The notes below the pieces were generated by a model. It was given only the letters and a program-made list of their open reading frames with translations. It was not told where the DNA came from and did not search any database. 64,000 nucleotides of DNA from Candidatus Bathyarchaeota archaeon (GTDB taxonomy: Archaea > Thermoproteota > Bathyarchaeia > Bathyarchaeales > Bathycorpusculaceae), in NCBI GenBank assembly GCA_963815095.1, contig CAWFFH010000005.1:105359-169358 (forward strand), read 5' to 3'. A program made the position numbers and the translations under genes. This document shows, piece after piece, positions 1-64,000 of this stretch. Numbering within the stretch: the first letter of the stretch is position 1; the number at the start of each line of letters is the position of its first letter.

Positions 1-8
1 TGTGTATT

Positions 9-497
9 TTGATAGAATGCGCCATTGGACAAATGAATTATTCCTACATCTCCCAAATCGTGTATGGTCCCTTCTGGATATCAGGCTTCTATTTGACCTC
101 GATAAATCTGGCTGTTCTTGCCGTCGTTACGATTTTGGCTTTGGTTTACAGGCGTTTCTGGTGCCGAATCTGCCCCTTAGGAGGCATAACTGCGCTTTTC
201 AGCACATTTACACCGTTCAAACAAATCGCCCTGACTAAACTTCAGAAAGATGAGCACAAATGCACTAAATGCGGTGTTTGCAAGCGTGTTTGCCCAACCC
301 AAGCCACCGCCATGTTCGCTCAGAAGGGCGGAGACGTAACCGAATCCAAATGTATGCTATGCGCACGTTGCGTTGAAATTTGTCCGTATGAAGGTGCATT
401 GGAACTAAAGTTTGCTGGGAAGTCTCTGATGAAGTCAAGGAACTGGCTGGAAGATAAATCGGGCAGCAATCAACCCGAAAGCAAACAAGACAGCTAA
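9..497 (+). CDS. 4Fe-4S binding membrane protein (NapH/MauN-like), probably 5'-truncated by the window edge
   Basis: RRFWCRICPLG motif plus two CxxCxxCxxxCP ferredoxin motifs. Confidence 0.8.
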   Translation: MIECAIGQMNYSYISQIVYGPFWISGFYLTSINLAVLAVVTILALVYRRFWCRICPLGGITALFSTFTPFKQIALTKLQKDEHKCTKCGVCKRVCPTQATAMFAQKGGDVTESKCMLCARCVEICPYEGALELKFAGKSLMKSRNWLEDKSGSNQPESKQDS

Positions 498-692
498 TCT
501 AAATTCACATAAATACTTTGGTTATATTTAACATCTAACATAAGTGAACTAATTCTTGCGTCACAGATGCTTTCGGTTTTTAGGCTAACGCAAGGTTACT
601 AATTTGACTCGAAGTATTAACCACAGAATACGTCCCTGCAAGAGTATTGAGAATTAAAGATTTACAATAAAAAAATTTTATTTGTTATTGTT

Positions 693-770
693 TGGTGGAC
701 GAGGCGGGATTTGAACCCGCGACCTCCACGATGCCAACGTGGCGATCATGCCAGACTGATCTACTCGCCC
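693..770 (-). tRNA. tRNA-Ala(GGC)
   Basis: Reverse complement folds to a cloverleaf: GGGCGAG acceptor, CCACG-TTGGCAT-CGTGG anticodon arm, GGTTCAAATCC T-arm, encoded CCA. Confidence 0.95.
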
Positions 771-906
771 AAATTTTATCTGGCTTCAGAAAGTTACCCC
801 GCCTCGTTTAATAAGCATTTCTTATGGACATGTTGGTTTAGAAATGTGGCGCGTATCTTTTTATACGGCAAACGCAAATAGAAAAGCCAAGCAAGGTGCA
901 AATATC

Positions 907-1959
907 ATGCCTAAAGTTAAAGTTGCATTAATTGGCGTTGGAAACTGCGCCTCATCATTCATCCAAGGCATCCAATACTACGGAAAACTTGACAAACTTG
1001 AGAACAATGTTGGATTACGTCATCCCTTTTTGGCAAATTTAAGCCCCAAAGACATAGAAGTTGTTGCGGCGTTTGACGTGGATGGCCGCAAAGTGGGCGA
1101 AGACATATCCGAAGCTATTTTTGCCTCACCAAACAACGCGCCCAAAGTATCTGATGTCCCGCCAATGGGTGTTAAAGTTAGCAAAGGACTATTGCTTGAC
1201 GGTGTGGGAAACTCAACAAAAGCCCTAATCCAAGTCAGTAAAGCCCCTGACGCGGACGCAGTAAAAGTTCTCAAAGCAGCAGGAGCGGAAGTCATGGTTA
1301 ATTTGCTTCCCTCTGGAGCAGCCAAAGCCACAGAATGGTACGCAGAACAAGCACTCGCAGCAGGATGCGCCTTTGTTAACGCTACACCAAACTTCATTGC
1401 AAGCGACCCAGCATGGGCAAAAAAGTTTGACGCAGCAAAACTTCCACTTGTCGGCGACGACTTAGTTGACCAAGTCGGCTCAACTGCACTGCACAAGACC
1501 CTGCTAAAGTTGCTCTCTGATAACGGTGTTCACATAAACGAAACCTACCAGTTAGACGTTGGCGGAGGAACCGAATCCGTCGACACCATGGACCGCACAC
1601 GCGACGCAAAACGTAACATCAAAACCGAATCCGTAGCCGCTTCAATACCATACAAAGCCGAAATCGTTGCAGGCTCAACTGACTACGTTGATTTTCTGCA
1701 GAACAAACGTGACAGTTACTTCTGGATTAGCGGCGTCTACTTCTGCAATGCACCTATGAAAATTGACCTCAAATTCCAAACCGTTGATGCCCCAAACGCA
1801 GGGTCCGTGCTCTTTGATGTTGTGAGAGCAATGAAGCTTGCAATAGACAAGAAGCTTAAAGGCGCTGTAGAGCCGGTTTGTGCCTACGCGTTTAAGCGTC
1901 CGCCACAGATGGTGCCGATTGACATTGCAGACAAAGAATTCCAGAAATTCGTTGCCTAA
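907..1959 (+). CDS. ino1: myo-inositol-1-phosphate synthase
   Basis: GVGNCAS Rossmann motif, GDD..QVG, DAPNAG motifs; start taken at MPKVKV. Confidence 0.88.
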   Translation: MPKVKVALIGVGNCASSFIQGIQYYGKLDKLENNVGLRHPFLANLSPKDIEVVAAFDVDGRKVGEDISEAIFASPNNAPKVSDVPPMGVKVSKGLLLDGVGNSTKALIQVSKAPDADAVKVLKAAGAEVMVNLLPSGAAKATEWYAEQALAAGCAFVNATPNFIASDPAWAKKFDAAKLPLVGDDLVDQVGSTALHKTLLKLLSDNGVHINETYQLDVGGGTESVDTMDRTRDAKRNIKTESVAASIPYKAEIVAGSTDYVDFLQNKRDSYFWISGVYFCNAPMKIDLKFQTVDAPNAGSVLFDVVRAMKLAIDKKLKGAVEPVCAYAFKRPPQMVPIDIADKEFQKFVA

Positions 1960-2040
1960 CTATTTCAATATTTTTTAATTTTTTTTGTTTTTTCACAAAG
2001 TATTTTAATCCGAAAAACTGACTCTCATCTAGGTCTTTCT

Positions 2041-2724
2041 ATGTACAAACCTGTTGCGGCAATTTTGATCTTCGCTTTCATGTTTGGATCTTTAGTTGCA
2101 GTTGAAGGTCAGCCTGCTGTGGGTGTTAAGATAGGAGATTGGATTGAGTACACCGTTAAAACTACAGGTACACCCCAACCTGAGCAAGATATAACTTGGG
2201 CGAGAATTGAGATTTTAGACTTTGAGGGCGAAGCATTTCACGCAAACTTTACTGTCAAATACGTTAATGGAACCATATCAAGTGGCATCAGGGAATTCAA
2301 TTTTAGTTCTGGACAAGTTCAAGCTTGGATAATTATCCCCGCAAACCTAGGCGCTGGAGACATTTTCTTCGATTCATCCATAAACAGTAACGTAACTATT
2401 CAAGGCCAACTGCACAAAACTATTGCTGGTGCAGACCGAGCAGTTACCTATACAAACACGACTGAGCGACATAAGGAATGGGATAAAGCAACAGGTGTTT
2501 ATGTGCAAAGCGTTGACAACTTGGGAACTTACACCATTAATGCGGAAGCGTCGGCAACAAATATGTGGAGTCCACAAATCCTCAGGTTAGATTCAACGGT
2601 GTTCTATTCCGTTATTGTCGCAGTCATTGTGGCAATTGTGATAATTGTTTCATTGTTGGTTTTGGCTCAGAAAAAGAAACGGATCAATCGCTCTAAATCA
2701 GTGGGTCAATCTCAGGTTGTATGA
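2041..2724 (+). CDS. secreted membrane-anchored hypothetical protein
   Basis: N-terminal signal peptide, GVKIGDWIEY motif, C-terminal TM followed by basic residues. Confidence 0.7.
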   Translation: MYKPVAAILIFAFMFGSLVAVEGQPAVGVKIGDWIEYTVKTTGTPQPEQDITWARIEILDFEGEAFHANFTVKYVNGTISSGIREFNFSSGQVQAWIIIPANLGAGDIFFDSSINSNVTIQGQLHKTIAGADRAVTYTNTTERHKEWDKATGVYVQSVDNLGTYTINAEASATNMWSPQILRLDSTVFYSVIVAVIVAIVIIVSLLVLAQKKKRINRSKSVGQSQVV

Positions 2725-2768
2725 AGGCGATCAAAGAAATTCATGAAAAATTGAAGAAGTGTAGGTAT

Positions 2769-3869
2769 CTAAAGTTTTTCAAGTTCGCTGATAACTTTCT
2801 CCCGGAACCCGTTTTGTTTGAGTGTATCTTTTAGTGTGTTTATAGTTCTAACTGGTGTAGGATCTACTCCATGCAGGACAGCCAAGTAGACGCTTGTGAA
2901 GTCGCCGACAAGTATTGTTGATAGCATCTTTGCCAAGACGCTTTTACCCTGAACTTCCAAATCAAACATTACTAAACCCCTTTGCTCCATAATTTGTTTG
3001 GTAGTTTCAATTCGGCTTTCAATTTCCGCTGGTTCTGCACTGTCTCGAATGAAGATAATCGAAAAATATTTGCATTGTTCGCCTCGTCCTTCCCAACCTA
3101 CAACCTCGTTATGGTCTAGCTCAGGGAAAAACTCCCATTTCGCCGCGGATTTGCTGTTTTCGTTAAATTGTTGCTTAAACCGTTGGGCTACGCTGCGGTA
3201 GAAGCCAAAGCCGTAGATGGTTGGAGCGCTTTCGCCGACGTGTGTGGCTACTGTTTTTGCAAAGTTATCTCTAGTTAGTGTTTCTGGCCCGTTTTCTTGG
3301 CTGATTTTCTCCAGCAACGGTATTGCTTCGTTAAGTTCTTCTTTTACGCCTTTAACTAAACCCGCTTTTTCCATGTAAACCAAAAGTGGCAAAAGCATAT
3401 ACGGCAAAGCAGCACGAGGAGGCATGCCGCTAGGAACCTGAAGGTAGGGCACTTTATGTTTTTGAGCGTATTTTAAGACGGCGCCACCGCTGCTTATGCA
3501 GTAAATCATGCATTTGCGTTTTAGAGCATCAAGAAAACTGGACAGCGTCTCTTCTGTATCGCCTGAGTAACTCGTGATGAAAACCAATGTTTTCTTGTTA
3601 GCGTATGCTGGTAGTTTGTATTCTCGGCTGACCTCGATGGGCACGGATAGTTGTGTTTTTGCCCAGTCTTTGAGTAAGTCGCCGCCGATGGCAGAACCAC
3701 CTAAACCCGCTACCACAATGTTGCTGGGTTTCGGGTAATCAACGATTATTCTTTCGGCGTTTTTGGCTGCTTCACGATAATGCCTAGCCGCCTCTACAGA
3801 AAAATTGAGCATTCCACTCTTGTCAACAGAATATATCTTTTCAACATTATCTAAAATGGGGGTTACCAA
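2769..3869 (-). CDS. bifunctional phosphoglucose/phosphomannose isomerase
   Basis: GLGGSAIGG, SYSGDTEET, PPRAALP, ENSK, PELDHNE motifs; TTG start chosen downstream of GGAGG. Confidence 0.9.
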   Translation of the reverse strand: MVTPILDNVEKIYSVDKSGMLNFSVEAARHYREAAKNAERIIVDYPKPSNIVVAGLGGSAIGGDLLKDWAKTQLSVPIEVSREYKLPAYANKKTLVFITSYSGDTEETLSSFLDALKRKCMIYCISSGGAVLKYAQKHKVPYLQVPSGMPPRAALPYMLLPLLVYMEKAGLVKGVKEELNEAIPLLEKISQENGPETLTRDNFAKTVATHVGESAPTIYGFGFYRSVAQRFKQQFNENSKSAAKWEFFPELDHNEVVGWEGRGEQCKYFSIIFIRDSAEPAEIESRIETTKQIMEQRGLVMFDLEVQGKSVLAKMLSTILVGDFTSVYLAVLHGVDPTPVRTINTLKDTLKQNGFREKVISELEKL

Positions 3870-3959
3870 TCGCTTGATCCTCCAAATAACACGCAGTTTT
3901 ATATCTCGTCTCCTCCTTTTAAGCACAACGCAGACTTCAAGCTTCAAGAGGGATAATGT

Positions 3960-4814
3960 ATGAACAAAACGAAACTTTCAATCGCGATCCCAGCATCCAC
4001 AATCTCCGATACTCCTCACCTACGAGAGAAAACAGCCAAGATTGGCTTAATTGGACGCTCCGCGGCGATTTTTCGGGTAGACGAAATCATAGTATACCCA
4101 GACTGCCCCAAAGTGGACCAGCGGCGCGATTTGGATTTTATTGCACTTTTGCTCTCATATTTGGAGACGCCTCAGTACCTTCGAAAAGCCCTGTTTAGGC
4201 TTGAGGCAGATTTGGAGTATGCCGGAATCCTGCCCCCACTGCGTACGCCTCATCATCCTTTGAGTGGCAAAACTAAGCATCTGCAGGTAGGTGAGTTCCG
4301 AGAGGGCGTAGTTTTGTCTGAAACCAAAGACGGTTTAATTGTTGACATTGGAGTTCAGCAGCCAGCCCTTTTGAGACAAAAAGGGTTCGGTGTCGGCTGC
4401 CGTTTAACTTTGCAAGTAATTAACATTGGACGACAGATAGAAGTTCAAGCTGCAAATCGCGAAGATATTCCGCAATATTGGGGCTACCAGGTTCGGGTCG
4501 ATAAAGGTTCGTTTGGGAAAATGGTCGCTGAGAGCGATTTTGATTTAAAGATAGCCACGGCAAGGGTGGGTGATAATTTTGCGGATGTTGCAAGCAAGAT
4601 AGGCTCGAAATGGGTGGATAGTCAGCGGGTTTTGGTGGCGTTTGGTGCTCCGTCGCGTGGGTTACATGAGATTGCTGAGGCTGAAGGCTTAAAAATCGCA
4701 GAAATTACCGATTTCGTGGTGAATACGGTTCCAAATCAGGGTACAGCAACAGTTCGTACTGAAGAGGCGCTCTTGGCGTCATTGGCTATCTTTAACGTTT
4801 ATTTCAACTGCTAA
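3960..4814 (+). CDS. SPOUT-family RNA methyltransferase (MTH1/SPOUT1-like)
   Basis: ETPQYLRK, GILPPL, NTVPNQGTATVRTEEA motifs. Confidence 0.88.
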   Translation: MNKTKLSIAIPASTISDTPHLREKTAKIGLIGRSAAIFRVDEIIVYPDCPKVDQRRDLDFIALLLSYLETPQYLRKALFRLEADLEYAGILPPLRTPHHPLSGKTKHLQVGEFREGVVLSETKDGLIVDIGVQQPALLRQKGFGVGCRLTLQVINIGRQIEVQAANREDIPQYWGYQVRVDKGSFGKMVAESDFDLKIATARVGDNFADVASKIGSKWVDSQRVLVAFGAPSRGLHEIAEAEGLKIAEITDFVVNTVPNQGTATVRTEEALLASLAIFNVYFNC

Positions 4815-4885
4815 CCTTTTTCTTAGGCGTTTTTCGGAGTTTTTGACTAAACAAATAAAAGCTTCTTTTGTTTATTGTGGAGTCT

Positions 4886-6031
4886 ATGCCTTCCCTTGAC
4901 CTTGCTATGCCTATTGCATTATTACTTGTGGTAACAGTTGCCATGCTTCTAAACAAGCGAATAGAAGGAAAACTAATGGCGACCGTTGAGGAAAAAGAGT
5001 TCAAAACACGTGACATAATTCTTCTAGTTGTTTTCATGGCTATCATAATTACCGTTATCTCCTACACATCAATGATTAGTCCAGGCGATGTCTTTCCTAA
5101 CATTCTCTTAGTAATGTTCCTCTCATCATACACCATGTTGCTATTCACGTTTTCCTACATATTTTCAAACATAACCAAAATGCGAGCCCAGCTACTTTCG
5201 CTTGGCTTTGGAGTAGCAAGCTTGGTTGCAGGATTTGCAAGTCTTTCAGGTTCACTCGCAGACAGTTTTACCGTTTACAGAGTCATAGCCTTTTTTGCTT
5301 TAGCTGCCTTCTGTTTTGGCGCAGCAGCTTTCGAGCAATTAAAAACCGTTTCCAAGCAAAGATGGTATGTTGCTGCTCAACCTCCAGCAATCTTTGTGTT
5401 ATTATTTATTTTCTTAAACGTTATCCATAACGCAGGAACAGCGGCAATTTGGTATCCCTACATTATGGATGTTTTCGGCTTTACCTTTGCTATCCTAATT
5501 ATCCTGTACCTTTCGTCTTTGTTTAGTTGGAAAACGGTGGGTCTATTTGCGGTTCTCTTAACTATCATGGACATTATTTTGGTAATAGGCACCGGAACCA
5601 TGGTACAAGCTGCCACACAATTCACTGGATTAGGTCTTCCAGTACTGGTTTACATACCCAACGTACCATTTATTCATAATTCAGCGGGTGAACTTTTGAG
5701 CAGAGGACTTGGGTTGGGCGACTTTTTCTTTGCCGGCGTTCTCGCAGTTCAAACATTCAACAAATTCGGTAAAAGAACAGCCATCGTGTCGATCGTTGCG
5801 ATGGCGGTGGCTTTCGGTATCTGGGAAGCCTTCTTACCTGACATCATAAAGGGACTTATACCAATTCTTGGAAGAAACATCCAGGGGTTCCCGGGAACTT
5901 TGATGATTATTTGTGGTTGGGCACCAATCATTGCGTGGAAAGTGCTTAGTTCAAGAAACAAACCTGTTGTGGCGCCAATTGCTGTTCAATCTGCCGAAAT
6001 CCCTAAAGACCCAAGTTTACCACTGCAATAA
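4886..6031 (+). CDS. presenilin/signal-peptide-peptidase-like GxGD intramembrane aspartyl protease
   Basis: Multi-TM; IMDIILV (first Asp), GLGLGDFF (GxGD), FPGT at the PAL-equivalent position. Confidence 0.7.
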   Translation: MPSLDLAMPIALLLVVTVAMLLNKRIEGKLMATVEEKEFKTRDIILLVVFMAIIITVISYTSMISPGDVFPNILLVMFLSSYTMLLFTFSYIFSNITKMRAQLLSLGFGVASLVAGFASLSGSLADSFTVYRVIAFFALAAFCFGAAAFEQLKTVSKQRWYVAAQPPAIFVLLFIFLNVIHNAGTAAIWYPYIMDVFGFTFAILIILYLSSLFSWKTVGLFAVLLTIMDIILVIGTGTMVQAATQFTGLGLPVLVYIPNVPFIHNSAGELLSRGLGLGDFFFAGVLAVQTFNKFGKRTAIVSIVAMAVAFGIWEAFLPDIIKGLIPILGRNIQGFPGTLMIICGWAPIIAWKVLSSRNKPVVAPIAVQSAEIPKDPSLPLQ

Positions 6032-6107
6032 TTTCTGTTGCATTACTTAATTAAAAGATAAAATATTTTTGGGAAAAAATAAATTAAAAATAAGATAAAG
6101 GCTTATT

Positions 6108-6425
6108 TTACCCGAATAGGGCGCCTAATCCTTCTAATGCTGCTTCTTCTTTGGCTTTTTCTTCTTCAGCTTTCTTCTTCTTGTCTTCTGGAGCGGCTGC
6201 TGATTTTGCTTCTGCTGCTGGAGCTGCCACTGGAGCGGCTGCCATCATGGCTGGTGCGGCTTTGATTGCTTCATCAATGTTTACTTCGCTGAGTGATGCA
6301 ACGAGTGCTTTAACTTGTATTGCGTCAACTGTAACGCCTGCTGCTTCGAGAACTTTTGTTACTGAAGCTTCGTTAATTTCTTTACCTGCCTTGTGAAGGA
6401 GCATTGCTGCGTAAATATTTTCCAT
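6108..6425 (-). CDS. rpl12: ribosomal stalk protein P1/L12
   Basis: [12 protein letters not shown]-terminus, Ala-rich hinge, EGLGALFG C-terminus. Confidence 0.95.
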
Positions 6426-6711
6426 ACCTTTTCACCTCTTCCAACCTCTACATCGGGGTATTTTAACCTTTTTGGTTGGTCTGACCTTCCTCCAAGCTTG
6501 GAAGTTGATCGTTACCTGAAATGGCAATTGGTTTTGCCGTTTTCTTGCCGTTTAGAAGATTACCCTTTACCTTATGAACCTTTCGTACATATATGAATCA
6601 AGTTATAATCCGTATTTTTCTTCTCAGATTTAGGTGAATTTATCTGCTGAGTCAACAACACTTATCTTTCAGAACAAACCAACAATGCGGATAGCATAAA
6701 GGTCATGAAAT

Positions 6712-7683
6712 ATGGGAAACATTACAGTGGCTATTCTTGGCAGCTTAGAATACGGTAGCGCCTTAGCCAAAAAAGGCACATCCACAGACATAACCCTCTA
6801 CAACCTCAAAAAGGGCGAAGACACCGTAACTTTCATTGAACCCACACGCTACCCCGAACGCTTAGCGCCTCTCTTCTACGCTTGTGCCTTATCAAAAAAA
6901 GCTATAGTCGTCGTCAACGTGTTAGACTCTTCGTTTGGTGAGCAACTTGTTATGCTCCAGTGCAGCGATATAAAAAGCGGCTACATAATCCTCAAAAACT
7001 ATGTTCCTAAAGAAAAAATTGAAGCCCTCATAAAAGGAACCAGCCTAGAAAAATTCGAAATAATCCCAGATGACCCAAACGCACTGCGCGAAAAACTGTT
7101 GGTGGAAGCTTCCAAACAAAAGACTGTAGAACTTCCAGCAGGACAACAGGCGATTGGAGCAGTCCCCGTCGACCACGCTTTCAATGTTAAAGGCGTCGGA
7201 GTGGTTGTTCTTGGAATAGTTGTTTACGGTCTTGTTCAGAAACATGCTTCTCTTAATGTTCTTCCAGCAATCAAAACTGCGCAAGTTCGTTCCATCCAAA
7301 AGCACGATGAAGAATTCGACCTTGCAGGTGAAGGCGACCGCGTTGGATTGGCACTAAAAAACGTGGACGTCGAGGACTTGGACCGCGGCACAGTTTTAAC
7401 AAACGACCCAACAATCAAAAACTCAACTGCCATAAAAACTCAAGCAGTGCTCGTTAAATACTGGCAAACACCAATCAAGCCCGGCATGGTAATGCACATT
7501 GGCCACTGGACCCAATTCATAACTGCCAAAGTTGACTCGGTAACTGAGACAGGCGACGCTAAAAAACCCGCCCTAACCCTAACGCTTGAAAAACCGCTGG
7601 TGCATCGCCCAAACGATAAAGCTGTGTTGATGTATTTGGATGGCGCCAAATTGCGGGTTGCAGGCACCGTTGACATTCCTTAG
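6712..7683 (+). CDS. EF-Tu/SelB domain-II-containing protein lacking a canonical G1 motif
   Basis: KKGTSTDIT, VDHAFNVKGVGVVVLG, VRSIQKHD, GDRVGLALK, LDRG motifs. Confidence 0.8.
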   Translation: MGNITVAILGSLEYGSALAKKGTSTDITLYNLKKGEDTVTFIEPTRYPERLAPLFYACALSKKAIVVVNVLDSSFGEQLVMLQCSDIKSGYIILKNYVPKEKIEALIKGTSLEKFEIIPDDPNALREKLLVEASKQKTVELPAGQQAIGAVPVDHAFNVKGVGVVVLGIVVYGLVQKHASLNVLPAIKTAQVRSIQKHDEEFDLAGEGDRVGLALKNVDVEDLDRGTVLTNDPTIKNSTAIKTQAVLVKYWQTPIKPGMVMHIGHWTQFITAKVDSVTETGDAKKPALTLTLEKPLVHRPNDKAVLMYLDGAKLRVAGTVDIP

Positions 7684-7763
7684 AAAGGAAACAGGTTAAT
7701 TTTTGACTGAATGGCTGCAATAATCCATATAAGCCCACAGTAGCCATCCACCCTTGATTTGTA

Positions 7764-8897
7764 ATGTATCGAACTGGTGTTGCGAACCTGCCTCTTCATG
7801 GCGGCAAGGCTCCTTCTTGGCTGACTGTGCGCATGCGGAAGCTGGCTAAGGAAATAGCTGGCATCATGATTGAAGAGCAGGGCACCGACAAATTCCTCGC
7901 ACGCCTCTCCGACCCATATTGGTTTCAAGCTTTTGGCTGTGTTTTGGCTTACGATTGGCATAGCAGCGGCGTAACAACGGTCGTCACTGGTATCCTCAAG
8001 GGCGCTCTTTCACCCGAAGAGCATGGCGTAGCAGTTTGCGGAGGAAAAGGCAAAACGTCGCGGAAAACCCCCAGCGACATCGAAGCAGTCGGCGAAAAAT
8101 TTGGCTTTTCGCAAGAAACCATCGATGAACTCACCTACACAAGTCGCATAACCGCCAAAGTCGACAATACCGCCATCCAAGCCGGATACCAACTCTACCA
8201 CCATGCCTTCATGGTGACTAAAGACGAAAAATGGGCAGTTATTCAACAAGGGATGAGCCATGAAGACCGCTCTGCAAGACGGTACCATTGGCTAAGCGAA
8301 AACACCCGGTGCTTTGTCGAGGACCCCCACAACGCTATCGCATGCAACGTCAAACGTGACCGCGCCCTTAATATGGTGGCAAAACAAAGCGAGGCAGCAC
8401 GCAAAGCCTCCGTCGACCTCTCGAAGGAGCCTACACGTAAGCTCTTGAACCTATTTCAATCCGCAGCAAAACCTCTAAACCAGACCTCACTGCAACAATG
8501 GCTTCCCAAATCAACTGACCCATGGCTTCAAACCCAAACAAGGCTCAACATGCCCAGAAATATCAACTGGGACACTCTTGCACGCGTCTACGAGTTTCAA
8601 CCAAGCAACTACGAGGAATTGCTCAGCGTAAAGGGCGTTGGACCGGCAACTGTGCGTGGATTAGCGCTTGTCGCTGAATTGATGTATGGCGAGGCGCCAA
8701 GTTGGGAAGACCCAGTAAAATTTAGTTTCGCCTACGGCGGAAAAGACGGTGTTCCTTTTCCAGTGAACCGTCAAGCGATGGATGAGTCCATAGAAATCCT
8801 CAAGCAAACGGTGAAGGAGGCCAAAATCGGTGAAAAAGAAAAACTCCAATCGCTACAAAGGCTGCGTTGCTTCGTTCCAGCGAACGCAAATTCTTAA
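7764..8897 (+). CDS. DUF763 family protein
   Basis: LPLHGGKAP, DWHSSGVTT, AKVDNTAIQ, ARRYHW, GGKDGVPFPV motifs. Confidence 0.88.
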   Translation: MYRTGVANLPLHGGKAPSWLTVRMRKLAKEIAGIMIEEQGTDKFLARLSDPYWFQAFGCVLAYDWHSSGVTTVVTGILKGALSPEEHGVAVCGGKGKTSRKTPSDIEAVGEKFGFSQETIDELTYTSRITAKVDNTAIQAGYQLYHHAFMVTKDEKWAVIQQGMSHEDRSARRYHWLSENTRCFVEDPHNAIACNVKRDRALNMVAKQSEAARKASVDLSKEPTRKLLNLFQSAAKPLNQTSLQQWLPKSTDPWLQTQTRLNMPRNINWDTLARVYEFQPSNYEELLSVKGVGPATVRGLALVAELMYGEAPSWEDPVKFSFAYGGKDGVPFPVNRQAMDESIEILKQTVKEAKIGEKEKLQSLQRLRCFVPANANS

Positions 8898-8922
8898 ACC
8901 AAGCTTTCCAAATAGTAAATGT

Positions 8923-9525
8923 ATGCCATCTTCAAGAAAGGTTGTTTTCCAAAGGACGGGTGCAATTGCTGGAATAGTGGCGCCGGTATTGGGGCTCAGT
9001 TGTATTCTCGCCGCTGTTGCGTCCTATTCAGCCTTTAGCTGGACAAATAATGCGTTAAGCGACTTAGGTATTATGGCCGGCGTGACAAGGCTATTCTTCA
9101 ACTTTGGACTCATTGGTAGCGGGTTCTTAGCCTTGCTCTTCGCGGCACTGGGTTTGTTTAACTATTCTGGTGAAACGTTAGTTGGTAAAGTCGGCGCGTG
9201 GTCTTTTGAAGCGGCAACAGTAGCGCTCATCGGAATTGGCATATTCAACGAGAACTTTCAAGGAACACACTACATATTGTCGGTAGCGTTCTTTGTCTTG
9301 GCACCCATTTCACTATTTATTTTGACCTATGCATTTTGGTTCAGCCATAAAAAAGGCATGGCAGTTTTCACCGTTCTTGTCGGCGTTGCGGCAGCTTTAC
9401 CTTGGCTTTTACAATTTGCATTTAATTATGTTTCTAACGTTGCTATCCCAGAATTTTTGTCAGGATTGGCTATTTCAGTTTGGACTATTGTGCTTAGCAG
9501 AAAAATATTAAGCTTTAAAGTTTGA
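8923..9525 (+). CDS. DUF998 family membrane protein
   Basis: FSWTNNALSDLG motif, multiple TM helices, AIPE motif. Confidence 0.8.
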   Translation: MPSSRKVVFQRTGAIAGIVAPVLGLSCILAAVASYSAFSWTNNALSDLGIMAGVTRLFFNFGLIGSGFLALLFAALGLFNYSGETLVGKVGAWSFEAATVALIGIGIFNENFQGTHYILSVAFFVLAPISLFILTYAFWFSHKKGMAVFTVLVGVAAALPWLLQFAFNYVSNVAIPEFLSGLAISVWTIVLSRKILSFKV

Positions 9526-10516
9526 CAGCGTCAACGTACATTTGAGCGCAACAAAAAGAGGAAAAAACTGTTCCATAACCCTTGCTCTTCGCATACTCAA
9601 TCGCTAATTCGCTGGGGAAAGCAACTGCGTCTACTCCTGCCTTTAAAGCTAAAACGTCCGTTTCGCTGCGGCTTAAGCCTTTGGGACGCATACACCCTAA
9701 GATCAGTGGCGTTTCTGGAAACATCAGCCTTGCCAACACCGCTACTTTGGCTATGTCGACTGGTTTTGGAGGAGGTGTCTTTGCCATTACGGTGCCGTGG
9801 ATGGGCATAAACGCGATAATCACAAGAGCAGCGGGTTTGATTTGCTTTATCATTTGGAGTGCTTTCAGTTCGCCATCGAGTTTGCCTTCGTTTAACCCAA
9901 CGATAACATGGGGTACAACGTGCAATTTGGCATTTTGCAGCGCTTTAAGTGAGTCAGAGTAGTTTTGAACTGTTATCTTAAGGTTATAGATTTTCTTGAC
10001 CGTTTCTGAGGAGCCTATAACATCCATCAAGGTCGCGTCAACTTCCGCTGTTTTAAGTGCTATGGCGGTTTCCTGGTTAATTATGCCCGTGTGGACAAAA
10101 ACCGTTAAGCCCAACTCTTTCTTAAAACGCCCAAGCACAGGAACAAAATCATCCAAAGGTACCGAACCGTCGGTTAAGCATCCTCCGCTAACAAGGCAAC
10201 CGACAGCACCATTCTGCTTGAGTTTAATGCCCAATTCAAAGAGTTTCTCGGGCGAGAGGGCGGGATGCATGGTTTCAAGCACTTTACCGCCACAATGCTT
10301 GCAGTTCAATGAGCAGGCATTGCCTGTGATGGAGATGGTTGGGAACGCAGTTGCGGTGGAGCAGTAATGTTTGGTTTTATAATAGGTGAAGCTAGGCGCG
10401 TAAAAGCGAATTTTGTTTTCTCTTGGCTTGAAGTTTTCTGAATTGAGCAAATCTAAGAGTTCTGTTTCGCTTGAGTTCCAGATTGCTTGTACCGAAAGCT
10501 GTACCATATTTTTCAA
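9515..10516 (-). CDS. radical SAM protein, LipS1-type archaeal lipoyl synthase component
   Basis: CSLNCKHC radical-SAM motif, GCMR motif and C-terminal CC motif. Confidence 0.75.
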   Translation of the reverse strand: MKNMVQLSVQAIWNSSETELLDLLNSENFKPRENKIRFYAPSFTYYKTKHYCSTATAFPTISITGNACSLNCKHCGGKVLETMHPALSPEKLFELGIKLKQNGAVGCLVSGGCLTDGSVPLDDFVPVLGRFKKELGLTVFVHTGIINQETAIALKTAEVDATLMDVIGSSETVKKIYNLKITVQNYSDSLKALQNAKLHVVPHVIVGLNEGKLDGELKALQMIKQIKPAALVIIAFMPIHGTVMAKTPPPKPVDIAKVAVLARLMFPETPLILGCMRPKGLSRSETDVLALKAGVDAVAFPSELAIEYAKSKGYGTVFSSFCCAQMYVDAVKL

Positions 10517-10628
10517 GCCTAAGAATTATTTGCCTTGCTTAATAGGGTAGTGCATACTCAGCGGCTTAAAAGACAAAAGAAAAAAATGAAACCCCTTAAA
10601 TGAAGGGGCTGAGGGTTGCCTCGAACGT

Positions 10629-13409
10629 TTAGGTGTGATCGTGTTTGCTTTGGTCTTCGGTTGTTTTGCTGAAATGCCTGACGAAAAACTTGCGGATTTC
10701 CTCAGCGAAAACAACTAATATAGCTAGCGAAATCAGGAATATCCAGTCCGTGAGACCCAGTGCGGTGGTTCCAAAGAACTTTTGCATCAGCGGAACATAC
10801 ACCAAAAACGCCAAGATTGAAAGCTGCGATACTATACCCACAACTATCCACTTGTTGGTTTTGAGGCTTGTTTTAAAGATAGATTGTCTGCTGGTTCGAC
10901 TTGCCAACACGTTTCCGGCTTGTGCAACAACAATTCCTGCAAATGTCATCGTGACACCTTTAGCATAAACCCCACTTGTATAGAACGAACTATCCGAAGT
11001 CAATGCCATACCGTAGTGCCAGCCTCCAGCCATCCAAGCGCTCAAGCATCCATACATGGCGCCTATTGCTATGATTACGCCGATGTAGAGTGAGCGCCCA
11101 AAGACTTTGCCTGTGAATAATCGTTCTTTGAGGCTTCTTGGTGGCTCTTCCATTATTCCTGCTTCTGGAGGTTCGCGGCTAAGCGCCAAGCTGGGAATAA
11201 CGTCTATTGCTAAGTCGATAGCCAAAACTTGTACTACTAGCAGCGGCAATGGAATTGCCAAAACTGCGTAGAGTACATAGGGGATTAGTTCCGCCCAGTT
11301 GTGGGAGAAAACGTAAACGATGAACTTGCGGATGTTCTCATAGATTGCCCTGCCTGATTCAACCGCTTTAACAATTGATGCAAAGCTATCATTGAGCAAG
11401 ACTATGTCGGCTGCTTCACGGGCAACGTCTGTGCCTGAAGCACCCATGGCAACACCTATATCTGCTTCTTTTAGTGATGGGGCATCGTTTGCTCCGTCAC
11501 CCGTAACCGCAACAACTTCACCACTTTCCTTGAGAACCTTAACAATGCGAAGCTTCTGCTCAGGAGAAACCCGAGCAAAAATTACGTTGCCCTTTTTAAC
11601 CTCATCCACAATGGCTTGGTCGTTTAAATCTTCAAGGTCCACGCCGCGTATTACCTGGGCGAAATCCTTTTCGACTATTCCTACGTCCTGAGCTATAGAT
11701 TGAGCTGTTGGACCATAATCACCTGTGATAATAACTGTCTTGATTCCTGCTTGCTTTGCTTTTGCAACAGCGTCCTTTACTTCCGCTCTTGGAGGGTCAC
11801 GCATTCCTGCTAATCCTACAAAGATAAGGTCATTTTCGACTTCTATGCCCTTCTTGTATTCGGATTTGGGCAATTGCTTGTAAGCTACCGCAATAACTCG
11901 CAAACCAGCATTAGCAAATTCGCGGATTCTTGCTTCAATCCACTGCATATTTTCTTGGTTTAACTCGACAATTTTGCCTTCAATGAGAACTTTGGTGCAG
12001 ACATCTAGGATGTTCCTTGGCGCACCCTTTGTGTAAATTAAGACGTTGCCGTTTAATTTGTGAACGGTTGTCATACGTTTTCGCTCGAAGCTGAAGGGTA
12101 AAACATCAAGAATTGGTTTAGCAGCTAGGGCGTCTTGAATGTTAACGCTTGATTTAAGAGTGGCAACAAGCAAAGCTCCGTCGGTTGGGTCACCGATGAC
12201 ATTCCAGTTTCTATTTTTGTCCGATGGCGGATCCAGCTTGGAGCCATTGCAGAGGGCAGCAATCTCAAGAAGTTTCTCTAAAGAAGCCGTTTGCCCAATT
12301 TGCAATGGCTGACCATTTATTGTGAAATCGCCCTCAGGCTTGTAGCCTGCTCCAGATACGTCCACTACGTAATCAAAAACCCACAGCTTGTTAACTGTCA
12401 TTTCTCCTTTGGTGATTGTGCCTGTTTTGTCGGTGCAAATGACGGTTACGCTGCCCAAAGTTTGTACAGCCGACAGCCGCTTAACCACCACGTTCTGCTT
12501 AACCATCTTTAGCACATTGATGGCTAGGGCACTGGAAACTGTAACTTGCAAGCCTTCAGGGACACAACATACCATTACTCCAATCATGAATAGTATGCTT
12601 GTTGGTAGTGGTACTTTCAAGAAAAGAAAGCTGGCAATAAAGAAAATTGTACCTACGACTACTGCTATAATAAAATCGTACTTTGCTGTTAACGCTATTT
12701 CTTTTTGGAGAGGACTTTCTTCTTCCTTAATTGTCTGGGTTAAACTTGCGATTCTGCCAAACTGTGTTTCCATGCCTGTTGCATAAACAACTGCTTTGCC
12801 TTGACCTTTGGCAACACTAGTGCTCATGAAAACAAGGTTAGGCGAATACAAGTATGCTTTTTCAACAACTTTAGCTGGTTCAGCAGCACGAGGTTGGGGT
12901 TCAGATTCTCCAGTTAAAGGAACATTATTTGTCCATAAATCAAAAACTTCCATCAAGCGTGCATCCGCTGGAACTCGATCGCCTTCCTCCAAAAAGACAA
13001 TATCTCCTGGAACAATTTCTCTAACTAAGATTTTTTTGAGTTCGCCATCTCGGAAAACTTTGGCGTATTCAGGCATCCAACTTTTGAGGGTTTCCATCGC
13101 TCTTTCCGCACGCGATTCTTGGAAGATGCTAACGAAAATGTTCACTAATACTACAGCTAGGATGATTAAGGCAAGTTCAGGACTGCCACTTGCATAAGAG
13201 AGAACGGCTGCAACAAGTAGTAGGATACCGAATAGGTCTTTGAGGTGTCTGATGAATTTGTGTATTAATGGGATTTGTCTTTTTTCAGAAAGTTTGTTGT
13301 AGCCATATTTTTTGAGGCGCAATTTAGCTTCTTGGCTTGTTAATCCACTTGCTGATGTGTTTAGGTCATCGAAAACCTTGTTAATAGGCATAGAAGCAGC
13401 TTTTTCCAT
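10629..13409 (-). CDS. cation-transporting P-type ATPase (type II)
   Basis: TGES, PEGL, DKTGT, KGAP, TGDGANDAP motifs. Confidence 0.93.
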   Translation of the reverse strand: MEKAASMPINKVFDDLNTSASGLTSQEAKLRLKKYGYNKLSEKRQIPLIHKFIRHLKDLFGILLLVAAVLSYASGSPELALIILAVVLVNIFVSIFQESRAERAMETLKSWMPEYAKVFRDGELKKILVREIVPGDIVFLEEGDRVPADARLMEVFDLWTNNVPLTGESEPQPRAAEPAKVVEKAYLYSPNLVFMSTSVAKGQGKAVVYATGMETQFGRIASLTQTIKEEESPLQKEIALTAKYDFIIAVVVGTIFFIASFLFLKVPLPTSILFMIGVMVCCVPEGLQVTVSSALAINVLKMVKQNVVVKRLSAVQTLGSVTVICTDKTGTITKGEMTVNKLWVFDYVVDVSGAGYKPEGDFTINGQPLQIGQTASLEKLLEIAALCNGSKLDPPSDKNRNWNVIGDPTDGALLVATLKSSVNIQDALAAKPILDVLPFSFERKRMTTVHKLNGNVLIYTKGAPRNILDVCTKVLIEGKIVELNQENMQWIEARIREFANAGLRVIAVAYKQLPKSEYKKGIEVENDLIFVGLAGMRDPPRAEVKDAVAKAKQAGIKTVIITGDYGPTAQSIAQDVGIVEKDFAQVIRGVDLEDLNDQAIVDEVKKGNVIFARVSPEQKLRIVKVLKESGEVVAVTGDGANDAPSLKEADIGVAMGASGTDVAREAADIVLLNDSFASIVKAVESGRAIYENIRKFIVYVFSHNWAELIPYVLYAVLAIPLPLLVVQVLAIDLAIDVIPSLALSREPPEAGIMEEPPRSLKERLFTGKVFGRSLYIGVIIAIGAMYGCLSAWMAGGWHYGMALTSDSSFYTSGVYAKGVTMTFAGIVVAQAGNVLASRTSRQSIFKTSLKTNKWIVVGIVSQLSILAFLVYVPLMQKFFGTTALGLTDWIFLISLAILVVFAEEIRKFFVRHFSKTTEDQSKHDHT

Positions 13410-14040
13410 GTTATTCCGCCAAAATCTTTGTTACTTTGGTTTTAAGTCATCCTCGACAAAATCTGAAGATGAAGGATGCTAAGGGCACATGAAACAATGC
13501 GTTATTTTGATGAACTGGAAAGTTATGATTCATTAATATCCTCGATAGCTGATTTCATGACGCCATTTTTGGCGATTGTTTTTGAATTATTATCGATTAT
13601 TGCATTTAAACTAATCGCAGATAAAAGTGTATTTAACTGACAAGAAATAAAGCAGAACAATGAATATTGTGCAAACGCCTTCTCGTCCATTTAATAGTTT
13701 CGCTCCTTAAGCTCCGAATACTTGTTAAGCAGAAAAATAAAACTGATTTATTCTTTTTTGCGAATTAGCCTTAACCAACTTGCAAAGTCCAATTAACCGC
13801 GCGCTTTTTAGTTCGCACTGTCTTCGACAGGACATTTTCTGAGAAAAAACGCTCAAAAAGTCATCAAACGTCAATTTTTTACCTCAACTGTTTTCAAAGA
13901 ATCATGCCATAAGGTTAATAGGCTACAAACTCACTTTCCATGTAGTTTACCAATTTCAAGAGAGAGTAAATAATGCTTCAAATAATTAAAAAACGAGTCT
14001 TTCAAGTAATAAATTCAATTAATTTGGAGTTTGAATAACT

Positions 14041-16257
14041 ATGGCGCGTTATAGGCAAACTGAAGAAATTGTAAAACTGATGGAAACACCCATTTTTATA
14101 CGCAATACCAGCATCATCGCCCACGTTGACCATGGAAAAACAACCCTCGCCGACAGCCTTCTAGCATCGGCAGGAATCATCAGTACCCAAACAGCAGGAC
14201 AGAAACTGTTCCTCGACTCATGGGACCTTGAGCAGAAACGTCAAATGACCGTTTTCGCGTCAAACGTCAGCCTCGTCCACACTTACCAAGAAAAAGATTA
14301 TCTAATTAACTTAATCGACACACCAGGCCACATTGACTTTTCAGGCGCAGTAACAAGAAGCCTGCGAGCAGTTGACGGCGCACTCGTGGTTGTCGATGCA
14401 GTTGAGGGACCAATGACTCAGACTGAAACCGTTCTAATGCAAGCCCTAAGAGAACGCGTAAAGCCAATTCTATTTATCAACAAAGTTGACCGATTGATCA
14501 AAGAAATTAAACTTTCTCCCCAAGAAATCCAGAAGAAATTTGCAAAGATTCTCCTAAGAGTTAACACTTTAATCGAGAAATATGCACCTGCCGAGCACAA
14601 GAAAGACTGGCAAGTAACAATTGAAGATAGTCGTGTAGCATTTGGGTCAGCCCTTCACAAATGGGGTTTAAACCTCGATCATATGAAAATGAAGAAAGTC
14701 TCCTTCCAAGACATCATTGATGCTTACACTGGTGACCCAATTGAAGTCGGTAGAAAAGTCGATGAACTCAGCAAAAAAGCACCATTGCCAGAACCAATCT
14801 TGGACATGTTCTGCAAACACTTACCAAACCCACTTGAAGCACAGCCCTACAGGCAGCCCCAAATTTGGCCAGGCGACGTAGACTCACCAACAGGTCGGGG
14901 AATGGCAACAGTTGATCCTAAAGCACCGTTGCTTATGTGCATCTCCACCATCGAAGTTGACCCACACAGCGGAACAGTTGCAATCGGCAGAATTTTCAGC
15001 GGTTCGATCGAGAGAGGCAAAACCGTTCAACTTTTAAGCAGCAATCAAAAAGGCACTATTCAACAAGTTTTCATGAGTATGGCCACTGATCGTGTTCTTA
15101 TTGACCGTGTTCCAGCAGGCAACATTGGAGCTATTTCTGGTCTTCCATCCATCCATGTCGGAGAAACCATTGCTGAAGAAGGCCAAGTAGTTCATTCTTT
15201 CGAAGGCTTAAATTACGTTTCAGACCCAGTCGTAACTGTTGCTGTTGAACCAGAAGACGTCAAAGACTTACCCTTATTCGATAAAGTCATGCACAAACTC
15301 ACAACTGAAGACCCCAACTTGCACTTCATTATGAATAAAGAAAGCGGCGAATTCCTCTTGTCCGGTATGGGTGAACTTCACCTTGAAATCACCGCTTACC
15401 GAATGCAGGAAGCAGGCTTAAAAGTTAAACTCAGCAAACCAATCGTCATCTTCAGAGAAACCATCAGTCACGATTACAAGGGACCAGCAATCATGGGTAA
15501 AAGCCCTAACAAACACAACAAACTCTGGATAACCATCGATAAACTCTCACCAGAAGTCATCGAAGCAATTAAATCTGAAAAAATCACTGACATGCAAAGC
15601 CGAGATGAACGAACCAAAACTTTAAGGGCACTTGGCTGGACACCAGACGAAGCCAAAGGCGCTGTAGCAGTTGAAGAAAACTGCATACTCTGCAACCGAA
15701 TCAGAGGACGCCAATATGTAGAAGAAATCATTGACCACATAAAGACCGGGTTCCGAGAAGCAGTCCACACATCCCCCCTCGCTAAAGAACCAGCTTACGG
15801 CTTAAAAATCAACTTAGAAGACATAACCCTTCACGAAGACCCAGTCCACCGCGGCCCCGCTCAAGCTATCCCCATGACTTGGAGGCCAATCTACTGTGCT
15901 ATTCTCTTAAGCGATCCGAAACTGCTTGAGCCATTGATGAGTTTTGAATGTAAAGTTCCAAGCGAATATGTTAGTGCCGTCATCACAATGCTAAACAAAC
16001 GACGCGGAAAAATTCTCGACATGCCCTCAGAAGACGACATAATCACCGTTAAAGCAGAAATGCCAGTTTCCGAAAGCTTCGGCATAGCTGACGAATTACG
16101 TGGTTCAACTTCAGGAAGAGCCTTCTGGGCAACACAGTTCGCTCGTTGGGCATATGTTCCAGAGCAGATGCAAGCTGAAACTGTAAAGAAGATCCGCGAA
16201 CGTAGAGGATTACCACCAGTTCCACCAAAGGCAGAAGAATACTTCGAAAAAGAATAA
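14041..16257 (+). CDS. elongation factor 2 family GTPase (probably the divergent paralog aEF-2p)
   Basis: AHVDHGKTT, DTPGH, NKVD, GMGELHLE, HEDPVHRGPAQ; switch I reads RQMT instead of RGIT. Confidence 0.9.
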   Translation: MARYRQTEEIVKLMETPIFIRNTSIIAHVDHGKTTLADSLLASAGIISTQTAGQKLFLDSWDLEQKRQMTVFASNVSLVHTYQEKDYLINLIDTPGHIDFSGAVTRSLRAVDGALVVVDAVEGPMTQTETVLMQALRERVKPILFINKVDRLIKEIKLSPQEIQKKFAKILLRVNTLIEKYAPAEHKKDWQVTIEDSRVAFGSALHKWGLNLDHMKMKKVSFQDIIDAYTGDPIEVGRKVDELSKKAPLPEPILDMFCKHLPNPLEAQPYRQPQIWPGDVDSPTGRGMATVDPKAPLLMCISTIEVDPHSGTVAIGRIFSGSIERGKTVQLLSSNQKGTIQQVFMSMATDRVLIDRVPAGNIGAISGLPSIHVGETIAEEGQVVHSFEGLNYVSDPVVTVAVEPEDVKDLPLFDKVMHKLTTEDPNLHFIMNKESGEFLLSGMGELHLEITAYRMQEAGLKVKLSKPIVIFRETISHDYKGPAIMGKSPNKHNKLWITIDKLSPEVIEAIKSEKITDMQSRDERTKTLRALGWTPDEAKGAVAVEENCILCNRIRGRQYVEEIIDHIKTGFREAVHTSPLAKEPAYGLKINLEDITLHEDPVHRGPAQAIPMTWRPIYCAILLSDPKLLEPLMSFECKVPSEYVSAVITMLNKRRGKILDMPSEDDIITVKAEMPVSESFGIADELRGSTSGRAFWATQFARWAYVPEQMQAETVKKIRERRGLPPVPPKAEEYFEKE

Positions 16258-16386
16258 TATTCTTTTTCTTTAATTTTGAATTTAGTTTTTTTAAAGTAAA
16301 GTTTTTCTTCTCATTATATAGAATCCTGCTTGCTTTTTGGGGTAAGGCTTTAATGCCAATATTGGATTAAGGTTTAGTGACGATTT

Positions 16387-16977
16387 ATGATAATTGGAAT
16401 CTGTGGTAGTCCCCGAAAACAAGCCACCGAACACGTTTTGGAAGAAGCGCTAAAAATGCTGGCGGAGAAGGGTTATGAAACCAAGTTGTGGTCAGTCCAC
16501 GGCAAATGGGTTGACTATTGCGCACACTGCGATTACTGCCTTAAAAACAAGGAATGCGTAGTTCAGGATGATTTACAGGAGCTCTATGCGCTATTGACTG
16601 GTTGCCAAGGCATCATTTTTGCGTCACCTGTCTACAACGGTGGAGTAAGCGCCCAAACCAAAGCTGTTATGGACCGTATGCGTGCGGTACTTGCGGCAGA
16701 CAAAAACTTTTTCAAGGGCAAAGTCGGCATGGGCATCGTTACAGGCGGCGACAGGAACGGCGGGCAAGAGTTTGCTCTTATGCAGATGCATTCATTTTTT
16801 ATAATTAATGGAATGATTCCGGTAGGCGGTGGATTCTTTGGCGCGAATTTAGGTGCAACTTTCTGGTCTAAGGACACCCTTGAAGGCGTCAAGCAAGATG
16901 AGGAAGGCTTCCGCAGCCTAAAGAAAACCACAAAACGGTTCGCTGAGTATTTAGAACTTTACAATAAAAAGCAATAA
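16387..16977 (+). CDS. iron-sulfur flavoprotein (Isf/flavodoxin family)
   Basis: GSPRK, CAHCDYC-x5-C, ASPVYNG, GGDRNGGQE motifs. Confidence 0.88.
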   Translation: MIIGICGSPRKQATEHVLEEALKMLAEKGYETKLWSVHGKWVDYCAHCDYCLKNKECVVQDDLQELYALLTGCQGIIFASPVYNGGVSAQTKAVMDRMRAVLAADKNFFKGKVGMGIVTGGDRNGGQEFALMQMHSFFIINGMIPVGGGFFGANLGATFWSKDTLEGVKQDEEGFRSLKKTTKRFAEYLELYNKKQ

Positions 16978-16978
16978 T

Positions 16979-17572
16979 GTGAGTTTTATGACTGAAGTAA
17001 AAGTTAAGAAACGAAAAGTTGCCTGGGGTATCACGGGCGCTGGCGACAAAATCGCTGAAATCATCGAAATCATGAAAGACCTCAAAGCCCAATCCGAAGA
17101 CACCGTGCAAATTGATGTTTACCTCTCCAAAGCCGCCGAAACAATGATAAAATTCTATGGCCTAGAAGAGGAATTAAAGAAGAGTTTTGCCAAGGTAACG
17201 GTTGAGACAAATTCGAATATCCCTTTCCTTGCTGGAATGATGCAGAGCAACAAATACGAGTTCCTCCTGATTATGCCCGCATCCTCAAACACGGTTGCTA
17301 AATTAGTCAACGGGATAGGCGACACCCTAATCACAAACTCGGCAATAATGAGCCTCAAAGCATTCGTGCCCGTCTGGGTTATGCCCGTGGACTACAAAGA
17401 AAGCGTAATCTCCACCAAGTTGCCCAACGGCAAAGATATGAAAATCCGCGTCCGCAAAGAAGAAGCTGATCAAGTCCGCAAGCTGGAAGCCACAGAGGAC
17501 GTGCACGTGTTCGAGAACCCTGAGAAAGTACGGGAAGGCTTTTTGGAGTGGCTAAAAACCATTAAACCCTAA
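16979..17572 (+). CDS. afpA: archaeal flavoprotein AfpA
   Basis: VAWGITGAG, PASSNTVAKLVNGIGDTL, MPVDY, TKLPNGK motifs; directly follows the Isf gene. Confidence 0.8.
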   Translation: MSFMTEVKVKKRKVAWGITGAGDKIAEIIEIMKDLKAQSEDTVQIDVYLSKAAETMIKFYGLEEELKKSFAKVTVETNSNIPFLAGMMQSNKYEFLLIMPASSNTVAKLVNGIGDTLITNSAIMSLKAFVPVWVMPVDYKESVISTKLPNGKDMKIRVRKEEADQVRKLEATEDVHVFENPEKVREGFLEWLKTIKP

Positions 17573-17574
17573 CT

Positions 17575-17937
17575 TTACGCTATGGATTTTTGGAATGCTG
17601 CTGTGTCAAAATAAATAGCGAGCGAAGCTAGTTTTCCGTCTTTTATTTTCCAAATTTCCTCAACCTCGCTTGAGAAACTATTTCCCTTGGGAGAGGTGAG
17701 GTCATAACTAATTAAAGCACAGGCGTTTTCGTTTTCAACAATTATCTGTTTTATTTTTAGGCTTTTTATCATCTTGAAGAAATTGTTGTTGACAAAAAGC
17801 TCCTTTCGTTTTGATTCTTTGGCTACCGTTCCAGTTAGGAGAATTTCTTCCGATAACATTGAGTGCCAGGCTCCTTTTTTTGAAAGACCTTCATAATACT
17901 TCTTTAAAATCTCTTTAGTTTCTGATACAGTATCCAT
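17575..17937 (-). CDS. SnoaL/NTF2-like protein
   Basis: 120 aa; C-terminal EIWKIKDGKL..IYFDT signature. Confidence 0.75.
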   Translation of the reverse strand: MDTVSETKEILKKYYEGLSKKGAWHSMLSEEILLTGTVAKESKRKELFVNNNFFKMIKSLKIKQIIVENENACALISYDLTSPKGNSFSSEVEEIWKIKDGKLASLAIYFDTAAFQKSIA

Positions 17938-18128
17938 TTTTTTACCTTCTAAAAATTAGTCTAAGAGACTCAAGTTTTTTTGGAACTTAAACCTTTTGAC
18001 GACAGCAAGCAATTGTAAATCGAGAACGGAAAAATTTCCTAAATAATCTTTTGAACTACAGCCTATTCAGAACTAAAGAAATAAAAAATTGGTGAGGCTC
18101 AATTTGAGCCAACAATCGTTGGTTTCGT

Positions 18129-18983
18129 TTAGTTGAATTCTTTTCTTTCGAATAGAATCAAGCCTAAGATTGCAGTGACAGCGAAGTATATTGCCATGAT
18201 AGCAATTCCTTCAGGAATTGTTGCGTTGTATGTTGTTAAGGTGGGTCCACCTCCGCCTGGACGTAGGCTGGTTGTGGTCATGTGGAGGGGATAGGGCGAT
18301 GTTAATACGTTGCCGATAATTTGGGAGCCATATGTTAAGATGAACCAAGGCTCAATTTGGACAAGTCCCGCGACAAGTGATTGTATTAGTGTGAATACGA
18401 ACAGGAACAGTATCGCTGTGAGCAAGATAGACATGGAGCTGCTTTTGAAGAGTGAGCTAAAGAAGAAAGTGAACCCAAGAACTGCAACTAGGTACAGTAG
18501 CGCGAACAGTAGTGACTCGCCGAATTGGCTGGGTACGCCTGAGAAGTAGTATAAGCCGTTTCCTAGTGTGACGCTTGTAAAGACGCCAAGTATGGAGATT
18601 GATGCTATGAATGCTGCGATCCATTTTCCTATGTAGATGGATGATCGTCTGATGGGGTTTGGTACTCCGAAGTAACCTGTTTTATTTTGGAATTCGCCTG
18701 AAATTGCGTCGCCGCCAAAGAAGATTCCGGAGAGAATAATCACAAATGTAACTGAGGTGCCCCACCAACTGCTGTAGAAGCCAAGTTCAGAGGTTAGAAA
18801 GCCAGCTGGACGGTAGTATCCTACAAGAACAGTGAGGAGCGCACTTATCAGCGCTGTTATAATTAGCATAATGAAGAATCGACGGGACCTTATGTAGTCG
18901 AGAAGAGTGTACTTGGTGATTATGCCGACTTGGACAATACTGCTTGGTACAACATTTTTTGATTCAAAGTTTGTTTGGGTCAT
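18129..18983 (-). CDS. ABC-2 type transporter permease
   Basis: DAISGEFQNKTG..P..R..I..GK motif, multiple TM helices. Confidence 0.88.
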   Translation of the reverse strand: MTQTNFESKNVVPSSIVQVGIITKYTLLDYIRSRRFFIMLIITALISALLTVLVGYYRPAGFLTSELGFYSSWWGTSVTFVIILSGIFFGGDAISGEFQNKTGYFGVPNPIRRSSIYIGKWIAAFIASISILGVFTSVTLGNGLYYFSGVPSQFGESLLFALLYLVAVLGFTFFFSSLFKSSSMSILLTAILFLFVFTLIQSLVAGLVQIEPWFILTYGSQIIGNVLTSPYPLHMTTTSLRPGGGGPTLTTYNATIPEGIAIMAIYFAVTAILGLILFERKEFN

Positions 18984-18989
18984 ATTTTA

Positions 18990-19931
18990 TCACAACGTGG
19001 CGGTTATGAGTTTAAGGTACACATCTTCAAGTTCCGATGACGCAGCTTTGTAGCTGACAACGCCAATGTTAAGTTTGACTATGTCGTTTAGGAGACGTTC
19101 TTGGACAGCTAATCCGCCTTTGAAGCTTATTTTGAGGTCTTTGTCGTCAATTTTTTCCGCATTAACCACATCTGGTAATACGGCGATGGTTTGGGATACA
19201 ATTTGGGGGTCCACTGGACGTGCTAATCCGATTTCAACAACGTTGTTTCCGCCTGAGAATTTTGCTGTCACATGGGGCAGAGTGTCGTAAACGATTAGTT
19301 TGCCGTGGTTTATCATGGCGACTTCGTCGCAGACATCAGAAACTTCGCTTAGAATGTGGGAGCTCATGAATATGAGGCGGTTTTTCCCTTTGAGTCCTTT
19401 GATGATATCTCTGACTTCGCTCATACCTCGCGGGTCAAGTCCTGTGGTGGGTTCATCTAAAAGGATTACTTGTGGGTCACTTAGTAATGCAGAGGCAATG
19501 CAGATTCGTTGTTTCATGCCCTTAGAAAACTTGCCAATACGCTTGTCAATCCATTCTTCCATGCGTAATTCTGCTGTGACATCTTCCACACGTTTCTTTC
19601 GCTCAACATGCGGTATCCCCCGTATCTCTGCAATCATCGTCAAGGCTTCTCTTGGCGTAAGGGAACTGTAAATTTCTGGGGTTTCAATAAGTGTACCCAC
19701 ACATTCAAGTGCTTCTTTCTTGTGGGTATGCACGTTTACACCGTTTATGAGGGCTTGTCCCTTGGTTGGTTTAATCAGGTCGGTGAACATTTTTAGGGCG
19801 GTTGTTTTTCCTGCCCCGTTAGGTCCAAGGAAACCGACGCATTTTGTGCCCTCAATCTTTAAGTTTAAATCAGAGAGAGCGCAGAATGAGCCGTACTCTT
19901 TTGTTAAATTAATTGCTTCTATTGATGGCAT
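18990..19931 (-). CDS. ABC transporter ATP-binding protein
   Basis: GPNGAGKTT, FSKGMKQR, LLDEPT, SSH motifs. Confidence 0.93.
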   Translation of the reverse strand: MPSIEAINLTKEYGSFCALSDLNLKIEGTKCVGFLGPNGAGKTTALKMFTDLIKPTKGQALINGVNVHTHKKEALECVGTLIETPEIYSSLTPREALTMIAEIRGIPHVERKKRVEDVTAELRMEEWIDKRIGKFSKGMKQRICIASALLSDPQVILLDEPTTGLDPRGMSEVRDIIKGLKGKNRLIFMSSHILSEVSDVCDEVAMINHGKLIVYDTLPHVTAKFSGGNNVVEIGLARPVDPQIVSQTIAVLPDVVNAEKIDDKDLKISFKGGLAVQERLLNDIVKLNIGVVSYKAASSELEDVYLKLITATL

Positions 19932-20188
19932 CGATATCTCTTCTTCGCAAAACGTTACAGAGCGGTGGCTTAAAAGGAATACCCAAATGGGGCAAAGATA
20001 CCTAACGAACCAATTTACAATATGACAACCGAAAATGACGACGCGTCGATAAAAAATTGATTTTCATTTTTTAGGAATTAACTTTTGGTTTGGGGAAAGT
20101 ATTTTAACCCAACGCATTTGTACTTGAGCATCAGCTGTGCAGAGGCTTCAATAAATAATGAAAATTCATCGCTTAAAACTCAGGTAGG

Positions 20189-20740
20189 TTGTTTCACGTG
20201 CCCTTTCAGAGTGCCACAGAATATGTTTTTATGCGATTTTTCCGCTTGTTCATCAAGCTGCCTTTGAGGGGGCTTATCCATTTGTTTTCACAGCAAGTAA
20301 ATTTTACGGATTATTTTGTGGGATTTGAGAAAAACCGTGCGGTCCAAGGAATATTCGGGGAACAGACCGAGCAGGTTCTCAAACGCCTCAAAGTAGATTT
20401 TATCTGGTTCGGTTACATGGGCGTAAACGATGATGACGGGCACTTAATGGTGAACAAACGTTACCTTGCCACTGGACGCAAACTAGACCTCTACCTCGAT
20501 GTTATCCATGAACTCTGCCACGTAAAACAGCATATGAACGGCAGGGAACTTTTTGACCCTCGATACGACTACGTGGACCGCCCAACAGAAATCGAAGCCT
20601 ACCGCTACGCGGCACAAGAAGCCAAACTCATCGGGCTAAACTCAGCCGATATTCGCCTATACCTCAAAACTGAAATGATGAGCCAAAAAGCATTAGAGAA
20701 GCTAATTGGAAACATGGGAGTAGACCTTAAAGAAAACTGA
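20189..20740 (+). CDS. hypothetical protein with HExxH zinc-metalloprotease-like motif (start uncertain)
   Basis: HELCH...TEIEAY motif. Confidence 0.6.
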   Translation: MFHVPFQSATEYVFMRFFRLFIKLPLRGLIHLFSQQVNFTDYFVGFEKNRAVQGIFGEQTEQVLKRLKVDFIWFGYMGVNDDDGHLMVNKRYLATGRKLDLYLDVIHELCHVKQHMNGRELFDPRYDYVDRPTEIEAYRYAAQEAKLIGLNSADIRLYLKTEMMSQKALEKLIGNMGVDLKEN

Positions 20741-21557
20741 TTTTTCAGAAATAAACTTTTAGCCCCGCTATTGATGAGGCCCTATAACCTCAGATTTATG
20801 TTAAATCTCACAGCGACGAAAGAGAGCCTTATACCAAACCGTTCCGTTGAATTGCTAAGCTTTTAGACGAATAAGCGCAGATGGCGTATCGGCTTCTTTT
20901 TTGGAACCGAAACATTTGAATTTTCTTTAGCTTGTTTTCTTCCTTTCTTTGTAGGGCAGCTTATGGGCGATCTTCTGGTTTGAAGAGATCTATGTTGATT
21001 CTTGAAAGTGCCTTAAAACTAAAAGGTAAGGATTCAGTCGGGTTTATTTTTATTTTTTTTTTTAGAAATTATGACCATTTAAATAAACGAAGACACATGG
21101 GACACATTGAGTTTTGGTTGCTTTCAACTTTTGTGGCTTGTGGTTGTTTTGGTATCTGGCCGATTTCTGGATAAGAAACGACTAACTATCCTTTTTCTTA
21201 GTTTCCACATTTGTTATTTCTTATGTTCCTGGGACGATGGTGTGGCTATAATTGCACAAAACGCATTTGAAAAACATAGGATTTCAAAATCATCCCATTT
21301 TTTATACTCTATATTTTGAGAAAAATTCTTCTTATCCTTATGTAAAAAAACTCGGACTTGCTCGGTCAGGGCAAGGTTATTAAAAAGCTAGTGTCTAATG
21401 AATCATAACTGATATGATGAAATGGGGAGACTTGGAAGATTGGCTTGACCCATCTCAGTAGTGTCCCGAGGTTAGTAAAGCTGATAACTTTTCATCTTGC
21501 AAGGAGTGAATAATCTTTCCTTTAAATAATGATGAAGACTTTGACTGCGACGCAATA

Positions 21558-22994
21558 GTGGTTGGTGCCGGACCTGCAGGATCCGGTGCGGCATATTATC
21601 TTGCAAATGCCGGTTACGATGTGATTATCATAGATAAATGCAAATTTCCCCGCGACAAAATCTGTGGTGACTTTGTTAGTCCAGTTTCACAAATTGAGCT
21701 TGCGAAACTTGGAGTTACTTGTTCCCATGAATTTAAGAATGCCAACCGAATCAGCAAAGCAGCAGTTTTTCTAGATGGTAACAAATTAGTATCTAGAGTT
21801 GTACCCAAAGTTCAAGGCTTGCCGCGTTATGGTCGTGTTTTTCCTCGCGTCCTTTTGGATAAACTTGTATTGGATTCAGCGTGCAATCAGGGAGCTGTTT
21901 TCTTGGATAGGTTGAAGGCTGTAGATATGCGCATGAAGCACAGGAGTGTTGAGTTAGACGCAGAGGGATCAGATGGCAAAAGAACCTTGAAGGCTCGTTT
22001 AGTGATTGGTGCAGATGGGAGTAATTCAACTATAGCCAGAATACTAAGAGGGCCACCTTCTAGTGCAGATAGAATCATTGCTATACGCGGATACTTCACC
22101 GATGTTGAAGGGCCATCTGACCAGGCTGACCTTCACTTTAACAAAGAGAGTTTTCCCGGTTACTGCTGGCTCTTCCCCACAGGCAGGAACCAAGCTAACG
22201 TTGGGGTTGGAGTAGTCTTAGATACGATACCAGCTGGTAATCGCCTTAAGGAACTTCTAAATCACCTTATCAAGAACAACGAACCATTGAACAAGAGACT
22301 TAAAAATGCAAAATTAGTTGGGCAAATAGGTGGATGGCCATTAACAACCTATAATCCAAGCCAGCCATTGATTGAAAACCGAGTCATGCTGGTTGGTGAC
22401 GCGGCAGGTTTAGTTAATCCATTAAATGGAGAAGGGATTCAATACGCACTTCTCAGCGGAAGATGGGCATCTGAAACTGCGCTTTCTTGTTTGAGGGCAA
22501 ACGTTTTTTCAAAAAATGCTTTGGCAGCGTACACAGAAACTGTTGACAGGGAACTTCGGTATGGGATGTCTCTTGCATCTCTAATTGTTCAATTAATTCG
22601 GAATCGTAGCTTTAGCCCGATTTGGCTGCGCTCGTTGGAATTAATGGCGGCGCGTTCACGAATTGATTCAAACTACGCAGATATAGTTGGAGGTATTCTT
22701 ATGGGAACTGTACCTCAAAACGAAGTGACCAACTTAGAGGTAGTTCGAGGAACAATTGAGCAGGCAATTTTATCCACTGGTTTGACCAATTGGTTTGAGT
22801 TGATTCAGGACCCAAGTTCGTTGGCTAGATCCGCTTTGGATGCTTTTCAAACGAGCTTTGCATTGGCTGCTCAGTTGTCGCAAAATCCTTCTGCCTTTAT
22901 GGATTGGGCTTTCAAATCAGTTTCTAGCGCAATCAACGTTGCACTTTCATCTTCCAATTATTCGGAAAGCTCTCACAAAGCATATCAGATCTAG
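21558..22994 (+). CDS. geranylgeranyl reductase family FAD oxidoreductase with C-terminal extension
   Basis: GAGPAG, FPRDKICGD, GADG, PGYCWLFP, GDAAG..NPLNGEGI; true start is probably upstream of 21558. Confidence 0.88.
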   Translation: MVGAGPAGSGAAYYLANAGYDVIIIDKCKFPRDKICGDFVSPVSQIELAKLGVTCSHEFKNANRISKAAVFLDGNKLVSRVVPKVQGLPRYGRVFPRVLLDKLVLDSACNQGAVFLDRLKAVDMRMKHRSVELDAEGSDGKRTLKARLVIGADGSNSTIARILRGPPSSADRIIAIRGYFTDVEGPSDQADLHFNKESFPGYCWLFPTGRNQANVGVGVVLDTIPAGNRLKELLNHLIKNNEPLNKRLKNAKLVGQIGGWPLTTYNPSQPLIENRVMLVGDAAGLVNPLNGEGIQYALLSGRWASETALSCLRANVFSKNALAAYTETVDRELRYGMSLASLIVQLIRNRSFSPIWLRSLELMAARSRIDSNYADIVGGILMGTVPQNEVTNLEVVRGTIEQAILSTGLTNWFELIQDPSSLARSALDAFQTSFALAAQLSQNPSAFMDWAFKSVSSAINVALSSSNYSESSHKAYQI

Positions 22995-23059
22995 TTTTGG
23001 CTTGAAAGAATTCTCAAGACTGAATAGAGAAAGGTTATCTATGATTTCTCATAAATAAG

Positions 23060-24103
23060 ATGGTGATGGTTCAACGGTTGAGCGAAACAACTCTTTCTGC
23101 AATGAGGAAAAAAGTCAACGATCGTATGCAATACTACCTTAAAAGAAACTTTGGACCAAAAACGTTAGCCTACGATCTCTTAGCTGACTATCCGACTAGA
23201 CCTGGGAAAGGAATACGTCCTCTCCTATGTCTTGCAGCGGCGGCTTCAGTTGGCGGCGACTACAACAATGCAATCGATACAGCTACTTCAATCGAACTTC
23301 TTCATAATTCTTTTTTAATAAAGGATGATATTGTTGATCAGTCGATCTATCGCCGAGGCGATCTTACATTGAATCGAAAGTATGGTCTTGCTTTGGCAGC
23401 AAACGCTGGCGACGCTGTGAAAATCCTGGCGATGTCTCCGTTAATCGACAACTTATCGTCGATTGGCGTACGCAAATCACTGCAGATTATTTTGGAAATC
23501 CAGGAAACAGCGCGACGAAGTGTTGAGGGGCAAATAAAAGAATTGACATTCGTTAAAGATAACAGGGTAGATTTGACGCCTGAAGATTACTTCAGCATTT
23601 GCGAAAACAAAACATGCTGGTACACAATCATCACTCCCTGCCGAACGGGGATAATCATAGGTTTAGATGAAGCGACTCCAAAACAGTTAGATGCAATAAC
23701 TAGATACTCTCTCTATACTGGAATAGCCTTCCAAATAACTGATGATACACTCAACCTAACAGCTTCACAGAATCTTTACGGCAAAGAAATCGACGGCGAT
23801 ATTCTAGAGGGAAAAAGAACACTGATGCTCATACACACCCTCAACTCCAGCGATGCCGAGGAGAGAAGTCGTATTCAAAAAATCTTAGCAAAGCCTCGAG
23901 ATGTCAAAACAGAGACCGACATTGAATACATTCGAGGTCTAATGCAAAAATACGAAGCTATAGAGTACGCTGTGAAAATAGCAAAACAATTCGCAAGTAA
24001 AGCCAGGACCGTTTTGTTAAATGAATGTGACTGGATGATTGAAAAAAAGTGGAAAGACTTTTTTCTTGAACAGACCAATTACCTTGTTCAGCGGAAAAAA
24101 TAA
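23060..24103 (+). CDS. polyprenyl (GGPP-like) synthetase
   Basis: GKGIRP, DDIVD..YRRG, GQ, KT, FQITDDTLN, GDILEGKRT motifs. Confidence 0.92.
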   Translation: MVMVQRLSETTLSAMRKKVNDRMQYYLKRNFGPKTLAYDLLADYPTRPGKGIRPLLCLAAAASVGGDYNNAIDTATSIELLHNSFLIKDDIVDQSIYRRGDLTLNRKYGLALAANAGDAVKILAMSPLIDNLSSIGVRKSLQIILEIQETARRSVEGQIKELTFVKDNRVDLTPEDYFSICENKTCWYTIITPCRTGIIIGLDEATPKQLDAITRYSLYTGIAFQITDDTLNLTASQNLYGKEIDGDILEGKRTLMLIHTLNSSDAEERSRIQKILAKPRDVKTETDIEYIRGLMQKYEAIEYAVKIAKQFASKARTVLLNECDWMIEKKWKDFFLEQTNYLVQRKK

Positions 24104-24120
24104 ATACGTTAACATGTTAC

Positions 24121-24555
24121 ATGGAAGTGGAGATAACGGTGAGCGACCAAACAACAAAAAAAACAAACGCAAAAGCCAAACATGCGACTGAGGCAAACCC
24201 TAAAACAGTTATGCCTAACCCAAAAACGGTTCAGAAAGCCGTAGACCAAATTGTAAATACACTAAACAACCCCGAATACAAAGACCAACTAACCAAGTTG
24301 ACTCAAGCTTCAGTTAACACCACAGTTCAGACAGCCCAGAGATTTAGTAAAGCTACTACAAAAATGAGTAAACTAAACAACGAAGAAATGACTGAATTAG
24401 TCAGCAACTCAGTTAGCGACATGATGCGCCTCTACATTCAGTTTAACTCTGAGCTTCTAACCCTCATCCAAAAAGTTTCAAACCGAGCAGTAGATATTAT
24501 AGAAAAAGCAACACCAACATCAGAAGAAACTCCCACTGAGCAGTTAGCCCAATGA
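24121..24555 (+). CDS. hypothetical helical protein
   Basis: ORF inside the operon, overlapping the next start (ATGA). Confidence 0.7.
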   Translation: MEVEITVSDQTTKKTNAKAKHATEANPKTVMPNPKTVQKAVDQIVNTLNNPEYKDQLTKLTQASVNTTVQTAQRFSKATTKMSKLNNEEMTELVSNSVSDMMRLYIQFNSELLTLIQKVSNRAVDIIEKATPTSEETPTEQLAQ

Positions 24556-25679
24556 CTTTATACCGTGTAGAAGACACGGCCAGCGTTGATGCTTTCACAT
24601 TACCATCACTTTTCGACATAAAAGCTAGGTTCTATCAGGAATGGCATGATTTCGTTTTCTTTGACCGAAAAACAGGCATATTTGGTTTGCTAAACTTTGG
24701 AGTTCATGGAAACCCTTATGACTCCAAACGTGGATGGGGCTCAGTTCTTTCCTACATTGTAGATCCAACTCAAAAGATATTTTCTGAACTAAAGCTAATT
24801 CCCATGAGTCAACTCCACGTTACATCATTCACCCCCAACTTTATCGGAGACAACTTCTCAGTGGTTCTCTTGAAGAACAATTCATTTGACGTTATAGGAA
24901 AGATGGAAAAGACTTCTTTTGACCTAAACTTTAAGGTTGTTTCACCGCCTGTAACTGACAAAGACATATTCATGGAAGTTCTAAAGGAGCAAAATCCCAA
25001 TTCGAAAATGCTGTTGGCTGCCCAAGAGATGAATCGCCAATGGGAAAGTTGGGTTGAGCTGCCAAGATTATTCGTTAAAGGCAAATTAGAAATTAACAAG
25101 AAGACTTACTCAATTAAGACTAATCAGGGATATCAGGATCATGAAGGTGGATGCTTCGACATTGGGATGACTTGGGGTTGGGATACCGGCGTAATCTTTT
25201 GTGATCCACTTGCTGTTGATGAACCTGGACGAGTCGATTTTCTTATTTACCGCTATGGTCCTTCAAACGATTTTTCATACGGCGGCGTATTCCTTGAAAC
25301 AAAAGATGGAAAAAGGCAATTCTTCGACAATTCCAAGATGAAAATCACTTCTACAGGAAGCTTCAATGGTAGCCTAAGCATTATGCCTGCAATAACACAA
25401 ATACTCTACCCAGATTACCGCCCCTCCCTTCCGAAAAACAGAACATTTTCAGTCACCAAAGGGACCGACAAACTTGAAGTTGTTTTTACTCCAAAAGCCG
25501 TTTGTAGCATAGTCAACACCAGCATCGTGACTTCTTCAGAAATTGTTTTTAATGAAATGTTCTGTGAAGCACATCTAACTGCAGAAGTTGCAGGCAATAC
25601 CTACGAGAGCGTTCTTCCATGTTGGTATGAATCTGTTCGACCAAGAAAGAGAGTGGAAAACTATGCCATTGACGCTTGA
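24552..25679 (+). CDS. hypothetical protein, possible CrtC/AttH/tocopherol-cyclase-like fold
   Basis: YQEWHDF near the N-terminus and GYQDHEGG..WGWD resemble EWxYF / GYxDHxWG motifs of that clan. Confidence 0.5.
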   Translation: MTLYRVEDTASVDAFTLPSLFDIKARFYQEWHDFVFFDRKTGIFGLLNFGVHGNPYDSKRGWGSVLSYIVDPTQKIFSELKLIPMSQLHVTSFTPNFIGDNFSVVLLKNNSFDVIGKMEKTSFDLNFKVVSPPVTDKDIFMEVLKEQNPNSKMLLAAQEMNRQWESWVELPRLFVKGKLEINKKTYSIKTNQGYQDHEGGCFDIGMTWGWDTGVIFCDPLAVDEPGRVDFLIYRYGPSNDFSYGGVFLETKDGKRQFFDNSKMKITSTGSFNGSLSIMPAITQILYPDYRPSLPKNRTFSVTKGTDKLEVVFTPKAVCSIVNTSIVTSSEIVFNEMFCEAHLTAEVAGNTYESVLPCWYESVRPRKRVENYAIDA

Positions 25680-26061
25680 ACAGTTTTTGAATGAGTTGCT
25701 AGCGTTGATGAAACAAGATTATCCTCGTCATTTTCAAAGAATGGTCGCTGATTCAAAAGGTTTGACTTGGTTTCAAACACTTGACAATGAAAAAACTTTG
25801 ATTCGAGTCATAGTCGATGATGTTGTTATCGGTTGTCAAAATTTGCCAAAGAATGTTAATGTTCAAATAAATCTCACTAGAAAGTCTTTGTTTGATCTTC
25901 TTGAAGGCAAAATAACTCTTGATAAAGCGCTTCAAACCAAAGAAGTTGAAGCCTTTGGCGAACCAGCCACACTACTAAAGTGCTACAGAATTTTTGAGCA
26001 GATCTTGCTACTTTCGAGATTGTCGCCTCGTTTTTATTTCCTGACATATAGATTACGGTAA
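25663..26061 (+). CDS. SCP2 sterol/lipid-binding domain-like protein
   Basis: LFDLLEGKITLDKALQTKEVEAFG matches the SCP2 C-terminal pattern; ATG overlaps the previous gene's end. Confidence 0.6.
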   Translation: MPLTLEQFLNELLALMKQDYPRHFQRMVADSKGLTWFQTLDNEKTLIRVIVDDVVIGCQNLPKNVNVQINLTRKSLFDLLEGKITLDKALQTKEVEAFGEPATLLKCYRIFEQILLLSRLSPRFYFLTYRLR

Positions 26062-26193
26062 GACATTTCTTGGGCATGCAAAGATGATCTTTTTTCCAAC
26101 ATCATTGAAACCAAGTTATCGCTTGTGTAGTTTAATCAGACTTAACACAAACGATAAATAACAATAATCCTCTATAGAAATGGGGCTGAGTAA

Positions 26194-27387
26194 TTGAGCA
26201 ATAGCTCGAAAACAAAAAAACTTTTAGACGCTAAAGAAATAATCACTGATAAAAAAGCAAACGCAGTCATTGCGTCACAAAATGACAAAATTTGTATTCC
26301 TATTCCAAAGATGGAAACGCAAAAAGTCTGCGTGAATCTACCAAAAATAGAAGTAGACACTCAAAAAGTTTGTTTTGATCTACCTAAAATCCCAATCAAA
26401 GGTTGCGATTGTCCTCCACCTCAGATGCGTTGTAGTCGGGAAGAAAAAGTCACAACCCGTGCCGTCATACCAAAATCCGAAATTGCATCCAGCATTGGCG
26501 GACCTCTTACTATTGCTGAAATAGAAATTGGAGAAGTATCGATTCCCAATTTGCGGTTAAAAAACTTTAGTGGGAAATTCACGTACGATTCCTGCAAAGC
26601 AAAAAATGTGGAATTGGAGATTACCCTATCTATTAGTACAACATTTTCCGGCAACATTGATTTACCTTGGCCTATCTGTTGGTCAGACTTTTGCTATGGC
26701 GTTTCAGGTGGGGTAGATTTTGATTCATATGTTGAGAAACACTCTCTGGGGGACATTTTGTTTGGCGCAGGGCAATTTTCTATGCTTTCTCCATCAACAA
26801 ACATTGGACCTTTCTCAATGACACCTGATCCTATAAGAGAAACTAAAATTGATGAAGTAACCGCCAAAAATATCCAAATGAAATGTACCAGCATTCCACT
26901 TGATACCCCTCTAGGCATCAACATTGGACTTTGCCTTCCAATACCCAATCCTATGGGTCCAAATGATATAGCAACTGATCTAACAAGCATTGACGAAATG
27001 GATTCAACTGGAATTTCAAGCCCGCAAGCATCAATGAAAAATATAACTGCCTTAAATGTTAATATTCCGTCTGTTACTACTCAAGGCTTTGAAGCTCAAT
27101 CATCAACTGCAATTACAATATCAACTTCTAAACAAATGTATGGAACAGGAGTTACCCTTAAGGGTGACGCAGACAGAGCCCACATCACAGGCGTATTAAC
27201 TCTTCATGTTAGCAACACGATAATGAGAGTCAAAGGCGGCTTAGAATTTAAAAACGTAAATGGCTCAGTTACAACAGATTCAGCGATTGCAGACAAACTT
27301 GACCTAAACTTGGTTTTAAAAGGCATCAAAATTAAGGGGCTAAACCTATGTGGCATGAAAATCCCGGAGATAGAGGTGGTAATGTAA
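26194..27387 (+). CDS. hypothetical beta-rich protein with N-terminal Cys-containing repeats
   Basis: 397-aa ORF; repeats KICIPIPK / KVCVNLPK / KVCFDLPK. Confidence 0.75.
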   Translation: MSNSSKTKKLLDAKEIITDKKANAVIASQNDKICIPIPKMETQKVCVNLPKIEVDTQKVCFDLPKIPIKGCDCPPPQMRCSREEKVTTRAVIPKSEIASSIGGPLTIAEIEIGEVSIPNLRLKNFSGKFTYDSCKAKNVELEITLSISTTFSGNIDLPWPICWSDFCYGVSGGVDFDSYVEKHSLGDILFGAGQFSMLSPSTNIGPFSMTPDPIRETKIDEVTAKNIQMKCTSIPLDTPLGINIGLCLPIPNPMGPNDIATDLTSIDEMDSTGISSPQASMKNITALNVNIPSVTTQGFEAQSSTAITISTSKQMYGTGVTLKGDADRAHITGVLTLHVSNTIMRVKGGLEFKNVNGSVTTDSAIADKLDLNLVLKGIKIKGLNLCGMKIPEIEVVM

Positions 27388-27668
27388 TGAGCAGAAGCCT
27401 AAGCGACAAACCAAAGCTAAAGATTGAGGAAATTGCAAAAAGAGAAAAAATAATGAAATCAGTAATGGATCAGAAAAGAACCGGAAAAATCGATATAAAA
27501 GCCACCTTTGACTTGATACATCTTAGCATCTATCCACTTTTGGAAAACCGCGAAGCGGTGGAAGAAGACATGAAGCAGCTCAAAAAAATGCTCGATGAAA
27601 CAGCATGCCGTATTTGTGAAATAATCGATAAATCAAAAAGAAAAACCCAAAATAATACACCACAATAA
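27387..27668 (+). CDS. hypothetical protein
   Basis: ATG overlaps the previous stop (TAATG), GAGGTG upstream. Confidence 0.65.
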   Translation: MSRSLSDKPKLKIEEIAKREKIMKSVMDQKRTGKIDIKATFDLIHLSIYPLLENREAVEEDMKQLKKMLDETACRICEIIDKSKRKTQNNTPQ

Positions 27669-27924
27669 CCAAAAATAACGCTAACTTCAAGATTTCTATT
27701 CTTTTTTAACTTAGATTCCTACTAAATTTTCCAAAATTATGTCCTTTGAAGTTCAAACCCTGATTTTCTTTTGTTTGTCTGGACTATAACTAATTTTTCA
27801 GCGGACAATTTTTTGGGCGTATAACCAACTATCATGAGTGTTAATGAGCTGGTTACACCGACTATCTGTATTACTCTCAATTCTATTATTTCTTTTAGTT
27901 TATTCAGGATCTGGAGCTTTTATT

Positions 27925-28103
27925 TGGTGGGGCCGGCCGGATTTGAACCGACGACCTTTACCCAACAATGGCGCATAGTCCAAAGTTTACGGGTTTCTCT
28001 ATGACCGCTCCGGAAATTCGTCATTCTCCTCGCGGAGTCAGCAAACCCGTTATATGGTGTTGCTTCTGGAGCCCGTCGTCATACCTGTCTAGACTACGAC
28101 CCC
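27925..28103 (-). tRNA. tRNA-Trp(CCA) with two introns (37/38, 71 nt, 27995-28065; 43/44, 31 nt, 27958-27988)
   Basis: Removing both segments gives a 77-nt cloverleaf: GGGGTCG acceptor, ACGGG-CTCCAGA-CCCGT anticodon arm, AGGTC variable loop, GGTTCAAATCC T-arm, CCA. Confidence 0.9.
27995..28065 (-). ncRNA. intron-encoded box C/D-like guide RNA in pre-tRNA-Trp
   Basis: CTGA (D'), ATGACGA (C'), guide ACGGGTTT complementary to the anticodon 3' stem, guide TTCCGGAGC nearly complementary to the anticodon loop. Confidence 0.7.
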
Positions 28104-28200
28104 ACCCTGCTAGGCAGTAACCAAATAGTTTACCTGCATCCATAAAAATATTTCATTAACGCCTCAGCACTTCTAACAAGGCAAAGAAAACTGTGGAAAA

Positions 28201-28533
28201 CTATTTGATTGAAACTAACTCAAATTTTTTGAGTAGAGACCCAGATTGCTTCATAAATTGTAGGCTATGGCGAAGTTTTGTATCGTTCAATGAAAGTTCT
28301 GTTAGCTCCCTCTCAAGGTCGCTGCTAAGTTGACCAGTAAACACTTTGATGGTTGCACGGTAAATCTTCGCTTTTTTTATCTTACCCAAATCAAGCCCCT
28401 CCGCAGCATCCAAACAGAAAGGAACCCCGTCATCAATGTTCTGCGCATCAAGATGACGCTCCTGAAGATTAACCTTGATAACACGAATACGCCTCACAAC
28501 AGACTCAGTAAACTTCCACTCAGGGCTAGACAT
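28201..28533 (-). CDS. hypothetical protein
   Basis: 110-aa ORF with ATG start and natural composition. Confidence 0.6.
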   Translation of the reverse strand: MSSPEWKFTESVVRRIRVIKVNLQERHLDAQNIDDGVPFCLDAAEGLDLGKIKKAKIYRATIKVFTGQLSSDLERELTELSLNDTKLRHSLQFMKQSGSLLKKFELVSIK

Positions 28534-28984
28534 ATTTCATCAACATTCTCAAACAACAAACTTCCATTTTTACTTAACTGAATATAGACAGTAATCCGCT
28601 CTCGAAGAATACCCAAAAATTATTTCGTTAATTTAAAAAGAGTTTTTTGGTTCCGCCCAGTTATGACCAATTCCCCAACCAACAGTTGTAACAACAATCA
28701 ATATTAAACCAAAAAAGCAGCTGAAGAAGTTGCTGCTGCAACAACGATCTGCAAATCAAAGTTGCATCTACCAAGCCAAACCAGTTTTCCCTAAAAGAGA
28801 CGTAGGTCAGTATTGGCGATTTCTGCCCGCACTAACCTATTAAAAATCATGATTAAAACCCCTGCAAGAAATCGTTGAATACACAAATCAATGGTGCTGT
28901 CCATGAAAAACCGCTATCAAACGCGCATCTTTCAAAAACTAAACACAAGGTATATATGGGATTGTATTGCAGTTATGTTTCGTC

Positions 28985-29100
28985 TGCCGGTCAAAGGGCA
29001 CGGGTTCCACCTGATCCCATTCCGAACTCAGAAGTTAAACCGTGTTCCGTTTCCAGCTGTAGTGTGGTCTTAGGCCACGTGAACCTGGGAAAGCTGGCAA
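28985..29100 (+). rRNA. rrf: 5S rRNA (unlinked)
   Basis: TGCCGG...CTGGCA terminal helix and conserved CCTGATCCCATTCCGAACTCAGAAGTTAA core. Confidence 0.93.
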
Positions 29101-29191
29101 CATTTCTACTTATCCCTAAATTCTTCGGTGCAATTTGGCATAGCCTTATATCTAACCGAAAGTAGTTTTTGAAAGAAGTGGTGCACAAACA

Positions 29192-30301
29192 GTGAGTCTT
29201 ATTCCAGGAAGCGATTCAATTACTCAGATTATCAGTTTACTATCATACGTGTTCTTTATAGTGTTAATTTTCTACGGTCAACGTATCCAAATGTACGTTA
29301 TGATCCGCGAAGTAGAAAACAACCTCCATAAACTGCGGCACATCAAGGAGGAGGGTAGAAAGACCGCCATCGAAACCCTCAAAGAAATCGGCAAACCCAC
29401 AACCGACCCAGCTCCACGCGTTGACCGCTATCTTGATTACTTCACTATCGGGCCCCAAAACATGGATCCAGCAGGCATCGTCAACAAACTCGACCACGTC
29501 CTAGATGTTCGAGACGAACGTCTAAAAGAAGAAGTCAGACTCATGGCTCCAGCAGTCCAAAACGACGACGTCCAAATTAACAACCTCGAAAACACCCTTG
29601 AAGCTGCTATGGCACTCAACTTCATCTACAAAGTCGTCCGTCACTATTACATCCAAGGCAAAAAAACCCTCAGCCTCTACGTTATCATGCAACTTCAAAT
29701 GATCTTGCCTATGGTTATGAAAGAAGCAGATGCCTACAGTAGCGCCCTCAAAGCCTTCGCATATGGACAACCCATCGGAGACGGCGCAGGACCACTAGTC
29801 GCAGGCAAACTCATGCATGGCTACGAAACACGCAAAGTAGGCAAAGATTGTGTTGTTGCAACAGTTCCATTCGAAGGACGCGTAGCATATGTCCTTAAAG
29901 CTGAAGGACCAGGCGGAAACGTCGGCAAACCAGGCGAAGCAATCGTACAAGTCATAGATGAAAACGAAGGCAAAATCGGCTGCCTCATCATGATTGATGC
30001 AGGTCTCAAATTGGAAGGCGAGCTCGTCGGTGAGGTTTCCGAAGGCATTGGCGCAGCCATCGGCGGACCAGGTGTAGATGCATTCAAAATTGAAGAATCA
30101 CTAACCAAATACAAAATACCCAACTATGCAGTTATCGTCAAAGAAGACATAGGCGACGCAGTTTCCCCTATGCGTAAAGAAATCCACGATGCAACCGACA
30201 AAGTCATCGAACGCCTCAAAGCCGTCGTCCTCGAACGCACCAAAGAAGGCGACAAAGTCATAATCGTCGGCGTTGGCAACTCCATCGGAGTTGGACAATA
30301 A
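29192..30301 (+). CDS. DUF1512 family protein
   Basis: DPAGIV, PIGDGAGP, KAEGPGGNVG.PG, IDAGLKLEGE, GVGNSIGVGQ motifs. Confidence 0.85.
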   Translation: MSLIPGSDSITQIISLLSYVFFIVLIFYGQRIQMYVMIREVENNLHKLRHIKEEGRKTAIETLKEIGKPTTDPAPRVDRYLDYFTIGPQNMDPAGIVNKLDHVLDVRDERLKEEVRLMAPAVQNDDVQINNLENTLEAAMALNFIYKVVRHYYIQGKKTLSLYVIMQLQMILPMVMKEADAYSSALKAFAYGQPIGDGAGPLVAGKLMHGYETRKVGKDCVVATVPFEGRVAYVLKAEGPGGNVGKPGEAIVQVIDENEGKIGCLIMIDAGLKLEGELVGEVSEGIGAAIGGPGVDAFKIEESLTKYKIPNYAVIVKEDIGDAVSPMRKEIHDATDKVIERLKAVVLERTKEGDKVIIVGVGNSIGVGQ

Positions 30302-30303
30302 AG

Positions 30304-30759
30304 GTGAAGAACATGATTCAAAATCAAACTAAAACAACACCAAACTCTGCAAACAAAAACATAGCCAACTACCTAACCCTAATAGTCTTAATCGTCGTCG
30401 CACTTGCAATAGTTGCCCTTGCAACAGCCGCAAGCATCTACATCAGCGCTCCAAATGACGCAAACAGCGTGCTTACTGCAGGAGCTTTCGGCGTCATCGG
30501 TGCAGTGGCGTTATCTATGTCGATTTTCACCTTCTACCAATCAAGACGCCAAGTTGCACAGATGAAAATTGAAGTTCCAAAAGTCATGACCACCATCGGA
30601 TGCGTAAAGAACTGCGACTCCAAAAACGTCCGAGAATTCCAACGCGGCGACTACGTCTACAAGGAACTTGAAACTTCCTGCCAAAAATGCGGCGGCAAAC
30701 AAATGATAACAGGCATCTTTAAAGAAGTTAAAGAAAAGGAAAAAACCTTCAACGTTTAA
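30304..30759 (+). CDS. membrane protein with C-terminal zinc ribbon
   Basis: Two TM helices, C..C..REFQRGDYV..CQKCGG. Confidence 0.75.
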   Translation: MKNMIQNQTKTTPNSANKNIANYLTLIVLIVVALAIVALATAASIYISAPNDANSVLTAGAFGVIGAVALSMSIFTFYQSRRQVAQMKIEVPKVMTTIGCVKNCDSKNVREFQRGDYVYKELETSCQKCGGKQMITGIFKEVKEKEKTFNV

Positions 30760-30792
30760 CTTTCTTATTTTTTATTAACTTTTTATTTTTTT

Positions 30793-31695
30793 TTAAGTTA
30801 AAACTTCGCTACCTTCATCTTTTATCAATAACGTATGCTCAGCTTGAGCAACGGGTTTTTTGCTTGCTTCAATAAACACTGGGTACCCCATGATTGCTTT
30901 TGATGCGTAGAGTTCTTTGAAGGCTGCTTTATGCTGGTCGGCTGGAACGACTCCAATGAGCCACCGTTCGGCAAATGGCAGGGTTCGGAAGTTGGTTTCG
31001 ATGTGTTTGCGCATTTTTTTTGCTGCCTCAGTTTTTGTTGATTTGGCTTTGAGAAGACGGTAAATGGTGATTTGGGGGAAATCGTCTACTCTGCCAATCG
31101 CTTCTGGTTGGGTGACGAAAGGTTCTATGGCGTAAACTTCGCCGGTCCGCACCTTGTTGAGAGAAACTTGGGAGACGTTGGGAATTGATGTTCCCGCATG
31201 AATGAGGTACCGGCCAACGCTATGTCCGGTGAGGTTGCTGATGGGTTTGAAACCGCGGTTTTTTATAGTAGTTTCAATTAGGCTACCGATTTTGCCCAAT
31301 GCCATGTCGCCATGAATGTTGTCGATGGCTGTTTTGAGTGCGAGTTCTGCTGTGGTTGCCATGCTTCTGCCTTCAGGGTTAAAAGCGGCAGTGAACGCGG
31401 TGTCGGTAACGTAGCCATCAACATGCACCCCAATATCCACCTTAACAGTTGAACCCTCAGGAATCCGCGATTCATCACCTGGAGGTGCAGTGTAGTGCGC
31501 AGCAACTTCGTTTATGCTGACGTTAACGGGAAACGCAGGCTTGCCGCCTTTTGCGCGGATGAGTCCTTCAGCTTTCTCACACACATCAATAATTAGCATG
31601 TTTTCCTTAACGAAGCCACGCATTTCTTCGCGTGTTTCCCGCAAAATCTTGCCGGATAAACGAAATTTTTGGAGTTCTTCTTTGTCGTAAGGCAT
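30793..31695 (-). CDS. map: methionine aminopeptidase type II
   Basis: AAHYT, DIGVHVDGYVTD, NLTGH, AIEPF, AQAEHT motifs. Confidence 0.95.
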   Translation of the reverse strand: MPYDKEELQKFRLSGKILRETREEMRGFVKENMLIIDVCEKAEGLIRAKGGKPAFPVNVSINEVAAHYTAPPGDESRIPEGSTVKVDIGVHVDGYVTDTAFTAAFNPEGRSMATTAELALKTAIDNIHGDMALGKIGSLIETTIKNRGFKPISNLTGHSVGRYLIHAGTSIPNVSQVSLNKVRTGEVYAIEPFVTQPEAIGRVDDFPQITIYRLLKAKSTKTEAAKKMRKHIETNFRTLPFAERWLIGVVPADQHKAAFKELYASKAIMGYPVFIEASKKPVAQAEHTLLIKDEGSEVLT

Positions 31696-31958
31696 GAAAG
31701 TTCCCTCTGTTTAAAATTGGATATGTGCTGGATGCTTAAATGCATAACCACACAGCTGAAGGAAAAAACTACAGTTTTTTACTCGGTGACTTCTTTGAAT
31801 GTTACGGTGGATTCTGTTGGTATGGTTTTTTGTGTTATCAGATATTTTGGTTTCTTTTTGCGTGTCATAGCAACCATTAGATTGGATTAATGCTTTATAA
31901 GTTGTGTTTACCTGCCCTTGTCCGCTTGAAAAAAATTATTAAGATAAGAATTTTTTTG

Positions 31959-32522
31959 TTAGGATTTGTAGAGTTTGGGATCTAGTAGTGCAAAGTTGTT
32001 GCCGCCTGCATGGTAGAGAACGCGGGCTTTCTTGAGGTCATAACCTGCATCACTAAAGACTCCTAAGTCTGCATATGCCTCGAGAATTTTGCCCACAAAA
32101 ATCGTATGGTCGCCTGTCGTGAGTTGTCCATCGACTTCACATTCTAAATGTGCTATGCATTCACGAATGGCGGGACCTTTGACTTTTTTGCCAGGCATAG
32201 CTGAGAGGTTGGCTTTTTTGAATTTATCAAAACTTCTGCCCGTTAATGAGCCGCACGAGTAAACTGCCTGCAAGATTTCCATGGTTGGGACGTTTACGGT
32301 GAATTCGCCTGATTCTTCGATTAAGGTATGGGTGTGGCGAGTAGGTGCTAGACTGATGGCTAACAGCGGCGGGTTAATTGAGGTTGGCATTGCCCACGCA
32401 ACGGTAGTTACATTAGGTTTGTTTGCTTTCCCAATACATGAGACCAAAACGGTGTGCATGGGGTGAAGGAGCCTATATGCCGAGTTAATGTTGACGGTTG
32501 TTTTTGCAGACATTTTTGTCAC
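31959..32522 (-). CDS. flavin reductase (DIM6/NTAB) family protein
   Basis: GEFTVNVP, HLEC, GDHTIFVG motifs. Confidence 0.88.
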   Translation of the reverse strand: MTKMSAKTTVNINSAYRLLHPMHTVLVSCIGKANKPNVTTVAWAMPTSINPPLLAISLAPTRHTHTLIEESGEFTVNVPTMEILQAVYSCGSLTGRSFDKFKKANLSAMPGKKVKGPAIRECIAHLECEVDGQLTTGDHTIFVGKILEAYADLGVFSDAGYDLKKARVLYHAGGNNFALLDPKLYKS

Positions 32523-33035
32523 CTTAATATGTGATTTCGAAGGTTTTCGGAGTATTTCTGTTTTTGGATTGCGGCATAGGGAATCGTAATATAGATATTT
32601 ACTTAAAAATCGCTTTGTCAGACTCGCTTGTTTGCTGTTTTGCTATAACAGCCGCGCTCTTTGTTGGGAGGTTTTGGCGTCGTTTTAGTATTGAGAGATA
32701 TATGTGCATGTTAACAACGGTTATGTCGTAACAGTCAATATTATTGACTATCTGAGGAATTAACATGTCCCACCCCGTGGAAGTATTGAAAATGAAGAAG
32801 CATCCAAACTACTGGATTACTTTGTTGCTTACAAAAAACTGATGATCAAAGTGGAATACATAAAATGCATCTCCAAAATAAACAGCGAAATACACTTTTG
32901 CCAAAATCAAGCGCACGCAGAAACCCATGACTTGATTGCAACAGAGGCAGCTAACCAACCCCCCATAGGCTTACCACAATCATTTGAAAAATAAAATCTA
33001 TCAAGCTTGGATTTTCTTTAATTACTTGTTTTTTG

Positions 33036-34589
33036 CTAGTGCCCCTCAACCTTATGAATCACACTGATTACCAGTTTTCCATGGGCAGTTTTCACTAAAG
33101 CCATCCGCAAATGTATCGGCACTTTCTCGCCATTTTTGGTAACTTGGACAGTATGAAGGTCTATTTGCCCGGTTTTCTCCAATTTTTCAATGAAAGATTG
33201 TTTTTCCGTTTCGGGAACTTGTAGAACTTCCCAAAGATGCATGTTCAAAAATTCGTTACAGGGGTAACCGAAGAGTTCACATGCGGCAAGATTCGCGTAA
33301 ACAAATGCGCCATTCAAATTCGCCAAAAAGATGGCCTCGCTTAAGTTATCTAAAACCATTGCCCTAAACAGCAAACCCTCCTCAATCTTTTGGCGCTCCA
33401 TAATTTCCTGGGTCAGTTCCTTGTTTGTCTGCGCATATTCGGAGGTACGCTGTGTCACCACAACCTCAAGTCGCTTATTATAACTATTCAACTCTTGCTC
33501 AAGCTCTTTGCGTTTGGTAATGTTTTCAAAAATTGCCACGAAATGGTCTTTTTTGGGTCCATATACAGAGATGTTTAGCCATAGGCTAAGCGGTTTGAAG
33601 AAAACCTCAAAGCTTTCCGCTTTTCCGGTTCGTGCAACTCTGCCATAGATCTCGAATATTTCGGGGTTCGCTTCTTTGGTTCCAGGAATAGCCTCCGAAA
33701 CCCTCCTTCCAACTACTCCTTCCCGTTTCAAACCTGTCAGCCTTTCAAAAGCGTCGTTGATTTCCAAATACACAAAATCTGTCGGTTCATCGTTCTCGTC
33801 AAAAATCATTTGGCAGTAAGCGTAGCCGTTTATCATGTTTTCGAATAGGCTACGGTATTTTTCTTCGCTTTCTTTAAGGGCTGCTTCTGCCAGTTTTTTT
33901 TCGTCCATGTTTACAACATAGATTCGGATTCTGGGTCCTATAGGCATAAAGGAAAATTGCTGCAAATACCAATGCTCTCCAAGTTGTATTTCTCGCCCCA
34001 GTGAGTGCTCCATCGAAATTTTACCTTTAAACGTAGCAGAAACGTTTTCCCAATCCGCGAAGAACTGCTGATTTATACCTTTGTTCTCAAGGTTGGGGAA
34101 CACTTTTTTTGTTGCGGGATTAGTAAAGGTAATATTTCCACCAAAATCAACTTCAACGATAGGGTTTGGGTCAAACGCTGGAAATGAAGCTAAGCGGATG
34201 TATCTTTCTTCAAATTGTTTGCGTGCAGTTATGTCTTGCCCAAATAGTAATGCACCCGTAACCTCACCATTCTCGCCTTTAGCGACTATATTATACCACG
34301 CCAAAAGACACTCTTGACCGCTCTTAGTCAAAACCCGCCTCTCAACATGACCTCTACGAAGCGTGCCATTCAACATCTGATGAAAAGAAGCCCTCGCCTC
34401 CTCACGGACATTTTGGGGAACAAAAACGTCAAACCAATTTTTCGCCACAACCTCTTCTTTCGCGACCTCTAGCATATCGCAGCCTTTCTGGTTAATTTCA
34501 GCAACTTTCTCATCTTTTCCAACAAAAACAACTGTCAAATCTTCTAAGTTGAGGTCAAAATTTTCTATATTCTTTTTTTCCGACATCAA
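33036..34589 (-). CDS. multi-PAS-domain sensor protein without recognizable output domain
   Basis: Several PAS/PAC repeats (DITARK, ENITKRK, YLEINDAFE); no H-box/HATPase or GGDEF motif. Confidence 0.8.
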   Translation of the reverse strand: MMSEKKNIENFDLNLEDLTVVFVGKDEKVAEINQKGCDMLEVAKEEVVAKNWFDVFVPQNVREEARASFHQMLNGTLRRGHVERRVLTKSGQECLLAWYNIVAKGENGEVTGALLFGQDITARKQFEERYIRLASFPAFDPNPIVEVDFGGNITFTNPATKKVFPNLENKGINQQFFADWENVSATFKGKISMEHSLGREIQLGEHWYLQQFSFMPIGPRIRIYVVNMDEKKLAEAALKESEEKYRSLFENMINGYAYCQMIFDENDEPTDFVYLEINDAFERLTGLKREGVVGRRVSEAIPGTKEANPEIFEIYGRVARTGKAESFEVFFKPLSLWLNISVYGPKKDHFVAIFENITKRKELEQELNSYNKRLEVVVTQRTSEYAQTNKELTQEIMERQKIEEGLLFRAMVLDNLSEAIFLANLNGAFVYANLAACELFGYPCNEFLNMHLWEVLQVPETEKQSFIEKLEKTGQIDLHTVQVTKNGEKVPIHLRMALVKTAHGKLVISVIHKVEGH

Positions 34590-36760
34590 AATTTCTCCTT
34601 TTCAATTAAAGGGTTAACGTTAGATGTTTCTGGAAAAACAACTGGCATATACATTCGCTCTACATATTCTTTCATCATTCGGCAAGCATTGAAAACGGGG
34701 TTGATGGTTTTGATGGCTTCCTTAGCCACCTCTATCCAGCGGTGAGGGATTCCTTTCCGGTCGCGGTTGTAATATAGAGGCACTATGCTATTTTCCAGTA
34801 AGCTATATAGTGATTCAGCATCCGCCCGGTCTTCCTCTTCGGGGGTTCCACCCTTGAAACCATCAATTGCCCAGCCGTTCAAGCCATTAAAAGCTTCATC
34901 CCACCAGCCATCTCGAACACTTAAATTAATAACTCCATTCATAGATGCCTTCATTCCGCTGGTTCCACATGCCTCCTGCAAGCGCCTTGGTGTGTTTAAC
35001 CAAACATCCACACCGCGGACCAAATCACGGGCAAGGTTCATGTCGTAATCTTCAACAAACACAATTCGTCCCTGAAAACGCTTATCCAAAGCCACATTGT
35101 ATACGGTTTTAAGGAGTTCTTTTGAAGCATAGTCTGCAGGGTGCGATTTGCCGCCAAAAATTATTTGCACCGGACGAAGTGGGTCTGTGACGATTTTTTT
35201 GAGACGTTCACTGTCCGAGAGTATCAAGTAAGGACGCTTGTACTGGGCAAACCTGCGGGTAAACGCGATAGTTAAAGCATAAGGGTCAAGCAAGGCACCC
35301 ATGGCAAGCACTTGCTGAGTTGAAACACCATCCCTAACTAAACGTAATTGAGCGCGATCTTGAATAGCACGAATCAACCGAGTCTTCATCAGTTGGTGTA
35401 CAGCCCAAAACTGCTCATTAGGGATACCGCTGCCAAATTTCCAAAACTGCTCCTCATACTCGCTAGGTAACGGCACCTCTCCGATCTGTTTTTCGAAGAG
35501 CTCTGAAATCTCTGCAGCCCGCCAACTCGGCGAATGAACCCCATTAGTTATGCTTAAAATCGGAATTTCCTCAAGAGACTTTTCTGGGTAAATAGCTCTC
35601 CACATTTTACGTGCTACTAAACCATGCAATTTGCTGACAGCGTTTGCTTGACCAGCTAACCGGAGCGCAAACGCTGTTAAACTAAATTTCTCTGGTCCCA
35701 ACCCTTCGTAGTTTCCAAGTTTTAGAAAAGATTCGCGGTCAATTCCCAGAGATTCCCAAAAGTTTCGAGCGTAATAATCCATAAGTTGGTAAGGAAAAAT
35801 ATGTTGACCTGCCGCAACGGGAGTGTGCGTTGTGAAAACAGTGTTTTTCCGAACTTTTTCAATGGCTTCATTTAGAGGGATTCCTTTGGTGCGTTCTTCT
35901 ATTAGCCGTTCAAGCATCATGAACGCGGTATGATCTTCGTTTGCATGCCAAACCACTGGGTCAATACGTAGTGCCCGTAAAGCACGGACTCCACCTATGC
36001 CTAACACAATAAGCTGCCGCAGTCTCTCCTCTTGGTTAGCCGTATAAAGCCTCGCTGAAAGCCCCTTGTCTTCTTCACGATTGTCACTGATGTTTGTATC
36101 AAGCAAATACAAGTTCACTCGTCCCACACGTACCTGCCATACTTGAAGGAAAATTTGGCGGTCACCAAGCGGAACCGCAATCAAAGGTCCACAGCCTTGA
36201 GGCCATGCACAAGGGGAAATTGGTGCCTCGCTAAAATCTAGCTGCTGGTAGACTTCTTCTTGCCAGCCATCAGCAGAGACGTGTTGACGAAAATATCCTT
36301 GAGGATACATGAATCCAACGGCAACCAAAGGTAATCCTATGTCTGAGGATTGTTTGCAGATATCTCCTGCGAGGACTCCTAAACCGCCCGCGTAGATGGG
36401 AAGTGAATTGTGAATTGCATATTCAGCGGAAAAATAGGCGACTTGAACCCCAAAATCGTCGGGAACCTTTTTTCCACACCAATCCTTTTTGCTCATCATG
36501 TAATTATCAAATTTCGAAATTACCGAGTCGTAAAGCTCAAGGAAAGCAGGGTCTTTCGCAGCCGCTTCTAGCTTGTTTGGGTCAATATCTCTTAATTGTT
36601 TAACGGGGTTGTGTCCGCTTGCTCTCCAAAGCTCGTAATCAAGCGACCGAAACACCTGTCGCCCCTCTTCATCCCAACTCCACCAAAGGTTGTTTGCAAG
36701 CTCAGCTAGTCTTTCAACTCTTTTCGGAACTAATTGTATAATCTCTTCAGTAGCATCCAT
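34586..36760 (-). CDS. glgP: alpha-glucan (glycogen/maltodextrin) phosphorylase
   Basis: YAGGLGVLAGD, TNGVH, RRFAQYKR, EACGTSGMK (PLP lysine) motifs. Confidence 0.94.
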   Translation of the reverse strand: MDATEEIIQLVPKRVERLAELANNLWWSWDEEGRQVFRSLDYELWRASGHNPVKQLRDIDPNKLEAAAKDPAFLELYDSVISKFDNYMMSKKDWCGKKVPDDFGVQVAYFSAEYAIHNSLPIYAGGLGVLAGDICKQSSDIGLPLVAVGFMYPQGYFRQHVSADGWQEEVYQQLDFSEAPISPCAWPQGCGPLIAVPLGDRQIFLQVWQVRVGRVNLYLLDTNISDNREEDKGLSARLYTANQEERLRQLIVLGIGGVRALRALRIDPVVWHANEDHTAFMMLERLIEERTKGIPLNEAIEKVRKNTVFTTHTPVAAGQHIFPYQLMDYYARNFWESLGIDRESFLKLGNYEGLGPEKFSLTAFALRLAGQANAVSKLHGLVARKMWRAIYPEKSLEEIPILSITNGVHSPSWRAAEISELFEKQIGEVPLPSEYEEQFWKFGSGIPNEQFWAVHQLMKTRLIRAIQDRAQLRLVRDGVSTQQVLAMGALLDPYALTIAFTRRFAQYKRPYLILSDSERLKKIVTDPLRPVQIIFGGKSHPADYASKELLKTVYNVALDKRFQGRIVFVEDYDMNLARDLVRGVDVWLNTPRRLQEACGTSGMKASMNGVINLSVRDGWWDEAFNGLNGWAIDGFKGGTPEEEDRADAESLYSLLENSIVPLYYNRDRKGIPHRWIEVAKEAIKTINPVFNACRMMKEYVERMYMPVVFPETSNVNPLIEKEKF

Positions 36761-37046
36761 TTTCTGAGTGACTCCTGATTTTGGTTTGGGCTAACGCACT
36801 GTTTCCATGTAAGAATGAACAAAACATATGACAGTAAAATTCTTATATAAAGGTAATTTTTATTTACTATTAAGCCTTTTTGTTATTTATAGTTTGATAT
36901 CAGCTTGAAAAATCCCAAATGGAATCTTCGAGTTGGCATATAAAAATAGTTTAGTTAGAGATTTCCATTTTTTTACTCGTTCTTTTCGTAGAAGAACATC
37001 ACCGAGGCGACTACGTCTCCTTCGACTATGAACTAAAAAATCGATT

Positions 37047-38198
37047 TTACCTTTTTACATGGTATTGTTCGATTACGTCTTTAGCCTTTTCTCGGCGTTC
37101 TTGATGTTGCTGTAGGAATTTGTTTAGTTTTTCTGCTATGTCTTTTTTGCATTCGCCACAAAGTATTTCGCCTCCGCGGCATCTGCGTTCACGTTCCGCC
37201 AGTTTTGTGTTGTCTTCTTCGAATAGGAAAAAGTAGTACTGGTATATGCTGCAGACGGTTGGATCCGCGCCTTCTTTGCGTTGTTCCGCGGCAGTGCCTT
37301 TGCCACCTGTGAAGGCGTTCCAAATTTTCTTCTTGACAACGTCGGGTTGGTCTACGGTGAATATGCTGGTTTCAGGTTGGGATGCACTCATTTTTCCACC
37401 TGCTCCAAGTCCTGGCAGAAAGCGGCAGTGGATCTGGGCGGGTTTGTAATAGCCGAGTTTTTGGGCTATGTCGCGGGTGACTCGCCAGTAGGGGTCTTGG
37501 TCGATGGCTGCTGGAATCAACGCGGGCACGTTTTCGCCTGTGAGTTTTTTGTGGATGAAGCATGGTGCAGCTTGGATGGCTGGCCAGAAAACCCAGCCGA
37601 TGTTGGTGCTATCTTGGAAGCCAAAACTGCTGCGGGCGGTACTGTAGGTTATGCGTTTGGCGACTTCTAAGGTGATGTCATAGAGTAGGTCGATGTCTTT
37701 TGTGTCATAAATGATGAATGTGTCTTCAGGCTTAAAGCCAACTGCGATTAAGTCAAGTGCGTTCTCATATGACCATTTGGCAGTGTTTTTAAGGTCTTGG
37801 TTATCGCTAATTAAGTATTTTTCATCGTCGGTTATTTGGAAGTAGAGGCGGGTTTTGAATTTTTGTTGTATATGAAGGGTAAATATCCAAGGGACTAAGT
37901 GTCCAATGTGGACTGGTCCGCTGGGTCCTCTGCCGGTGTAGAGCACAAATTTGGTGCCTTTATCGTAAAGGTCGAGCACTGTGTCCAGGTCTCGGTGGCT
38001 AAAGAAGATTTTGCGTTCAAGCTGCAAGTGGAGTTTGTCGGTATGTTTTTCCACTCGTTGTAGTAGTTGGGGTGTTAGGGGTTGGGTACCAAATTCTTTT
38101 ATGAGGCGTTCGTAGTCGACTTTGCCCTTAACTTCCCAGGGTGTAACTATCATTTCGTTGTTGTTTTCTTCAGCGTTTGAGGAAGCCGTATGATTCAC
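37047..38198 (-). CDS. trpS: tryptophanyl-tRNA synthetase
   Basis: VTPW, YTGRGPS..HIGH, AIDQDPY, KMSAS motifs. Confidence 0.95.
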   Translation of the reverse strand: MNHTASSNAEENNNEMIVTPWEVKGKVDYERLIKEFGTQPLTPQLLQRVEKHTDKLHLQLERKIFFSHRDLDTVLDLYDKGTKFVLYTGRGPSGPVHIGHLVPWIFTLHIQQKFKTRLYFQITDDEKYLISDNQDLKNTAKWSYENALDLIAVGFKPEDTFIIYDTKDIDLLYDITLEVAKRITYSTARSSFGFQDSTNIGWVFWPAIQAAPCFIHKKLTGENVPALIPAAIDQDPYWRVTRDIAQKLGYYKPAQIHCRFLPGLGAGGKMSASQPETSIFTVDQPDVVKKKIWNAFTGGKGTAAEQRKEGADPTVCSIYQYYFFLFEEDNTKLAERERRCRGGEILCGECKKDIAEKLNKFLQQHQERREKAKDVIEQYHVKR

Positions 38199-38286
38199 CG
38201 TGTTCTTTTATCAAGAACCCATTTTGTCATATATGCTTTTTTCGGTGAAGATTGTCTTGCTTCTTGACGTAGTCGAGGTTTGTTTG

Positions 38287-38460
38287 CTATTTACTTATTT
38301 TCTTGAACCACACTATGCCTATTACGGCTACGGTTATGGCTATGAAAGCGGCAATGGGATTAATCGCTTGTATTGCAAAAGAAGCAGCCAAAACAGTCAT
38401 CAAAGTTATAAATGAAAATAAAATTACGGCTGTTCCGACGGCTAATTTTTTATGGCTCAA
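38287..38460 (-). CDS. small 2-TM membrane protein (57 aa)
   Basis: TTG start after GAAGTGAGG; MSHKKLAVGTAVILFSFITLMTVLAASFAIQAINPIAAFIAITVAVIGIVWFKKISK. Confidence 0.55.
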   Translation of the reverse strand: MSHKKLAVGTAVILFSFITLMTVLAASFAIQAINPIAAFIAITVAVIGIVWFKKISK

Positions 38461-38610
38461 AACTTTGCCCTCACTTCTCTATTTCAATTAGTACAGTTAA
38501 GGGCTGTTTTGATTTAATGCTAATCTATAGAACAACATGTTCAGAGATTAGGACAGCACGCTAACGCGAAAGACAATGAAAATAAAAATTAATTATTGAT
38601 GGAAAAGAGT

Positions 38611-38904
38611 TTAATCTTCTTCCTCATCGAGTTTTCTTTCTTTAACCTTCAGCGCTTCTTCGTCGCCGATAACCTTGAAAGTTTCAGATAGCTCATGTTT
38701 GTGCAGGAACTTCTTAACGATAATACGGACGTATTTCTTTGAGAGCGCTTCACCTTCGCCTTTCACTGTAACGATCTTTGCGTCCGTGGTTACGTCTCCG
38801 CCTGTTTTGTCCTTGAGGAAGTCTGCGAGTTTCTCGATTAGTTTATCTTCGTCACCTTTAAGTTCTGAAGCGTTAACTTTCATTTCAACCATTTTTCTGT
38901 TCAC
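38611..38904 (-). CDS. rpl22e: ribosomal protein eL22 (L22e)-like
   Basis: FLKDK..GG.V, SKKYVRIIVKKFL aligns with eukaryotic SKRYLKYLTKKYL; acidic tail. Confidence 0.75.
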   Translation of the reverse strand: MNRKMVEMKVNASELKGDEDKLIEKLADFLKDKTGGDVTTDAKIVTVKGEGEALSKKYVRIIVKKFLHKHELSETFKVIGDEEALKVKERKLDEEED

Positions 38905-39486
38905 CTCGATTCTTGTCAGCCAATTAACTTTGATTTAGCATACTTTTCATAGCCGCTCTATTGATTAAGTTTTTCTTTTATGCTTGTCAGTTCGCCCGTC
39001 GAGTCCTTCTCACTGCCAAAGCTCAGACTCTAGTGCTCATCATCCATCACACAATTTAGCAACAGAACTTAAGACTGTTATGCTGCAAAACTGTTTTTGT
39101 TATCTGAAACAAATGTTTACCTGAAGTTAAGAAAAATGGATTTTTTGGAAGCCCTACCCAAAAGAGTGGAGAAAAGTCATTAACGTCCCAATACATACAT
39201 CTGAGGCATTAATTCAAATGGCGTACCAAAATGGGGCGCCTGCAGCAAAACCTAGAAGATCCATCATTAAGGTGCTGCAAAGGAGGATCTTTAGACGTAA
39301 AACTACGTGTTGAAGATTTGATTTTCCATAGTCGCCTCTTAATTTATGGCAACGTTTAATAGAGTCACTCACATTTAACTTTGAACTTCAATGGCTGAAA
39401 GCATATGGTTGAACTGGTGAGAACGCCAGTTCAACAACATGCGACTATTCTCCAATGAAAAATCATAATCACAAGGAGGAAAAGAA

Positions 39487-39612
39487 ATGTTATCACGAGA
39501 TTGCGACGGATGCTCCCAAATGAAACCGTGCAGTAAACGATTCGATATCGCCGAGAAAGGTAATTATGTTTATTGCCCAGACGGAACAGCCCATTTAATT
39601 GACGGCGCCTAA
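39487..39612 (+). CDS. 41-aa Cys-rich microprotein
   Basis: AGGAGGA RBS; MLSRDCDGCSQMKPCSKRFDIAEKGNYVYCPDGTAHLIDGA; T-rich tract downstream. Confidence 0.6.
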   Translation: MLSRDCDGCSQMKPCSKRFDIAEKGNYVYCPDGTAHLIDGA

Positions 39613-39688
39613 AACAAAAATTAATTGTTAGTTTTAAACAAACAATTTTTTTTATTTTTCTTTATTTTTCTTACTACCTTTGTTCAGC

Positions 39689-40100
39689 CTATAGCTTTTC
39701 CAAAGTCTTCTTAACTTCGACTATGACATCTGAGAAGTCTGCTTCTTTGTCAGGTTTCATGCCTTTCTTTGAAACTTTCAGAATTGTCTCGTAGCCTTTG
39801 CTTTTCAGCTCTTTTTCTATTACTTTCATTGTCCGTTCGTTTCCAAAGATGCGGTATGTGCAGAACAAAATGGCTTTTTTGTTTTGCGCTTTAGTCATGC
39901 TTTTTGATCGAGGTTTTGGTTTCTTTGGCGGGACTTGAGCCTTCAACGGGGGTGCCTAAGATTAGGTGGTCGTAAGTTTCGATGGTTGAAGGTGTTGTTC
40001 CTGCAATGTCAAAGATTGCGACTTTTGCTATATCGGCTATGGCTTGGGCTAAACGTTTGGTGTTGCCTGTTCTTGAAAAGTAAACTACGCATCCGTTCAT
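39689..40100 (-). pseudogene. flavodoxin, frameshifted
   Basis: YFSRTGNTK N-terminal half (39891-40100) and C-terminal half (39689-39946) join if one base is removed from the T5 run at ~39901. Confidence 0.75.
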
Positions 40101-40198
40101 GGATTAAATTAGCGGTGGATAGGTTATAAAATCTTCCACTAACTATTTTGTGGTAAGTTTAAAAGTTCAGCCAAGTAGTATTTGTTGAGCAGAAAACC

Positions 40199-41971
40199 AT
40201 GGATTACGCCATAATTGCCGACGCCTATGAAAAAATAGAAGCAACAACCAAACGCTTAGAAATGACTGATTTGCTGGTTGAACTACTTAAGAAAACCCCC
40301 AAAGGAGTCATAGCTAAAGTTGTTTATTTAACGCAGGGCAAACTATACCCCGACTTTATGGGCGTAGAGATGGGTGTTGCCGAAAAACTTGCCATAAAAG
40401 CCCTCTCACGTGCAGCAGGACAAAGTGAAAGTGTAATCCAAGCGGAACTTCAGAAAAGTGGTGACATCGGAGAAACATCACAAAAACAATTAGAAAAACG
40501 CAAACAATCCACTTTCTTCACTAGAAAGCTCACAGCCGAACGTGTTTATGAGACGCTTGATAAACTTGCAAAAACCTCAGGCTCAGGCGCCGTTGACACC
40601 AAAATGGCCTTGCTCTGTGGACTCTTAACTGACGCTTCGCCCAAAGAGGCAAAATGGATAATCCGCACCGTAACGGGCAACCTGCGTTTAGGCATCGCTG
40701 ATATGACGGTGCTTGACTCGTTGGCAATTGCCTACGGCGGAGGAAAGGAAGCCCGGGAACTCATCGAACGCGCCTACAACATATCCTCGGACCTTGGCAG
40801 GGTAGCAAACATCGTTGTCGAAAAAGGCATAGAAGGCATCCAAAAGTTCCAAGTCGTTGTTTTTGAACCCATAAGACCCATGTTGGCTGAACGCCTTGGT
40901 GCCCCAGAAGAAATTTTAGAAAAGTTTAGCGGCAAATGCGTTGCCGAATACAAGTACGACGGGGAACGAATCCAAGCACACAAAAAAGACGACAAGGTAA
41001 TTTTATTTTCGAGGCGTATGGAGAACATTTCTGACCAATACCCCGACGCCGTAGATTTAATCAAAGAAAAAATCGCTGCAAAAGAAGCCATCTTCGAAGC
41101 CGAATGTGTAGCAATGGATCTAGAAACGGGTGACATGCGCCCATTTCAAGAACTCATGCACCGCAGACGCAAATATGGCATAGAAGCAGCCATACAAGAT
41201 TACCCGATTTCGCTATTTGCCTTTGACGCACTCTACGTTGACGGCAAAGACCTAACCCAAGAACCATTCCCGCACAGACGCAAAATTCTCGAAAAAATCA
41301 TCAAACAAACCGACCGCATTAAACCAGCTACACAAAAACTCGTCAACAGCCCCAAAGAGCTGGAGGATTTCTTTGAGCAAGCCATAGCGGAAGGCTGTGA
41401 AGGCTTAATATGCAAATCCGTTGCCAAAGACTCAGTTTACCAGGCAGGAAGTCGTGGTTGGCTATGGATAAAGCTGAAGCGCGACTATCGAAGTGAAATG
41501 ACTGACACAGTAGATTTGGTGGTGGTTGGCGCTTTTCATGGCAGAGGCAAACGTGTTGGAGCTTATGGTGCTTTGCTCTTAGCTACATACAATGACAAAA
41601 CAGACACGTTTGAAACAGTCACCAAATGTGGCACCGGTTTCACTGACAAAGACTTGGCAATGCTTCATGAAATGCTCCAAAAACATATGGTTCCCCGTAA
41701 AAACAGTCGCGTCCAATCAACGATGGAGGCAGATGTATGGTTTGAGCCCGCGGTGGTTTTGGAGATTCTTGGAGCAGAAGTCACTTTGAGCCCCATTCAC
41801 ATGGCCGCAATGGACTCCATCCGCAAAGGTGCAGGCTTAGCAATTCGTTTTCCTCGTTTTACAGGCAAATACCGCACCGAGAAAGCTCCCGAAGATGCAA
41901 CGACCTCTAAAGAAATCGTTGAGATGTACCGTGCCCAACTGAAAAAAATCGGCAAAAACCCCACTGCATAG
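40199..41971 (+). CDS. lig: ATP-dependent DNA ligase
   Basis: EYKYDGER, EGLICK, WIKLKRDY, IRFPRF motifs. Confidence 0.96.
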   Translation: MDYAIIADAYEKIEATTKRLEMTDLLVELLKKTPKGVIAKVVYLTQGKLYPDFMGVEMGVAEKLAIKALSRAAGQSESVIQAELQKSGDIGETSQKQLEKRKQSTFFTRKLTAERVYETLDKLAKTSGSGAVDTKMALLCGLLTDASPKEAKWIIRTVTGNLRLGIADMTVLDSLAIAYGGGKEARELIERAYNISSDLGRVANIVVEKGIEGIQKFQVVVFEPIRPMLAERLGAPEEILEKFSGKCVAEYKYDGERIQAHKKDDKVILFSRRMENISDQYPDAVDLIKEKIAAKEAIFEAECVAMDLETGDMRPFQELMHRRRKYGIEAAIQDYPISLFAFDALYVDGKDLTQEPFPHRRKILEKIIKQTDRIKPATQKLVNSPKELEDFFEQAIAEGCEGLICKSVAKDSVYQAGSRGWLWIKLKRDYRSEMTDTVDLVVVGAFHGRGKRVGAYGALLLATYNDKTDTFETVTKCGTGFTDKDLAMLHEMLQKHMVPRKNSRVQSTMEADVWFEPAVVLEILGAEVTLSPIHMAAMDSIRKGAGLAIRFPRFTGKYRTEKAPEDATTSKEIVEMYRAQLKKIGKNPTA

Positions 41972-41995
41972 CGATAAAGATTGGACTATGATGTG

Positions 41996-42760
41996 CTAAT
42001 CTGAATAGTCAGCATAAATTGAATTCACACCTATTCCGCAATTAATAGTTAACGAGGGTCCCTCAAAGGTGCTCATTCCCATGCCGGAGGAAGGCGGTGA
42101 GACCACTTCGAAAGTTGCCCAGGTGCAGATTACGCGGTAGATATGTTGGTTTGGGAGAGAAATAGAATATGTTCCAGATTGAATTAGTCCTCCTGAGCTC
42201 GGTGAGCCTGATGTGGTTTTTACCGGTGTTGAGTATGTTGAATTGTCAGCTGTGTTTACAAATTTTATTTCGGTTGGAAAAATATCGTTATACGAATTTG
42301 CTGTGACTGTGCCTGAAACTTGAACTTCAGCGTTCAAGACAGTTAAATCGTATGATTTGGACGTGGAATTGCCATTTGCTGAAGTGGAGGTAATGGTGAT
42401 TGTGTAAATGTCTGAGGTCGCATCGGCTGGAACATTGATTGTTAGGTTGCTGGTAAATGTGTTGTTTGCGGAGGGTGTTCCTTTTTCTTTGGAGAAAACA
42501 CATTCTGTGCCGTTTGGTCCACCAGATGCCGTTAAAATAACAAGTTCAGGAGAACCACCGGTATAGGTCATGTTAATGTTTGTGGTGCAGTTGTTTGCTT
42601 GCAAAACTGTGCCGTTGGATGGATAAACGCTTAAGGTATAGTCTAAGGGCGTAGACACTGAGGGTTTAGTTTTAGGATAAAAATCCACAATGACATAGGC
42701 AACTAAAACTAACAGCAGAACAGCGAAAACACCAATAATTTTCTTTGAGTTTTTGGACAT
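41996..42760 (-). CDS. membrane-anchored extracellular hypothetical protein (Ig-like, Ser/Thr-rich)
   Basis: N-terminal TM anchor, many N-x-S/T sequons. Confidence 0.7.
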   Translation of the reverse strand: MSKNSKKIIGVFAVLLLVLVAYVIVDFYPKTKPSVSTPLDYTLSVYPSNGTVLQANNCTTNINMTYTGGSPELVILTASGGPNGTECVFSKEKGTPSANNTFTSNLTINVPADATSDIYTITITSTSANGNSTSKSYDLTVLNAEVQVSGTVTANSYNDIFPTEIKFVNTADNSTYSTPVKTTSGSPSSGGLIQSGTYSISLPNQHIYRVICTWATFEVVSPPSSGMGMSTFEGPSLTINCGIGVNSIYADYSD

Positions 42761-42880
42761 TACTTTGGTCGCCCAAAGAACTATTGTAGAGTGTTCCTTT
42801 TAGTTCTATTGAAGGAACACGCTGTTCCAACGCTGGAACGCAGAAAAGCTAAAACTGATAAGTCTCTTGTGCCTAAGTAA

Positions 42881-43519
42881 TTGCGAGTGTTGATTGGCTT
42901 GTCTCAAGACCCAGAAAAAATGAAAACGATGATAGCCTTCAAGAAACGACTTGAAGAGCAACTGGAAAAATTAACTAGTGAAACAAACGAGGTCCAAGCA
43001 ACCCTCGACACTGTTAACCAAATTCTGCTTGAGAAAGGATTCAAACGCGGAGACATAAAAGAGGTTCCTGCAGTTCCAGTGCCAGTGCTCAAAGAAGTGG
43101 TTTTGCCAAAACATGAATCTGAGGCGCCAAAAGCACCGTTGACCCAGCAGCACACAGAGCCCGAAAGCGTCATACCTCTAAAAACTATGGCTGACGAACC
43201 CTTAGCATTAATGTACTTTGGTAAACAAACAATACATGTGTTGCCTGACGAAAGCAAAAATTTTAGCGTCAACACAACCCCTTTTGGAAATTTTCTCATT
43301 GAGAAAGTCTTTGCAAAAATGCAGGAAAAAGACAAAGAACTCGTCAGGCTAGGGCAACTACAGACCGACAAAATGTTCTCCTATAACATCGTTCGAGAAG
43401 GCGACTTAATTCGAGAAATAATCATCAAAAACGCCGATGACGAACGTCTCAAAGAACTCAAGTCGAGCATCCGCTGGACTTTTGAGAAAATGTATGAAAA
43501 AATGAAAAGCGGCACCTAA
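42881..43519 (+). CDS. hypothetical protein with N-terminal coiled coil
   Basis: 212-aa ORF with host-like codon usage. Confidence 0.7.
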   Translation: MRVLIGLSQDPEKMKTMIAFKKRLEEQLEKLTSETNEVQATLDTVNQILLEKGFKRGDIKEVPAVPVPVLKEVVLPKHESEAPKAPLTQQHTEPESVIPLKTMADEPLALMYFGKQTIHVLPDESKNFSVNTTPFGNFLIEKVFAKMQEKDKELVRLGQLQTDKMFSYNIVREGDLIREIIIKNADDERLKELKSSIRWTFEKMYEKMKSGT

Positions 43520-43520
43520 A

Positions 43521-43847
43521 CTACATTGAATGTTTCAGTAGGGTGTCAACTATTTTGTTCTTGGGACATAAACCCACAAGTCTTTCCGCTTCTTTGCCGT
43601 CTTTGAAAACTATCATGGTGGGTATACTGAAGACTTGAAATTTTTCTGCAGTTGCTGGGTTCTCGTCAACATCGAGTTTGCCAATTAAGAATTTGCCGCT
43701 GTATTCTTTGGCTAGTTCCACGATAGTTGGAGCTAAGGCTCTGCAGGGACCACACCAATTAGCCCAGAAATCCACAAAGACCAGCTTGTTTTTCTTGACT
43801 GTTTCCTCAAAATTTGAGTCGGTTATATGAAAAGGTTCAGCGCTCAC
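43521..43847 (-). CDS. trxA: thioredoxin
   Basis: WCGPC active site, SIPT motif. Confidence 0.95.
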   Translation of the reverse strand: MSAEPFHITDSNFEETVKKNKLVFVDFWANWCGPCRALAPTIVELAKEYSGKFLIGKLDVDENPATAEKFQVFSIPTMIVFKDGKEAERLVGLCPKNKIVDTLLKHSM

Positions 43848-44283
43848 GTTTAATTTCTCCTAATAATCAACAATAATCTAAAAGAATAGTTTGATATAAA
43901 CCGTTCGTGACAACAAATTTCATGGTCACACTTTTACTTTTTCAAGCGCGTTCTTGAATGAGCAGTAAGAACCTTTAGCAGATCTAAAATATTATCAAAA
44001 TTTTTTTTCAATCAAACGCCGCTTTTCCTGCAAAAGTGCTATTGCTTTCTGGATTAAATATCGCCTTTGTCAACCATTTAATTATTGTCGAACTGAAAAC
44101 TACGTAAATCTCATTGAACAAACGACGGCATTTCCGATTGTCCCTTTCGCCTTATGTAAGGAAAAAAGCTTTAATTTTGAAGGGCTTGTGATTGCTTGTT
44201 TACTCCCACAAAAACATATAACCCAACTTAAAGATTGAGAATTTGAACTGCACCATCCCTTCTTAACTAAATTGGTCCAAACT

Positions 44284-45246
44284 ATGAATCGAAAGGAACT
44301 GTACAAAATTTTTAAAACTTCCTTTCAGGACTGGCGAGACGATAACGCCACACTCAGAGCGGCAGCCCTGACTTTTTTCATAATTCTGCCCTTGCCTACC
44401 CTTTTGCTTATTGTGGTGTCTATTTTTGCTCAGTTTTTCGGTCAGTCCCAAGCCATCCAAATAGTTATTCTACAAATATCTGAAGTTGCAGGACCTGCCG
44501 TATCTGATTTGTTTAAGCAATTGCTTTCAAGCTCAGGTTCACCATTTACATCGGTTTGGACTGCAATTGTTGTGGTGGGTTTTTCCGTTGGCGGTGCAAT
44601 AGGTGCGTTTTCTGTTTTACGTGACACAATGGATGTTATTTGGGAGGTTAAGGTGCCTAAAGAGCGACCTTTGTGGAAAAGAATTAGGCAGACAATTGGA
44701 CCGTTTGTTCTTGTTTCTGTGCTTGGATTGATTGTAATTGCTTGGACGGTAATTGTCCGTAGCTTGTTTAGTTTGATACGATTTTATTCAATAAATGGAA
44801 CTCTAACTGTAGTTGTAATTGCATTTGCTCAATTTATTTTATCTTTTGCCGTTTCAACATTGCTTTTCGCATTAATCTACAAACTGATACCCCAAGCAAG
44901 AGTACACTGGCAAGACGTAATCGTCGCATCCGTTGTGACTGGCATTGCATTTACTGTAACAAATTATATTTTTGGTACTTACATTCAAACCTTTACCGTC
45001 ACCACGGTCATCGGAGCGGCTGGTTCATTACTGATTATTCTGCTTTGGATTTTTGTGTTAAACCAAATCGTTCTCTTCGGGGCAGAAGTCTCCAAAATTT
45101 ACGCCACAAAAGTCAGTGAACATTCACGACAACATTTCTCCCCTTCCATAGAAAAAATAGTTCAACCCTTAGAGAAAGCTGGAGAGAGAATAGAACAAGC
45201 GACAAAAGATGAGTTTGAAACCCAAGAAAAAACCAAAAAAGAATAA
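44284..45246 (+). CDS. YihY/BrkB family membrane protein
   Basis: AAALTFF..LP.P, IGAAGSL..LLW....I.LFGAE motifs. Confidence 0.88.
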   Translation: MNRKELYKIFKTSFQDWRDDNATLRAAALTFFIILPLPTLLLIVVSIFAQFFGQSQAIQIVILQISEVAGPAVSDLFKQLLSSSGSPFTSVWTAIVVVGFSVGGAIGAFSVLRDTMDVIWEVKVPKERPLWKRIRQTIGPFVLVSVLGLIVIAWTVIVRSLFSLIRFYSINGTLTVVVIAFAQFILSFAVSTLLFALIYKLIPQARVHWQDVIVASVVTGIAFTVTNYIFGTYIQTFTVTTVIGAAGSLLIILLWIFVLNQIVLFGAEVSKIYATKVSEHSRQHFSPSIEKIVQPLEKAGERIEQATKDEFETQEKTKKE

Positions 45247-45342
45247 GTCAAAAAGAAACAAGAGTAAGAGAGACCAACCCAAACCCGACAATCCCTTTCA
45301 AAGAAGACGGCTAATTTTTGACAGTTTCCTAAGTTGAGGTGA

Positions 45343-45642
45343 TTAGTCAATTCGGAATATGCCTGTCCCATCAAATATTGCATCTTCGTCGTTTAACCCA
45401 AAATACTTACCTACTCTTTGTCCTTTATCGGTTAGGGTGTACACTTTTTTAGATCCCAAAGTTTCTTCTCTAATTAGGTCAAATTTGATCAGAAAATTAA
45501 AACTTTCTTTTGAAGAAACCAAATCAAGGTCCGCTTTGCGTATTATTTGTTGGCGCGTCATTGAGTCCATGGTCTCTAAGACCTTAATTACGGCGAGGTA
45601 CATCTCCATTCTGGAAAGTGCCAAGTTGTATCGTCCTTTCAA
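45343..45642 (-). CDS. winged-helix transcription regulator
   Basis: SRMEMYLAVI... YTLTDKG wing motif. Confidence 0.7.
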   Translation of the reverse strand: MKGRYNLALSRMEMYLAVIKVLETMDSMTRQQIIRKADLDLVSSKESFNFLIKFDLIREETLGSKKVYTLTDKGQRVGKYFGLNDEDAIFDGTGIFRID

Positions 45643-45867
45643 AAGGAGATGGAAACATTTTAACTATTAAGCCTTTCGACTTAAGACTGTTATCACGAGA
45701 GAATAAAACTGGAACAATTTAGCCAAAAATTACAAAATATCAATACGCACTCAATTTCAACCAGATCTGCTTGTCCATTTAGATGTGGGAAGTGTTGAAG
45801 CATAAAGGAAAAGGCAGAAATTTTTTAAAAAAGAAAAGCACAACTAATTTAAGATTAAAATAAAGTT

Positions 45868-46215
45868 CTATTTTTTTCCAAAAGTTTGTGGATCGATCTG
45901 CCTTCGTGTCCCATCTTTATCGATAACATACATGTGGAAGTCGTATTCGTTGCAATAATTCTTGAATTCACCATACCTTTGGATGTTGCCTTCAAACATT
46001 TCAGGAGTTGCTATTTCGCAGATTCGGGTTATGCAGCCTTTCTTTTCTGCTTGAATATCAGGGATGTAGCCTTTCGCGATTTCAGATGGTTTCTCGTAAC
46101 CCTCTGCATTAGCTTTTACTAGCCAATTATCCCGTTTCAATTCTTCGGCAACAGCTATAACACATGCGTTATGACTATCTTGAGGTTTACTTTTTTTCTC
46201 GGTCAAATTAAACAC
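45868..46215 (-). CDS. hypothetical protein, possible PD-(D/E)xK fold
   Basis: YIPDIQAEK...ICEI pattern. Confidence 0.55.
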   Translation of the reverse strand: MFNLTEKKSKPQDSHNACVIAVAEELKRDNWLVKANAEGYEKPSEIAKGYIPDIQAEKKGCITRICEIATPEMFEGNIQRYGEFKNYCNEYDFHMYVIDKDGTRRQIDPQTFGKK

Positions 46216-46403
46216 CTAAATGAATAATACTTAAAGGGATTTAATTAAGCGTCCGAAAGAAGAGAGGTACCCCACATAGTTTCTTAAAAGTCAAGCCAAA
46301 GATTGTTTGAGCTGCATTGAAGATTTGCCCGATTAAGAACTGCTCATTAGCCTGCTAATGCCAGCTTAATAGTTTTTTTAACTTAAGAGATTATTGGGTT
46401 TGA

Positions 46404-46481
46404 TGGTGGGCCGAGGCGGATTTGAACTGCCGACCTTTCGATTATCAGTCGAACGCTCCAGCCAAGCTGAGCTACCGGCCC
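46404..46481 (-). tRNA. tRNA-Ile(GAT)
   Basis: Reverse complement GGGCCGGTAGCTCAG...TTCGA-CTGATAA-TCGAA...GTTCAAATC...CCA. Confidence 0.95.
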
Positions 46482-46585
46482 CCATTTTTGACGTGACACA
46501 AATCTAATATTGTGTAGTTTTATAAGCATTGCCGTAAATCTTTTAATGCAACTCCATTATTGAGTTGTTAGGTTCAGTTTAGTTT

Positions 46586-46664
46586 GGGTTCGTAGCCTAG
46601 CACGGATTAAGGTGTCGGCCTTCGGAGCCGAAGATCGAGGGTTCAAATCCCTCCGGACCCGCCA
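46586..46664 (+). tRNA. tRNA-Arg(TCG), probable provirus integration target
   Basis: TCGGC-CTTCGGA-GCCGA anticodon arm, GGTTCAAATCC, CCA; viral-type genes start just downstream. Confidence 0.93.
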
Positions 46665-46759
46665 AATTATAAGGGAGTAAGTACTAGACTTTTTTTCCCA
46701 ATATCTTTGAATTTTTTTTTATTTTCAGCGGATGCCCTAAGCTTTAGGAGGGCTATTTC

Positions 46760-47308
46760 TTGAGCATCATTTTTACTTATCTTCGGCAGCCGCTTAACCG
46801 TTACACGTTCAAGGCGCCGAAAACTCGGGCGTGGGTTGAGCAACATTGCCAGGGCAAGCATGTGCTTAACCTTTTTGCAGGTCCTACTCGATTGAGTGGC
46901 TGCATAGAAGTCGCCAACGACATTGATCCAGCTATGCCGGGCACGCTTTTCCAGATGGATGCTTTGGAGTGCGCTAAAATGTTTAGGGAAGAGGGCGAGT
47001 TGTTTGATGTTGTTTTGATTGATGGACCTTACAGTTACCGCAAATCTATGGAGCTGTACAATGGGCATAAGAATAGTCGTTTCAAGCAGCTCCTCGATGT
47101 TATCCCTGATATTTTGACGCCAAACGGGTTGGTTATCAATTTTGGTTATCTTAGCAGCGTAATGAGTGGCAAGCGTGGTTTTCGTGTTCGGGAGATTTGC
47201 CTGATTAGCCATGGTGGCGCTCAGCATGACACCATTGCCTCCGTTGAGGAGCGAATCAAGTCACCAAACAGGAGAGAGCATAAATGGAAATCTTGCAAGA
47301 AGAGTTAA
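46760..47308 (+). CDS. small SAM-dependent (adenine DNA-type) methyltransferase
   Basis: VLNLFAG (motif I) and VLIDGPYS (DPPY-like motif IV); AGGAGG RBS. Confidence 0.65.
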   Translation: MSIIFTYLRQPLNRYTFKAPKTRAWVEQHCQGKHVLNLFAGPTRLSGCIEVANDIDPAMPGTLFQMDALECAKMFREEGELFDVVLIDGPYSYRKSMELYNGHKNSRFKQLLDVIPDILTPNGLVINFGYLSSVMSGKRGFRVREICLISHGGAQHDTIASVEERIKSPNRREHKWKSCKKS

Positions 47309-47814
47309 TCAAAAGAGGCCAAGATCTCTACGGAATAAACCCCAAAGACTGGAAATTTAGATGTACTTACAAGCTCACAGGCTGCAAATGTACCAAAGTA
47401 CAATCTTTCGCTAGCATCATTGAGCGACTCGAGAAAGGCATGCCTCCTTGTGCTAGGTTTGGCTTGTGCCTTCTTATGAGCAATATACTCGTCATTATCG
47501 ACCCCAGCAAACCCCATAATCGTGCCTTGGAGCAGAATTGTTACCACATGTTTCCGCTAGCCAACGATGCGCAAATGCTTGCAGCTGACCAAACAAACGC
47601 TCGTAGCTCCTGTGATCTTGTCAAAGAATGCTTAGGTGTTGATGGCTTGTTCTGTGATACTTTCGCTCATCCTTTTGATGAGTGTTTGAAGTATCAACGG
47701 TTCCTGATTCGTGCTGGCAATATGTACCGTGCTGGTTGGGAGTTTAATCCTTTTGAGATTGCCGATTTTGATCGGTTCTGGAAGATCCCTGAACACAGGG
47801 AGGCTTTTTCATGA
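47284..47814 (+). CDS. viral hypothetical protein (N-terminus resembles the VVA0879 family)
   Basis: G.NPKDWKFRC...C..VQS pattern. Confidence 0.5.
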   Translation: MEILQEELIKRGQDLYGINPKDWKFRCTYKLTGCKCTKVQSFASIIERLEKGMPPCARFGLCLLMSNILVIIDPSKPHNRALEQNCYHMFPLANDAQMLAADQTNARSSCDLVKECLGVDGLFCDTFAHPFDECLKYQRFLIRAGNMYRAGWEFNPFEIADFDRFWKIPEHREAFS

Positions 47815-48818
47815 TTGATCCTGAACAAAAGGTAGATCCTGCCCTGCAAGAGGTAGCCGATAAGATTCTGCATGATTTGCCTGAAGAGGTAGCCATGGGC
47901 ATTTCCTTTAAGTTGCATGAAGGCGGCGATGCCTTAGTTTTAACTTATCCAAAGTCTTTGCATGGAACGCCTGATATGCACTTGCTAGATAATACGGTGC
48001 GAAGGTATAGTGGGGCTTTTGTAAGTCGGGGAAAAGACAACTCGTTTTATTTGATTCCCAAACCCAAATCTCAGCAGCCAGTGACTGAGCAGTCGAAGGA
48101 AGATCCTAAACCCGAAGCCACACCCGCCGCTCCTATAGAGGCGCCAAAACCTGTCGACGTCAAAACTGCCGAACCCACGCCAGCACCCACACCTGAAAAG
48201 CAAAAGTTGCCTACAGAACTGGCGAATGAAGCAACCGAAAAACGTAACAAAGAAACAACTGAAAAAACGCTTAAGCAGTCTAGCCCAATAGCCACTTTCA
48301 AAGCCAAAGTTTGCATAAGTTGCTCTGATGCCGATTCCTGCAGTGCTGAGCACATGCGGTTGTGTTTTAGTGTTTTGAAGATGGAATCGATGGCTGATAT
48401 TTCACGTTTGCTTGACAAATTAGCCACTGATTTGCCTTTGGCTCTTGGAGACTTGTCTGCTCAGCTCTCCATGTTTTCTGTAGCGGCGCCACAGCCTAAG
48501 CCGCCTACTGCGCCGTCTCAGCTGCCGAAGGTGCAGCGGGATACTAACCCGCGGGAAGGCTTCGAAGAGGATGGTTTAGTCTGGGTTAAAGTCTTCGAGA
48601 ATGGCACTGCCAACCTGAAGTACCTGAAGGCCTACGAGAAAGATAATCAGGGCAGGCAACGCTTTGCAGACTTAGCCAAATGGATTACTGACAAGAAAGA
48701 CAAGCCCTTCACTAAGCTGCATTTCTTGGGCGAGGAGTGCCAAGTTTTCCTTTGGAATTTCAATCAAGGCCCATCCGCGATTGGAAAAAGTAAGTGCAAA
48801 AGTCAAGGGAGCGCTTAA
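47811..48818 (+). CDS. viral hypothetical protein with Pro/Glu-rich linker and CxxC cluster
   Basis: 335-aa ORF, ATGA overlap with the previous gene. Confidence 0.7.
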   Translation: MIDPEQKVDPALQEVADKILHDLPEEVAMGISFKLHEGGDALVLTYPKSLHGTPDMHLLDNTVRRYSGAFVSRGKDNSFYLIPKPKSQQPVTEQSKEDPKPEATPAAPIEAPKPVDVKTAEPTPAPTPEKQKLPTELANEATEKRNKETTEKTLKQSSPIATFKAKVCISCSDADSCSAEHMRLCFSVLKMESMADISRLLDKLATDLPLALGDLSAQLSMFSVAAPQPKPPTAPSQLPKVQRDTNPREGFEEDGLVWVKVFENGTANLKYLKAYEKDNQGRQRFADLAKWITDKKDKPFTKLHFLGEECQVFLWNFNQGPSAIGKSKCKSQGSA

Positions 48819-48820
48819 TT

Positions 48821-49886
48821 TTTGGTTGTTGCATCTGATAATTCCTCGGGCAACATACCTAACACCTGTTTAAACAGTTTACCAACGGCTGACAAGCTTT
48901 GGGGGATAGAGCGTAGAGTTTACCAAGTTATCGACTGCTTCAGAAGTCGAATTAAAACCCTGTGAAATTGCCCGAATTATCCATAAAACCAAGAAACCCA
49001 AGCAAATTAAGCCCGGTCAATATACCACCGTTCGCGTAGCCTGTCGGAACCTTCTCAACAAAGGCTTGATCGTGCAGCCCTATGAGGGAACATACTGCAA
49101 CAAAATCACCCACGGGGTGCGGTTCGTTCCGCTTTGCGTGCATAATGTGACGTTGCTTGCTAAGGTTTGTCAGAATCTTAAGCATTGGGAAAACGATGAG
49201 TTTGTCGGTGGGGTGAAGATTCATGTTTGTTTTGGTAAAGAGCGCAAGCAGGTTACGGGTTATATTGCTTGTGACGTCGGGGGCATGTCGCATGATGCTT
49301 GTCTTTTGGCGCTTAATAGGTGGTTCGAAATTGTTGAGGGCAGATTGGGCTATTGCCTGCAGGATGTTGGTTTTGCAGACGGTGGAGTTTAACAAAGATT
49401 ACCATGGCGCCCGCATCGATGGTTTTCAATGTGTAACTAAGATGGAGCTCTACGGGATTATTGATCGGACTTACCAGAAGGAAGAGGATGTAATTCGGCG
49501 AGAACGGAAGATCGTTTTGCCTATGACGATGAACAAGTTTGAGTCTGAAATTCATCGACAAATGGAAGACATTGGCAAAGGGCAGGAATTCTTTGAGTTG
49601 CAGCAGGAGGTTAAGCGGCTTTCTGAAACTCAGAAATTTAGCAATAAGTTGCAGCTTAGAGCAGTTTAGGCTTTTGGAGGCTATGTATCAGACTCTTGGA
49701 AAAACGAGCGGTGGCAGGGCTGTTGAGAATTTGGAGGGTTTACTTAAGGAGTTTACTGAAGCTGCAAAGAATTTTTCAACTGAGGCTAGGGTGCTTCATG
49801 AAGCGATTGGTAAACTTGGCGATTTAGAGAGTGACCCGAAACGGCTTGCTGAGGGACAAAGACGGCTTGGGGAGTATGTGACTTGA
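48821..49886 (+). pseudogene. N-terminal wHTH-containing viral protein split by about 3 frameshifts (possibly replication/regulatory)
   Basis: Pieces LKPCEIARII..RVACRNLLNKGLI / LVLQTVEFNKDY / EQFRLLEAMY read through with single-base shifts near 48925, 49366 and 49657. Confidence 0.55.
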
Positions 49887-50041
49887 CTTTGCAGATGGAG
49901 TTAGCGCCTTGTCCTTGTCGCCGTTGCCCGTGGAAACTTAGGAGTAAATGCGAGCATTACGCGAGAGTTTGCTTAGAGCTGCGCAGTTGCAGTAACTGCG
50001 ATCATCCGCTTGAGCAATGCGTTAAGGAGGCTTCCGTTTGA
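49883..50041 (+). CDS. 52-aa Cys-rich viral microprotein
   Basis: TTGA overlap with the previous stop; CPCRRC...CEH...CSNCDH. Confidence 0.55.
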   Translation: MTLQMELAPCPCRRCPWKLRSKCEHYARVCLELRSCSNCDHPLEQCVKEASV

Positions 50042-50199
50042 CGGATAGCAGAGTTTTCAGAGAGCGGTTTTGTAGGCATCCCCGATTCAAGGTTTGTGCT
50101 CGATGCGGCAGAGCCTTTGTGGAAGAAGAGAGAATTCGGAAAGGGAAACAGTCTCGGAAAGCATATCACGAAAAATGCTGGGAGGCAATGCAGATTTGA
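50038..50199 (+). CDS. 53-aa zinc-finger microprotein
   Basis: AAGGAGG RBS, TTGA overlap, CARC...YHEKC. Confidence 0.6.
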   Translation: MTDSRVFRERFCRHPRFKVCARCGRAFVEEERIRKGKQSRKAYHEKCWEAMQI

Positions 50200-50386
50200 G
50201 TTTTAAGGGCTTTTTTGGCAGTAAAAAGCCGCTCAGAAGTTTTAGAAGGGCGCTTTTTGGGCTGTTTTTGCATGGACTTTTCCCATGCTTTGGGAAGTGC
50301 CGTTTTAGCAGTTGCTGATGTAGGCTACAGACTGTTAGTTTGGCTATTCGTGAATGTTAACGAAACATTGGAGTGTGCATTCTGTG

Positions 50387-50890
50387 ATGGAAACAAGTGA
50401 AAAACCTGCTCAGAGCATCAGAAAAAAGCGTTCTGAGAGCGAAAAAGTGGGGCGTCTGAAGTATATTCAGGAGCTTCTTATCCGTTTAAACGGCAAAATG
50501 GATTCCCTCGACCGAAGAGTTAGTAGAATTGAGAAGTACCGTAAACGAGACTTGGAGTTTGTACGCTCAGACATCGAGGACGTTTGCGCCGACGAGGTCG
50601 ACAGGGAAATTGTGCGTTTAGTGTTTGAAGCTGGCGATTTGGGTTTGTATCCTCGGGTTATTGCTCAGCGGCTTGAGAGTTTCAAGGTTACCCGCTTCCA
50701 AGTTGGTCGTAGAATTCAGCGGATGAATAGAGCGTTTCGGGAGCGGCTTGATGAGTCTTTGTTTGAGTTGCGGGGTTGGCGTTGGGCGCTATCCAGTTTT
50801 GCCGTTGGCGCTTGGGGAGAGAGCAGCGAGAAGGCTGAGGCGGAAGTGAAGTCGTTACGCCTGAAGAGGAAGCCTGGCAATGACTTCTAA
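50387..50890 (+). CDS. coiled-coil plus winged-helix DNA-binding protein
   Basis: DEVDREIV...GLYPRVIAQRL..VTRFQVGRRIQRMN. Confidence 0.65.
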   Translation: METSEKPAQSIRKKRSESEKVGRLKYIQELLIRLNGKMDSLDRRVSRIEKYRKRDLEFVRSDIEDVCADEVDREIVRLVFEAGDLGLYPRVIAQRLESFKVTRFQVGRRIQRMNRAFRERLDESLFELRGWRWALSSFAVGAWGESSEKAEAEVKSLRLKRKPGNDF

Positions 50891-51506
50891 GGTTGATTCC
50901 CAGCAAGAGTTCTATCTTAAGGGCATCTACGCCGTTGAAGTGGTTTCTGATGTGAAGGATGGATTAGTTGAGGTTCGGGCGAAAACAACCTTTCTTGCAT
51001 ACGAGCAACTATTCGAAGGGGCAGTCGTCAGTTTAGGGTGGGCACGACTGCGAAGCGCTGGGTTAGGAAGAGGTGAGGTTTTGAAGGTTCCGTTACCTCT
51101 TATTTGGTCACATCGGCGCTCGGGTAGCCAAAGGGCACGTTTGAGCAGTGCAAAGCAAGGCTTAAATCTGCATCACTTAAATAAGAAAAAACATACGTTC
51201 GGTGAACTTCAAATGGCTACTTGTCCCCAGCATAGCGGCATGGAAGAAAAAATCAACCACATCAGCAAAGAGACTCAAGAGATGCATTCTGCTCTAATCG
51301 GCAGTGATATGAGCAGTGGTTTGGTTAAGAAAGTCGCTGACATTGATTCTAAACTCGATTTGTTTATTGCTGGGCAGAAAGCTCAACAGGAACTCGAGGA
51401 GCAAAAGCGAAAAGAAAAGTCACGAGTTATAAAGGGTTTGGCTGCCATTGGTGCAACAGTTGCGATGCTTGTAACATCGCTTGCCGCTTGGTTCCGTGGA
51501 AGTTGA
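50880..51506 (+). CDS. ORF probably comprising two genes; the 3' gene (ATG 51213) is a coiled-coil plus C-terminal TM protein (XhlA/holin-like)
   Basis: Internal GGTGA RBS before MATCPQHSG; C-terminal GLAAIGATVAMLVTSLAAWF helix. Confidence 0.55.
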   Translation: MTSKVDSQQEFYLKGIYAVEVVSDVKDGLVEVRAKTTFLAYEQLFEGAVVSLGWARLRSAGLGRGEVLKVPLPLIWSHRRSGSQRARLSSAKQGLNLHHLNKKKHTFGELQMATCPQHSGMEEKINHISKETQEMHSALIGSDMSSGLVKKVADIDSKLDLFIAGQKAQQELEEQKRKEKSRVIKGLAAIGATVAMLVTSLAAWFRGS

Positions 51507-51559
51507 TATGTGAAAATTTTTAACCTCTTAGCGCTGAGACAGTCCCGAAGGTACCTAGT

Positions 51560-52166
51560 TTGACGTATAAGTATAAGCTCAAAAATGGGCAAGAGATCGA
51601 GACTTCTGTTTTTGTGCCTCCGGAGTACGAGGGCATGCTTGAGGATCTCCGTGAACTTAGCCGTGATGGCCAGAACCCAAATAAAATGACTGACAAGCAA
51701 AAACAGGCAACTTGGCATAGCCTAACTAAATTCGCGTGGGTTTACCCTATAGTTACCAACAAAGAAGGCTGTTTTGCAGATGGAGAGCAGCGAGTCGATA
51801 CTTGCATTAGTCACGAAGAGTTTTTTGGTCCCGTTTTGCGACTTCAGATAGAGGATATCGACCGACGTCTTCTAAGGCAGGTTTTAAACAAGCTCAAAGG
51901 CACCCATGATAAACTACTCGACGCTGAGGAATTCAAACGTATAACAGAAGCAAACAGAGCTGACGACCTAAAAGCACTGCTTAACATCTCAAACGGTACG
52001 CTGGAGCGATATGACAAAATCCTCGATGCAGCTGAGAGCTCCACTGGCGCCATCCTTGATAGCACCTTTGAAGTTATCGTCGCATGCAAAGACGAGCCCG
52101 AACAGAAAACGAGTATTTGACGAATTAAAAGCTCAGGGGTATGACGCACGGATTTTAACATTGTAA
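51560..52166 (+). CDS. ParB/Srx-like domain protein (frameshift near 52108)
   Basis: QNPNKM..YPIVTN..ADGEQRV; removing one A restores the C-terminus EPEQKRVFDELKAQGYDARILTL*. Confidence 0.7.
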
Positions 52167-52765
52167 AAGAGTGGCCTAAGCCCGCAAGTTTTCGCAGCCA
52201 AAGCGTCGCAAGCAGCTTCACCATTACCGCTGAGAAGATGGATAAACACTTTATCGGCAAACTACCTATTGAAGATCTAGACTGGAAGATCGGAGTTATC
52301 ACAGGTCGCAGCGGCACTGGAAAAACAACCATTGCAAAGCAACTTTTCCCCGGTGAGTACATCAACAGTTTCACGTATGGATCTGAGACTGTCCTGGATG
52401 ATTTCCCAGAGAACCTCACAGTTGCCGATATTACCCAAGCACTCTGCAGTGTAGGTTTTGCGTCTCCTCCGGATTGGCTAAAGTGTTATGCAAATCTTAG
52501 TCAGGGAGAAAAGATGAGGGTTGACGTTGCACGTGCTCTCTTGTTGTCAGGAAAGCGGGTAGTGTTTGATGAGTTTACCAGCGTAATTGACAGGGAGATT
52601 GCACACATTGCCTGCATGGCTATCGCAAAATCTGTGCGCAAAAGCTGCAAGCAGTTTATAGCCGTAACCTGCCACCGTGACGTAATTGACTGGTTAGAGC
52701 CAGATTGGGTGCTCTGCACTGACGATATGAGTTTTGATAAAAAAAAGAATCCACCCAACAATTGA
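52151..52765 (+). CDS. viral ABC-type ATPase (start uncertain; first in-frame ATG at 52238)
   Basis: GRSGTGKTT, LSQGEKMR, VVFDEFTS, VTCH, WLEPDW; frame open from DFNIVKEW. Confidence 0.85.
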   Translation, partial: DFNIVKEWPKPASFRSQSVASSFTITAEKMDKHFIGKLPIEDLDWKIGVITGRSGTGKTTIAKQLFPGEYINSFTYGSETVLDDFPENLTVADITQALCSVGFASPPDWLKCYANLSQGEKMRVDVARALLLSGKRVVFDEFTSVIDREIAHIACMAIAKSVRKSCKQFIAVTCHRDVIDWLEPDWVLCTDDMSFDKKKNPPNN

Positions 52766-53516
52766 GCTCGAAATCCACCAAGTTCCTCTCAACCTCTGGA
52801 CACTGTTTAGGGAATATCACTATCTAAACACGGTGATTGCTCCATTCTGCCGTTGTTATGCAGCTTTTCTCAAAGGTAATCCAGTTGCGTTTATTGCTGT
52901 TCAGCCCATCAAGTTTGGAACCCGTTTTAACCGCGTTAGCCGCCTAGTAGTTTTGCCTGACTATCAAGGTATTGGGATTGGCCGCAAACTGCTTAACTGG
53001 ACTGCAGAGCATTACAAGAAAATGGACAATGCGCCTTTTGTAATTATCACGAGCAATCCGCAGCTGATTCGCACGGGGCTAAAGGGCTGGAAGCTTAACA
53101 GAGCAGGTAGAGGCGGCAAGATCAATAACTCTAGCTTCCAAAAGACGATGAAAGGTCCTTATAGGGGCAATCCCGTCGCGTTTATTGCTGTGCAGCCTAT
53201 CAAGTTTGGAACACGTTTTAACCGCGTCAGCCGCCTAGTAGTTTTGCCAGACTATCAAGGAATTGGAGTTGGACGCAGATTGCTTAACTGGACTGCAGAG
53301 CATTACAAAAAAATGGACAATGCGCCGTTTGTTATAATTACTAGTAATCCTCAACTGATTCGCACAGGGCTAAAGGGATGGAAGCTTAACAGAGCAGGAA
53401 GAGGCGGCAAGATCAACAACTCTAGCTTCCAAAAGACAATGAAAGGTCCTTACAGTCACGGAGCCGAAAACCGCCTCACAGTTTCGCTGGAATACTTAGG
53501 AAAACCTAACATTTAG
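52734..53516 (+). CDS. GNAT acetyltransferase with internal tandem duplication
   Basis: FREYHYLN and two copies of SRLVVLPDYQGIG(I/V)G (acetyl-CoA motif A). Confidence 0.85.
   Translation: MIKKRIHPTIELEIHQVPLNLWTLFREYHYLNTVIAPFCRCYAAFLKGNPVAFIAVQPIKFGTRFNRVSRLVVLPDYQGIGIGRKLLNWTAEHYKKMDNAPFVIITSNPQLIRTGLKGWKLNRAGRGGKINNSSFQKTMKGPYRGNPVAFIAVQPIKFGTRFNRVSRLVVLPDYQGIGVGRRLLNWTAEHYKKMDNAPFVIITSNPQLIRTGLKGWKLNRAGRGGKINNSSFQKTMKGPYSHGAENRLTVSLEYLGKPNI
52875..53453 (+). repeat. tandem duplication, 2 x 288 nt (period 291 nt, 97 codons)
   Basis: 52875-53162 vs 53166-53453: 29 differences by manual alignment, 27 synonymous. Confidence 0.95.
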
Positions 53517-53666
53517 CAACCATGTCAGGGAAACGATAGAATCATAAGACCTTTTCAAGCGATGTGTTGACTCATTCGTCACGTTTTCAGAAGTTTTAAG
53601 CTAACATTTAACATTTCAAGAAAATTTTAAATATTAGTAAATATAGAGTTATTTACTGACCGAAAT

Positions 53667-54146
53667 GTGCCTAATTGTTCAGTGTCTTCGCCTTTAAGTC
53701 AAAGCCAAAAAGCGGTGTGGTCATTAATCACCAAAGGCTTCTCAGTAGTTAACATAGCTGAAAAACTCAACAGAACACGTCAATATGTGAATCAAACCAA
53801 AATTGCTGCAGAAACCAAACTAACTACCACCCTTCTGGATGTTGCACAAGCAAATGATCTACAAATAACAAAACTACAACCAAAAGAAGGCATACTTTTA
53901 GGATATCATCCAGCATTAAAACGCAAAGCTATACTCACTTACAGCACAAATTATGGTATAAAAGTGTGGTATTGGCATGACAACCCTGAAGAAGTAACCG
54001 ACTCAGGCTTCCTAAACCAGACAAGACAGTGCCTACTCGACATTGCCAGAGAACGAGGAATAGAAATCAACGGCTCTGATTCAATTCACCCAGCCAAACT
54101 GGCACACATGATTTTCTCCCAACTTATTCCAGAGTTGAAAACATGA
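53667..54146 (+). CDS. HTH DNA-binding protein (cargo)
   Basis: LSQSQKAVW...VVNIAEKLNRTRQYVNQ HTH; ATGA overlap with the next gene. Confidence 0.7.
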   Translation: MPNCSVSSPLSQSQKAVWSLITKGFSVVNIAEKLNRTRQYVNQTKIAAETKLTTTLLDVAQANDLQITKLQPKEGILLGYHPALKRKAILTYSTNYGIKVWYWHDNPEEVTDSGFLNQTRQCLLDIARERGIEINGSDSIHPAKLAHMIFSQLIPELKT

Positions 54147-54755
54147 CCGTAAAGAAAAATTTGGAAAATCGAATACGAGGTTGGTTTCCCCAAGAACCGA
54201 CAATGATCAGTGCGCGATTAAAGGTGAACCATGAATACAAGCAGCCGCCTTTGATAATTCCTCCCCAATACAATGCCAGCGCGACAAAAATAGCTGGCGG
54301 ATTTGCAGTTTTTTGGATATTGTTTTTAGGGTTAGAGCTTGTTATGTCTTTCAATCTTGAATTTCACGCTATTCCACCCTTTCAAATTATGGCTTGGTTA
54401 TTCGTTGGTTTAACAATAGGTATAATTTCAAACACTATGCTTACTAAAAATCAACTCACTCGATTATCAAACGATTACCAATTCACACCAAATAAAAAAG
54501 ACCGGCTTATTCTTCTTTTACCATTAGTTTCATTCTTATTCTTGGCGGTTTTGTTAATTGGTTTCTCTACTCTTCATTGCAGGCATGGCTAATTTCAATT
54601 CTTTCGTATACGGTTTCTTTTTTTCTAATAAAAACTTTATTGTTTGCAGCCTTTGAAAGAAAGCAAAATATGCGTCTAATGCAAAGTGGCTGGAAATAAC
54701 TGTTTTTCTTGTGCCAAAAGCACCAAACAACAACGACCCAACTGGTAGTTCCTAG
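54143..54755 (+). pseudogene. multi-TM membrane protein with N-terminal LENRIRGWFPQEP motif, frameshifted
   Basis: ORF 54143-54592 continues in another frame (ILGGFVNWFLY...FERKQNMRLMQSGW) and probably again to TAG at ~54755. Confidence 0.6.
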
Positions 54756-54978
54756 ATTAGAGATTGGCTTCAACCTTTTCCCACGGTTGGGTGCATATAC
54801 CTCTTTAGATTACCTGAGTTGTCAGCTTTGTCAATCATTAAGAACTAATTTTGGAGAGGAAGTAGACTTTTTCCACGGTTGAGTGCATCCACTCTTTATC
54901 TTTTTTATGTCAAGAAAGTTTGACTAAGGTCGGTCAAGAAACGTTTACGAATAACCTTTTATTGCCTATAGTTTCTTA

Positions 54979-55824
54979 ATGGAATACATGAACAGTGCAA
55001 ACAAAGGTTTAGCAGTATTCATTATTCTAATCATAACAGTCTCAATCCTAAGTATACTGATGGTTCAACCAGCATTTGCTACCCAAATAATAACTAAAAC
55101 TGAAATACCTAAGCCAACCATACCCCAATTTAGTTTAGCCCTTTATGATTCGTCTTACGATGTTCCTGCCTTTTCAACAACCAACCCCTATAATGGACAA
55201 CAAACAACACAACCTTTCTCCCACTACGAAGAAAGAACCTTAGTGTTCACAATTCAAAACCAAGTATTAACTACATTTCGAGACAACAGCTATAATGTCA
55301 ACATATACTATAATATTCGCTATAAGGGACATTTTGACCAAAACCAAAATTGGATTGAATTGTTTGGTCCAAACTTTGGATATGTTAACCCCACATCTGG
55401 ACCACAAACAATCTACATAGCCAATGGAACCTATAATTCAGAATTTGATATTAGACAGTTTTCTGTCGGTTTCCCTGCCGATGGTCAAATAGACTTTCAA
55501 GTTGAAGCACTCATTGGGTATCCAACTACTCCCACTATCTTTACAGGACAAGAAAGCGGATGGAGCAATACACAAACAGTAACATTAAACGAAGCAGTAA
55601 CACCATTGCCTTCAACCTTACCAGAGATATATAGCTCATACTTACCAAGCATCTCACCAACTGCTTCTTTATCCTCAACCCCAACATCAACGCCTTCAAC
55701 AACTCCAACCGTTCCAGAGTTTTCATGGTTAGCAATTTTGCCCTTGTTTGCTTCATTGTTCTTTATCGCTATAGTAGTCAAGCATCGAAATAGACAGAAA
55801 CCCATCGACCAAGACCTTGACTAA
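54979..55824 (+). CDS. secreted surface protein with Ser/Thr/Pro linker and PEF-CTERM-type sorting signal
   Basis: Signal peptide ending PAFA; TPTVPEF + TM + KHR basic cluster. Confidence 0.8.
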   Translation: MEYMNSANKGLAVFIILIITVSILSILMVQPAFATQIITKTEIPKPTIPQFSLALYDSSYDVPAFSTTNPYNGQQTTQPFSHYEERTLVFTIQNQVLTTFRDNSYNVNIYYNIRYKGHFDQNQNWIELFGPNFGYVNPTSGPQTIYIANGTYNSEFDIRQFSVGFPADGQIDFQVEALIGYPTTPTIFTGQESGWSNTQTVTLNEAVTPLPSTLPEIYSSYLPSISPTASLSSTPTSTPSTTPTVPEFSWLAILPLFASLFFIAIVVKHRNRQKPIDQDLD

Positions 55825-55836
55825 AAAATTAGTCAA
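55817..55836. promoter_or_regulatory. perfect inverted repeat TTGACTAA-AAAA-TTAGTCAA, candidate operator
   Basis: Located about 37 nt upstream of the wHTH-membrane gene; a related TTGAC-N8-GTCAA lies at ~54920. Confidence 0.45.
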
Positions 55837-55872
55837 TAAACCCTAAATAAACAAAACAACAACTCCTCACAT

Positions 55873-56553
55873 ATGAGTAAAGGAATAGCTTCACTTCATA
55901 AGATTCTAAAGGATGAAACACGCCAAAAAATCATAATGTTGCTAAACCAAAAAGAAAGCCTTAGCTATAGCGATTTGATGGAAGGCTCAGAAGTTCTAAG
56001 TACGGGACTTCTAAACTACCACTTGAAAGTTTTAGGTGACCTTTTACAGAAGAATAGAATTGGAGAGTACCAGCTCTCAGAAAAAGGCAAACTTGCCCAT
56101 AGATGTTTAACGACCGATTTTCCAGAAGAACATGCCTTAAGAGATAAAAGGATCTTCAAGGCTTGGATAGTTTTTACCATAGCATCCATTATTATTGCTA
56201 TTCTTTATGGCAATTTCCAAAACATTCCGATTGAAAGAACAGCCACAGTAATTTTCATTTTGTTGTTATCGACAGGTTTTGCCTTCTACATTAGAGTTAA
56301 ACCATCCACTTCAGGCAATAGAGTATTCTTCATCGCGATTGGAGCTTTTGGCATTGGGTTCATTTTTTGGTTTCTTTTAACCTCGTTGATAATGTTTAGC
56401 GGTCTTCGTTCGCTAATAATTGGATCAACCGGAAGTTTTGGTGATGATTTTGTTGTAACAATAAACCTCATTATAAGTTGGATTGTTGGCGGATGGGTAG
56501 GTGACTGGATAGGCAGCAAAAGAAACTATGTTATTCCAATGATAAGAGTCTAA
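55873..56553 (+). CDS. ArsR-like wHTH regulator fused to a multi-TM domain
   Basis: LKDETRQKII..LSYSDL..GLLNYHLKVL..YQLSEKG, followed by four hydrophobic helices. Confidence 0.8.
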   Translation: MSKGIASLHKILKDETRQKIIMLLNQKESLSYSDLMEGSEVLSTGLLNYHLKVLGDLLQKNRIGEYQLSEKGKLAHRCLTTDFPEEHALRDKRIFKAWIVFTIASIIIAILYGNFQNIPIERTATVIFILLLSTGFAFYIRVKPSTSGNRVFFIAIGAFGIGFIFWFLLTSLIMFSGLRSLIIGSTGSFGDDFVVTINLIISWIVGGWVGDWIGSKRNYVIPMIRV

Positions 56554-56632
56554 ACAAGTAATGACCTTTACCCACGGCAAGGAGTACCACACCTCTAAAT
56601 AATTTAAGCAAGGTAAATCATACTTATCTAAG

Positions 56633-56867
56633 ATGACTATGAAATACATTGGTTTATTTGGAATATTGAGCATCACAATTGGGGGAGGGTTTCTTGTTTA
56701 TGTTCTATCTTCAGTCATCATTAATGCCTTGAAAAACCCCATATAGTTCTGGACTCAGTACGCTGTCAATGATGAGCTTGTATGGTGGACTTATTGCCTT
56801 TTTGTTTGTTGGTGTAGGGATATGGTTAATTGTCAACGATGCAAAACCTGAGATAAAGAATTCCTAA
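56633..56867 (+). pseudogene. small 2-TM membrane protein, frameshifted at a C4 run
   Basis: MTMKYIGLFGILSITIGGGFLVYVLSS.. joins ..YSSGLSTLSMMSLYGGLIAFLFVGVGIWLIV.. when one C is removed (~56738). Confidence 0.5.
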
Positions 56868-57167
56868 TATATTTTATATATTTTATTTTAGTAGCCGTTA
56901 ACTCGAATCAATTACTTTTTCCCAAGCATTTGTATATCCACCCTACATATGTATGAATTTCAACCGCTAAGAACTATTTTTGGAGTAGATCTTTTCCCAC
57001 GGTTGAGTGTACCCACCTTCCTTTGGATATTTACAGGATAAGTGGTTTTCTAAAATGCCAATAGCTTATTGCGAGCACGCGAGATGGATGTTGTTAAGGG
57101 GCTTAGAAGGCGCCCGATATGTGAAAGCATATAATTCTACAGATTTGTAGAAAATAAGGGGGTACCC

Positions 57168-57713
57168 TTGAAGCGTAGTAAGGAAAGATTGCTAAATCGG
57201 CGCCGTCGCATGTTGACTTTGCTTGGCCTAAACAACAGTATATCCAGCGTAGTTGATCAGCTCAGCCGCGACTTTGGTGTCAGCAAGGTCGCAATATATG
57301 CTGACTATGAGCGGCGCAAAGATTGGATTCCAGTTGTAGAAGCCATGGATGATTATGCCACATTTATGCAGGCGCGTTTGGATTTTCTCGATAGGGAAGC
57401 CATCACTATGATAACTGCCATAGAGAACAGCGCCGACGCAAAAAACAAGTTGGTGAAAATTGGAGCGATAAATACTGCTCTAAGAGTTACTCATGAGCAG
57501 ATAACTCTGGCTCAGGAGCGGGGCTACATTGAGAAGAGACCTATTGCAATTTTGGAGTGCCCTGATTCGTTGCCCTATGAGCGTGATTCTGACATAAAGA
57601 AAATATTGCTCGAAGAGATGGAGCGCCAAAAACAGCAGCGCAGATTAGAAGATGAGCGGAGAGCAGCCGATGCCGCAAAATGTGGAAAAGCTGAATCTGA
57701 GACAGGGCATTGA
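57168..57713 (+). CDS. terS: putative terminase small subunit
   Basis: N-terminal HTH (LSRDFGVSKVAIYAD); overlaps the TerL start. Confidence 0.6.
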   Translation: MKRSKERLLNRRRRMLTLLGLNNSISSVVDQLSRDFGVSKVAIYADYERRKDWIPVVEAMDDYATFMQARLDFLDREAITMITAIENSADAKNKLVKIGAINTALRVTHEQITLAQERGYIEKRPIAILECPDSLPYERDSDIKKILLEEMERQKQQRRLEDERRAADAAKCGKAESETGH

Positions 57714-58971
57714 TTGTTTCTGCTATGTTCCCCATGCCGCGCAGGTATCTTTCCACTGTGGACGCTACTATTATGCTCAACGGGCTTGTAGCTGTGGAAC
57801 TGGCAGTGGTAAAACAAAATGCGGGTTAGCCGAGGACATACATTGGGCTCTGGAGTATCCAGGGAGTGTTGGCTATATCTTCGAACCCAGCTATCCGATG
57901 ATGAAGCGTATTTTGTTCCCCACATTGGAGTCAAAGGACTTTTTTGGCTGTAGATTCCCATATACCCAAAACCCCTATGTTGCAAACTTTAGCAGGGACG
58001 ATTTGCGATTAGATTGGATAAATGGGTCTCAGTGGTGGTTTGTCTCTCTGGAGGATCCTGAGCGGGCTGAGGGTCCTAACGTTGATTATGCGCACATCGA
58101 TGAGGCTCGCTTAGTGCGGCATTTTGATACTGCTTGGTTGACTGTGGTTCGTCGGCTTCGTAAGTCCGGGCGCTGTTCTGTACCTATTGAGCCTGGCGTT
58201 TGGGTTACAACAACGCCGGACTCTCCGGGAACACAGCTCTATAATGTCATCGAAAACCCTCAGACAGCTAGCCCCGAGATGCATGTCTACCGCTGGAGTA
58301 TCTATCAAAACCCCACGCTGCCCAAGAGCTTCATTGCTGAGATCGTGCGCACTCACCACGGAGGGCTGGCTGATCGGTTTATCTATGGCAAGTTTGCAGC
58401 AGTTGGAGCTGGGACTTTGCCGTTTGATTCTGCTAAGCATGTGCGGGAGATCGATCGGGAGCTAATCGAGTATATGCGCTATGGTGTGGACTTTGGCTGG
58501 AGCGCTCCCTCGGCGGTTATGGCTAATGCGTTTGATCATGATGGCCGAGGCTACTTTGTCGATGAATTCTACAAGACTGAGACTACTGATGAAGAGTTGC
58601 TTGAAGCATGCGTTGAGTTGGAAGACACCTGGGGTAGAGGACCATTCTTTTGCGATGGGCGGTTTCCTCAGTCGATTATGAAGTTGCGCCGTGGCTATAC
58701 CAAACCCAATGGTACGTACATAAGAGGCGTGAATGCAGTTGCCTACACAATTAAGCGAGAAGATGGCCTACGTGAACTCAACAGCCGTTTTGCCGTTGCA
58801 GGCGACGGGTTGCCCAGACAGTTCGTGAGCAAGTGCTGCGCCAATTTTATAAGCGAAGCCCTCGAATACCGAGAAGACGTGAAAGAACGTGACCACGCTA
58901 TTGATGCAGGACGCTATAGCCTACCAGTCACGCCTGTTTGCAAGATCTCTGCTAAGAGGGCTCGAATTTGA
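57652..58971 (+). CDS. terL: terminase large subunit
   Basis: GTGSGKT Walker A, AHIDEAR Walker B, TTTP, GVDFGW and DHAIDAGRY nuclease motifs. Confidence 0.92.
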   Translation: MSGEQPMPQNVEKLNLRQGIDCFCYVPHAAQVSFHCGRYYYAQRACSCGTGSGKTKCGLAEDIHWALEYPGSVGYIFEPSYPMMKRILFPTLESKDFFGCRFPYTQNPYVANFSRDDLRLDWINGSQWWFVSLEDPERAEGPNVDYAHIDEARLVRHFDTAWLTVVRRLRKSGRCSVPIEPGVWVTTTPDSPGTQLYNVIENPQTASPEMHVYRWSIYQNPTLPKSFIAEIVRTHHGGLADRFIYGKFAAVGAGTLPFDSAKHVREIDRELIEYMRYGVDFGWSAPSAVMANAFDHDGRGYFVDEFYKTETTDEELLEACVELEDTWGRGPFFCDGRFPQSIMKLRRGYTKPNGTYIRGVNAVAYTIKREDGLRELNSRFAVAGDGLPRQFVSKCCANFISEALEYREDVKERDHAIDAGRYSLPVTPVCKISAKRARI

Positions 58972-60614
58972 GTAGCAAAGAAGAAAAACACGCTCGTCTC
59001 AGTGCAATTAGGGCAGTGATAACTGGTCAGCTGCCGACAATAGAGAAGACCGTTATTCAAGTCATAAATATAAAACGTGGTCGCCAAAAAATCAGAAAAG
59101 AAAAAGCAAAAGGGCGCCTAGCAAATGCCTCAAGCCGCTGGACAGACAAGATCCCCCACCCATCGGTTATGTCTAGGCTTGATGAGATTAACGCAGATCC
59201 GGACGTCGAAACAGCTATCACTAATTTGACAGAAATGGTTGCCGCTGGCTTCTTTACAGAAATGGGTCAAGACGTCCCAAAAGTAACTGACCAAACAACA
59301 GGTAAGGAAAAGCCGCACCCCAATAAGGTTAAACTCGATGCCTGGGCAGAGAAGCACAGAGCTGATGAAGTCCTAAAGATGGCTGTCAGGGAAGCATTTG
59401 AGAAAGGCTTTTTCGCTATAGATTTAGACCCTGACGATAACTTTGAGCCCAAAGTGCTGCCATCCGAAAGCATGTACATGTGGCGCCATGTAGATGAGAA
59501 AAAACCCTACAAATTCACCCAGGAGTTCGGTGGGCAAGTCACTGAAACTTGGGAAGGCGACGATCTTGAGCGTATTATTTGGTGGGCTCACAAAGAGACG
59601 CCGATGAACCCGTATGGCAAAGCACTTGCTTTTTGTCTTGAGGACTTTGTCGACTCAAGGCGAGAGATGACAGAGGATGGAAATGCAGTTCTGCACCGCT
59701 TGGGCTACCCAGATCGCAGGTTTGAATGCAGAGACGACAAAGTCAGAGACCTGATCTATGATGAGTATACAAAGAAGGAACCGGATGAAGCTATTTTCCT
59801 TGCGGGAGTTAACGAGGGTGACATTAACGAGAAGTCATCGCAGCTGCAAAACATCCGCATTAACTTTGAAGGCTTCCAGCAGAGCAACGACCAACGCATC
59901 ACCAATAACTTAAATGCGCCTACAATGAGCACCCTCAAAAATAGCACTGAAGCTAGCGCTACAAAGATGCTTGAGTTTTTCGAGAACTATGCCCAGGGCA
60001 TTCAATTTAGCCTCAAACGTCTCATTGAAAACTCGATATTTCAAAAGGTATTGGGCAAGCCGTCTACTTCTAACCCTATCCCGAACTTGACTTGGGGGAG
60101 AAAACGCACAGGCCTTGAAAAGTTAACAGGTAAAGACGTTGCGGAGCTAAAAACATCTGGCTGCATTACCTTCGATCAAGCTCAGGACTTACTCAAAAAG
60201 CTAGGTGTTCCACTAAAAGACTTGCCGCCTCAATCTGTTCAGGATCCCACTGCAGTTCCATCTGTTGGCCTTCCGCAAATGCCACAGCTAGACCCGGCGA
60301 GAATGAAAACACTGAAGACTTCTCTTGAGGTATTGGAGAAAAATTATGCTGAGAAAAACATCAGCCTAGACGAGGCTTTCAAAGAGGGCGCTAAAGCCAT
60401 ACGGGCACATGTTGACGCAGCAAAACGCGAGGTCCTAACTCGCCTGCAGAAAGATATACAGGGCGCCAAGTTGTCGCCGGAAGCTGAAAGCTACTTCAAG
60501 GTCCTACAGTTCAACTTAGGCAGTCAGTTTAAGCAAAAGCTACTGCCTACAGGCACCCATACGGAGTGCGGCCATCCTGAAGGAAAGCAGTTCACAGTCA
60601 CCGTCGAAGCTTGA
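58968..60614 (+). CDS. portal protein
   Basis: Position after TerL, 548 aa, DPDVETAI, H....NPYG, STEASA motifs. Confidence 0.75.
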   Translation: MSSKEEKHARLSAIRAVITGQLPTIEKTVIQVINIKRGRQKIRKEKAKGRLANASSRWTDKIPHPSVMSRLDEINADPDVETAITNLTEMVAAGFFTEMGQDVPKVTDQTTGKEKPHPNKVKLDAWAEKHRADEVLKMAVREAFEKGFFAIDLDPDDNFEPKVLPSESMYMWRHVDEKKPYKFTQEFGGQVTETWEGDDLERIIWWAHKETPMNPYGKALAFCLEDFVDSRREMTEDGNAVLHRLGYPDRRFECRDDKVRDLIYDEYTKKEPDEAIFLAGVNEGDINEKSSQLQNIRINFEGFQQSNDQRITNNLNAPTMSTLKNSTEASATKMLEFFENYAQGIQFSLKRLIENSIFQKVLGKPSTSNPIPNLTWGRKRTGLEKLTGKDVAELKTSGCITFDQAQDLLKKLGVPLKDLPPQSVQDPTAVPSVGLPQMPQLDPARMKTLKTSLEVLEKNYAEKNISLDEAFKEGAKAIRAHVDAAKREVLTRLQKDIQGAKLSPEAESYFKVLQFNLGSQFKQKLLPTGTHTECGHPEGKQFTVTVEA

Positions 60615-60657
60615 AGTCGCAGCGGCAGTTGCAGTCGTCCTTGTCTATCTTGAAGAG

Positions 60658-60977
60658 TTGGAGTGGCAGCGCCCAAAGATTTCTCCTGAAGACTACGCAG
60701 GGCATGGAGTAAGCTATTTCTCGGAAACTGATTGGTGGTATTATCAGACAGTAACCGATAACCGCACCTGTTTTCCCTGCAATAGCTTTGACAAAACAAC
60801 CTTCACTGGAGATGAGTTGCTTTCCCTTTTTCCTTATCTGGAAATTGGGGATGAAAACACTATTTTGCATGGGTGCATCCGAATTGCCGCTGCATCCTAA
60901 TTCGCATAACAGATCCCCTGGACTACATAGGGCTGGATATCGGCGTTACGCCTGATTGGTTGCCAGGGATGTTTTAA
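60658..60977 (+). pseudogene. MuF/SPP1 gp7-like minor head protein, frameshifted
   Basis: DNRTCFPC in one frame and HPNCRC in another; adding one T at the T-run at ~60865 joins them. Confidence 0.7.
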
Positions 60978-60986
60978 GGTGATTTT

Positions 60987-61145
60987 ATGAGTGAAGAACA
61001 AGCCTACAAGAAAGCTTCCAAACGTGAGTTCAACACAAAATCTAAATGTGTAATCTGCAAAAAGCGAATCGTTGGCAAGGCATGGCGCATCGATGATAAT
61101 CGGTATGCGTGCACGGCCTGCAATAATAGGAGACCCGGAAGTTAA
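60987..61145 (+). CDS. 52-aa zinc-finger protein
   Basis: AGGTGA RBS; CVIC...CTAC; TAATG overlap with the next gene. Confidence 0.65.
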   Translation: MSEEQAYKKASKREFNTKSKCVICKKRIVGKAWRIDDNRYACTACNNRRPGS

Positions 61146-62664
61146 TGGCAAGGCATCCTGACTTTGAACGTATTAGAAATGAGTTCATCAAGTATTATGG
61201 CGCCGAGGCAGGCGATCAAGAGTATCAAGCTTGGCTTAAAGCCCTAAACTTAGATGAAACTCAGTCGTATGGTTCCTCGCAGCGGGAGAAATTCAGCTTC
61301 ATAAAGCCAATGCTCGCTAAACTCAAAGAGGACAAAGAGAACGTCTACTACAAAGTGCTCGTTGGGTTTCCTCTAACAAGTATGAACGACCACCTCTACA
61401 CTCAAAGTAAGCTAACAGCTGCAGCAGAAACCCTAGTTGATGCGTTTGACTGTAACCTCAATCATCTGCCAGGTTATGATCTTCCAGGAGTGCGTTATGT
61501 TGCAGCCAAATTTGAGGACGGCGCCGTTGAGGCAGTTCTTAAAGTTCCAAAAGTCTCTACGATGCAACATTGACTTAACCCAGCACATGTATGACATCGG
61601 CGAAGGTAAGCCTCTTTATCGAGTGGATAGACGAGCACGTTATTGTTAACCAAAGCCTTGAGGCAACAGAAATGGGCGGGTTCCATTTTGTCGGTTCTGC
61701 CCTTCTAACTAAGGATACACTGCCCGGTATTCCTCTCTCAAGGATATTTCCACTCGAACACGTGGTCTCTGAGGCGTTGAGTGCATCACAAAAGATAAAT
61801 GGAAAAACCGTAAAAATCCAAATCAAAGGTTTAACGAACATGTCAGAAGGAACTCAAAGCTGCCCAGTTGGTCAACATTGGGACGAGAACAAAGGCGCCT
61901 GCGTGCCCGACGAAGGTACAGGCAAAACCCCCGAGGGAACAAGCGTTAGTGTAGGAGATAATATCGCGGACAGCAGCAGGAAGCCCATTGAAGCTGCCGC
62001 CTTGGCGTTAAAGTTAGCTAAGACTTCTCAAGAGGCAGCACAGCTATTTGCTGAGCGCATGAAAAAGGACCCGCTCTTTGCCTATGCGGTTGCTGAAATT
62101 GAACGCCTAAAGACTAGTCAAAGCGCCCTAGCGATCTCCAGCCTCAATGTGGCAAAGGCGCGTGTGGAATCGGAGTTAGAGAACCTCAAGTTAACAACTG
62201 CAGCTCAACTCGAAAGTGCCAAAAATGAAGCGGCAGCAAAGTTGAAGGGTGCGGAGCTTAAGGCAGCCAAAGCTGAGGAGAACTTTATCGAGGAGAGCGG
62301 ACGTCGACAAAGAGCCGAAGGAAAAGTCGAAGACCTTGAAAAGCAGGTTGAGCGTCTCGAGAATAAAGCCTCCGAAAACAACAAGAGCACGATACAGGAC
62401 GGCGCCAGAATAAAGGATTTGGAGCGTCGCTTGCAGGATAGTGAAGAGGCAAACCAGCAGCTAAAAGACGAAAACGAGAAGCTGGTCAAGAAAAAAGAAG
62501 AGATAGACGGCAAATACAGAGATCAACTCAAAAAGAACCTGGACCTTAGCAAAGAGCTCACAATTACAAATGAGGATCTGCTCCAGACGTCTCAGAGGGC
62601 TGAAAAACTCGACACGGACCTCAAAAAAGCCAAACGGTTAGCAAAAATAACCGTGAATATGTAG
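61145..62664 (+). CDS. prohead protease/scaffolding protein (two apparent frameshifts at ~61550 and ~61615)
   Basis: SMND..Y, LNH, SLE protease-like motifs then a long coiled coil; bridging frame SLRCNIDLTQHMYDIGEGKPL links ORFs 61145-61573 and 61591-62664. Confidence 0.65.
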
Positions 62665-62787
62665 TCACGACCCAACGGTCAAGACCTCGACAACCTCCCT
62701 GGATGATGGGAGGCGGCAGACGCTATGCCTAAGCTGCCGTCAGCGCACCGAGCGCACCAATGGGCACATAAAAAAGGTGAAAAAAAT
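62665..62787 (+). other. GC-rich structured leader upstream of the capsid gene
   Basis: Hairpins CCTCCC/GGGAGG (62694-62713) and CGGCAG/CTGCCG (62714-62739); AGCGCACC repeated twice. Confidence 0.45.
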
Positions 62788-63891
62788 ATGGCATCAAAAG
62801 AAGAGCCCCAGGAAATTAAGCTGGACTTTAGCGGTTTCAAAGACTCACTAGTGGAAGCCTTAGGCGAAAGAGACAAGACTCTTGTCAAAGCAATCGTTGA
62901 AGAACTTCGAAAACAAGAAGGCATCGTTGCAGGCAAGCGTAAAAAGGGACAGCTACGAGCTAGCGGTCCTACCCAAGAGAAACTTATCGAGCAACTAAAG
63001 ACTGTTGGCAAAGAAAAGAATTCATCGCTACTTACAGAGCAGTGGACGGTAGTTATTCCCAACTACACTAACGCAGAGACCTCAGCAGGCTTACGAGACT
63101 ATGTTTGGGTTGACGAACTCCTAAAAGATGAGCCAGGCGACCAAGCAAACATACCCTATGTGAAAGATGCTGACTTCGAAATCTTAGGTGCAGTTGGCAA
63201 TGCATTTGCCTCTGAAACCACAGATTTAATCTCAAGCGTTACTACCACACTATACGAAGCAGGCCTCTGGACACAGATCCCCTACTACATACTCGAACGC
63301 ATCAACCAAAACCTACTCGACGAAATCAACTCCATGCTAGCAAACGCCTCAGTGCGAGCTGAAGACGCAAAGATCATGTCGCTTATCGAGGCGGGTACAG
63401 GCACCAACTTCGCCGGCGACGTCGGTCGTAGCACAGGTCCCGCATACTTCTATGCATCCAACATAGCCCAATCCATCCGCACCCTACTCAATGCAGGCAA
63501 AAAAGTACGCCCCAACGAATGCGTCTGTTACCTAACAAGCTACGCTTACGGCGCACTGCTCGAAGAACTATTCTCAAACGAAGTCATAGCCACAGCCGAC
63601 CCAACCCTGATTAGAACCGGAGAAATCGAGGAACTAATGGGCGTGGGCTTAGTCGTCGGCGGCTATAGACCAAGCCAGCAAAGAACCAACGCAGGCACCG
63701 GCACAGTTGATTTGTGCTTCTGTATGAGAGGTAAACGTGCAGTCGCATTGACTCCAAAACGGGAGTTACTCATTGAAACTGACAAAGCAATTGAGACTCG
63801 CAAGCTCAAAATCACCGCAAGCCACACGTTTGGCGCTAAAATCCTGGACTTCAAAGAAATCGTACGCATCTGGACAAGCCACGTCGATTAA
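62788..63891 (+). CDS. major capsid protein (HK97-type by position and size)
   Basis: AGGTGA RBS; follows the scaffold; PGDQANIP, GEIEELMGV and C-terminal strand pattern typical of HK97-fold MCPs. Confidence 0.75.
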   Translation: MASKEEPQEIKLDFSGFKDSLVEALGERDKTLVKAIVEELRKQEGIVAGKRKKGQLRASGPTQEKLIEQLKTVGKEKNSSLLTEQWTVVIPNYTNAETSAGLRDYVWVDELLKDEPGDQANIPYVKDADFEILGAVGNAFASETTDLISSVTTTLYEAGLWTQIPYYILERINQNLLDEINSMLANASVRAEDAKIMSLIEAGTGTNFAGDVGRSTGPAYFYASNIAQSIRTLLNAGKKVRPNECVCYLTSYAYGALLEELFSNEVIATADPTLIRTGEIEELMGVGLVVGGYRPSQQRTNAGTGTVDLCFCMRGKRAVALTPKRELLIETDKAIETRKLKITASHTFGAKILDFKEIVRIWTSHVD

Positions 63892-63940
63892 TAACGCTGC
63901 TGTGCAAGCGGAATTCCATCAAGGAACGACCGCTCCCAAC

Positions 63941-63951
63941 TTTTTATTTTT
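63941..63951 (+). terminator. T-rich terminator after the capsid gene
   Basis: TTTTTATTTTT tract about 50 nt after the stop. Confidence 0.4.
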
Positions 63952-64000
63952 AATAGCAAGAACGGAAAAAGGTTTACTTGCTCAAGTTAGCGGTTTTTCG

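What the first reader, a model, noticed from the sequence alone, without database searches (positions are those of the whole stretch)
53540..57030. Repeat-delimited gene-cassette array inside the provirus (candidate integron-like capture system)
Seen: an AT-richer, co-oriented block of host-like genes (HTH + membrane pair, PEF-CTERM surface protein, ArsR-TM fusion, small 2-TM protein) interrupts the viral GNAT-TerS junction. It carries five same-orientation copies of a ~33-bp motif: ccttttcccacggttgggtgcatatacctcttt (54774), ctttttccacggttgagtgcatccactcttt (54867), cctttacccacggcaaggagtaccacacctct (56565), ctttttcccaagcatttgtatatccaccct (56915, degenerate), cttttcccacggttgagtgtacccaccttccttt (56991). 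Copies 1, 3 and 4 sit about 20, 12 and 48 nt after stop codons (copies 1 and 4 rely on frameshift-corrected stops). Copies 2 and 5 follow them after short gene-less gaps and share an upstream TAAGAACTA(A/T)TTTTGGAG extension. The 3' half has dyad symmetry (GAGTG-CATC-CACTC in copy 2). Inference: like attC sites, these may be recombination sites that let surface/regulator cassettes be captured and shuffled. They do not match the attC RYYYAAC..GTTRRRY pattern, CRISPR periodicity or IS ends. No recombinase is visible in the window.
Basis: partly seen in the sequence, partly recalled or inferred. Interest (0 to 1): 0.82.

Follow-up and report, generated by a model that had tools for sequence, protein, structure and literature searches.

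The report
Cassette-boundary recombination motif in archaeal islands
A conserved 30-letter DNA motif marks the edges of swappable gene cassettes, mostly for membrane and surface proteins, in this group of archaea; it looks like a cassette-exchange system that works like an integron but uses different parts.

Summary
It is not specific to this provirus. A sequence model finds it in 59 of 120 genomes of the genus, with 1-20 copies in co-oriented clusters, and it has no exact match in IMG/VR.

Genome G112 carries the same decayed provirus at the same tRNA-Arg (96-98% identical). Between GNAT and TerS it holds ~10.9 kb of cassettes where the window holds 3.65 kb. Homology breaks at 53555 and resumes at 54867, both at the GAC(C)|TTTT step of a motif. 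Two further G000/G112 differences map to the same step: a virus remnant joined to a host motif, and a one-gene insertion or deletion. Flanks of motif copies assort independently (21 pairs share only the upstream flank, 14 only the downstream flank, 1 both).

I read the motif as the recombination site of a cassette system that works like an integron. It is not an integron: there is no attC pattern and no IntI, and the recombinase is unidentified. The main rival is a regulatory or terminator element at which recombination is incidental. No RNA data were available to test that.

The parts
52734..53516 (+). GNAT acetyltransferase gene of the provirus remnant, carrying an internal 290-bp tandem duplication. 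It is the left viral flank of the array.
   Evidence: Pfam Acetyltransf_1 E=5e-19. Duplication 52875-53164 / 53166-53455 at 90%. Adjacent to TerS in 5 of 6 IMG/VR relatives compared.
53548..53580 (+). Motif copy m0. Only the 5' part (GACCTTTTC) is canonical. This is the left junction of the array.
   Evidence: Identity with G112 runs through ...AAGACCTTTT (53555) and stops there; G112 has a full motif at this place. G000:C4 remnant: homology also ends here.
53556..54866 (+). Cassette present in the window and absent from the G112 provirus: HTH gene (53667-54146), frameshifted membrane-protein gene (54143-~54756), motif m1 and a spacer.
   Evidence: No counterpart in G112 between the two breakpoints. 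The HTH+TM pair is 82% identical to a host operon in G103 and 70-78% to many genomes of the genus. The HTH has only weak LuxR/RcsB-type similarity.
54772..54806 (+). Motif copy m1 (strong).
   Evidence: Exact core at 54778; nhmmer 29.3 bits; R1 31.5 bits.
54807..54861 (+). Gene-less spacer, read as the remnant of the 3' end of a reverse-strand small gene (...LQN*).
   Evidence: Matches the sequence after a motif in G022, where an 87-aa minus-strand ORF ends ...MLQN. Repeated at 56945-56985 (D10).
54862..54897 (+). Motif copy m2 (strong). This is the right junction of the window-specific segment.
   Evidence: Exact core at 54870. 97.6% identity with G112 resumes at 54867, the C before TTTTT.
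54979..55824 (+). Gene for a surface protein with a signal peptide and a PEF-CTERM-like tail.
   Evidence: ORF of 281 aa with no Pfam or NCBIfam hit. The same 281-aa ORF is in the G112 array. Promoter and tail are similar to paralogues in G000:C3.
55873..56553 (+). Gene for an ArsR-type HTH (DUF7347) fused to membrane segments.
   Evidence: Pfam DUF7347 E=7e-9; HTH_5 below cut-off. Homologue after a motif at G000:C6:96382.
56560..56596 (+). Motif copy m3 (weak: TTTACCCACGGCAAGGAG).
   Evidence: E=60 with the seed model. The G112 orthologue scores 8.8 and its duplicate 16.1. A contig in run X4 carries m3 plus the next gene behind a different upstream gene, with the break at 56560.
56634..56867 (+). 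Small two-TM protein gene, frameshifted in this genome near 56745.
   Evidence: In-frame TAG at 56745 with the TM helix continuing in the +1 frame. Intact 77-78 aa ORFs in G112. Contigs of run X3 carry two 1-nt insertions at 56736 and 56742.
56912..56944 (+). Motif copy m4 (degenerate).
   Evidence: 73% to copy m5 (D3). Not found by the models in G000; the G112 orthologue scores 9.7.
56985..57023 (+). Motif copy m5 (strong). Last motif of the array, joined to the viral TerS upstream arm.
   Evidence: Exact core at 56994; 35.4 bits. The same motif-plus-arm junction occurs in the virus remnants at G000:C4:288648 and G112:C4. A contig of run X3 diverges at 57017.
57168..58971 (+). TerS (57168-57713, named by position) and TerL (57652-58971) of the provirus remnant. 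This is the right viral flank.
   Evidence: Terminase_6N E=6e-9. Synteny with 13 IMG/VR loci.

Best explanation
The motif aGACC|TTTTCCCACGGTTGGGTGTAcccacc is the recombination site that bounds mobile gene cassettes in this archaeal genus. Arrays of co-oriented motifs separate units of one to a few genes, mostly for membrane, secreted or PEF-CTERM-like proteins and small HTH regulators.

Shown: the breakpoints between near-identical loci fall at the step between GAC(C) and the T-run. The stretch up to GACC, which often holds the stop codon of the preceding gene, stays with the upstream unit. TTTTCCCACGG... stays with the downstream unit. Circular DNA carrying a motif, here a virus with the motif between GNAT and TerS, has been joined to host motifs.

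Inferred: exchange is catalysed in trans by a site-specific recombinase that I could not identify. Cassettes are excised and inserted as in integrons. The 3.65-kb block in the window is such an array sitting in a decayed provirus, and it has kept turning over in place since G000 and G112 diverged.
For: (1) The same provirus at the same tRNA-Arg in G112 has a different cassette set, with breaks at 53555 and 54867, both inside motifs at GAC(C)|TTTT.

(2) At the locus G000:C8 / G112:C4 the shared left flank ends at ...GAGAC. G112 continues with the motif remainder plus the viral TerS arm; G000 continues with its own motif.

(3) At G000:C6 / G112:C6 a one-gene unit (123 aa) is present or absent, bounded on the left by GAC|TTTTTT and on the right by TAGAA|TTTTTCCC.

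(4) Virus remnants in permuted order, motif-TerS'-GNAT', lie at two different host loci with different internal deletions. This is what joining a circle to the chromosome at the motif would give.

(5) At m0 the two parental motifs can have shared no more than about 8-9 nt (GACCTTTTC), which is short for homologous recombination.

(6) Of 36 pairs of copies with a related flank, 21 share only the upstream flank, 14 only the downstream flank and 1 both. One pair shares 393 nt at 97% upstream and diverges inside the motif.

(7) Orientation is uniform in 22 of 24 genomic clusters with 2 or more copies and in 10 of 10 metagenome contigs with 2 or more copies. It holds even around reverse-oriented genes: the reverse DUF7347/ArsR unit is flanked by two + motifs in G128 and G013, and in G000:C6 by one strong and one weak + motif.

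(8) There are 4 gene-less units among 54.

(9) Cargo bias: 73 of 91 co-oriented cassette ORFs have a TM-like segment, against 54 of 206 and 27 of 148 in two control contigs.

(10) The motif is found in 59 of 120 genomes of the genus. Reversed-pattern controls gave 1 hit in G000 and 1 hit across 41 genomes.
Against: No recombinase is linked to the arrays. G000 has no Y1 (PF01797) or serine recombinase (PF00239) match. The tyrosine integrases near arrays (G013, G014, degenerate in G000:C3) use a tRNA 3' end as att, not the motif. The 432-aa integrase family shows no link to motif presence: G019 has 11 copies but no match, while the motif-free G057, G059 and G060 have matches.

No excised circle was seen. 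The one 'goes back' joint in the contigs (57015 to 54813, depth 2, with 15 other letters between) fits a paralogous copy like that in G022.

Not every boundary is at a motif. The distal edge of the C8/G112:C4 array is not. The G000:C4-end island differs from G112 starting at a tRNA 3' end. In the G128 array only 11 motif hits (9 at the stricter threshold) were found among some 26 called genes.

The site has no clear inverted-repeat core of the kind tyrosine recombinases use, and hairpin covariation is inconclusive. Deletions between direct repeats need no enzyme. All four precisely mapped junctions come from one genome pair.
Confidence: 0.58

Rival explanations
1. The motif is a gene-boundary expression signal for island genes: an oligo-T terminator or insulator, or the binding site of a regulator such as the DUF7347/ArsR-type proteins encoded in the arrays. 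Recombination at it is incidental. As the only sequence shared between otherwise unrelated neighbours, it is where microhomology-mediated template switching, slippage or short-homology recombination happens.
For: The motif is always intergenic and mostly co-oriented with genes. About 33 of 47 copies have a same-strand start codon within 300 nt downstream, often behind a TATA-like AAATCTTTTAAGC box 43-62 nt from the motif start. About 20 of 47 follow a same-strand stop codon within 50 nt, and in several the stop is the TAG/TGA of tAGACC/TGACC. It carries a T4-5 run. It is conserved as primary sequence without convincing structural covariation, as a protein-binding site would be. HTH genes are common in the arrays. 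No recombinase was found.
Against: One role does not fit all positions. The same + motif lies in convergent gaps (after G128 rc 14255, before the stop of a reverse gene), in divergent gaps (G128 rc 15273, G000:C6:96382, G013 21783) and in tandem without a gene (m1-m2, m4-m5). Spacing to the promoter-like box varies by about 20 nt. There are only 1-20 copies per genome, all in islands, so it is not the general terminator. Insertions and replacements, and the joining of a whole virus at 8-10 nt of identity at the same step each time, are not what slippage alone predicts.
Confidence: 0.25
2. The motif is the attachment site of this virus family only (attP between GNAT and TerS, attB in the host). 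The arrays are scars of repeated viral integrations and aberrant excisions.
For: Two permuted virus remnants lie next to motifs. In G000:C4 the remnant is flanked by a motif on both sides. In G112:C4 only the left motif remains and none follows the GNAT end. The motif sits between two viral modules. Virus remnants abut arrays in G011:C10, G128 and G000:C6.
Against: Apart from the permuted remnant at G000:C4 none of the 54 inter-motif units shows recognisably viral genes, but no per-unit screen against viral proteins was made. The 13 related IMG/VR loci have no strong motif hit (best E=0.087), and the collection has 0 exact matches. The window's provirus and its G112 orthologue sit next to tRNA-Arg, and 2 of 5 related viral records encode end-located tyrosine integrases, as tRNA-integrating viruses do. 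The one-gene indel at C6 involves no viral DNA.
Confidence: 0.08
3. The cassettes are non-autonomous single-strand transposons of the IS200/IS605 / PATE or REP-RAYT kind. In this reading GACC is the cleavage or target site and the downstream GGGTG..CACCC dyad is the subterminal hairpin.
For: The layout is a conserved cleavage-like step about 15 nt upstream of a possible hairpin. Many copies have GTAG just before it. Units lack their own transposase.
Against: There is no Y1 transposase match in G000 (0 matches, with controls positive in 6 of 14 genomes). Support for the hairpin is inconclusive. There is no second, right-end hairpin; the upstream side of the junction is often coding sequence.
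Confidence: 0.04

Closest known systems
Integrons, and in particular CALINs (clusters of attC sites lacking an integrase), including the archaeal integrons of Ghaly et al. 2022 (PMC9668308; I read passages of the main text)
   Same: Both are co-oriented arrays of short recombination sites separating mostly promoter-proximal single genes or small gene sets. Some units hold reverse-oriented genes. Cassette content differs between close relatives at the sites. The crossover falls at a fixed step at one edge of the site, so each site in an array is a hybrid, and the stop codon of the cassette gene often lies in the site. Most arrays have no adjacent integrase.
   Different: The site is about 30 nt of conserved primary sequence, not an imperfect palindrome with RYYYAAC...GTTRRRY. 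No IntI with the additional domain is present, and no attI or Pc can be named. The described archaeal integrons carry canonical attC sites and IntI (PMC9668308). Here many units seem to carry their own promoter-like box. The cargo is strongly biased towards envelope proteins.
Shufflons and other tyrosine-recombinase switching systems for surface proteins
   Same: Both have asymmetric short sites with one conserved arm and a fixed crossover, and both serve to vary surface proteins.
   Different: Shufflon sites are inverted and cause inversions within one gene. Here the sites are direct and whole genes are gained, lost or replaced. No Rci-like gene lies next to the arrays.
tRNA-targeting archaeal integrative elements (integrases ending ...GFEYV...LFRKRK)
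   Same: Several motif arrays lie inside or beside such islands, for example in G013: tRNA, integrase, array, then a 26-bp repeat of the tRNA end.
   Different: The att site of these integrases is the tRNA 3' end, which is unrelated to the motif. The array varies while the island ends stay conserved (G013 against G014).
Moron or accessory-gene hot spots of tailed viruses
   Same: The GNAT-TerS junction is variable in relatives: L035 has 1.95 kb of other genes there and L050 a small zinc-finger ORF.
   Different: In the window and in G112 the insert is a motif-delimited array shared with host islands, and its turnover maps to the motif.

Membership tests
Integron (sensu IntegronFinder) | An IntI tyrosine recombinase with the IntI-specific additional domain next to the array | tested here: not met
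   PF00589 search of G000 gave 7 matches, none on contig C5 and none adjacent to an array except degenerate fragments at C3:10128-10549, which belong to a tRNA-island integrase family. The IntI-specific domain profile was not available to test.
Integron (sensu IntegronFinder) | attC sites: an imperfect palindrome with R''/L''...L'/R' boxes (RYYYAAC...GTTRRRY) and a conserved fold | tested here: not met
   The consensus of 45 copies has no such boxes. Two candidate helices show no convincing covariation. No Rfam family matched above its gathering score in 53000-57600. The attC covariance model itself was not available.
Integron (sensu IntegronFinder) | Cassette arrays: co-oriented sites, and cassette content variable between relatives at the sites | tested here: met
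   Orientation is uniform in 22 of 24 clusters and in 10 of 10 metagenome contigs. G000 and G112 differ at the motifs.
Integron (sensu IntegronFinder) | Excision of cassettes as circles and insertion at attI | not testable with these tools
   Only short Logan contigs of 4 DNA runs from one study were available, with no raw reads.
Viral/plasmid att site of a tyrosine integrase (attP/attB) | Direct repeats of the site flank an integrated element that encodes the integrase | tested here: inconclusive
   Direct motif copies flank a permuted virus remnant at G000:C4. No integrase is present in the provirus remnant, and the related viruses lack the motif.
IS200/IS605-PATE / REP-RAYT | An HUH Y1 transposase or RAYT in the genome, and subterminal hairpins at both ends | tested here: not met
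   0 matches to PF01797 in G000 (98% complete). The hairpin is not supported.
Serine-recombinase sites (res/att) | A serine recombinase gene is present | tested here: not met
   0 matches to PF00239 in G000.
Intrinsic/oligo-T archaeal terminator | Lies at the 3' ends of co-directional genes and coincides with transcript 3' ends | tested here: inconclusive
   About 20 of 47 copies lie within 50 nt after a same-strand stop codon, but at least 7 lie in divergent gaps with no upstream co-directional gene. No RNA run was listed.
CRISPR array | Regularly spaced identical repeats with short spacers | tested here: not met
   Spacing ranges from 65 to 6018 nt (median 944), and the units hold genes.

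The most novel reading that the evidence does not exclude
This archaeal genus runs a previously undescribed cassette-exchange system that works like an integron but is built from different parts. It has a ~30-nt primary-sequence site cut at GACC|TTTT and a trans-acting recombinase of an unrecognised kind. The system shuffles envelope-protein and regulator genes between chromosomal islands and the genomes of infecting viruses. Hosts could use it to vary their surface, and viruses could pick up host surface genes through it.
Probability: 0.45. Interest if true: 0.9.

Novelty: new variant of a known kind. Interest (0 to 1): 0.8.

Why it matters
Integrons are the only well-understood gene-cassette capture systems. 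The archaeal ones described so far are canonical, with IntI and attC. A second, unrelated site doing the same job would show that cassette platforms evolved more than once.

It would also give a handle on how uncultured soil and sediment archaea diversify their cell envelope, which is the interface with viruses. And it would show a direct route by which host surface genes enter viral genomes and viral DNA enters host arrays.

The question is directly testable. The site is short and the crossover step is mapped to a few bases. Two near-identical loci with different cassette sets are in hand.

Tried and rejected
RNA evidence: the look-up of sequencing runs listed no RNA holder, so nothing can be said about transcript ends.

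DNA runs: 4 runs from one study, held as short contigs at low depth. They gave loose ends at or near motifs (54793, 56560, 57017) and one 'goes back 2203' joint. I do not count that joint as a circle because 15 other letters lie between its sides and the arrangement matches a paralogous copy in G022.

Rfam: only two sub-threshold chance hits in 53000-57600.

Structure: two helices were tested on 45 copies, with no convincing covariation. I dropped 2 of the 47 nhmmer hits (L057:9322 and L067:5182) before aligning. They are an orthologous pair lying inside or at the end of a reverse-strand ORF, and they are the only pair sharing both flanks.

Recombinase hunt: PF00589 in G000 and in 5 relatives; PF01797 and PF00239 in G000; one integrase family across 120 genomes (74 of 120 positive, unrelated to motif presence); Pfam on array-flanking ORFs of G128 and G000, which gave only an IS240-type DDE transposase 8 kb away. 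None could be tied to the motif. The other two intact G000 integrases were fetched but not profiled.

Free 'empty' virus: an exact pattern for the GNAT arm plus motif found nothing in metagenome or viral contigs.

G000/G112 comparison: five G000 array loci were compared with G112 (C5, C8, C6, C4-end, C3). For C3 only flank matches were found. The C4-end island differs from a tRNA end on, with no motif involved.

Ideas considered and dropped without a formal test:
- A pac/cos site. One copy would suffice, and relatives lack the motif.
- An origin-recognition box. The arrays are co-oriented between genes.
- A Pyl/Sec recoding element. All three stop codons occur before the motif.
- A G-quadruplex.

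Supplementary files of PMC9668308 (data S1, S3) may list arrays in related taxa; I could not see them.

Full report
WHAT IS THERE. The window is the last 64 kb of contig C5 of a 2.69-Mb genome in 9 contigs. From a tRNA-Arg at 46586-46664 to the contig end lies a virus-like element: a methyltransferase-like gene, unknown genes, an ATPase, GNAT, then TerS, TerL, portal and an HK97-type capsid gene. Between GNAT (stop at 53516) and TerS (start at 57168) lies a 3.65-kb block. Its GC is 0.371, against 0.465 and 0.479 for the viral flanks. The block holds an HTH gene, a frameshifted membrane-protein gene, a gene for a secreted protein with a PEF-CTERM-like tail, an ArsR-type (DUF7347) HTH fused to membrane segments, and a frameshifted small two-TM gene.

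THE MOTIF IN THE WINDOW. The core TTYCCACGGTTGRGTG occurs exactly three times (54778, 54870, 56994). No shuffle in 100 reaches the observed number of near-matches. A further 5'-half copy lies at 53548, at the very left edge of the block. Aligned over 45 copies, the conserved part is GACCTTTTCCCACGGTTGGGTGTA followed by a looser C/T-rich tail.

THE MOTIF ELSEWHERE. It is not confined to the provirus.
- G000 has 12 strong copies and several weak ones, in clusters on six contigs.
- A sequence-only covariance model built from the 45 copies finds the motif in 59 of 120 genomes of the genus, with 1 to 20 copies each.
- An exact pattern finds it in 26 metagenome contigs and in no IMG/VR contig.
- The 13 IMG/VR relatives of the virus found through TerL have no convincing copy.
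- Outside the genus, 1 of 16 genomes of the same order had a 2-mismatch match.

ANATOMY OF THE ARRAYS. Clusters are co-oriented: 22 of 24 genomic clusters with two or more copies and 10 of 10 metagenome contigs with two or more copies. The 54 stretches between neighbouring copies are 65-6018 nt long (median 944). They hold 91 ORFs of at least 60 aa in the motif's orientation and 14 in the opposite one, and four hold none. Of the 91 co-oriented ORFs, 73 have a TM-like segment, against 54 of 206 and 27 of 148 ORFs on two control contigs.

In many copies the stop codon of the preceding gene is the TAG or TGA of tAGACC / TGACC. Downstream there is often a TATA-like box, or pairs of GTCAAGAAAnnTTTGAC dyads, and then a start codon. 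The motif keeps its orientation around reverse-oriented genes: a reverse DUF7347/ArsR gene is flanked by two + motifs in G128 and G013, and in G000:C6 by one strong and one weak + motif. So the same element lies in co-directional, convergent, divergent and gene-less gaps. A plain terminator or a plain promoter element does not explain that.

THE DECISIVE COMPARISON. G112 is syntenic with G000 here. The host genes, the same tRNA-Arg and the same virus-like element are 95-97% identical. Between GNAT and TerS, G112 has about 10.9 kb with at least ten motif copies.
- Identity runs from the left through ...AATCATAAGACCTTTT (window 53555). It stops there, inside a motif.
- It resumes at window 54867, the C before TTTTTCCACGG of copy m2, and continues at 97.6% to beyond the portal gene.
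- The window-only segment is the HTH/membrane-gene unit with m1. The G112-only segment is 8.6 kb of other small membrane-protein genes and two large reverse genes.
- G112 also holds a diverged second copy of the m3-small-gene-m4-m5 stretch.

TWO MORE LOCI SHOW THE SAME STEP. At G000:C8 / G112:C4 the shared flank ends at ...AAGCTGAGAC. G000 goes on with its own motif. G112 goes on with TTTTCCCAGGGTTGAG... and the viral TerS upstream arm, then the first 13 or so codons of TerS fused to most of GNAT. At G000:C6 / G112:C6 a 123-aa gene is present only in G000, between ...GAC|TTTTTTCTCACG... and ...TAGAA|TTTTTCCCGC..., where G112 has a single ...GACC|TTTTTCC....

A second permuted virus remnant lies at G000:C4:288362-288684. 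It reads motif, 210 nt of TerS arm, 46 nt of GNAT end, motif, with the two viral pieces joined at a CCTAA microhomology. The two remnants are at different loci. They have different internal deletions that cannot be derived from one another, because G000 keeps more of TerS and G112 keeps more of GNAT. The simplest reading is two joinings of a circular virus genome, carrying the motif between GNAT and TerS, to host motifs, each followed by decay.

FLANKS ASSORT INDEPENDENTLY. Among copies with a related flank next to the motif, 21 pairs share only the upstream side, 14 only the downstream side and 1 both. One pair in G011 shares 393 nt at 97% upstream and diverges after GACCTTTTCCCACGGCA. Short contigs from four soil metagenome runs of one study show other strains in which sequence diverges at 54793, 56560 and 57017, all at or near motifs. 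These are single low-depth contigs and I give them little weight.

WHAT DOES NOT FIT OR IS MISSING.
- No recombinase can be tied to the motif.
- Tyrosine integrases next to some arrays belong to tRNA-integrating islands. In G013 the island runs tRNA, integrase, array, 26-bp repeat of the tRNA end. G013 and G014 share the island ends but not the array.
- Not all differences between G000 and G112 are at motifs.
- Many gene boundaries inside arrays lack the motif.
- The four mapped junctions come from one pair of genomes.
- Hairpin covariation is inconclusive.
- There are no RNA data.

MECHANISM, WITH STATUS. Shown: the motif is the place where otherwise near-identical loci switch to unrelated DNA. 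The switch falls within a few bases of GAC(C)|TTTT in 4 of 4 precisely mapped junctions. Viral DNA has been joined to host motifs. Array polarity is independent of gene orientation. Inferred: a trans-acting site-specific recombinase cuts at that step, cassettes move as circles, and the array in the window was seeded when a virus carrying the motif recombined with host arrays. I put this at about 0.58. The reading that the motif is an expression signal with incidental recombination is at about 0.25. A virus-only att site is at about 0.08, and HUH-type elements at about 0.04.

COMPARISON WITH THE KNOWN. The system works like an integron or CALIN. It fails the membership tests that could be run: no attC pattern and no IntI. 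The archaeal integrons described so far are canonical (PMC9668308, passages read). Full-text searches for the motif words and for cassette systems in Bathyarchaeia found nothing relevant. Those searches cover only the held open-access library.

VERDICT. It is widened from 'inside the provirus' to a genus-wide island system. The enzyme and the intermediates remain open.

Noticed in passing
G000:C4:~1380-2679, C4:83619-84914, C3:1398550-1399866, C3:1060812-1062104 (outside the window): An IS110-like element (348-aa transposase ORF, ~1.3 kb, copies 99-100% identical) is inserted in all 4 copies at the same point of the coding sequence for the basic tail of PEF-CTERM-like proteins (...TTGCTTTTTAGA | AGGCATCGAAAA...). 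It is a sequence-specific IS that targets a sorting-signal tail. One copy lies 45 nt upstream of a motif.
   Followed up: partly
window 52875-53164 and 53166-53455: A 290-bp tandem duplication (90% identity) inside the GNAT gene gives a 260-aa two-domain ORF. The G112 orthologue has a single copy.
   Followed up: partly
window 46670-64000; G112:C3 (L075, L079-L081); G000:C6:97942-98600: The 'provirus' is a decayed remnant. In G112 the orthologous element next to the same tRNA-Arg ends just after the capsid gene (window ~63951), with no tail genes or integrase. A further remnant at G000:C6 joins the methyltransferase 5' part directly to the same capsid-gene end.
   Followed up: partly
L062+L057 (G013:C1:1166000-1194000), positions ~14160-24455 of the joined stretch: A ~10.3-kb island integrated at a tRNA gene: tRNA, 304-aa tyrosine integrase, small TM gene, a motif array with PEF-CTERM-like genes, then a 26-bp direct repeat of the tRNA 3' end. 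G014 has the same integrase (94% aa identity) with a different array. G000:C3:10128-10549 holds degenerate fragments of it.
   Followed up: partly
window 54909-54951 and after many motif copies in other genomes: Paired dyads GTCAAGAAAGTTTGAC / GTCAAGAAACGTTTAC lie upstream of PEF-CTERM-like genes. A related perfect dyad TTGACTAAAAAATTAGTCAA lies at 55818-55837, before the ArsR-TM gene. They look like operators for the HTH proteins of the arrays.
   Followed up: no
window 54143-54756 and 56634-56867: Two cassette genes are frameshifted in G000, near 54580 and near 56745 at an A5C4 run. The small TM gene is intact in G112, and contigs of run X3 carry 1-nt insertions there. Either the genes are decaying or these are homopolymer errors of the assembly.
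   Followed up: partly
window 55810-55824: The last codons of the PEF-CTERM-like gene read ...CAAGACCTTGACTAA. This is a possible truncated 5' part of a motif (AAGACCTT) at a gene boundary that otherwise has none.
   Followed up: no
window 57155-57170 and the same place in L035, L046, L050: A conserved GGGGGTAC(C/A)C box lies directly before the TTG/ATG start of TerS in all relatives looked at. It is probably the ribosome-binding site of the packaging operon.
   Followed up: no
L071+L072 read reversed (G128:C9), positions 26280-26856: A reverse-oriented TerS fragment lies at the distal end of the largest array seen, which has 11 motif hits (9 at the stricter threshold) over 16 kb. This is another case of virus debris at an array edge.
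   Followed up: no
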